A DNA stretch of 24,664 nucleotides from an uncultured virus (IMG/VR IMGVR_UViG_3300020558_000001). Lineage: Duplodnaviria > Heunggongvirae > Uroviricota > Caudoviricetes. The stretch lies in IMG/VR virus record IMGVR_UViG_3300020558_000001, one strand, 5' to 3'. This document shows, in pieces, positions 1 to 24,664 of this stretch. A model generated the notes under the pieces. That model was not told the DNA's origin. It did not search any database and was given only the letters and a program-made list of their open reading frames with translations. Every line of letters starts with the position of its first letter. Within the stretch, counting starts at the first letter, position 1. The position numbers and the translations under genes are program-made.

Positions 1-45
1 AGGTAGCTCCTCCCTTTTATTCTTTAATTCTATAAAAACATAATT

Positions 46-828
46 ATGTACGGTTATAATAATGATGAGAAATCATCAGGTTCAGCAAGTTTTGGTCTTA
101 ATCAAGGAGTCTTTATGACTAAATTTGAGTTTAATCCAAATGGTGGTAAAGATGGAGCAGCACAAGAATGCTTAGATATCACATTTGAATTTCCAGGTGG
201 TGCTGTAAGAAACTACAGACAATTTCCTGTAACTCAAGCAGTTGATAAAGATGGTAACAAGATTACTAATCCTAAAAGCAAAGAGATGATTGCAGCATTT
301 AATGAGTTTAACTCAAAGATTACTCAAATCATGAAATGTTATGTTACTGAAGAAGTTCTTAAAAGAGAACTTGCAGCAGCTAATAATTTTAAATCTTTTT
401 GTCATATCTTAAGCAATACTTTGCCTAAAGAATTTGCTGAAATTCCAGTTGATGTTTTTTGTCAGTATCAATGGCAACCTAAAACTGATGGTGAAACTAA
501 GTATTTGGAAATACCTAAAAATGTGAAGCAAGGTAAAGTATTTGCTGCAGCTGAAGAAGGTAATTTTAAACCAGTTAACATCAATAAGGAAGCAGGTGTT
601 GTTACTTACAATGGTAATGAATATCCTTTAACAGTAAATGGTAAGAGTGCAAGTTTCACTATTGGTGAAAAGACATTCAACATTGGTTCTGATAAAGGAT
701 TGATTTATATTGCTAAAGTAGGTGATGAAATCAAAACTCATAGTATTACAAGAACTGGATGGTTTATGGATTCCAATTGGGCAAAAACAACAAATGAAGA
801 TGCTCCAATTCAATCTTCTTGGGATTAA
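46..828 (+). CDS. Phage replication protein, putative ssDNA-binding protein
   Basis: 260-aa ORF directly upstream of primase; beta-rich N-terminal half and short acidic/aromatic tail (EDAPIQSSWD) as in phage SSBs. Function inferred from context. Confidence 0.45.
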   Translation: MYGYNNDEKSSGSASFGLNQGVFMTKFEFNPNGGKDGAAQECLDITFEFPGGAVRNYRQFPVTQAVDKDGNKITNPKSKEMIAAFNEFNSKITQIMKCYVTEEVLKRELAAANNFKSFCHILSNTLPKEFAEIPVDVFCQYQWQPKTDGETKYLEIPKNVKQGKVFAAAEEGNFKPVNINKEAGVVTYNGNEYPLTVNGKSASFTIGEKTFNIGSDKGLIYIAKVGDEIKTHSITRTGWFMDSNWAKTTNEDAPIQSSWD

Positions 829-850
829 TTAACCATAAAATCTTAATGCT

Positions 851-1807
851 ATGTATGGCTATCATGAACAACTCACAATCGAAGAAATATTTTTGAAAGT
901 AAATCAAAAAGAAATCTTTACTCATGTTTTTGGTAAGTTTCAAGTAGGAGAGTACTTAGTATCTCCATTTAGAAATGATGATAGTCCAGGATGTTGGATT
1001 CAATGGCATAATGGAAAGTTATACTTTACTGATTTTGGTTCATATCATGCTAATTTAGACATGATTGGCATTATTCAGCTAAAGTATAATTTTTCATTTA
1101 AAGAAGCCTTAGACTTTGTTGCTAATTTTAAATGTGATGAGGAACCTGAATATATACAGCAGGCAATTACAGTATCAAAATCCAATTCTTTATGTTTGGA
1201 ATTTTGTCCTAAGCTATTTGATGATTATCATAAAACATATTGGTCACAATATGAGATAACATCTAAACAACTAATTCAAGATAACATATTTGCAACCAAA
1301 TGGTATAAAGTTAATGAGCATTATTTTTTTCCTAATGCAGCAGATACTACTTATACAATATCATTTGTTACTGATGCTAAAATCAAAATTTGTAATCCTA
1401 AATATTCCAGAAAAGGTAAATGGGTTACAAATGCAAATCAAAATGTTATTGGTGGAACATCACAATTACCATTTTTAGGTGAAACTCTTTATATCACTAA
1501 GTCTTATAAGGATTGGAGAGTACTCAAAAACATAGGAATAGAATCTGTTATATATTTTCAGAATGAGGGTATGTTACCTGATATGAACATACTTAGTATT
1601 TATTTAAATGCATTTTCAGATGTTATTATTTTATTTGATAATGATGAGCCTGGTATTAATGCATCTAAAAAAGTTCAAGAATATATTAATGGTGAATTTT
1701 CCAACAAAGCATCTTATTTAACACTTCCTACTAAGGAAAAAGACCCTGCTGATATTATTAAAGCAGGTAATAAATTACAATTAACTAATTTTTTAAATTT
1801 AAAGTAA
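851..1807 (+). CDS. DNA primase (DnaG-like, TOPRIM)
   Basis: Degenerate Zn-finger-like N-terminus (SPFRNDDSPGC...FTDFG), TOPRIM-like YITKSYKD, DxD motif LFDNDEPG and KDPAD. Confidence 0.85.
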   Translation: MYGYHEQLTIEEIFLKVNQKEIFTHVFGKFQVGEYLVSPFRNDDSPGCWIQWHNGKLYFTDFGSYHANLDMIGIIQLKYNFSFKEALDFVANFKCDEEPEYIQQAITVSKSNSLCLEFCPKLFDDYHKTYWSQYEITSKQLIQDNIFATKWYKVNEHYFFPNAADTTYTISFVTDAKIKICNPKYSRKGKWVTNANQNVIGGTSQLPFLGETLYITKSYKDWRVLKNIGIESVIYFQNEGMLPDMNILSIYLNAFSDVIILFDNDEPGINASKKVQEYINGEFSNKASYLTLPTKEKDPADIIKAGNKLQLTNFLNLK

Positions 1808-2451
1808 TGAGAAAAGTAAAAGTTTATTCAACAGCTTTTGGTTTAAAAGCTATTAATTCTGCAGCAACAACTTGGGGTGAACTTCAAGATGATTTATCTA
1901 CTGCCAATGTTACATTTGGTAATATGAATGCTGTAGAAAATGTAGGTAATACTACACTTGTATTGAAAGAAGCAAAATTACCTGATGGTGAGTTTGTACT
2001 TATGTTGACTCCACAAAAGACTAAGTCTGGCTCTGATTATAAAATAGTTAGAGCTACTGTTGTAGAAATTATTACTAAATATGGTGTTTCTGCAAAGGAA
2101 CACTTTAATCGTGATGGTAGAAACTATACTAATAGAAATACAGCAGAGCTTTTGGGGTTAATTGCATTATGGAATGAAAAGCATCCTAAATCTGCTACTC
2201 CTGATGTAAAAATTTCAGGAATTGTTACTCCTAAACTTGAAGTAAGTACTCCAGCTCCTAAACCAGTAGTAGAAAAAATGAGTTTTGTAGAAGTTTTAAG
2301 ACTTGTACTTACTTATGATGAAATAAATGAGTATGAAGATTTAGAATCTTATATTCAAGATGCTATTGATATATTAAGAAATGACTCATCATCTGTAGAA
2401 GGTTTATCAGAAGAAGAAAAATCTTGGATTAACAAGATTAAAAATATGTAG
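1807..2451 (+). CDS. Putative ubiquitin-like (beta-grasp) protein precursor with C-terminal extension
   Basis: Residues 1-75 follow a beta-beta-alpha-beta pattern (RKVKVYST / KAINS / TTWGELQDDL ... LPDGEFVLMLTP) and end in QKTKSG75; directly upstream of E2-, JAB- and E1-like genes; TAATG overlap with primase. Confidence 0.7.
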   Translation: MRKVKVYSTAFGLKAINSAATTWGELQDDLSTANVTFGNMNAVENVGNTTLVLKEAKLPDGEFVLMLTPQKTKSGSDYKIVRATVVEIITKYGVSAKEHFNRDGRNYTNRNTAELLGLIALWNEKHPKSATPDVKISGIVTPKLEVSTPAPKPVVEKMSFVEVLRLVLTYDEINEYEDLESYIQDAIDILRNDSSSVEGLSEEEKSWINKIKNM

Positions 2452-2469
2452 TTGTAGTTGCTTGTTTAT

Positions 2470-2504
2470 AGAGGGTTGGGAGAAATCTTAACCCTCTTTT
2501 TTTT
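2470..2504 (+). terminator. Rho-independent terminator
   Basis: AGAGGGTTGGGA-GAAA-TCTTAACCCTCT hairpin (two G.U pairs) followed by a T run. Confidence 0.85.
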
Positions 2505-2523
2505 CACTTAAAATCACAAAACT

Positions 2524-3723
2524 ATGATAAATATATTTCATTTGTTGAGGATAGCAGCTAAAAAACAAGTTAAAAATCAAAGTATAAAGCATATTGAAGA
2601 ACATATTAGTAAAAGGTTTTATGTAAAAAATGGTGAATTAACTGTATTACAACAAAGGTCACACATATTGTTTACTAAAACATTTCCATTTTATAAATCT
2701 TTAAAACAAGCACTTGATAATTTTGGATTAGATTATGAAATTAGTTTAGGATATCATATAAAAACATTTAATCATAGCCCAGTTGATTACTATTATGCTC
2801 ATAATAATCTTTGTTATACTTGTACATCTGAAAAATTAGATTATTCAACTCAATTTATTCCTAAACTAAATGTTATAATTCATTTTCCTAAAGTAACATT
2901 AACTAATAGAGATAATAAGTATCACACAATCAAGAATTTATTTGTAAAGTTTAGTGTTAATATTTATCATAAAATAGATATGTTAGAAGGTACAAGAACT
3001 ACATTTCATCCTATTGAACATCAAAAAAGATATAGACATTCTCATTTAAATGCAAGTAGTGATATATCATTTAGTTATTTTTGTTTAGGTTCTGATGCTC
3101 CAATATCATTTACTAAAATACTACTTGAAGAAGAATTAACTAAACCTAATACAAGTTGGACTGATACATTTTTATTCTTTTTAAATCAGATTAAAGCTTA
3201 TTTAGTTTATGAATCATTAGAGGGTGGGCCATACATTAAGATTTCTTCTTTAACTTCTTCTAACTATACTATAGAGGATAAAATAGGTGCTCTACAATTA
3301 GACAGAACTTATAATTCAATAGCTAATGCATTTAATGCATTTTATCGTATGCAAATATTTCATTTCTTAAAACAAGGTAATTTATTATTTGCTAACAAAG
3401 TACTTGATGTTAAAAGAGAAGTATTTGATAGAGTAGTATTTAATGAAGATTTTTTAAATTCTTCTGCTTTTGATAATTATTTTAAAGCTAACTACATTGA
3501 ATACACTTATAATAATCTACCTGTAAGTTTTGAATCAGTATTAAACAATACAGAAGTATTATTAGATGAATATGTATTGTTTCAAGGTAAGAAGATATAT
3601 GGTTTAATTAAACCTGAAACTAATTTTGATAACCCTGACGAATTAAAAATTAACGTCAAACAAATTGTAAAAAATTATGTCTATAACAAATTTAGGTCAG
3701 AAATCAGCTCATATCAGATATGA
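2524..3723 (+). CDS. Putative E2-like (UBC-fold) conjugating enzyme
   Basis: YRHSHL (172-175) followed by FCLG (Cys187) resembles the E2 HPN(I/V)...ICL active site; preceded by HFPKV and followed by an amphipathic helix FLFFLNQIKAYL and ESLEGGPY; lies between Ubl and JAB genes. Confidence 0.6.
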   Translation: MINIFHLLRIAAKKQVKNQSIKHIEEHISKRFYVKNGELTVLQQRSHILFTKTFPFYKSLKQALDNFGLDYEISLGYHIKTFNHSPVDYYYAHNNLCYTCTSEKLDYSTQFIPKLNVIIHFPKVTLTNRDNKYHTIKNLFVKFSVNIYHKIDMLEGTRTTFHPIEHQKRYRHSHLNASSDISFSYFCLGSDAPISFTKILLEEELTKPNTSWTDTFLFFLNQIKAYLVYESLEGGPYIKISSLTSSNYTIEDKIGALQLDRTYNSIANAFNAFYRMQIFHFLKQGNLLFANKVLDVKREVFDRVVFNEDFLNSSAFDNYFKANYIEYTYNNLPVSFESVLNNTEVLLDEYVLFQGKKIYGLIKPETNFDNPDELKINVKQIVKNYVYNKFRSEISSYQI

Positions 3724-4768
3724 GAACATTACATTGAAAGGTGAGCCAGTAGTACATCTTTCATCTACAGTATGGGATAAAATAAAGTATTTATGTAAAA
3801 ACATCAATACAGTAGAATGGAGTGGCTCTATTTTCTATAGATTCATATCTGATAATCCTACATTATCTGATGTAACTACATTAGATATTGAAGTAGTAGA
3901 TATTATTCCATTAGATAAGGGTACTTCAGGATTTACTGAATACAATTTTGATTCAAGAGTTGTAAGTTACATGACTGAAATGGATTATTTTGATTTAAAA
4001 ATAGGTCATTGTCATTCTCATCATGAGATGAAAACATTCTTTTCAGGTACAGATATGTCAGAATTAAATGATAACTCTGAATTTATCAAACCTTATCTAT
4101 CTCTCATTGTAAATAATCATCATACATTTTCATGTAAACTTGCATTTAGAGTAGAAGCTGAACCAGTTCTTTACAAGTATCAAGATGTAAATGGTAATTG
4201 GCAAGCAATGATGTCAAAAACAGATGATGCTATTAAAGTAGCTTCTTATGACTGTGTTGTAGCTCCACCTAAAGTTCCATTAATTGTAAGTAGTAAATTC
4301 TTAGAACAGTTTGAACAGATTATGAAACCTAAGCCACAAACTGCAAAGGTTAAATATAAAATGGAACAAACAAGTTTGTTTGAAGATACTTTTGATTGGA
4401 ATAATGGTTTAAAAAGTCCTGTTATTATGAATGATGAGGAATCAGATGATAATCCTACACTCAGAGAATTAGAATTGATGTCTTGTTGTATTTTAAGATT
4501 AGGTCAAAAGATGGATAATGATTCAATAGAAATTACATTAGAAGATATTGAAAATTCTATCAATCAAAGACAAATGAATCTTGAAAAGTATGTTAAACAA
4601 ATTGGTAATAACATTAAAAGATACATTTCTCAATACTGGGAAACAGATATAACTGATGAAGAATTAGAAATGTTTACAGGAGATTTTATTGATGAGCTTA
4701 TTTTCTTACAAGATGAGTTTCCATTTGTACAAGACATTATTTTAGAATTTGATAAATCAATACTATAA
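3677..4768 (+). CDS. JAB/MPN+ (JAMM) metallopeptidase
   Basis: Complete JAMM motif E47...H113-S-H115-x7-S123-x2-D126 (VEWSG...GHCHSHHEMKTFFSGTD); acidic helical C-terminal domain. Confidence 0.9.
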   Translation: MSITNLGQKSAHIRYENITLKGEPVVHLSSTVWDKIKYLCKNINTVEWSGSIFYRFISDNPTLSDVTTLDIEVVDIIPLDKGTSGFTEYNFDSRVVSYMTEMDYFDLKIGHCHSHHEMKTFFSGTDMSELNDNSEFIKPYLSLIVNNHHTFSCKLAFRVEAEPVLYKYQDVNGNWQAMMSKTDDAIKVASYDCVVAPPKVPLIVSSKFLEQFEQIMKPKPQTAKVKYKMEQTSLFEDTFDWNNGLKSPVIMNDEESDDNPTLRELELMSCCILRLGQKMDNDSIEITLEDIENSINQRQMNLEKYVKQIGNNIKRYISQYWETDITDEELEMFTGDFIDELIFLQDEFPFVQDIILEFDKSIL

Positions 4769-4771
4769 ATT

Positions 4772-5494
4772 ATGAGTAGAGAAAGATTTCAAGATGCTCT
4801 ATGGGTTAATAAACCAGTATCTATCCATGTAGGTGGTGCAGGTGGCATTGGCTCATGGTTTTGTTTTTTTGCTACAAGAGCAGGATTTAGAGTACAAGTC
4901 TATGATTTTGACCGAGTAGAAGAACATAATTTAGGTGGTCAACTATTTCTTACTCAAGACATAGGTAACTTAAAAATAAATGCTCTGTCAAATGTAATCT
5001 CTTTGTTTAATGATGATGATTTTCAGTTTTATCATAAAGATTGGAGAATTGATGAGCATATTTCTTATTTTCCATTTAAGAATTATAATGGTTTAACAAT
5101 TATAGTTAGTGCTTTTGATAATATGAAAGCAAGAACTGATTTGTTTAACATTGCTATAAAATTACATAGTGATGAACAAAAAATATTTTTTGTTGATGGT
5201 AGATTACTTATGGAGCAAATGAGGATATATTGTATTGATATGTCAGATGATTCAAAGGTAGAAGATTATGCATTAAATCATTTATTTGATGATTCAGAAG
5301 TAGAAGAATTACCTTGTAGTATGAAACAAGTATCTCATGGTGCTGCTATGATTGCTACTCACATGTTAGGATTTATTACTAATAAGATTAGTAATGAATT
5401 TGAGTGGAAAGATGAAGTATTTAAAGTACCTTATATCTGGGATTATATTATTCCAATGAATAAAATAACAGAGCAATATGACATCACATCCTGA
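4772..5494 (+). CDS. ThiF/MoeB/E1-family adenylyltransferase (Ubl-activating enzyme)
   Basis: GGAGGIG nucleotide-binding loop, YDFDRVEEHNLGGQ, GNLK, SAFDN, DGR and a candidate catalytic Cys182 (ELPCSMK). Confidence 0.9.
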   Translation: MSRERFQDALWVNKPVSIHVGGAGGIGSWFCFFATRAGFRVQVYDFDRVEEHNLGGQLFLTQDIGNLKINALSNVISLFNDDDFQFYHKDWRIDEHISYFPFKNYNGLTIIVSAFDNMKARTDLFNIAIKLHSDEQKIFFVDGRLLMEQMRIYCIDMSDDSKVEDYALNHLFDDSEVEELPCSMKQVSHGAAMIATHMLGFITNKISNEFEWKDEVFKVPYIWDYIIPMNKITEQYDITS

Positions 5495-5975
5495 TTTAAC
5501 TCCAGTATTTTCTATAAGTACTTCACTTAACTACATATGGAAATCTTATACAAATTGCAGAACAGACTCATTCAATCTTAATTTAAATTTTAAAAAAATA
5601 TTGAATTTAAATTTTTGCAGTTTACCCAATTTAAGAACTAAGCAAGAAAAAACACTAAAGTTTTTTAAAGATTGTTTTTTAAGTGCTAATGCTTATGTTG
5701 ATTTCCAACAACAAGGATTACTTGTTGGACAAGGTATTGTATTTGATTATTTAGATTACTGCTTTGATGTAATTGTAATTAGAAAAAATGATATTTCAAT
5801 AAAGTTAAACAACAAACTTTATTATAGAAATACAAATTTAAAAGTATATATTACATCGGAATTTATCACTAAACACAAGAAAGCATTTGATATTGTTTAT
5901 GCAACAGTAAACAAATTAAATATTGAAATTGTGTCAAGAGAGCAGTTAAAATCTATACTGAATGAAAAACAATAG
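5478..5975 (+). CDS. Hypothetical protein coupled to the E1 gene
   Basis: 165-aa ORF overlapping both neighbours; no recognised motif. Confidence 0.7.
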   Translation: MTSHPDLTPVFSISTSLNYIWKSYTNCRTDSFNLNLNFKKILNLNFCSLPNLRTKQEKTLKFFKDCFLSANAYVDFQQQGLLVGQGIVFDYLDYCFDVIVIRKNDISIKLNNKLYYRNTNLKVYITSEFITKHKKAFDIVYATVNKLNIEIVSREQLKSILNEKQ

Positions 5976-6330
5976 AACTAAGGGGCATAGTGCTGAAAGG
6001 CTTTATGCCCTTAAATTTAGAGAGTTATTTCCTAAATGTCAAACAAGTAGATATGCATCAAGAATGATGGATGATGCTGGAGTAGACCTTGTAGGATTAC
6101 CAATGTTAGTTCAGATTAAAGCTGGATTACAAAAAGGTATGAAACCACATGAAGTACTTAAAAACATTAAGGATAATTTACCTGATGAATCTAAACCAAA
6201 AGTATTGATTCATCATAAGGAGGGAGCTAAAGGTAAGAAAAGAGATGAATTTTCTTCTTTAGTAACCATGACGTTTGAAGATTTTTTTAACCTTATTAAT
6301 TTAGCATACAATGATACTAAGACCAAGTAA
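5962..6330 (+). CDS. PD-(D/E)xK nuclease, putative Holliday junction resolvase
   Basis: NRTKGHSAER, GVDL and VQIKAG match the small Hjc-like phage resolvase layout. Confidence 0.7.
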   Translation: MKNNRTKGHSAERLYALKFRELFPKCQTSRYASRMMDDAGVDLVGLPMLVQIKAGLQKGMKPHEVLKNIKDNLPDESKPKVLIHHKEGAKGKKRDEFSSLVTMTFEDFFNLINLAYNDTKTK

Positions 6331-7363
6331 AGAAGAGATAGAAGAGTACAGAAATTCTCCTGCCATTAATCAATCTAAGTTAAAACTTTTACTTGTAAGT
6401 GTAGATACATTTAAAGAAGTAAAAGAACCAGAAATGTTCTTTGAAGAAAAAGAGCATTTTGTAATAGGTAAAGGAGTAGATGATTTTATTACTATGGGTC
6501 AAGAATATTTTGACCAGGAGTATTATCTTAGTAATAATTCTAAACCAAGTGCTACTATAATGTCTATTGTACAACAAGTATTCCAATCTCGCACTAATGA
6601 TGATTGGTTTGCACAAGATTTATTAAGTGCAATAGATGCTCATGCTTATCAACCAAATTGGAAACTTGATACTAAAATTAAAAAAGTTTCTGAAGAAGGT
6701 GAGCAATATTGGTTAGAATTAGTACAAAGTGAAGGTAAAAATGTACTTAGTATAGAACAGTTTGCTAAAATACAATCTATTGTAACTCAATTATTTGAAC
6801 ATGCTCACACTAAGGTTATATTTGAACAAGAAAATAATGTAGATGTTTATTATCAATTACCTATTTATTTTGAGGAAGAAGAATTACAATGTAAAGCTCT
6901 TTTAGATATGGTTGTAGTTGACCATAATTCAAAAGAAATTACTCCTTATGACATTAAAACATTAGGTGATTATACTAAATTCTTTGATTATCAATGTAAG
7001 AAGAGAAGATATGATATTCAAGCAGCATTCTATTTTGAAGCTATATCTGATTGGAGAGATATGAATTTTTCTGATTATGAACTTAATCCTTTCTCATTTA
7101 TAGTTGCATCTACTACTAAACAATGTCCACCATTAGAGTTTGTAACAACTCCTGAATTTTTAAATGTTGGTAAATTTGGTTATGAAGCTGTATCTTTATT
7201 TAATGTTGGTGAAGAAGAACTTGAAACTGGTACTATGATTAAAGGTTTTTCTCAATTATTAAGTGAGTATAAATGGTATGAAGAAAATGGATGGGATGTA
7301 GATAAAGAAATTTATGATGCAGCTGGTGTATTTTATATTGGTTCAGATTATAAAAAACATTAA
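6311..7363 (+). CDS. PD-(D/E)xK exonuclease (RecE/exonuclease VIII-like)
   Basis: AINQSKLK, KALLDMV, YDIKT and YDIQAAFY motifs. Confidence 0.8.
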   Translation: MILRPSKEEIEEYRNSPAINQSKLKLLLVSVDTFKEVKEPEMFFEEKEHFVIGKGVDDFITMGQEYFDQEYYLSNNSKPSATIMSIVQQVFQSRTNDDWFAQDLLSAIDAHAYQPNWKLDTKIKKVSEEGEQYWLELVQSEGKNVLSIEQFAKIQSIVTQLFEHAHTKVIFEQENNVDVYYQLPIYFEEEELQCKALLDMVVVDHNSKEITPYDIKTLGDYTKFFDYQCKKRRYDIQAAFYFEAISDWRDMNFSDYELNPFSFIVASTTKQCPPLEFVTTPEFLNVGKFGYEAVSLFNVGEEELETGTMIKGFSQLLSEYKWYEENGWDVDKEIYDAAGVFYIGSDYKKH

Positions 7364-7364
7364 A

Positions 7365-7922
7365 ATGGATAGGATTAAAGTTCAAATTGGTACAGTACAA
7401 ATGAACAAAACTTCAAGATTTGTAAAACCTTGTTTAAGATTATATGGAGAAGATTTCATAAAAAAATTAAACAGTATTTACAAGTTGGCTTATGGTGTAG
7501 GAGATATGTTCATTAATAAAGAATATAGTCAACATATTTTTATATTAATTGATACTAAAAAATGTATAAATCATTGGATTACAAGTCTTGATTGGGTTAG
7601 ACAACAAGAATATTATGAAGATGATTATGCATTTGATGATTTAGTGACAGGTAGATTACACATGCTTGTTATTAAATTACCTGATGAAATTGATTTAGAA
7701 TCATTTTGGAAGGGTAAGTATTCTAAGATGTATAAAGATGAAAAGCTAATTGATTTATTAGATGATGAAACAAAAGCAATAGTTATTAAAGATGCTAATT
7801 ATAAAGTAAAATTCATAGAAAAACTTAGAAAACAATTTACTTCTAATATTCAAATATCTCAACTTAATCCTGAAGCAGAATTAGAAATTCCACCAACTGT
7901 TGACGAAGAACAAATATTTTAA
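7365..7922 (+). CDS. Hypothetical phage protein
   Basis: ORF track starts at 7314; the ATG at 7365, just after the exonuclease stop, is the more likely start. Confidence 0.7.
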   Translation: MDRIKVQIGTVQMNKTSRFVKPCLRLYGEDFIKKLNSIYKLAYGVGDMFINKEYSQHIFILIDTKKCINHWITSLDWVRQQEYYEDDYAFDDLVTGRLHMLVIKLPDEIDLESFWKGKYSKMYKDEKLIDLLDDETKAIVIKDANYKVKFIEKLRKQFTSNIQISQLNPEAELEIPPTVDEEQIF

Positions 7923-7927
7923 TTACA

Positions 7928-7956
7928 AAGGGTTGTAGCAATACAACCCTTATTTT
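7928..7956 (+). terminator. Rho-independent terminator
   Basis: Perfect AAGGGTTGTA-GCAA-TACAACCCTT hairpin followed by ATTTT. Confidence 0.75.
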
Positions 7957-7969
7957 AAAAACTAAAAGT

Positions 7970-8224
7970 ATGATGAAACTTGTAAGAATTAAAGGTAAAG
8001 ATGAATATATTTTGTTTGGACCAGACATAGACATTGTAGATAATATGATTGGTGGAGAATGTTTAGCTGTAACAGATAAATCATTATTACCAATTGACAT
8101 TAATGTAGGTCAATTAGACAAATCAAAGATTAGTATTTTTATCCAGGAAGATACAGATAATAATATTTGGGATGTAGAAGTTGACCATGACTTAAATGTT
8201 TACCACAAAGACCAATTAATATAA
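7970..8224 (+). CDS. Hypothetical protein
   Basis: 84-aa ORF with an A-rich leader, collinear with neighbours. Confidence 0.7.
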   Translation: MMKLVRIKGKDEYILFGPDIDIVDNMIGGECLAVTDKSLLPIDINVGQLDKSKISIFIQEDTDNNIWDVEVDHDLNVYHKDQLI

Positions 8225-8247
8225 TTAATTAACAAAATCAGAAGAAT

Positions 8248-8907
8248 ATGAAAAACAGAATGTTAGTACTGATAATCTCAATAGTAGTATTGAGTAGCTG
8301 CTCACAAAAAGAATACATAGATGAGCCTGCACAAATAATAACTTGGAATGGTTCAGATACACTTAAAGTGTTTATGAATAATTCTGATGACCCAAATCCA
8401 CAAATACACAATCACAAGTTTAACAACATTACATTTAAACACCCTAAATTTAATTCTAAAGTAGAGGAAGAATATGTAATGAGATTTTATAAAACTGCAC
8501 AACAAGAACATAAACAATTTGGTATTCCAGCATCTATAAAATTAGCACAAGGTTTATTAGAATCAGCATCAGGTACATCTACTTTATCTAAAAAAACTAA
8601 TAATCATTTTGGTATTAAGTGGACATCTAATCATAAAGGTGGTTATGTAGTTGCTAAAGATGATAAACCTAATGATAGATTTAGAAAGTATAAATCTGCA
8701 TGGTTTTCATATCGTGACCATTCTAAGTTTTTAATGATGGATAGGTATAAACCATGTAGAGATTGTGGTAAAGATTATGAATGTTGGGCAAGACAATTAA
8801 AGAAATGTGGATATGCAACAGCACCACATTATGCAGAATCACTTATAGCTATTATTGACAGAAATAAACTTTATAAGTATGACAATGAAGGTAAAATGCA
8901 TCAATGA
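8248..8907 (+). CDS. GH73 (FlgJ-like glucosaminidase) peptidoglycan hydrolase with lipoprotein signal
   Basis: GIPASIKLAQGLLESASG (catalytic Glu), NNHFGIK, FRKY, GYATAPHY; N-terminal hydrophobic stretch with lipobox LSSC (Cys18). Confidence 0.9.
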   Translation: MKNRMLVLIISIVVLSSCSQKEYIDEPAQIITWNGSDTLKVFMNNSDDPNPQIHNHKFNNITFKHPKFNSKVEEEYVMRFYKTAQQEHKQFGIPASIKLAQGLLESASGTSTLSKKTNNHFGIKWTSNHKGGYVVAKDDKPNDRFRKYKSAWFSYRDHSKFLMMDRYKPCRDCGKDYECWARQLKKCGYATAPHYAESLIAIIDRNKLYKYDNEGKMHQ

Positions 8908-9178
8908 TGATTTTTCTAAAGTAAAAGATGAACTTATTAGGGAATCAAATAGACTCCCTTTAAGTTTTCCTGTTAAAGGAGAATTATATACTATAAGAGA
9001 AACATTTGACAATGATGGACTTGTTACATCTTATCTTTTAAATGAACTTTATAATCCTGTTTTTTACATACCAGTAATAAGACAAAGAAGAGAATTAAGT
9101 TTTGCAGAATGGAGATTTGAACAAGTACATACAGATGTCACAGTAGAAACAGAAATTGAATCACTTCAAACAATTTAA
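8885..9178 (+). CDS. Hypothetical phage protein
   Basis: Likely start MKVKCINDD at 8885; overlaps the previous stop. Confidence 0.7.
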   Translation: MKVKCINDDFSKVKDELIRESNRLPLSFPVKGELYTIRETFDNDGLVTSYLLNELYNPVFYIPVIRQRRELSFAEWRFEQVHTDVTVETEIESLQTI

Positions 9179-9179
9179 A

Positions 9180-9368
9180 ATGAAAGCAATGAGAGAACAT
9201 TGTATAATAGAGCTTGAAAAAGCTAAAGTACAAATAGTACTATGTAAAGAAGTTCTTAATTACACAGATATTCCTAAAGAACTTCAAGATAAGATGACTA
9301 GATTATTTAAAAGTTGTTTAGAAAGTCAAGAATATTTTCTTGCTAAACTTGCAGAATTAGATAAATGA
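9180..9368 (+). CDS. Small hypothetical protein
   Basis: ATG at 9180 just after the previous stop; predicted helical. Confidence 0.65.
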   Translation: MKAMREHCIIELEKAKVQIVLCKEVLNYTDIPKELQDKMTRLFKSCLESQEYFLAKLAELDK

Positions 9369-9556
9369 CAATATTTGAACCACAAAATAGAGTAGAGGTG
9401 CTTACACCTAAAGGTAAAGGGTTTATATGGTTAGTAACAGAATATGGTACTGAAACATCTAAACTCTTTACTGTTATTCAGGATACTGGTGAAATATGGG
9501 AATGGCAAAATAAGGATATAAAAGTATTAAATAACATTTCATTTAATAGAACATGA
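9365..9556 (+). CDS. Small hypothetical phage protein
   Basis: 63 aa; ATGA overlaps with both neighbours. Confidence 0.7.
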   Translation: MTIFEPQNRVEVLTPKGKGFIWLVTEYGTETSKLFTVIQDTGEIWEWQNKDIKVLNNISFNRT

Positions 9557-9753
9557 CAATTGGAGAAACATTAAAGAAGCTGATAACAGCAGAGCATTAT
9601 GCAGAAGTAAGAATAACTGTTCCTGATAATTTTATTTCTTTTATTAAAGAAATGCTTCCAGATGACTATGGATACATTGAAGCAAAAGAAGAATCTTATC
9701 AAGAAGTATTAACTATACTTAAAAACACAATGAATGATAACTCAAACAGTTAG
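9553..9753 (+). CDS. Small hypothetical protein
   Basis: 66 aa; coupled to neighbours. Confidence 0.65.
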   Translation: MTIGETLKKLITAEHYAEVRITVPDNFISFIKEMLPDDYGYIEAKEESYQEVLTILKNTMNDNSNS

Positions 9754-10597
9754 AAAAGCATTAGATATAAAACCATCTGGAAGGAGTAGTGATTTCATTA
9801 CTCCTTCTTTCATTCATGGGTGTTTATATAAATGTGGTTATTGTTATATGAGGAGAAATAAACCTGAAGGTATATCAATAGCTACAAATACTGATGAAAT
9901 ATTACAGACTGTATATAATCATGCTCAAAGATTAGGTGTTAAAATACCTAATCAAACTCATGAAAATCTATGGACTTATGATATTTCTTGTAATGAAGAT
10001 TTTGCACTACATGCTAAGTACCACGAATGGGAAAAAATATTTGATTTCTTTACTCAATCTGATTTACCTATAATGGGTACATTTGCAACTAAATATGTAA
10101 ATGATAAGTTGTTAGATTACAATCCTGATAAAAAGATTAGGATTAGATTCTCACTAATGCCACAAAATTTATCTGATATATTAGAACCAAACACTTCATT
10201 AATTTCAGAAAGAATAGATGCTATAAATGATTTCTACTATGCAGGTTATGATGTTCATATTAATTTTAGTCCTATTATAATTATTCCTGGAGCTAAATCT
10301 TTATATGAAGATTTGTTCAAAAAGATTGATTACTATGTGGATGATAAAATTAAAAATGATATACTTGCAGAATGTATTATGCTAACTCATAATAAAGGTA
10401 TGCATGAGTATAATTTAGAACATAATCCTGAAGTAGAAGAATTGCTATGGAATCCTAAAGTACAAGAAAATAAAATATCATCTTATGGTTCTAAAAACAT
10501 TAGGTATAAATGGCAGTTAAAGAATAGGTATATATCTGATTTTGTAAAACTACATGATGAGATAATACCTTGGAATAAAATTCGTTACATTTTTTAA
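9734..10597 (+). CDS. splB: Spore photoproduct lyase family radical SAM protein
   Basis: SSDFITPSFIHGCLYKCGYCYM (CxxxCxxC), YDISCNED (position of the SPL H-donor Cys), FATKYVN, RIRFSLMP and GYDVHINFSPII. Confidence 0.85.
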   Translation: MITQTVRKALDIKPSGRSSDFITPSFIHGCLYKCGYCYMRRNKPEGISIATNTDEILQTVYNHAQRLGVKIPNQTHENLWTYDISCNEDFALHAKYHEWEKIFDFFTQSDLPIMGTFATKYVNDKLLDYNPDKKIRIRFSLMPQNLSDILEPNTSLISERIDAINDFYYAGYDVHINFSPIIIIPGAKSLYEDLFKKIDYYVDDKIKNDILAECIMLTHNKGMHEYNLEHNPEVEELLWNPKVQENKISSYGSKNIRYKWQLKNRYISDFVKLHDEIIPWNKIRYIF

Positions 10598-10607
10598 ATA
10601 GAATAAT

Positions 10608-11420
10608 ATGAAAAACATACACATATTACCAACAGATAAACCAAGTAAACTTCAAAAAACTAAACATGATAATTTTTTCTTATCTTTTAGAGTTGATTTG
10701 TTTACTGATTGCACATCTCAACACATATACGTCACTTCTGATGATAAGATTAAAGAAGGGGATTTCTTTTATGTTAAAACACCAAATATACATGGAGGAA
10801 ATATAGTTACAAAATGTTTAAACCTTGGAAAAGGTTGTTGGTCAGAACACATTTTAACGGATACAATAGATGAGAAAGGTTATCACCCATCACATTGTAA
10901 AAAAATCATCCTAACAACAGACCAAGACCTTATCAAAGATGGTGTTCAAGCTATTGATGATACATTTCTTAAATGGTTTGTGAATAATCCAAGTTGTGAG
11001 GAGGTTGAGGTTGAAAAAGAAGATTACTCTCAAAAATGTAGAGAATGTGGAGAAACTGTAAAAAGAGGATATATTTGCAATAGAGGTTGTTTTATGAAGT
11101 CGGGTAATTTTATTCCTACTGATAAAAATATTAAATACAAAATCATCATTCCAAAAGAAGAACTTAAGCCAATACATCAACAAATAATTGACATTGTTGG
11201 TGGCGAAGATAGGTTTAAAGAAATCGCTGGTCTAAAACCTAAACCTGAAACAATTGAAGAAGCTGCTGAAAGAATGTATACTGATGAAGATATAGATAAG
11301 CAAATATCAGATTTTAAATATGATTTAAAAGAGTCAACTAGTACATTTGTTAAACAGAATTGTGAAGGTGCTATATTTGGTTTAAATAGATTAAAACAAT
11401 TTAAAAAAGATAAGTTATGA
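10608..11420 (+). CDS. Hypothetical phage protein with small Cys cluster
   Basis: MKNIHILPTDKPS, CKKIILTTDQDLIKDGVQAID, CRECG...ICNRGC and ETIEEAAE; resembles uncharacterised proteins of environmental Bacteroidota phages (from recall). Confidence 0.7.
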   Translation: MKNIHILPTDKPSKLQKTKHDNFFLSFRVDLFTDCTSQHIYVTSDDKIKEGDFFYVKTPNIHGGNIVTKCLNLGKGCWSEHILTDTIDEKGYHPSHCKKIILTTDQDLIKDGVQAIDDTFLKWFVNNPSCEEVEVEKEDYSQKCRECGETVKRGYICNRGCFMKSGNFIPTDKNIKYKIIIPKEELKPIHQQIIDIVGGEDRFKEIAGLKPKPETIEEAAERMYTDEDIDKQISDFKYDLKESTSTFVKQNCEGAIFGLNRLKQFKKDKL

Positions 11421-11620
11421 AACAGACAGCAGTAGAATGGTTATTATCTCAAAAAATGGCATTAACATCAGAAGAGTTTGATGATATTATTGAACAAGCC
11501 CTCGAAATGGAAAAGCATCAGATGTTACATTTTTGGAAAGGTGGTTTATTTGCAAATGAATCAGGCGGTAAAAACTTTGAAACGTATTACAATGAAACCT
11601 ATAAAAAAGATAAGCCATGA
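11417..11620 (+). CDS. Small hypothetical phage protein (MKQTAVEWL type)
   Basis: 67 aa; ATGA/ATGA overlaps with neighbours. Confidence 0.7.
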   Translation: MKQTAVEWLLSQKMALTSEEFDDIIEQALEMEKHQMLHFWKGGLFANESGGKNFETYYNETYKKDKP

Positions 11621-11868
11621 CACCAAAAGAAAAAGCAATAGAATTAATTGATAAATATGATTCAACTTTAACTTATTTAGAATCTAAAAGTAAAGCCAAA
11701 CAATGTGCCTTGATAGCAGTTGAAGAAATATTGCATTGTGAAGCCACAGAACCATCTGATACTGATTGGGATGATTGCGGTGCAACTGCTCAATATTACT
11801 GGCCGCAAAAGAAAGTTGATGCAGGTAAATTTTGGGGCGATGTCAAGTCGGAGTTGCAGTCTTTGTAA
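11617..11868 (+). CDS. Small hypothetical phage protein (MTPKEKA type)
   Basis: 83 aa; AKQCALIAVEEI; higher GC in the 3' half. Confidence 0.7.
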   Translation: MTPKEKAIELIDKYDSTLTYLESKSKAKQCALIAVEEILHCEATEPSDTDWDDCGATAQYYWPQKKVDAGKFWGDVKSELQSL

Positions 11869-11872
11869 GTTT

Positions 11873-11907
11873 GCGTATAACGTGATGCAGATACACACTG
11901 TTAGCGT
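11873..11907. repeat. Imperfect inverted repeat, attC-like
   Basis: GTATAAC (11875-81) ... GTTAGCG (11900-06) around GTG(A)TG/CACAC, a few nt after the stop of 11617-11868. Confidence 0.3.
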
Positions 11908-11938
11908 TCATGGGATAATTCAAAAACGCATTTTTAAC

Positions 11939-12028
11939 AGTCCTGTGGCGGAATTGGTGTCAATCAGAGTTGGATGTGGGTTTTCGCACGCATTACGGCT
12001 GATACAGGTTCGAATCCTGTCAGGACTA
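11939..12028 (+). ncRNA. tRNA-like RNA (non-canonical or pseudo-tRNA)
   Basis: 7-bp acceptor stem AGTCCTG/CAGGACT with discriminator A; perfect T-arm ACAGG-TTCGAAT-CCTGT; D-loop-like TGGCGGAATTGGT; no 3' D-stem strand, no 5-bp/7-nt anticodon arm, no encoded CCA. Confidence 0.7.
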
Positions 12029-12056
12029 TTTTTTTAATTTTTAAAAACAAACTAAT

Positions 12057-12233
12057 ATGAGTAATAAAATTTTTGCACTTTTTGCACTCTTAATGGGTAT
12101 AGTGTATTTTTGTCTATTTGCCTACGATATAGAATATGACCGAGATTTAATGACTTGGTTTTGGTTATTATTTTCTCAAATTTGGTTTATGGTTAGTTTT
12201 CGTTTTTGGATTTTACATGATAACACAAATTAA
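12057..12233 (+). CDS. Small 58-aa membrane protein (2 TM), not in ORF track
   Basis: MSNKIFALFALLMGIVYFCLFAYDIEYDRDLMTWFWLLFSQIWFMVSFRFWILHDNTN; A-rich leader AAAAACAAACTAAT. Confidence 0.6.
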   Translation: MSNKIFALFALLMGIVYFCLFAYDIEYDRDLMTWFWLLFSQIWFMVSFRFWILHDNTN

Positions 12234-12489
12234 TATGATACAAGCAGTAGTAGGCGAAGAAGGTAAAGAACCTAATTATGATAATGATTTAAAGTTACAT
12301 AATAGATTATTAGAGTCAGGTCATTTTTCTCCATTTGAACATTGTGCTAAAGTTATGACTGATGAAGAGTATGAAAGTTTTATAAAAGGTGAAATTGATT
12401 TTTGTTTTGATATACCTAAACATACTATGGGATGATGTAACAATTTTAAAGGATTTATTCAATACAGATATTTGATAGATAGAAATTAA
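12217..12489 (+). pseudogene. thyX: C-terminal remnant of a phage ThyX-like flavin-dependent thymidylate synthase
   Basis: VVGEEGKEPNYDNDLKLHNRLLESGHFSPFEHCA, and past the TGA at 12433-35 the frame continues G*CNNFKGFIQYRYLIDRN, matching the recalled phage ThyX end GWCxNFxGFIQYR. The N-terminal catalytic part is absent. Confidence 0.7.
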
Positions 12490-12501
12490 TTTCTATATTT
12501 G
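12471..12501 (+). promoter_or_regulatory. Bacteroidota housekeeping sigma promoter (-33/-7)
   Basis: TTTG (12471-74), 19-nt spacer, TATATTTG (12494-501) = TTTG-N19-21-TAnnTTTG consensus; ~30 nt upstream of ATG 12532. Confidence 0.6.
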
Positions 12502-12531
12502 GCAATTCTTAAACTTTTTAAACCACTTTTC

Positions 12532-13377
12532 ATGAAACATTCACTTCATTCCTCCTTTTACCCACACATTGACGCACAAGATTTTACTAAAGTTACTGCT
12601 AAACTTCGTGCATTTTTTCAGAGTAAAGGATTTTTAGAAGTTCACACTCAAAATAGACTTAGTATTTTAACAGCATGTGAAGACCCATTTAATATTGGTA
12701 CATTTACTTATGCAGGTAAAATATGGCCTCTTCCTCAAACAGGTCAAATGTGGTTAGAACATGAATTATTAACTCAACCTGATGTTCCTGGTTTCTTTTG
12801 TCTAAGTACATCTTACAGAAATGAAAAGAATCCTATTGATGGAAGACATTGCATGATATTCCCAATGTTTGAGTTTGAATTTGCAGGTGATATGAATGCA
12901 CTAATGGAATTAGAAATTGAACTCATTACTTATTTAGGATTTAAAGAGTATGCAGTAAGAGAGTATGAAGAACTTTGTGATGAAGAAGGCATTAGTATTA
13001 TTGACAATGAAATGGAAAACAAACTTTGGCAAGATGTATCTGATGCAGTATTTTTAAGACATTTTCCAGAAAGAACTAATCCATTCTGGAATATGAAAAG
13101 AGCTGAAGATAACACTTCTAAAAAGATTGATGTTATTCTTTGTGGTCAAGAAACTATTGGTTCAGCAGAAAGAAGTTGTGATGTAGAACAAATGAGAAAA
13201 ACATTTTATTCTATTGAAAATGGTAAATATGCTGAAAAACTATTTGATTTATTTAGTCACAACAGAGTAATGGATGAATTAAATGAATTTTTATCTTATA
13301 ACTTTATCCCAAGAGTAGGTGCTGGTATTGGTATTACAAGACTAATAAGAGCAATGAAAATTATTGGTAGCATATAA
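12532..13377 (+). CDS. Class IIb aaRS catalytic-domain-only protein (AsnRS-like / archaeal-type asparagine synthetase-like)
   Basis: Motif 1 region FFQSKGFLEVHT, LPQTGQMWLE, motif 2 SYRNE...RH..IFPMFEFE, ETIGSAER, motif 3 GAGIGITRL; no N-terminal OB-fold. ATG 12532 preferred to TTG 12499, which overlaps the promoter. Confidence 0.8.
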   Translation: MKHSLHSSFYPHIDAQDFTKVTAKLRAFFQSKGFLEVHTQNRLSILTACEDPFNIGTFTYAGKIWPLPQTGQMWLEHELLTQPDVPGFFCLSTSYRNEKNPIDGRHCMIFPMFEFEFAGDMNALMELEIELITYLGFKEYAVREYEELCDEEGISIIDNEMENKLWQDVSDAVFLRHFPERTNPFWNMKRAEDNTSKKIDVILCGQETIGSAERSCDVEQMRKTFYSIENGKYAEKLFDLFSHNRVMDELNEFLSYNFIPRVGAGIGITRLIRAMKIIGSI

Positions 13378-13414
13378 GTTTTTGTGTTTTCAGGTCAATT
13401 AAAAAGTTCTTGTC

Positions 13415-13464
13415 CCCTATGTAACTCATGCAAGTCTCCATGTTACATAGGGATTTTTATTTTT
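13415..13464 (+). terminator. Probable terminator hairpin
   Basis: CCCTATGTAAC / GTTACATAGGG 11-bp stem with a 16-nt loop, followed by ATTTTTATTTTT. Confidence 0.65.
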
Positions 13465-13483
13465 ACTAACTAAATAACATAAG

Positions 13484-13693
13484 ATGGATATAATTGATGC
13501 TTTAAGTAAAATTAAAAAACTTGAAAGAGAAATTGAAGAACTAAAGAAAGAACTTAATAAATCTAAATATGAAGTTAAAATACATAAACAAATAGAAGAA
13601 AGATATTTAGATGAATGTGATAGGTTATCTTGTTTAGTTGCTAAGTATGCCCCATTTGAAGATTACGATGAGGTGATTGTTAAACAAAAATAA
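13484..13693 (+). CDS. Small coiled-coil hypothetical protein
   Basis: KIKKLEREIEELKKEL heptads. Confidence 0.65.
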   Translation: MDIIDALSKIKKLEREIEELKKELNKSKYEVKIHKQIEERYLDECDRLSCLVAKYAPFEDYDEVIVKQK

Positions 13694-13699
13694 AAAATT

Positions 13700-14224
13700 A
13701 TGAAATGGTTAGTTTTTATTACAATTGCATTATTAACAACCCCTTGTTATTATGTAGAAAAAGAAGTTAAATGTATTGATGCTGCTATTCCAATTGATAA
13801 ATTTAAAAATTGGAGCATTAATGATAAACTACAATCTGAATGGACTGATGTAGATTGGTTAGCTAAGATGATGATGTCTGAAGTATATGATAGTGTAGAA
13901 ATTGAAGCAATATATCTTGTTGGTATAACAGCTAAAAATCACAGCATTATAGATAAAACTACAATTACTAAAGCTATTTTAAGACCAGGTTCATTTTCAG
14001 GAGTTAATCTTTCCTCCTATATTTGGTGGAAAGCAGAACCTACTGAGATGCATAAAAGATTAGCACTCAGGATAATAGCAGAAGATGTACCTCAACATCT
14101 TAAAAAGTTATTTGCTTTTTGTAATCTTAAATTATTATCTCCTAAAACTAAAGCTTGGTTTTTATCATTTAAAGTTTATAAAAATATAAAGGATGTTACC
14201 TTTTTTGTTAATGAAAAATTGTAA
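13700..14224 (+). CDS. SleB-like cell wall hydrolase (Hydrolase_2 family) with signal peptide
   Basis: DVDWLAKMMMSE (catalytic Glu), AIYLVGITAKN, TITKAILRPGSFSG match the SleB pattern; hydrophobic N-terminus. Confidence 0.6.
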   Translation: MKWLVFITIALLTTPCYYVEKEVKCIDAAIPIDKFKNWSINDKLQSEWTDVDWLAKMMMSEVYDSVEIEAIYLVGITAKNHSIIDKTTITKAILRPGSFSGVNLSSYIWWKAEPTEMHKRLALRIIAEDVPQHLKKLFAFCNLKLLSPKTKAWFLSFKVYKNIKDVTFFVNEKL

Positions 14225-14248
14225 TTTTGTTTTAAATAAAAGAATATC

Positions 14249-14749
14249 ATGGAAATAAAGATTAAAACAAAACATGAAAATGTTGTAATACCAGAATATG
14301 CAACTGAAGGAGCTGCAGGATTTGATTTTGTAGCTGATTCATTTATCCAACTATACAATAAACAAACTCCAATATCATTTGATGAAAAGTTAAAGTACTC
14401 TATTCAAAAAGGATATTTAGTACTTAGACCTAATGAAAGATTACTTGTTGGTACAGGATTATTTATGGAGATACCTCAAGGGTATGAGTTACAAATTAGA
14501 GATAGAAGTGGACTTTCATTAAAGAAAGGAATTAAAGTATTTAATGCTCCAGGAACTATTGATTCTGATTACAGGGGTGAAGTAGGCATTATACTTGCTA
14601 ATCTTAGTGACAGCTTAGTTAAAATACAACTTGGTGAAAGAATTGCTCAAGGCATTATTGCAAAAGTAGAAAAAGCTATTTTTACTAACAGTACATTATC
14701 AGAAACTAAAAGAGCTGATGGTGGATTTGGAAGTACAGGAATTATATAA
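14249..14749 (+). CDS. dut: Trimeric dUTPase
   Basis: All five motifs: AAGFDF, RSGL, GTIDSDYRGE, ERIAQ, RADGGFGSTG. Confidence 0.97.
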   Translation: MEIKIKTKHENVVIPEYATEGAAGFDFVADSFIQLYNKQTPISFDEKLKYSIQKGYLVLRPNERLLVGTGLFMEIPQGYELQIRDRSGLSLKKGIKVFNAPGTIDSDYRGEVGIILANLSDSLVKIQLGERIAQGIIAKVEKAIFTNSTLSETKRADGGFGSTGII

Positions 14750-14779
14750 AGTTGCTCATTCACTTTATTTTTTGGAAGG

Positions 14780-14807
14780 AAGGGGTGTAGAAATGCACCC
14801 TTTTTTT
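14780..14807 (+). terminator. Rho-independent terminator
   Basis: GGGTGTA-GAAA-TGCACCC hairpin followed by T7. Confidence 0.85.
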
Positions 14808-14820
14808 AAATCTTATAATT

Positions 14821-15540
14821 ATGCTAAATATTAAAACTCCAATTTGGGTATTGCTTATTATAGCAATATTATTTTTAGTAGTAACTTGTAATGGTGTACA
14901 AAAAGAAAATCGTTTATCAAATCAATTAAATTTATACAAAACATTAGTAGAAGATACTCTTGTACAATTTAAAGATAAGAATGGTGTACTCTCAAGTAAA
15001 GTCAAAGTATTAGAAGTTCTCAATAAAAATCAAATATTAGAACTCAATACAAATAAGCAGACTTTAATAAGACTTCAGGAGGAATTAAAAGTACAACAGG
15101 GTAGAGTAACAAATTCTGTGGGATTCTCAGGTCAAACAAAATTTGATACAATCTTTAAAACCCAAATAAAATATGTCTATGATACTCTGTTTCAAGAGGG
15201 TGACACTATACTAGTTCCTCTTCAAAAATATGCTGTTCATCATAATGATAAATGGATGAGTGTAAATTTTGATTCTGATAGTTCTAATACAGAAATCAGT
15301 ATTAAAGTAGAAAATGAATACACAGTTAGTCTTGTAAAGAAGAAAAAGAAATATGAAGCCATAGTAAAAAATTATAACCCTTATTCTTCAGTTTCAGAAA
15401 TTAGTGCAGTATCTTTACAAGGATTTCCAAAGCCTAAGAAGTTTGGATTAGGAGTACATTTAGGATATGGTATAAATTCTTCTTTTAGAGTAGCACCATA
15501 TATAGGTGTAGGTGTTTCATATAATGTAATTCGTTTTTAG
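14821..15540 (+). CDS. Membrane-anchored envelope protein, spanin candidate
   Basis: N-terminal TM/signal (WVLLIIAILFLVVTC), coiled-coil middle, and a Gly/aromatic C-terminal beta-hairpin (FGLGVHLGYG...PYIGVGVSYNVIRF). Confidence 0.5.
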   Translation: MLNIKTPIWVLLIIAILFLVVTCNGVQKENRLSNQLNLYKTLVEDTLVQFKDKNGVLSSKVKVLEVLNKNQILELNTNKQTLIRLQEELKVQQGRVTNSVGFSGQTKFDTIFKTQIKYVYDTLFQEGDTILVPLQKYAVHHNDKWMSVNFDSDSSNTEISIKVENEYTVSLVKKKKKYEAIVKNYNPYSSVSEISAVSLQGFPKPKKFGLGVHLGYGINSSFRVAPYIGVGVSYNVIRF

Positions 15541-15579
15541 TTTTCATACGTTTAGTTTTTGTAAGTGATTAAAAAAGTG

Positions 15580-15612
15580 AAAAGGTTTCCTTAAATGGAA
15601 ACCTTTTTTTTT
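15580..15612. terminator. Bidirectional terminator at the convergence of the two gene blocks
   Basis: AAAAGGTTTCC-TTAAAT-GGAAACCTTTT hairpin with a T run on the right and A-rich sequence on the left, between convergent stops at 15540 and 15620. Confidence 0.85.
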
Positions 15613-15619
15613 ACTATTG

Positions 15620-18600
15620 TCATTTTTTACTATCAGAATCTTTAATGTCTTTAAGTAAAGGAAGTCTTTTATTTACAATTTTGGTAATTTGTTTTTCTGG
15701 TAACCCTTGCTCTTCAAGTTCTTTTTTTAACAATAATCTTTGAGCTTCTAATCTCTTATTAGTCTTTTTAGTATCATCAAAATACCAATCATCATAAGTT
15801 GTTTTTTCAAATTGTCTTTCCATTTGTTTTGAAAATCCAAAATAAGAATCTCTAACTGCTGATGGTAATGCAATTTTATAAAATGCATTTGCTGTTTTAG
15901 AATCACCTGCATTTACACCTCTTGTAATAGTATCATTACCTTCTATCCACTCTTGAGTTGAATTTATAAATTTAACAACATCATTGTAAAACCTTATAGT
16001 TCCTTGTTCTCCAACTAATTGAGTAAATCCATCAGGTGTAAGATACATGTTAGAAGAAGATAATAACTGTAATGACCTATTTACAATTAAGTTATGTGCA
16101 ATTCTTTCAGGTGAATCCTCTTCATCGTCATCATCCCAAAACATTTTTTTAGCAATTAAAGCCATAGCAATCCAAGCAATTTGTAATGACATTTCAGTTA
16201 CTAATGCTCTCATGTTTTTCATATCTCTCTCAGTAAATTTACCTTCACCAAGCTTACCTTCTTTTATAAGTTTTTCATAACCTACAAATTCATTCATTAC
16301 TTGTTTACCTGTAAAGGTACTACCTACAAAATTTACAGGCATACCTATCATCTTTCTTGCTAATGCTTTTAAAAGAAATGCATACTCACCTAAAATACTT
16401 AAGTTACTTCTTACTCCAGTTTTTTTACCAACAAGATGTCCTATTGCAAAACCAGCTGCACCTGTTACAACTGCACCCATTGGTCCAGCAAATCCCCAAC
16501 CTACAATACTTGTCATTATACTTAATGATGATTTAGTATGAGATAAGTATCTACCTTTGTAACCTTTAACTCCTAATTCTGCATCATCTCTTTCTGTTGC
16601 AAATCTTGTATAGTATTGAGCACCTGCCCAAGTTTTAAACATAGTTAATGCTTTACCCAAAGTACTTGATTTAGCCATCATACCTCTAAGGTTATCATAA
16701 CCTAAACCATGTGCCATACCAATAGCTTGAGATGTTTTAGTTTTAAATGAGGTAAACATTTCTCCTTGTCCTTCTTCCCAATTCTTAATGTTTTCTTCAG
16801 TTCTAAAGTTAGGTAATAATCTACCATCCATATCCATTGCATCCCAAGCATTAACTTTCTCTCCATTTAAACCTGTAATCTCAGTACTTAACATTACTGA
16901 AATCATAAGAGGAGTTTGGTTAAGGTATTCTGTTCTTTTATTAATTTCCATTGGGCCTAACTTATCTAAAACATCTAATGAAGTTTTAACAGAGGCCTTT
17001 TGTAATTCATTAGTTGAATCTTGTAGAATATTATATCTGTCAACTAACACTCTAAGTTTTCTTGAACCTTGAGTACTTAGTTTAGTATTACCTGTTATAC
17101 TTTTAAATAATGAACCTTTAACAATATTTAATGCTCTATAATAATGATGTGGTTCAAAGTGGTCACCAGTTGCTGCAATAATCATATTAGCAATTTGACC
17201 TTCCATGTAGTTAGTAATACCTGAAGATAAGTTATAACCTAATCCTAAGTATCTAATGTAGTTAAATAGATTTTCAAATGCTGCACTTGCAGATACTTGT
17301 TTACCTAAACCAGCTTTTATTTTTAATAGTTTATCTATTTCATTTTGGTCTTTAGTATTATTAATTAAATCATTAAGTTGTTTATTTAACTCTCTTTCTT
17401 TCTTGTTTAATATTCTACCTGATATAAGATTACCTATTCTCTCCATTGCTGTTTTAGGGTCAACATTTTGAGAATCAATTACACCAAATGCTTTTACATC
17501 TCTGTTACCAAGTATAACCCTATTAAACCAATCCTCCATTTGAGTATTAGCTCTTGTTCTTACTCCATCTGTTTGAGCTGCTTGAGAAAATATATTAGTA
17601 ACCCCTGCACCTTGTTTGTTAGTTTTTGGTGTTTGTATTTGAGTATAATGATTTTTCATCATCTCCATGTAAGGTAATAACTCTTGTCTTGCTGAATACT
17701 CAGCAGCCATCATGTTATAGTATCTGATTAATTTAGGTAAATCAGTAGAGCTATCCTGAATAATGTCAGCCATTACTGAGTTCTCTAATATCTTACCAAC
17801 AGGTACTCTCTCACCATACTTAGCTTTTATTGCTTCATAAGTTGGGGGAAGATTAGTTTTTTCACTAATTAACTTTATAACACTTTGTGGCAATTTATAT
17901 AAATCAAGAGTACCAGTCTTTTTAACTTTAAGATTAGACCCAGATGACTTCATTAAATTATTAGCCTTAATTAATTCCATTGTCAACAAGTTATCTATTT
18001 TAGATTTATTGTTGGTTAGAAATTCAGCATTTACTGTTGGCTCTACTTTACCTGTAATAACATCTTCATTTTCAAATGATATAGAACTTTGAGGATTTAT
18101 ACCAAACCCACCTTTTATTCTATCATAAAAATCTACTAATGCATTCCATAGTTTTTTATATAATGAAATATTAGGGTCAGCTAACATTTCTCTAAATCCT
18201 TTTCTTGTAGCAGGTAATGAATTTATAAATACTTGGTCTTGTACATCAGCAGGAAATGAGTTTACAATAGTAGTCATTTGCTCTTGTACTATCTTATAGT
18301 ACTCATACAAGTCTTTGTTTTTTTCAATTTGTTCAAATTTCTTATCATAGTAACCTGTTGATTCACCTGATACATTAGCTACATATCTACCTTGTTTATT
18401 TTGAGATACTGATGTTGTCTTATATCTTCTTGGAATACTAATGTTGTATTCCATACTTGTATTTACAAACTTATCTCCTATTTGTACATCACCATAATGA
18501 TAATAATCTGAACCTGTAAATGGACTTTTAGCAGCTTCATTAAATAAAATATCTGATTGTACTTCAGGACTTAACTCTTCAAATGTACTTACTCCATTTT

Positions 18601-21600
18601 CTTCAAATGCCATTTCTCTATTAGACTCTCTCCACAAGAAGTATTTTTTAATTTGCTTAATTTGTTTATCTACTTCTTCTTTATATGCTTGTTCACTTCC
18701 TAAGTTTTCAATAAGTTCTTTTCTGTGAGCATCATCTACAATATCAAAATATTCATCAGCTAAATCAGGAAATGCTTCTCTAATTTCTCTAAGTCTTCTT
18801 ACATCAAATACTACTACATTTTCTCTAAACCACTCTTGTCTTTCCTGATAAGTTTCTTTTAATAGTTTATTTTTTACTTTATCATCTAATCCTGATACTC
18901 TAATAAGTTTTAATTTCTCTTTAAAGTCAGCTTGCATAGATGCTCTTGCATCAAAAAATTCTTGGTTATATCTATTTACAAGTCTACCAGTATTTCTACC
19001 CATTGACTTTTGAAAGAATATATCAAAGGATGCATTGTTACTAAGACCTAGTACAGATAATACTTGACCCATAGCTTTTAATGCTTTCTCAGCTTTAGTA
19101 AGAGCTTTGTTATGTTTTTCTTCAAATGCTTTAGCCTTACTTATTTTTTCAGCAAATATCCTTTGAGTTATATCCATCATTATTTGAGGGATAAGATTAC
19201 TTGAAGATACATTTTTACTTGGGTCCATTATCATCATATCTACCCAACTAATATCATTTGTAGGGTTAGTAAGATGTTTATAAGTAAGTTCTTCTGTATA
19301 TAATTCTTTAATAGTAGGATGACTATTAATTATATTTTCTAATGCTCTTTTTTGTTTTTGGTCTAATTGATTTTCATACCCAGAAAATGCTTTAGATAAG
19401 TTTTCAAAAAAGTCAATAGTTTGTTGAGGTAATTGCATCTTACCATCTGCATCAAATATTTCTTCTTCAAAAAATATAGGATGACTATTAATAGGGTCAT
19501 TATCAAGGGTAACTTTTTTAGCAGTAAAACTCATTGCTTTATAAAAGTTAATAATCCTCTTAGCTTCATTAATGTCATTTACATTTTCTGATTGCAATAA
19601 AGTTTGTAGTCTTTGTAAATCTTGTTGTGCCTGAAACTTTAATTTACCATAACTATATCCTGATTCAGTATCTGCTATATCATTTTCTAACTGGTCTAAT
19701 CTTTCTTGTAATTGATTTTCTTTTCTTGCAAAAGACAATGCTTCCTCTTTTGTTTCAGCATTTTTAATTAAATTTTGAACATTAGCAATTCTATCTTTAA
19801 TCTTAGACTTTAATGACTTTTTATAATTTAGTACTTTATCAAAGTTAGTTATTACTTCATCATCTAATGTATCATCAGTTTCTAATCCAGGCTCTTCTTG
19901 AGTTTGTTTTTGTTCTTGACTTGTTGCATACTCTGCTGCTAAATCATCAAAGTTAAATTCATCATCTACAAACTCATCAACATCTGATTCTTCTTTTGGG
20001 TCAAATGATGTATCTTGAGATGGAATAGATTCATCTTGAGATAATTGAAACATATAATTTCTGTTATCATCAATTTTAAATTTGTTATCAAAATATTTTA
20101 AATTTTGATAATCATAAACATCTTTGTTTCTACCCATAACAAATAATTTAGGTAGATAACTATATTCTGGAGTAGTTAAATTAATATTATATACATCATC
20201 ATGTATAACTTTTACTTGCTTTGGTTCTATAAAAAAGTCAATTAAGATTGTTTCTTTTTGTTCTGCTAAAGATAATGATTCATAAATATCTGATAACCTT
20301 AATCCTTTTTCTTTTCCAACTTTAAATTTTTTATCTATCTCTGGATTAGTTATATAATAATGAAGTGCATTATAGTTCTCACCTTCATGAAACCAATTTG
20401 CAAAATAATTAAGTGAATCTCCATATTCATTTTGTAAATCACTAAATAATTCTGTATTTTCAAATTCTTCTTGAGTTAATTTTCTTGTAATTGGTAACCC
20501 AAATAAATCCTGTGAGTTAAAATATGTATCTATATCATGTAGTAATCCTTCTTTACTTCTTTTTAATTGACTAACTTTTCTTAATGATAATGAACCTGTA
20601 ATGGCTCCATTATTTTTACTAATTAATTGCATTAGCTTTACAGCTTTTCCACCATCTTCTTTATTTTGTTCTTGTATTGTTTCTAAATAATCAGTAGTAG
20701 TAAATCCTTCATCATTATAAATTTTAAAATAATCTAAATTATTATTTAAAACATTACCTGCTATTTCATTAATTAAATCTTTAAACTTAATATTTTTTTC
20801 TAATTTAATTGCATCTTTATAACTTAACCCTAATAGTTGTCTAATTAAATTTACAATTTTTTCTAATAATATTTTTACATCAGTAGGTAACTTTATAAAA
20901 GATTGAGAATTATAATCAATCATTGCCATTGCTAAAGCTTTACCAATAGCTTCTTTTTGAACTTTTTTCCAATCTACATTTCCTTCTGCATCTTTATAAA
21001 TATTACTATACTCATTATAAATAGTTTTATAACCTTCCCAAGCTGAAACAGTTTTAAATAATTGTTGACCAATTTCACTATTTTTGTAATTAGAACCTAA
21101 TAATTCAAAAACGGCATGAGCTATTTCTTCTGGTAGTGTTAAAACATTTCTTTCATCTTTACTTACAACTTTAATAGTTTTATTTATAATGTCAGTTACT
21201 CCTAAGATATTTAAACCAAATTCTTGTTTAAGTTTATTTAAAGTAGTTTCTTCTATATCAAAATGAAATTGTTTTAAAAAATCAATTAATTTTTTTTCTA
21301 ATTTAGGATTGACTTGTTGAGTAAATAATGTATAATATTCATTTTTAAATTTACTATTATATACAGTATTAACTAAATCACTATATGTTTTTATATTCTT
21401 ATTTTTATCTATAACAAATTTTAAATATTGTTTTGCTTTAGTGTTAATTGGTAATTTATCAATATCTGATTTAGTAACATTTTGATTAAAATTTACTTTA
21501 AGTAAAGCTTCTTTTACTTCTTTTGTATAAACAACTGATTGAAGCTCACTATTTTTTTGAAATAAATAATCTTCATCGTATTCTAATCCTGCTCTTTTAG

Positions 21601-21943
21601 CATCTTCAATTTGTTGTTTAAGTGCTTGTTGTTTTGATTCTTGTTTTAATTTTTCTGATTCTGCTTTTTTCATTCTGTAATCATAAGCATTTCTAAGTGC
21701 TTTAGGAACATGAATGTTAATACCTATTCCATCAGAATATGAAGTGTTTAAAGATACTGCTTCACCAAAAACTTTAGAATTATATGCTTTATTAATTTGC
21801 TTAACTTTACTTTGAGCAAGACCATAAGTTTTATTTCTATCTTTTGAATCAGTAAAAGGAATAAATATTTCATTTTCTCTTTTAACAGCAGGTTTAATAC
21901 CTTGCATTAAATCTGATTTTATATTATCTTTTAAGCAATCCAT
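15620..21943 (-). CDS. Giant 2107-aa putative virion/ejection protein with zincin-like and nucleotidyltransferase-like modules
   Basis: Size and position as in crAss-like cargo proteins; EEIAH (272-276), GS450-451...DID470-472...D569, acidic linker, and Gly-rich hydrophobic segments near the C-terminus (IVGWGFAGPMGAVVTGAAGFAIG). Confidence 0.7.
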   Translation of the reverse strand: MDCLKDNIKSDLMQGIKPAVKRENEIFIPFTDSKDRNKTYGLAQSKVKQINKAYNSKVFGEAVSLNTSYSDGIGINIHVPKALRNAYDYRMKKAESEKLKQESKQQALKQQIEDAKRAGLEYDEDYLFQKNSELQSVVYTKEVKEALLKVNFNQNVTKSDIDKLPINTKAKQYLKFVIDKNKNIKTYSDLVNTVYNSKFKNEYYTLFTQQVNPKLEKKLIDFLKQFHFDIEETTLNKLKQEFGLNILGVTDIINKTIKVVSKDERNVLTLPEEIAHAVFELLGSNYKNSEIGQQLFKTVSAWEGYKTIYNEYSNIYKDAEGNVDWKKVQKEAIGKALAMAMIDYNSQSFIKLPTDVKILLEKIVNLIRQLLGLSYKDAIKLEKNIKFKDLINEIAGNVLNNNLDYFKIYNDEGFTTTDYLETIQEQNKEDGGKAVKLMQLISKNNGAITGSLSLRKVSQLKRSKEGLLHDIDTYFNSQDLFGLPITRKLTQEEFENTELFSDLQNEYGDSLNYFANWFHEGENYNALHYYITNPEIDKKFKVGKEKGLRLSDIYESLSLAEQKETILIDFFIEPKQVKVIHDDVYNINLTTPEYSYLPKLFVMGRNKDVYDYQNLKYFDNKFKIDDNRNYMFQLSQDESIPSQDTSFDPKEESDVDEFVDDEFNFDDLAAEYATSQEQKQTQEEPGLETDDTLDDEVITNFDKVLNYKKSLKSKIKDRIANVQNLIKNAETKEEALSFARKENQLQERLDQLENDIADTESGYSYGKLKFQAQQDLQRLQTLLQSENVNDINEAKRIINFYKAMSFTAKKVTLDNDPINSHPIFFEEEIFDADGKMQLPQQTIDFFENLSKAFSGYENQLDQKQKRALENIINSHPTIKELYTEELTYKHLTNPTNDISWVDMMIMDPSKNVSSSNLIPQIMMDITQRIFAEKISKAKAFEEKHNKALTKAEKALKAMGQVLSVLGLSNNASFDIFFQKSMGRNTGRLVNRYNQEFFDARASMQADFKEKLKLIRVSGLDDKVKNKLLKETYQERQEWFRENVVVFDVRRLREIREAFPDLADEYFDIVDDAHRKELIENLGSEQAYKEEVDKQIKQIKKYFLWRESNREMAFEENGVSTFEELSPEVQSDILFNEAAKSPFTGSDYYHYGDVQIGDKFVNTSMEYNISIPRRYKTTSVSQNKQGRYVANVSGESTGYYDKKFEQIEKNKDLYEYYKIVQEQMTTIVNSFPADVQDQVFINSLPATRKGFREMLADPNISLYKKLWNALVDFYDRIKGGFGINPQSSISFENEDVITGKVEPTVNAEFLTNNKSKIDNLLTMELIKANNLMKSSGSNLKVKKTGTLDLYKLPQSVIKLISEKTNLPPTYEAIKAKYGERVPVGKILENSVMADIIQDSSTDLPKLIRYYNMMAAEYSARQELLPYMEMMKNHYTQIQTPKTNKQGAGVTNIFSQAAQTDGVRTRANTQMEDWFNRVILGNRDVKAFGVIDSQNVDPKTAMERIGNLISGRILNKKERELNKQLNDLINNTKDQNEIDKLLKIKAGLGKQVSASAAFENLFNYIRYLGLGYNLSSGITNYMEGQIANMIIAATGDHFEPHHYYRALNIVKGSLFKSITGNTKLSTQGSRKLRVLVDRYNILQDSTNELQKASVKTSLDVLDKLGPMEINKRTEYLNQTPLMISVMLSTEITGLNGEKVNAWDAMDMDGRLLPNFRTEENIKNWEEGQGEMFTSFKTKTSQAIGMAHGLGYDNLRGMMAKSSTLGKALTMFKTWAGAQYYTRFATERDDAELGVKGYKGRYLSHTKSSLSIMTSIVGWGFAGPMGAVVTGAAGFAIGHLVGKKTGVRSNLSILGEYAFLLKALARKMIGMPVNFVGSTFTGKQVMNEFVGYEKLIKEGKLGEGKFTERDMKNMRALVTEMSLQIAWIAMALIAKKMFWDDDDEEDSPERIAHNLIVNRSLQLLSSSNMYLTPDGFTQLVGEQGTIRFYNDVVKFINSTQEWIEGNDTITRGVNAGDSKTANAFYKIALPSAVRDSYFGFSKQMERQFEKTTYDDWYFDDTKKTNKRLEAQRLLLKKELEEQGLPEKQITKIVNKRLPLLKDIKDSDSKK

Positions 21944-21958
21944 TGAGTTTAATTTTAA

Positions 21959-24664
21959 TTATTCACAATTAAGTCTTGGTAAGTTGTTTATATCTTCTTC
22001 AGAAATTTCTTTAGGTTCAAATGACTTACCTCTTGTATCTATATTAAGTCCTTTAGTTGTATATTCTTCACCTACTGATACATTACCTGCATTTTTATTA
22101 GATACAATTACAGCTTTATATCTTGGTCTTGTAACTGCTACATATAAAGATTGGTTTTTAGTTTTAATAGATGCATTTTGTACACCAAGAATATTATCTT
22201 CCATCACATACACATTGTTATAAGTAGAACCTTGTGCATCATGTGATATTGCAGCATAACCATAATCAACATTAACATGTTTATCTTCATTATTCCACCA
22301 CACATCTTCCATAGTTGTACCTCCCATTTTCAATGCACGGACTCTATTATTATTTTGTATGTCACTATATTTTTCTTTAACTTTAGGAGATAACACTTGT
22401 ATTGTAATTATTTGTCCAGTTTCATTTTGAACTTTAAGAGTATAACCAGGTAAAGATTTATTTGAAATTGAATAATCTTCACTTATTTCTTTAACACTTA
22501 TAGTTAAAGGTGTAAAACTTAATACACTATATTGTTCTCCATTAAATACATCTTGACTTGTTGCACTTGATTGTTCTTTGTTATCATTGTTAATAAGAAT
22601 TTCTCCTTTATTAAACTCATTAGTATTGCCTTTACCCCAAAGAATTTCTCTTGCAAGATTATTCATACTATTTTTTTCAGCATGAGTAAATGTAATAATC
22701 TTAGTATTTTCTTTATCATTTTGTAAGTCATTAGTAAGTTGAGTTACCATTGAATCTTTAGTTTCAAACAAGATACCTGTATTTTTCTTAGCATCAAATT
22801 TATTTGTTCTATTTTTTATAGGTCTAAGTTCAGGCTCTTTACTTTCTACATTTGCTGCAATTACATCACTTAATGATACAATAGGTGAATCTTCTCCTTG
22901 ACGCATTCTTTCTGTAAGAGTAGCAGTATATTCAGGTTTAGTATTAGCAGTAAATGATGCAGAATCTTTATTTTGTAAATTTTTATCTGCTTCCATAGGA
23001 GGTAATTGTACATTATCTCCCATAAAGATAATTTTTACATTTGGATTTTTAGAGAAATTAATAATATCATTTACCATTTCTTGAGTAAGCATTGAGCATT
23101 CATCAATAATAATTACATCAGCATTATAAAATGGAGATTTAGTTTTATTAAAGTATTTACTATCAACTTTTATAAATTGACCAGGATTTTTACGGTCAGG
23201 TCTTATACCTATTGCAGATGCAATTGTACCTGCTTTTACTTTTGAACCCATAGAACTTTGAAGTACACCTTTAGCTTTATGACCTAAAGTAGCTGCTGCA
23301 ATTTCTTTACCTTCAAGTTTTTCTAATATCTTTTTAATGATAGTAGTTTTACCTGTACCACCTCTACCTTTAAGTACAAATACTTGTCTTCCTTTATCTT
23401 TAACAAAATTATTAAGTTTTTCTATTGCTTTAGTTTGACCTGCATTAGCAGGTACTCCAGGAAATAACATTATATCATTACCTGCTTTTGATTCACTAAT
23501 CATTTCTTCTGTTTCTGCAATTTCATTTTCAATATCTGCTATAGTACTATCACTCATTCCAAATTCTATTTGAGATTCTGTTGGTTCAATTTCAACTTCC
23601 TCTTCTTGAATAGCTTCTAATAATTCATTCATATCAGTAGCACCTGTTTCATTTAACAATGCTTCTATATATTCTTGATGTGCAGCAAAGAATTTTAATT
23701 GATTATCAGTAATAGATGCTTCATTTAAAAAGTTAATAATTTTAGGATAACCATTAAACTCTGACATATTAATTTCATCAGGGTAAGTTACTGCATCTGG
23801 ATTACTATTAAACTCTGCATTTTCTCTAACAATAAGTTGAGATAAATTAGTTTTAACTTTACTATATACTTCTTGATTTAAATCTATTTGAGTAGTAGGT
23901 GTAAACAAATCTAATATCTCTTTTTGAGTAACTCTTGAACCAGTATTTACATTTAAAACCTTATTATCTATTTGTACATATTCTTGTTTATTAAATACTT
24001 TAGTTTCAAAGTTATTAGCTTTAGCATAAGCTGCTAATACTTTATTGATTTGAGTTTCATTAGTTTCTATTTTATCACCAGATTTAGCATTATGGATAAC
24101 TTCACCTGTACTTGGATTATAAGTATAAGTAAATTGGTCTACTTTAGTAGTAAATGATTTTTCAGATGTAGTACTAGGTTGAGTAACATTAACTTTATTT
24201 GGAGTTTTAGGCATACCTGGTTCTAAATCCATAACTCTTCTTAATGTAATAGATATTCTATAAGAACCTTTAGGAAAAGTTTTTTTAACATTATCATTAT
24301 CAATAGTTAATTCAGGAAGAAATCCTTTTACTGATGAAGCAAATGTTCTATGGTAAACCTCCCTATTTTTACCATCAACTCCAAATACATAAGCATCACC
24401 TGCATTTAGAAGTTTATCTTCATAAACTTTAGATGAATAATTATTAGACTTTTTAGCACCTTCAACACTAAAGTTACCAGAACCTCCAATATTAACAACA
24501 AGTACAGGATAACCAATAGCTGTAACAGATTCATCTACATCATTATGTGCAGAGATAAAAGTTTTATCATCATATAAATTAATGATAGCACCATCATAAT
24601 TAGTTGCATCAATACCTGTAGCTTTACTAATTAAATCTTTTATTCTTTGGTCTATTGGTCCTAA
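21959..24664 (-). CDS. C-terminal part of a large multidomain protein: AlkB-like 2OG-Fe(II) oxygenase plus SF1B (Dda/RecD-like) helicase; 5' end outside window
   Basis: No stop in frame from 24233 to 24664 (144 extra codons). Helicase motifs GRGGTGKT, IIIDECSM, GDNVQLPP, LTERMRQ, YAAISHDAQGSTY and LYVAVTRP. AlkB-like AIINLY...SAHNDVDE...YHRT...RISITLR. Confidence 0.85.
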   Translation of the reverse strand, partial: LGPIDQRIKDLISKATGIDATNYDGAIINLYDDKTFISAHNDVDESVTAIGYPVLVVNIGGSGNFSVEGAKKSNNYSSKVYEDKLLNAGDAYVFGVDGKNREVYHRTFASSVKGFLPELTIDNDNVKKTFPKGSYRISITLRRVMDLEPGMPKTPNKVNVTQPSTTSEKSFTTKVDQFTYTYNPSTGEVIHNAKSGDKIETNETQINKVLAAYAKANNFETKVFNKQEYVQIDNKVLNVNTGSRVTQKEILDLFTPTTQIDLNQEVYSKVKTNLSQLIVRENAEFNSNPDAVTYPDEINMSEFNGYPKIINFLNEASITDNQLKFFAAHQEYIEALLNETGATDMNELLEAIQEEEVEIEPTESQIEFGMSDSTIADIENEIAETEEMISESKAGNDIMLFPGVPANAGQTKAIEKLNNFVKDKGRQVFVLKGRGGTGKTTIIKKILEKLEGKEIAAATLGHKAKGVLQSSMGSKVKAGTIASAIGIRPDRKNPGQFIKVDSKYFNKTKSPFYNADVIIIDECSMLTQEMVNDIINFSKNPNVKIIFMGDNVQLPPMEADKNLQNKDSASFTANTKPEYTATLTERMRQGEDSPIVSLSDVIAANVESKEPELRPIKNRTNKFDAKKNTGILFETKDSMVTQLTNDLQNDKENTKIITFTHAEKNSMNNLAREILWGKGNTNEFNKGEILINNDNKEQSSATSQDVFNGEQYSVLSFTPLTISVKEISEDYSISNKSLPGYTLKVQNETGQIITIQVLSPKVKEKYSDIQNNNRVRALKMGGTTMEDVWWNNEDKHVNVDYGYAAISHDAQGSTYNNVYVMEDNILGVQNASIKTKNQSLYVAVTRPRYKAVIVSNKNAGNVSVGEEYTTKGLNIDTRGKSFEPKEISEEDINNLPRLNCE

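What the first reader, a model, noticed from the sequence alone, without database searches (positions are those of the whole stretch)
1807..5494. Complete phage-encoded ubiquitin-like conjugation operon (Ubl-E2-JAB-E1) inside the replication module
Seen: four consecutive co-oriented genes: a beta-grasp-like protein ending its first domain at KSG75, a protein with HSHL...FCLG (Cys187), an intact JAMM peptidase, and a ThiF/E1 with candidate Cys182. Established: Ubl+E1+E2+JAB is the minimal conjugation set in bacterial systems such as type II CBASS Cap2/Cap3, Bil, Bub and PRTRC-type loci, several of which are anti-phage. Inference: here the phage carries the machinery, between primase and resolvase/exonuclease, and may tag host or phage proteins (host takeover, counter-defence, replisome control). 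I recall ThiF and MPN genes being annotated singly in crAss-like phages, but I know of no functional description of a phage-run ubiquitination pathway. No sulfur-transfer genes lie nearby.
Basis: partly seen in the sequence, partly recalled or inferred. Interest (0 to 1): 0.92.

Follow-up and report, generated by a model that had tools for sequence, protein, structure and literature searches.

The report
Phage-encoded ubiquitin-like conjugation gene block
A freshwater crAss-like phage, like many of its relatives, carries next to its DNA primase a conserved set of four genes that look like a complete ubiquitin-style protein-tagging kit, which would be a virus of bacteria running its own tagging pathway.

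Summary
The four co-oriented ORFs exist as described: 1807-2451, 2524-3723, 3677-4768 and 4772-5494.

- **ORF 1807:** residues 1-75 model as a beta-grasp whose best matches are ubiquitin, NEDD8, SUMO and MoaD. It ends in an invariant K-S-G75. In three relatives the gene stops 1-3 residues after that Gly.
- **ORF 2524:** it has no Pfam, NCBIfam, PADLOC or PDB sequence match. Its model nevertheless aligns mainly to E2/UEV/RWD folds (Z 4.5-6.2). H174 and C187 are invariant in 178 of 178 family members.
- **ORF 3677:** it carries a full JAMM motif, invariant in 16 of 16.
- **ORF 4772:** it is a ThiF-type E1 above Pfam's cut-off, and Cys182 is invariant in 17 of 17.
- **Synteny:** the order Ubl, E2-like, JAB, E1 holds in 25 of 31 related loci. 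The other 6 are cut by contig ends. The loci include Flavobacterium phage Fpv3 and the Crassvirales phage cr111_1.

Best reading (0.6): a phage-run Ubl activation and conjugation cascade with no E3 and unknown targets. It works like the PRTRC/6d and Bil operons but fails the sequence membership tests for both. No biochemistry was done. My literature searches found no description of it.

The parts
851..1807 (+). DNA primase (Toprim). This is the upstream neighbour, and its stop overlaps the Ubl start.
   Evidence: phrog_12622 6e-47 and Toprim_2 1.6e-4. It lies directly upstream of the block in most related loci.
1807..2031 (+). Ubl domain (residues 1-75): a beta-grasp ending in the invariant T-K-S-G75.
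   Evidence: The AF2 model gives strand-strand-helix-strand-strand, with pLDDT 81-91 over residues 1-70. Foldseek matches MoaD, NEDD8, ubiquitin, ISG15 and SUMO at probability about 1.0 and TM about 0.6 by target. In the VIA wide search, 50 of 50 rows align model residues 1 to about 72, all of them I recognise by title being ubiquitin-fold domains, at Z 6.2-7.6. TKSG is invariant in 23 of 23. dN/dS is 0.16-0.21.
2032..2451 (+). C-terminal extension of the Ubl protein (residues 76-214): a helical part (76-125), a disordered linker (129-156) and terminal helices.
   Evidence: Model. N106, T108 and L115 are invariant. The extension is absent in L021/L022, L023 and L025, where the Ubl ORF ends KSGR*, KSGK* or KSGNKN*. 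dN/dS is 1.47 in the one pair tested.
2470..2505 (+). Terminator-like hairpin (12-bp stem, 5 G-C pairs) followed by T8, between the Ubl gene and the E2-like gene.
   Evidence: Found by the scan. A hairpin plus T-run sits at the same place, with unrelated sequence, in 13-14 of the 15 loci checked that have a gap of 54 nt or more.
2524..3723 (+). E2-like protein: a UBC-like core (about residues 50-245) with Y-x-H172-S-H174-L, then F-C187-L-G, then W/Y-E230-S231-L-E-G234-G-P236; plus a variable C-terminal domain (about residues 250-399).
   Evidence: AF2 pLDDT 81.9. In the VIA wide search at least 30 of 50 rows are E2 enzymes by title, and most of the rest are UEV or RWD domains. Top hits are Ubc8 at Z 6.2 and Bub entry 9eav chain D at Z 5.6. 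Invariants were counted in 178 sequences. The family has 3288 clusters at E<=0.001.
3677..4768 (+). JAB/JAMM metallopeptidase (N-terminal half, about residues 20-160) with a variable C-terminal half.
   Evidence: E47, then H113-S-H115, x7, S123-x-x-D126, invariant in 16 of 16. The motif aligns onto the JAMM motif of CSN5. Prok-JAB PF14464 scores 16.6 bits, below its 25-bit cut-off.
4772..5494 (+). ThiF-type E1 adenylating enzyme: a single domain of 240 aa with invariant Cys182.
   Evidence: PF00899 at 1.2e-14, 54.5 bits against a 28.1-bit cut-off. The profile's best PDB match is UBA5 at 1.6e-16. Invariants are R5, G22, G24, G25, D45, D47, N53, Q57, K68, D116, N117, R121, R144, C182 and K185, in 17 of 17.
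5478..5975 (+). 165-aa ORF of unknown function overlapping the E1 stop. It may or may not belong to the set.
   Evidence: It has no family hit. It is found only in closer relatives: L003, L004, L008, L011-L014 and L020.
5962..7363 (+). RusA-like resolvase (5962-6330) and exonuclease VIII/PD-(D/E)XK protein (6311-7363). These are the downstream neighbours.
   Evidence: phrog_244 1.9e-09 and phrog_412 2.1e-29. They are conserved downstream in most loci.

Best explanation
The block is a phage-encoded ubiquitin-like protein conjugation cassette, conserved in the replication module of crAss-like phages. The proposed steps are listed here, and all of them are inferred except where marked. (1) ORF 1807 is made as a precursor, a 75-residue beta-grasp Ubl followed by a 139-residue extension. 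The JAMM peptidase (ORF 3677) cuts after Gly75 to free the Ubl carboxylate. (2) The small ThiF-type E1 (ORF 4772) adenylates Gly75 with ATP, and its invariant Cys182 takes the Ubl as a thioester. (3) The Ubl passes to the invariant Cys187 of the E2-like protein (ORF 2524). That Cys lies 13 residues after an H-S-H motif, in the same order along the chain as the HPN motif and catalytic Cys of classical E2s (the classical motif is recalled, not tested). (4) No E3 is encoded. The variable C-terminal domain of the E2-like protein would choose the target, and the Ubl would be passed directly to a lysine, as proposed for Bil and type II CBASS. (5) The JAMM peptidase may also remove the tag. The targets are unknown; the position of the block suggests replication or host-takeover proteins. 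What is shown here: the folds on predicted models, the motifs, their invariance, the gene order, purifying selection, and natural stand-alone Ubl genes that end just after the Gly.
For: - **Ubl fold:** the AF2 N-terminal domain has pLDDT 81-91. Foldseek hits are MoaD, NEDD8, ubiquitin, ISG15 and SUMO at probability about 1.0. In the VIA wide search, 50 of 50 rows align model residues 1 to about 72, at Z 6.2-7.6 and rmsd 1.9-3.3 for all but one (5.1).
- **Ubl C-terminal Gly:** TKSG75 is invariant in 23 of 23. Across the loci the motif reads K-x-K-[S/G/A]-G.
- **Natural split at the Gly:** in L021/L022, L023 and L025 the Ubl ORF ends KSGR*, KSGK* or KSGNKN*. A separate 44-51 aa ORF then starts on the stop codon.
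- **E2-like protein:** at least 30 of the 50 best VIA rows, out of 48,161 chains, are E2 enzymes by title. C187, H174, G189, E230, S231 and G234 are invariant in 178 of 178. The Atlas lists Prok-E2_D clusters as leads.
- **JAB:** the full JAMM motif holds in 16 of 16 and aligns to the CSN5 motif.
- **E1:** it passes Pfam's ThiF cut-off, UBA5 is the best PDB match at 1.6e-16, and Cys182 is invariant in 17 of 17.
- **Synteny:** the order Ubl, E2-like, JAB, E1 holds in 25 of 31 related loci. The other 6 are cut by contig ends, and no locus with room lacks a member. L032 also carries the block.
- **Selection:** dN/dS is 0.10-0.54 for the enzymes and 0.16-0.21 for the Ubl domain.
- **Sulfur genes:** no sulfur-relay or sulfur-insertion family was found among the window ORFs scanned.
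Against: - Nothing biochemical was tested: no thioester, conjugate or target is known.
- The E2 assignment rests on a predicted model and on Z scores of 4.5-6.2. The tool itself warns these can reflect a common arrangement. Foldseek against the PDB found nothing.
- No Pfam E2 family hit any of the 119 members scanned. PADLOC and NCBIfam gave nothing for this protein.
- Whether C187 superposes on an E2 catalytic Cys could not be checked, because no residue-level structural alignment is given.
- The E1 has G-G-Q where ThiF/MoeB/E1 enzymes have an Arg-Gln (the motif is recalled). The PDB alignments cover only about residues 17-124, so the equivalence of Cys182 to an E1 catalytic Cys is untested.
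- ThiS/MoaD sulfur carriers match the Ubl domain as well as ubiquitin does.
- Part of the Ubl extension is well conserved (N106, T108 and L115 invariant), so it is more than a throw-away propeptide.
- A terminator-like hairpin separates the Ubl gene from the enzyme genes.
Confidence: 0.6

Rival explanations
1. The block is a sulfur-carrier pathway. The JAB exposes Gly75 and the E1 adenylates it. With a host sulfur donor, the Ubl is converted to a thiocarboxylate. That thiocarboxylate feeds a phage-specific thio-modification of a nucleotide, of DNA or tRNA, or of a cofactor. The 399-aa protein would be the sulfur-accepting or sulfur-inserting enzyme rather than an E2.
For: - MoaD, TtuB and ThiS-type carriers are among the best structural matches of the Ubl domain: 6jbz_B at rank 2 and 5gha_H, 5mpo_B, 6jc0_A and 1vjk_A, and an Atlas ThiS cluster at TM 0.72 by target.
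- The best NCBIfam hits of the E1 are ThiF models, at 3.2e-17 but below their cut-offs.
- Operons combining ThiS/MoaD, JAB and E1 for sulfur assimilation are described in passages of PMC1779556.
- The block lies in a nucleotide-metabolism and replication module.
Against: - No rhodanese, cysteine desulfurase, PP-loop or other sulfur-transfer family was found among the window ORFs scanned.
- The fourth protein matches E2/UEV/RWD folds, not a known sulfur-insertion enzyme.
- An invariant His-x-His...Cys pattern in E2 order is what a transthiolation enzyme would have.
Confidence: 0.12
2. The set does processing and activation only, with no tagging of other proteins. The Ubl domain acts as a cleavable chaperone or solubility module for the C-terminal extension, as has been proposed for lambda tail assembly protein I with the JAB of protein K. 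The E1 would adenylate something else or only bind. The E2-like protein would be a non-catalytic UBC/RWD-type scaffold in the replisome.
For: - A phage Ubl with a terminal Gly, a C-terminal domain and a JAB, without E1 or E2, is a described precedent (PMC1779556, passages read).
- Part of the extension is invariant.
- RWD and UEV domains, which are inactive E2 folds, score as well as true E2s.
- The E1 lacks the Arg of the recalled NxxRQ motif.
Against: - C187, H174 and H172 are conserved in 176-178 of 178 members, which an inactive scaffold need not keep.
- Cys182 of the E1 and its nucleotide-binding residues are invariant.
- Stand-alone Ubls with no extension still keep E2, JAB and E1 beside them.
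Confidence: 0.1
3. The set is counter-defence by interference. Its real substrates are the host's own Ubl-type immune pathways (Bil, type II CBASS, PRTRC-like). The phage JAB would strip host conjugates, and the phage E1 and E2 would mis-charge or sequester host components. Under this reading the phage Ubl is a decoy.
For: - Ubl-type systems occur in the presumed host phylum: PRTRC_B/Prok-E2_D was found in 8 of 301 and 9 of 401 sampled Bacteroidota genomes.
- The E2-like and JAB genes evolve faster than E1 and primase, with dN/dS of 0.37-0.54 against 0.10-0.28.
- JAB enzymes reverse conjugation in CBASS and Bil (PMC11601596, passages read).
Against: - There is no sequence link between the phage proteins and the host PRTRC B or C proteins: hhalign probability is 0.3% and 0.1%.
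- The block is kept in phages of different hosts (Flavobacterium, Bacteroides, lake-water relatives) regardless of which defence systems those hosts have, which was not examined here.
- A decoy role would not need a full set with invariant catalytic residues.
Confidence: 0.1

Closest known systems
PRTRC cassettes, which are operon class 6d of Iyer, Burroughs and Aravind 2006 (PMC1779556): PRTRC_C (Ubl), PRTRC_A (JAB), PRTRC_B (Pfam Prok-E2_D) and PRTRC_ThiF
   Same: Both have four separate genes for Ubl, JAB, E2-like and a small single-domain ThiF-type E1. Both are carried by mobile elements, and PRTRC occurs in Bacteroidota. The PRTRC Ubl ends GTKG* in 9 of 9, close to the phage's KTKSG. The function of PRTRC is also unknown.
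   Different: - No member passes a PRTRC model: E1 scores 40.2 against a 144.75-bit cut-off and JAB scores 13 against 101.8.
- The phage E2 and Ubl show no profile similarity to PRTRC B or C.
- The 6d E2 lacks the upstream His and has a His after the Cys (Table 1 text), whereas the phage E2 has H-S-H before the Cys.
- The phage Ubl usually carries a long extension.
- The gene order differs.
- No ParB family was found among the window ORFs scanned.
Bil (BilA-D) antiphage operons
   Same: Both have a Ubl, an E2, a JAB peptidase and an E1, with no E3. In Bil the E2 is proposed to pick the target and the JAB exposes or removes the Ubl (PMC11601596, passages read).
   Different: [quoted passage not shown] The only PADLOC hit is a marginal BilD match (E 0.029), and there are no BilA, BilB or BilC hits. 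Bil is a bacterial defence system, whereas this block sits in a phage.
Bub (6E/DUF6527) operons
   Same: Chain D of the Bub complex entry 9eav, which I take to be its E2 domain, is one of the best structural matches of the phage E2-like core: Z 5.6, rmsd 3.6, 112 residues aligned, 14% identity. Both are divergent non-canonical E2s.
   Different: Bub works through Tyr and Ser oxyesters and lacks catalytic cysteines, whereas the phage E1 and E2 keep invariant Cys residues. The phage block has no BubE-type serine protease.
Type II CBASS Cap2/Cap3
   Same: Both combine E1, E2 and JAB chemistry. The phage E1's nucleotide-binding region hits PADLOC 'E1-E2' models (best 5e-09, residues 17-81) and PDB Cap2 (1.1e-06).
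   Different: Cap2 is an E2-E1 fusion, and its substrate is the C-terminus of a CD-NTase rather than a Ubl. No CD-NTase or effector family turned up among the window ORFs scanned.
Lambda and T1 tail assembly protein I (Ubl) with protein K (JAB)
   Same: This is a phage-encoded beta-grasp with a conserved terminal Gly followed by a second domain, and a JAB predicted to cut at that Gly.
   Different: It has no E1 or E2, and it sits in a tail module rather than a replication module.
UBA5 / UFC1 / UFM1
   Same: UBA5, a minimal E1 (its dimeric state is recalled), is the best solved relative of the phage E1 profile at 1.6e-16. UFC1 appears among the fold matches of the E2-like core (7nvk at Z 5.3, 3kpa at Z 4.7).
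   Different: It is a eukaryotic pathway. The alignment covers only the nucleotide-binding half of the E1.

Membership tests
Ubiquitin-like beta-grasp modifiers | Beta-grasp fold | tested here: met
   On a predicted model (pLDDT 81-91 over residues 1-70). Foldseek probability about 1.0 to MoaD, NEDD8, ubiquitin and SUMO. VIA gives Z 6.2-7.6 with 65-73 residues aligned in 50 of 50 rows.
Ubiquitin-like beta-grasp modifiers | Conserved Gly at the end of the fold that becomes the C-terminus | tested here: met
   G75 is invariant in 23 of 23. The Ubl ORF ends 1-3 residues after it in L021/L022, L023 and L025. Cleavage in the fused forms is inferred.
Ubiquitin-like beta-grasp modifiers | Covalent attachment to targets | not testable with these tools
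   Needs biochemistry or mass spectrometry.
UBC/E2 superfamily | UBC alpha/beta fold | tested here: met
   On a predicted model (pLDDT 81.9). At least 30 of the 50 best rows out of 48,161 chains are E2s by title, at Z 4.5-6.2. The scores are modest, and Foldseek against the PDB found nothing.
UBC/E2 superfamily | Catalytic Cys at the UBC active-site position, after a His-containing motif | tested here: inconclusive
   H172-S-H174 and C187 are invariant and lie in E2 order between strand 4 and helix 2 of the model. No residue-level superposition was available.
UBC/E2 superfamily | Sequence match to a curated E2 family (UQ_con, Prok-E2_A to Prok-E2_E) | tested here: not met
   0 of 119 members hit any E2 Pfam family at E<=1. 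hhalign against PRTRC_B/Prok-E2_D gives probability 0.3%.
JAMM/MPN+ metallopeptidases | The E...H-x-H-x7-S-x2-D metal-binding motif | tested here: met
   E47, H113, H115, S123 and D126 are invariant in 16 of 16 and align on the CSN5 motif.
JAMM/MPN+ metallopeptidases | Pfam Prok-JAB above its gathering score | tested here: not met
   16.6 bits against a 25-bit cut-off, E 0.0071.
ThiF/MoeB/E1 adenylating enzymes | Pfam ThiF above its gathering score, with the nucleotide-binding loop | tested here: met
   54.5 bits against a 28.1-bit cut-off. G22, G24, G25, D45, K68, D116 and R121 are invariant.
ThiF/MoeB/E1 adenylating enzymes | Catalytic Cys able to take the Ubl | tested here: inconclusive
   Cys182 is invariant in 17 of 17. 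The PDB alignments stop near residue 124, so the positional equivalence was not tested.
PRTRC system (NCBIfam TIGR03735-03738) | Members pass the PRTRC_A, PRTRC_B, PRTRC_C and PRTRC_ThiF models | tested here: not met
   E1 scores 40.2 against 144.75 bits. JAB scores 13 against 101.8 bits. The E2 and Ubl proteins have no hit. hhalign shows nothing for B or C.
Bil system | A BilD-type multi-domain E1 and BilA, BilB and BilC homologues | tested here: not met
   PADLOC gives BilD at E 0.029 only and no BilA, BilB or BilC. The phage E1 is a single 240-aa domain.
Type II CBASS | An E2-E1 fusion (Cap2) next to a CD-NTase | tested here: not met
   E1 and E2 are separate genes. No CD-NTase family was found among the ORFs scanned.

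The most novel reading that the evidence does not exclude
crAss-like phages, including cultured gut crassviruses, run their own complete ubiquitin-like conjugation cascade. It would use a previously unrecognised E2 family of more than 3000 sequence clusters that is found almost only in viruses. The modifier would be released from a fusion precursor at an invariant Gly and made from its own transcription unit. During infection the cascade would tag host or phage replication proteins. That would be the first Ubl conjugation pathway encoded by a virus of bacteria, and the mirror image of the bacterial Bil defence.
Probability: 0.45. Interest if true: 0.9.

Novelty: new variant of a known kind. 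Interest (0 to 1): 0.78.

Why it matters
In the papers read here, the bacterial Ubl-conjugation sets are host defences against phages (Bil, type II CBASS) or operons of unknown function, some of them on mobile elements (6d/PRTRC, Bub). This block puts the same kind of machinery in lytic-type crAss-like phages, next to the primase.

The set is widespread. The E2-like family alone has 3288 clusters at 50% identity. Only one hit came from a pattern scan of 185,579 species' genomes, and that hit is itself a phage-like contig.

The block is also present in cultured phages: the Flavobacterium FpV4 group, Bacteroides phage DAC17, and a Kolpuevirus on B. cellulosilyticus. crAss001-type annotations are carried by cr111_1. 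The question is therefore directly testable at the bench.

If the cascade is active, it gives a new route of phage control over host or phage proteins and a new, divergent E2 family with a classical-looking His/Cys site. It would also give a function to genes that public records call 'thiamine biosynthesis protein' or 'hypothetical protein'.

Tried and rejected
- **Complex prediction** (E1 + Ubl 1-75 + E2-like 35-250, with E2-like as the partner): no verdict, score 0.00 in two runs, controls not run. This says nothing either way.
- **Foldseek of the E2-like model against the PDB:** no match at E<=0.001.
- **BFVD:** 5 matches at E<=0.001, none with a functional name (4 'Uncharacterized protein', 1 unnamed), in crAss-like viruses or podoviruses.
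- **PDB sequence and profile searches:** only chance-level rows for the E2-like profile (E 1.9) and the Ubl profile (E 1.2).
- **Pfam on 119 E2-like members:** no E2, UEV or RWD family.
- **PADLOC and NCBIfam:** nothing for the Ubl or E2-like proteins.
- **hhalign of phage profiles against Bacteroidota PRTRC proteins:** PRTRC_B gives probability 0.3%, although the one short local alignment puts FCLG on VCMG. PRTRC_C gives probability 0.1%. The PRTRC alignments were shallow, with 9-10 close sequences each.
- **Search for shorter Ubl homologues:** 5 hits of 41-102 residues, which the tool warns may be contig-end fragments, not informative.
- **Genome-contig scan:** it could use only one peptide pattern and gave 1 locus, so 'virus-restricted' is only as good as that pattern.
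- **Atlas look-ups:** all scores were under 0.9 and all structural matches under the naming bar, so they are leads only.
- **Sequencing runs:** no RNA holder is listed.
- **Earlier findings of this scan:** none for this place.
- **Literature:** None returned a paper describing ThiF, JAB or E2 genes of crAss-like phages as a Ubl pathway.
  - 'crass-like' + 'thif' returned 0 papers.
  - 'crass' + 'thif' + 'phage' returned 1 irrelevant paper.
  - 'phage-encoded' + 'ubiquitin-like' + 'thif' returned 0 papers.
  - The main text of PMC7886860 holds none of ThiF, ubiquitin, MPN, JAB, E1-like or metallopeptidase.
  - Supplements, subscription journals and the 2018 crAss-like family paper (not held) were not seen and could mention the block.

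Full report
**What is there**

One search shows a long run of + strand genes with overlapping or nearly touching ends. In order they are:
- a 260-aa protein of unknown function (46-828),
- a Toprim primase (851-1807),
- the four ORFs of the finding (1807-2451, 2524-3723, 3677-4768, 4772-5494),
- a 165-aa ORF of unknown function (5478-5975),
- a RusA-like resolvase (5962-6330),
- an exonuclease VIII/PD-(D/E)XK protein (6311-7363).

The names come from PHROGs and Pfam. G+C is 23-33% throughout.

The rest of the window holds a glucosaminidase-type endolysin, a dUTPase, an SF1 helicase and a 2107-aa ORF with no family.

The nearest annotated relatives of the E1 are Flavobacterium phages of the FpV4 group (43% identity) and Crassvirales from Bacteroides and human faeces. 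There the gene is called a thiamine biosynthesis protein. The tools treat the window's genome as a virus record. The stretch is held near-identically by lake-water and wastewater metagenome runs; leaving out possible sources, that is 11 rows from 9 studies with at least half of the sampled words.

**ORF 1807 (Ubl)**

No curated family matches this protein; it hits only phrog_15560, of unknown function. In an alignment of 23 homologues the N-terminal 75 residues end in an invariant T-K-S-G.

- The AlphaFold2 model has strand-strand-helix-strand-strand over residues 2-69 at pLDDT 81-91. Confidence dips at residues 71-80. A helical part follows (76-125, pLDDT 86-89), then a disordered linker (129-156) and terminal helices.
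- Foldseek against the PDB returns almost only ubiquitin-fold proteins over about 75 columns: MoaD, NEDD8, ubiquitin, ISG15 and SUMO. Probability is about 1.0, TM is about 0.6 by target, and E is 5e-3 to 3e-2 for the whole 214-residue query.
- In the Foldseek-independent VIA search, 50 of 50 listed rows align model residues 1 to about 72, at Z 6.2-7.6; all of them I recognise by title are ubiquitin-fold domains.

The strongest evidence that Gly75 becomes a C-terminus comes from relatives. In L021/L022, L023 and L025 the homologous ORF stops 1-3 residues after the Gly (KSGR*, KSGK*, KSGNKN*). A separate 44-51 aa ORF then starts on the stop codon. Other relatives read KTKGG, KIKGG, KVKSGG or KTKAG at this point.

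The beta-grasp is under purifying selection (dN/dS 0.16 and 0.21). The extension gave 1.47 in the single pair tested.

**ORF 2524 (E2-like)**

No Pfam, NCBIfam, PADLOC or PDB sequence match exists for it, nor for any of 119 diverse family members.

The family is large. A profile search of 1.84 billion representatives gave 3288 clusters at E<=0.001, with the 150 listed hits 298-571 aa long, mostly about 350-450. Over 178 sequences the conserved positions lie almost wholly between residues 119 and 237:
- H174, C187, G189, E230, S231 and G234 hold in 178 of 178.
- S173 and P236 hold in 177.
- H172 holds in 176.

The AF2 model (pLDDT 81.9) reads as follows: helix 57-67, four strands (70-83, 98-127, 133-146, 155-158), the Y-x-H-S-H-L loop, Cys187, then helices 193-205 and 212-227. 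That is the order of elements of a UBC fold as I recall it.

Foldseek found nothing in the PDB. VIA-align against 48,161 chains gave a list in which at least 30 of 50 rows are E2 enzymes by title. Most of the rest are UEV or RWD domains, by my reading of the titles. Top rows are Ubc8 at Z 6.2 (119 residues aligned), a 'novel ubiquitin-conjugating enzyme' at Z 6.0, and Bub entry 9eav chain D at Z 5.6. The scores are modest, and the tool warns about that. The coherence of the list is the argument.

The Atlas independently lists Prok-E2_D clusters, partly viral, as weak leads. The region after residue 250 is variable and has no assigned fold.

**ORF 3677 (JAB) and ORF 4772 (E1)**

The JAB carries E47 and H113-S-H115-x7-S123-x-x-D126, invariant in 16 of 16 relatives. 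This motif aligns on the JAMM motif of CSN5. The Pfam score is below its cut-off.

The E1 passes Pfam ThiF, at 54.5 bits against a 28.1-bit cut-off. Its profile matches UBA5 best (1.6e-16), followed by PaaA, UBA6, UBA1, SAE2, MccB, ThiF and MoeB. The following hold in 17 of 17: an N-terminal Arg (R5), the glycine loop, D45, D47, N53, Q57, K68, D116, N117, R121, R144, Cys182 and K185. Where ThiF-type enzymes have Arg-Gln after the Asn (recalled), this family has G-G-Q.

**Conservation of the set**

I searched 29 IMG/VR loci found with the E1 and two GenBank phages with the window's proteins and with profiles.
- The order primase, Ubl, E2-like, JAB, E1 is found in 25 of 31 loci.
- The other 6 (L008, L010, L017, L020, L027, L029) are cut by a contig end inside or before the E2-like gene.
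- No locus with room lacks a member.
- Several loci are identical copies, which leaves about 17 distinct lineages.
- E1 identity to the window runs from 100% down to 30%.

A pattern scan of one genome per 185,579 prokaryote species found one locus. It is a 54.5-kb contig binned with a Flavobacteriales MAG, and it has the same phage block.

In public phage records the E2-like gene is 'hypothetical protein' in every annotated row listed.

The only sizeable gap in the gene run, 72 nt between the Ubl and E2-like genes, holds a 12-bp G+C-rich hairpin followed by T8 (2470-2505).

By itself the count of such sites in 8.3 kb (2) is what shuffles give (1.6, sd 1.4). However, a strong hairpin with a T-run sits at the same place, with unrelated sequence, in 13-14 of the 15 lineages checked that have a gap of at least 54 nt. 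That includes Fpv3. Four lineages have gaps of 28 nt or less and no hairpin.

I read this, as an inference, as a transcription stop or an RNA 3'-end element. It would let the modifier be made at a different level from the three enzymes.

**How it most likely works**

See Best explanation: JAB cleavage after Gly75, adenylation and thioester formation on E1 Cys182, transfer to E2 Cys187, and direct transfer to targets chosen by the variable part of the E2-like protein.

The E2-like gene has the highest dN/dS of the enzymes in two of the three pairs (0.41, 0.54, 0.41), and JAB exceeds it in the third. The other ranges are JAB 0.20-0.51 and E1 0.10-0.26. This fits a target-facing or conflict-facing role, but three pairs are few.

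**Comparison with known systems**

The same four-part list with a small E1 defines class 6d of Iyer et al. 2006 (PMC1779556; passages and Table 1 text read). I show here that class 6d corresponds to the PRTRC cassette:
- PRTRC_B and Pfam Prok-E2_D hit the same genes.
- Those genes are flanked by PRTRC_C and PRTRC_ThiF.
- PRTRC_B/Prok-E2_D was found in 8 of 301 and 9 of 401 sampled Bacteroidota genomes.

The phage proteins fail every PRTRC model and every profile comparison. The phage E2 has its His residues before the Cys, unlike 6d. So the block works like 6d/PRTRC and Bil but is not a member of either.

Bub differs in chemistry, using oxyesters with no catalytic Cys (PMC11601596, passages read). 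The lambda protein I and protein K pair is a phage precedent for a Ubl plus a JAB only.

**Verdict**

Activity and targets are untested.

I rate it a new variant of a known kind: a virus-encoded set with an unrecognised E2 family and a fused modifier precursor. It is of high interest. My searches of the held literature found no description of it, but supplements and subscription papers were not seen.

Noticed in passing
window 2470-2505; same position in L001, L004, L009, L011, L012, L014, L015, L018, L021, L025, L026, L028, L030: A terminator-like hairpin plus T-run directly after the Ubl gene. It is conserved in place but not in sequence across divergent relatives.
   Followed up: partly
L021 1530-1733, L023 4286-4454, L025 3287-3482: Where the Ubl is a stand-alone ORF ending just after the Gly, a 44-51 aa ORF starts on its stop codon (TAATG). 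Whether this ORF is related to the fused extension of the window's protein was not established.
   Followed up: partly
window 9734-10597 (+): A 287-aa protein matching spore photoproduct lyase (PF20903, 5.4e-26), a DNA-repair enzyme family, in a phage.
   Followed up: no
window 12499-13377 (+): A 292-aa protein matching only the catalytic core of class II aminoacyl-tRNA synthetases for Asp, Lys and Asn (PF00152, 2.1e-19; phrog_29758, 9.2e-98, unknown function). It has no anticodon-binding part.
   Followed up: no
window 15620-21943 (-): A 2107-aa ORF with no Pfam or PHROGs hit. From memory, crAss-like phages carry giant RNA polymerase-like proteins of this size, but this was not tested.
   Followed up: no
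window 5478-5975 (+): A 165-aa ORF overlapping the E1 stop. It has no family and is kept only in the closer relatives (L003, L004, L008, L011-L014, L020). It could be an accessory of the set.
   Followed up: partly
L033-L042 (Bacteroidota genomes): PRTRC loci read PRTRC_C (72 aa, ending GTKG* in 9 of 9), then a protein of about 390 aa with no NCBIfam hit, then PRTRC_B (Pfam Prok-E2_D), then PRTRC_ThiF.
   Followed up: partly
L026 6983-8128; L028 3716-5803; L032 4822-6951: Some relatives have enlarged members: an E1 of 381 aa with a C-terminal addition, and E2-like proteins of 695 and 709 aa with long N-terminal additions.
   Followed up: no

Follow-up and report, generated by a model that had tools for sequence, protein, structure and literature searches.

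A phage ubiquitin-like precursor with an invariant glycine as the predicted site of JAB processing

Introduction

To our knowledge, reports of ubiquitin-like conjugation in bacteria have so far placed it either in host defence (Bil and type II CBASS) or on plasmids and conjugative elements. In eukaryotes, ubiquitin precursors occur as N-terminal fusions to ribosomal proteins, from which the modifier is freed by a deubiquitinase acting after the terminal glycine.

Among the described prokaryotic systems, Bil documents processing of this kind: the ubiquitin-like protein (Ubl) BilA carries a glycine that is universally conserved, with as many as nine residues after it, the JAB peptidase BilC cuts BilA at G97|A98—a BilA-GFP fusion included—and only Ubl that has been truncated at the glycine gives rise to conjugates (PMC10557695). 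Twelve BilA homologs with overhangs of 2–9 aa have also been reported (10.1101/2023.09.04.556158). Operon class 6d (Iyer, Burroughs and Aravind 2006), found on mobile elements, has separate genes for a small standalone Ubl with a conserved C-terminal glycine, an E2-like protein with a conserved cysteine, a JAB and an E1-like protein (PMC1779556). The same paper treats the lambda-type protein TAPI, in which the neighbouring TAPK JAB domain is predicted to cut at the last glycine of the Ubl domain (PMC1779556).

Here we analyse a phage cassette in which genes for a Ubl precursor, an E2-like protein, a JAB/JAMM metallopeptidase and an E1 enzyme follow one another. Our literature search, which covered papers outside the subscription journals, found no description of this cassette.

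Materials and Methods

The window, i.e. the whole stretch of DNA that was analysed, comprises 24,664 nt of the uncultured virus IMGVR_UViG_3300020558_000001 (Caudoviricetes). The 214-aa Ubl precursor was modelled with AlphaFold2 from a 24-sequence alignment (mean pLDDT 75.6) and the model was compared with known structures using Foldseek and VIA-align.

The number of residues after the Ubl tail glycine was counted in two sets of relatives: 51 distinct Ubl genes, drawn from 76 viral loci after 3 run-off ORFs had been dropped, and 119 further short relatives obtained from a profile of short Ubl forms. HMMs of the helical domain (residues 76–128) and of the C-terminal region (residues 155–214) were run over six-frame translations of 79 sources.

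Results

The Ubl precursor gene (1807..2451, plus strand) is an open ORF of 214 aa plus stop, in which codon 2029-2031 (ggc) encodes Gly75 in the context ...LMLTPQKTKSG|SDYKIV. In the AlphaFold2 model, residues 1–75 (1807..2031, plus strand) contain strands 2–8, 12–18, 40–44 and 63–69 and a helix at 23–32, which is the beta-beta-alpha-beta-beta order of the beta-grasp fold, completed within about 75 residues. Foldseek aligned the first 76–83 columns with MoaD, NEDD8, SUMO and ubiquitin (TM by target 0.55–0.66), and the sulfur carrier TtuB was also among the matches. VIA-align placed model residues 2–74 or 2–75 on ubiquitin 1–76 (1ubq, 5zq5_B) with Z scores of 7.3–8.0, values below 8 being rated middling by VIA-align; against 1ubq, Z was 7.3 and the rmsd 2.6 for 70 aligned residues. 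The product of 1807-2451 is a ubiquitin-like beta-grasp domain plus a 139-residue C-terminal extension, and the initial annotation, made from the sequence alone, had read it in the same way, as a domain of almost ubiquitin length ending ...KSG at residue 75 with 139 aa behind it.

Relatives of the precursor number 2174 representatives at 50% identity (E ≤ 1e-3), and the protein matches phrog_15560 at 4.9e-13, a PHROG family without assigned function. No curated Ubl family (Prok_Ub, ThiS, ubiquitin, PRTRC protein C) was matched at E ≤ 0.1 in Pfam, NCBIfam or PADLOC.

The Ubl domain closes with the tail motif T72-K73-S74-G75 (2020..2031, plus strand), and the predicted scissile bond lies directly after the Gly75 codon. 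Gly75 is kept in 193/193 aligned relatives and is the sole fully invariant column; of the same 193, 187 retain K73, 178 T72 and 169 S74. The tail glycine is likewise present in all 51 distinct Ubl genes from viral loci and in 119/120 members of a further set of short relatives. One short relative, P0234, has serine in this position. Immediately beyond the glycine, column entropy rises to 2.9 and 2.5 at positions 76 and 77, where indels also occur, against 0–0.6 at columns 72–75 (193 relatives). Both an invariant KSG-like motif, here with near-invariant K73 and S74, and a conservation drop right after it had been predicted for homologs of this protein, and the alignments bear out the two predictions; judged by these counts, the conservation of Gly75 is not chance. 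In the model, residues 73–75 have pLDDT <50, i.e. they form a flexible tail past the last strand, and a helix opens at residue 74; because the helix starts there, the G75-S76 bond may be less exposed than its counterpart in ubiquitin.

No natural form ended exactly at the glycine among the 170 relatives of the two tail-length sets (0/51 and 0/119), and a search with the window Ubl protein for shorter, Gly-ended forms returned only fragments and frameshifted pieces. In the first set, the glycine is followed by 1–3 aa in 13 genes, 21–23 in 3, 56–116 in 10 and at least 118 in 25; in the second, by a single residue in 46 relatives, 2–6 in 34 and 10–63 in 39. The shortest forms read KSG-K, KSG-R or KSG-F. 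Residues past the glycine are present throughout and conserved in neither sequence nor length, the pattern expected of a JAB-processed precursor. Within the same cassette, the sequence after the glycine varies in length between 1 and 267 residues and belongs to unrelated kinds, so that the core pathway would not need the extension, which, on comparison of the relatives, is a swappable module.

In the window, the extension has the three parts that had been noticed in the sequence: a helical domain, a Pro-rich linker and an acidic helical tail. The helical domain (residues 76–125; 2032..2181, plus strand), modelled with helices at 74–92, 94–100 and 112–125, has conserved Y78, R82, F100, N106, T108 and L115; among the aligned relatives, 190/192 retain T108, 181 N106 and 170 F100. 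The linker (residues 126–157; 2182..2277, plus strand) has 6 Pro in 32 residues, is predicted to be disordered (pLDDT <50 at 129–154) and is gap-rich and variable among relatives. The acidic tail (residues 158–214; 2278..2448, plus strand), with 14 Asp/Glu against 5 Lys/Arg, is modelled with helices at 160–167, 171–175, 179–192 and 202–213 and closes with an amphipathic helix that is conserved (...EE.SWINK.KN); of about 190 relatives, 157 retain L200 and 122 retain E203. The long Ubl forms share no conserved C-terminus and do not end in Gly.

The helical domain was present in 45/79 sources, each time fused behind a beta-grasp domain, and the two HMMs found no separate gene for the extension in the six-frame translations of the 79 sources; as extension domains occur only in fused form, there is no evidence of a split gene. 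The C-terminal-region HMM gave, as the sole exception, a marginal match (1.5e-4) in FpV4-type loci. Pfam searches on 21 diverse extensions gave nothing above cut-off and no recurring family, a PDB profile search with the extension gave at best MatP (E 0.11) and an Atlas search with residues 76–214 gave nothing usable. A SAP/HeH-like motif in the extension, an impression from reading the sequence, was unsupported and was dropped.

The cassette is preceded by a DNA primase gene (Toprim; 851..1807, plus strand; phrog_12622 at 6e-47, Pfam Toprim_2 at 1.6e-4), and in 68/69 sources with at least 3.5 kb of upstream DNA the Ubl gene has a primase upstream of it. In all 52 sources whose downstream DNA is long enough, the Ubl, E2-like, JAB and E1 genes share one order and strand, whether the Ubl is short or long; Flavobacterium phage FpV4 and a crAss-like human-gut phage are among these sources. 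Each locus has only one beta-grasp gene (79 sources), and no other cassette protein of the window ends in Gly. Between the Ubl and E2-like genes, a scan found a terminator-like hairpin with a 12-bp stem and a T8 run (2470..2505, plus strand; fold energy −17.9 kcal/mol, z −2.8). A similar hairpin and T run follow the Ubl gene in 38/47 distinct loci, and follow the other four genes in 6/46, 1/43, 5/43 and 1/39 loci.

The next gene (2524..3723, plus strand) encodes a protein with an extra C-terminal domain and, in the AlphaFold2 model (pLDDT 73.3), the secondary-structure order of the UBC fold: an N-terminal helix, a four-strand meander and helices. N128, H174, C187, G189, E230, S231, G234 and P236 are invariant in 33/33 relatives. 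C187 and H174 lie in the loop between strand 155–161 and helix 193–204, the cysteine after the meander and the histidine upstream of it (HPN-like) as in E2 enzymes, and the match of Cys187 to the E2 active-site spot is judged by secondary-structure order, not by superposition. The top 50 of a wide VIA-align search consisted mostly of E2, UEV and RWD chains, including bacterial BubB, at middling Z scores of 5–6.5; Foldseek returned nothing at E ≤ 1e-3. An Atlas search gave a weak match to Prok-E2_D, Pfam had no match for the window protein and no E2 family was found on the 33 relatives. The model and its middling structural scores point to an E2-like (UBC-fold) protein.

The JAB/JAMM metallopeptidase gene (3677..4768, plus strand), which encodes the predicted processing enzyme, has the zinc-binding and catalytic JAMM motif H113-x-H115-x7-S123-x2-D126, invariant in 31/31 relatives, with E47 kept in at least 90%. 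E47 and H113, the two residues that the initial annotation had singled out for mutation, are both conserved catalytic positions. The window protein scores 16.6 bits against Pfam Prok-JAB, below the cut-off of 25, and the same family matches 23/31 relatives at E ≤ 0.05 (best 3.6e-5); a profile of the window JAB found no solved peptidase by sequence.

The last gene (4772..5494, plus strand) encodes a 240-aa ThiF/MoeB-type E1 adenylating enzyme (Pfam ThiF, 1.2e-14, 54.5 bits, cut-off 28.1). In its Rossmann domain, the Gly-rich ATP loop G22-x-G24-G25-x-G27 and D45, D47, N53, Q57, K68, D116 and R121 are kept in 41–44 of 45 relatives, so that nucleotide-binding and catalytic residues are conserved, and C182 is kept in 40. 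In NCBIfam, the best match is ThiF (3.2e-17), followed by PRTRC_ThiF (2.4e-10), both below cut-off.

Set beside the described systems, the cassette is close to BilABCD: both comprise four proteins of the same kinds (BilA the Ubl, BilB the E2, BilC the JAB, BilD the E1) and the A–D naming matches the phage gene order. BilA, too, has a conserved glycine followed by non-conserved residues, with JAB pre-processing at the glycine (PMC10557695). The phage cassette differs from Bil in its 240-aa ThiF-type E1, in its position in a replication module as against a bacterial defence island and in its Ubl tails, which are present in every relative examined and reach 267 residues, against at most nine described for Bil. 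PADLOC models run on the window recognised no BilA, BilB or BilC, and the E1 matched BilD only at 0.029.

Class 6d operons and PRTRC systems (TIGR03735, TIGR03736) share the same components as separate genes, and weak matches link the window E1 to PRTRC_ThiF (2.4e-10) and the JAB to PRTRC_A (0.057). However, these matches reach only 40.2 against a cut-off of 144.75 bits and 13 against 101.8 bits, respectively, the phage Ubl does not match Pfam Prok_Ub, and neither an alpha-helical partner protein nor a ParB-like gene was recognised in the window. TAPI resembles the phage protein in that its Ubl domain is joined by a linker to a C-terminal domain (PMC1779556), but it belongs to a tail-assembly module without E1 or E2, and no sequence relationship between TAPI and the Ubl precursor was found. 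Ubiquitin-ribosomal-protein fusions also place a modifier N-terminal to an unrelated folded protein; the analogy is one of design only, as they differ in cargo, in their Gly-Gly end and in being eukaryotic.

Discussion

We put the probability at about 70% that the 214-aa product is a precursor from which a phage-encoded ubiquitin-like modifier is made, with the adjacent JAB cutting G75|S76 and the E1 adenylating the freed Gly75. E1 enzymes adenylate a free C-terminal Gly carboxylate; an internal Gly75 would thus be unusable and the precursor would have to be cut at G75|S76. In the proposed pathway, residues 1–75 would be a beta-grasp Ubl with a flexible tail ending at the invariant Gly75, the carboxylate of which would be blocked by the extension (residues 76–214). 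The JAB, encoded two genes downstream, would cut the G75-S76 peptide bond, after which the ThiF-type E1 could adenylate the freed glycine, and the Ubl would probably be handed to Cys187 of the E2-like protein and then to a target protein. The conserved glycine and its variable sequels indicate that the neighbouring JAB would cleave at Gly75 to activate the Ubl, and the analogy with described systems makes the adjacent JAB the likely enzyme for the G75|S76 cut. This supports the initial annotation, which had proposed that the neighbouring JAB cleaves G75|S76 and thereby frees a second product that may have its own function. In this lineage, the extension probably serves in regulation or localisation or as a second product.

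The conserved, always-fused helical domain (T108 in 190/192) would be compatible, too, with a protein functioning without cleavage. Under such an account, the protein would be a two-domain 'UBL-domain' adaptor with Gly75 as a hinge, and the E1, E2-like protein and JAB would act on another substrate, e.g. some other phage or host protein at its C-terminus, like Cap2 in CBASS. The good conservation of the domain right after Gly75 and the model helix beginning at residue 74 speak for this, but 13/51 and 80/119 relatives consist essentially of the beta-grasp plus 1–6 residues in the same cassette, and the fused domain is therefore not part of the conserved function. Moreover, the glycine is invariant whatever comes after it, the long forms have C-termini that are neither conserved nor Gly and no other cassette protein offers a terminal Gly, all of which leaves the uncut adaptor unlikely.

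Alternatively, the protein might be cut at Gly75 and the Ubl serve as a ThiS/MoaD-like sulfur carrier, the E1 making a Gly75 thiocarboxylate for thio-modification of a cofactor, tRNA or DNA. MoaD and TtuB are among the Foldseek matches, the E1 is of the minimal ThiF type (best NCBIfam match ThiF, 3.2e-17) and JAB peptidases serve sulfur-carrier pathways, e.g. CysO/Mec+ and QbsE/QbsD. However, an E2-like protein with an invariant Cys accompanies the Ubl in 52/52 cassettes, no rhodanese, cysteine desulfurase or sulfurtransferase is named in the window ORFs (Pfam, PHROG) and the tail ends in Ser-Gly, whereas classical sulfur carriers end in Gly-Gly; we regard a sulfur carrier as distinctly improbable.

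JAB enzymes are isopeptidases in many systems. Even so, we give very little credence to a cut at or near Gly75 by another host or phage protease or by autocatalysis, with the JAB only stripping Ubl from targets, given that no peptidase other than the JAB was recognised in the cassette, that the JAB co-occurs with an always-extended Ubl in 52/52 sources and that in Bil the cognate JAB does both jobs (PMC10557695).

Conclusions

Returning to the JAB-processed precursor, we offer a broader proposal tentatively, at rather less than even odds: that crAss-like phages and their relatives among Flavobacteriia phages possess a complete Ubl, E2-like, JAB and E1 conjugation machine of their own, fixed in the replication module, which would modify phage or host proteins in replication or counter defence. 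The modifier would always be made as a blocked precursor, and in this and similar lineages the block would have become a folded, conserved cargo released by the JAB. If true, such precursors would parallel, in viruses of prokaryotes, the ubiquitin-ribosomal-protein fusions of eukaryotes.

With a precursor form that is obligate and extensions that are swappable, experiments have a direct handle in one defined bond, G75|S76, and the extended relatives form a natural set of Ubl-cargo fusions for the study of JAB substrate recognition. The machinery stands here as a conserved four-gene block beside a primase, in a very large phage group; should cleavage and conjugation of the Ubl take place as proposed, the phages would have their own ubiquitin-like pathway, and its phage or host targets would add a new layer to phage biology.

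Sequence and structure of the proposed Ubl precursor

The Ubl gene (window 1807-2451, + strand) encodes 214 residues, with Gly75 (codon ggc, 2029-2031) in the context ...FVLMLTPQKTKSG|SDYKIVRA.... An AlphaFold2 model built on an alignment of 24 relatives (mean pLDDT 75.6) has beta-grasp order, with strands at 2-8, 12-18, 40-44 and 63-69 and a helix at 23-32. pLDDT drops below 50 at exactly residues 73-75, beyond which come helices 74-92, 94-100 and 112-125, a disordered segment (129-154) and C-terminal helices. As residues 126-157 include six prolines and residues 158-214 hold 14 acidic versus five basic residues, the anatomy proposed in the initial annotation—a Ubl-like domain followed by a small helical domain, a Pro-rich linker and an acidic helical tail—is correct.

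Foldseek matched the first 76-83 columns of the model to MoaD, NEDD8, SUMO and ubiquitin (TM by target 0.55-0.66, rmsd ~3 Å), while VIA-align placed residues 2-74/75 onto ubiquitin 1-76 (1ubq, Z 7.3, rmsd 2.6, 70 aligned; also 5zq5_B), with Z values that are middling by the tool's own grading. On this superposition, Gly75 therefore occupies the position of ubiquitin's last Gly. The case for a beta-grasp fold rests on the whole match list, which consists of beta-grasp proteins, together with sequence evidence.

Conservation around Gly75

The Ubl family is large: a profile search returned 2,174 representatives at E ≤ 1e-3, 1,337 at 1e-10 and 170 at 1e-30. We aligned 193 proteins (48 from an earlier search and 145 new ones among the best 150 of the profile search), in which Gly75 is the sole fully invariant column (193/193), accompanied by K73 in 187, T72 in 178, P69 in 172 and S74 in 169. 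Columns 76 and 77 show entropies of 2.9 and 2.5 bits, with gaps. Both features expected of a cleavage site between G75 and S76 are thus present: the KSG-like motif is invariant, and conservation falls off immediately beyond it. The distance from Gly to the next conserved residue varies through inserts of two to ~8 residues (smaller alignment), and a second conserved block lies beyond (Y78, R82, F100, N106, T108 in 190/192, L115); the helical domain is clearly constrained in the window's subfamily.

A scan of viral contigs yielded 76 loci and, once run-off ORFs (L022, L034 and L075) had been left out, 51 distinct Ubl proteins, all with the Gly. It is followed by 1-3 residues in 13 of the 51 (KSG-K, KSG-R, KSG-F, KSG-I, KSG-LN, KSG-TSI), by 21-23 in three, by 56-116 in ten and by 118 or more (maximum 267) in 25; none has zero. 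A short-form profile search (E ≤ 1e-5) found 199 proteins of 41-146 aa, and 119 of the best 120 of these carry the Gly, with tails of one residue in 46, 2-6 in 34, 10-63 in 39 and zero in none. The lone exception, P0234, has Ser for Gly (KVKSS-NKN), otherwise resembles the protein from viral locus L070 (KVKSG-NKN); its Ser may stem from a sequencing error or mark a variant that is inactive. Across all data sets, the Gly is fixed (P0234 excepted), the sequence beyond it varies from one residue to a multi-domain extension, and no relative among the 193, 51 and 119 Gly-bearing proteins ends at the Gly itself.

The extensions are unrelated in kind: some consist of one short helix, others of an acidic segment, and the window-type helical domain occurs in 45 of 79 sources. 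In many phages, the cassette does without this domain. An HMM search over the 79 sources found no separate gene for it, and PDB profile, Pfam and Atlas searches found no known family for the extension. In locus L044 (5574-5987, + strand), the 62 residues after KSG are Lys/Ala/Pro-rich and histone-H1-like (Pfam HC2, 1.2e-4, below cut-off), and this protein would be a Ubl with a likely DNA-binding tail.

Genomic setting

Iterated HMMs of the window's neighbour proteins were applied to every ORF in the 76 loci, in two GenBank loci and in the window itself. Every source long enough keeps primase, Ubl, 399-aa protein, JAB and E1 on the same strand in that order; the three downstream genes follow Ubl in all 52 sources that extend 3.6 kb or more past the Ubl stop, and the primase precedes it in 68 of the 69 that have 3.5 kb or more upstream. 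In Flavobacterium phage FpV4, the cassette is annotated as hypothetical proteins, except for E1 ('thiamine biosynthesis protein'), and the JAB homolog of crAss-like gut phage cr128_1 is annotated 'contains metalloprotease domain'.

Elsewhere, the window carries phage DNA encoding a RusA-like resolvase, PD-(D/E)XK exonuclease, endolysin, dUTPase, Dda-like helicase and a 2107-aa ORF. In the endolysin-like protein (8248-8907, +; phrog_3513 at 1.7e-34), the N-terminal sequence MKNRMLVLIISIVVLSSCS resembles a lipoprotein signal that includes a lipobox Cys. The 2107-aa ORF (15620-21943, −), which adjoins the Dda-like helicase (21959-24232), had no PHROG match at 1e-5; giant proteins of this sort are typical of crAss-like phages.

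Directly after the Ubl stop (2470-2505, +), between the Ubl and E2-like genes, lies a terminator-like hairpin with a 12-bp stem (−17.9 kcal/mol) and T8. By the same crude criteria for all five genes, a hairpin plus T-run follows Ubl in 38 of 47 distinct loci (L004-L078), with differing stem sequences, versus 6/46 for primase, 1/43 for the E2-like gene, 5/43 for JAB and 1/39 for E1. This pattern suggests that the Ubl modifier is expressed above its enzymes, and the hairpin may set a high Ubl-to-enzyme ratio.

Cassette enzymes

In JAB (3677-4768), the motif H113-x-H115-x7-S123-x2-D126 is kept in 31 of 31 homologs and E47 in at least 90%, so that H113 and E47, the residues singled out for mutation in the initial annotation, do belong to a conserved motif. 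Pfam Prok-JAB scores the window protein at 16.6 bits, under its cut-off of 25, and matches 23 of the 31 relatives at E ≤ 0.05. The E2-like and JAB frames overlap by 47 nt (3677-3723), and by up to ~180 nt in relatives on first-start-codon calls, and JAB may in fact begin at a later start codon. E1 (4772-5494) exceeds the Pfam ThiF cut-off (54.5 versus 28.1 bits) and conserves a Gly-rich ATP loop, D45, D47, D116, R121 and Cys182.

The 399-aa protein (2524-3723) had no family match in Pfam, PADLOC or NCBIfam scans, nor did its relatives in Pfam. Its model (pLDDT 73.3) comprises two helices, a four-strand meander, a loop holding the invariant H174 and C187, and further helices. Foldseek gave no match at E ≤ 1e-3; in all-against-all VIA-align comparisons, the best 50 were mostly E2, UEV and RWD chains, including bacterial BubB, at Z values of only 5-6.5. 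With moderate confidence, the model points to an E2-like protein. Its C-terminal part (~252-399) weakly matches MCM N-terminal domains and the T4 RNA ligase 2 C-terminal domain (VIA-align Z 5.0-5.4). This add-on may bind nucleic acid, in keeping with its place in a replication module.

Proposed processing and relation to known systems

E1 enzymes adenylate a free C-terminal carboxylate. Since the invariant Gly is internal in each of the 363 relatives retaining it, Ubl is the cassette's only beta-grasp protein and the enzymes stay under selection whatever tail Ubl carries, the simplest reading is a cut after Gly75 before E1 acts, probably made by the cassette's own peptidase. JAB would cleave the chain after Gly75, E1 would adenylate the freed Gly75, and Ubl would then be conjugated via Cys187 to a target. 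A sulfur-carrier role, which calls for the same cut and dispenses with the E2 step, seems improbable. The extension may act after release, serve solely as a block or tether beforehand, or do both.

Comparable processing was shown for BilA, in which a universally conserved Gly precedes up to nine residues; BilC cuts BilA at G97|A98, also with GFP fused behind, and conjugate formation requires a Ubl whose chain stops at the Gly (PMC10557695). For lambda TAPI, in which a phage Ubl is joined to a C-terminal domain, Iyer et al. (2006) predicted a cut at the Gly as well (PMC1779556). The window cassette resembles Bil and class 6d/PRTRC in composition and order; PADLOC gave no BilA, BilB or BilC match in it, and PRTRC models scored its proteins far under cut-off. 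By analogy, it therefore appears to work like these systems without being a member of either. The literature searched, with subscription journals mostly outside its scope, held no description of this phage cassette. Three things are new: the cassette is a constant component of a replication module in phages, its Ubl occurs as an obligate precursor, and the natural extensions that the Ubl carries are large and swappable.
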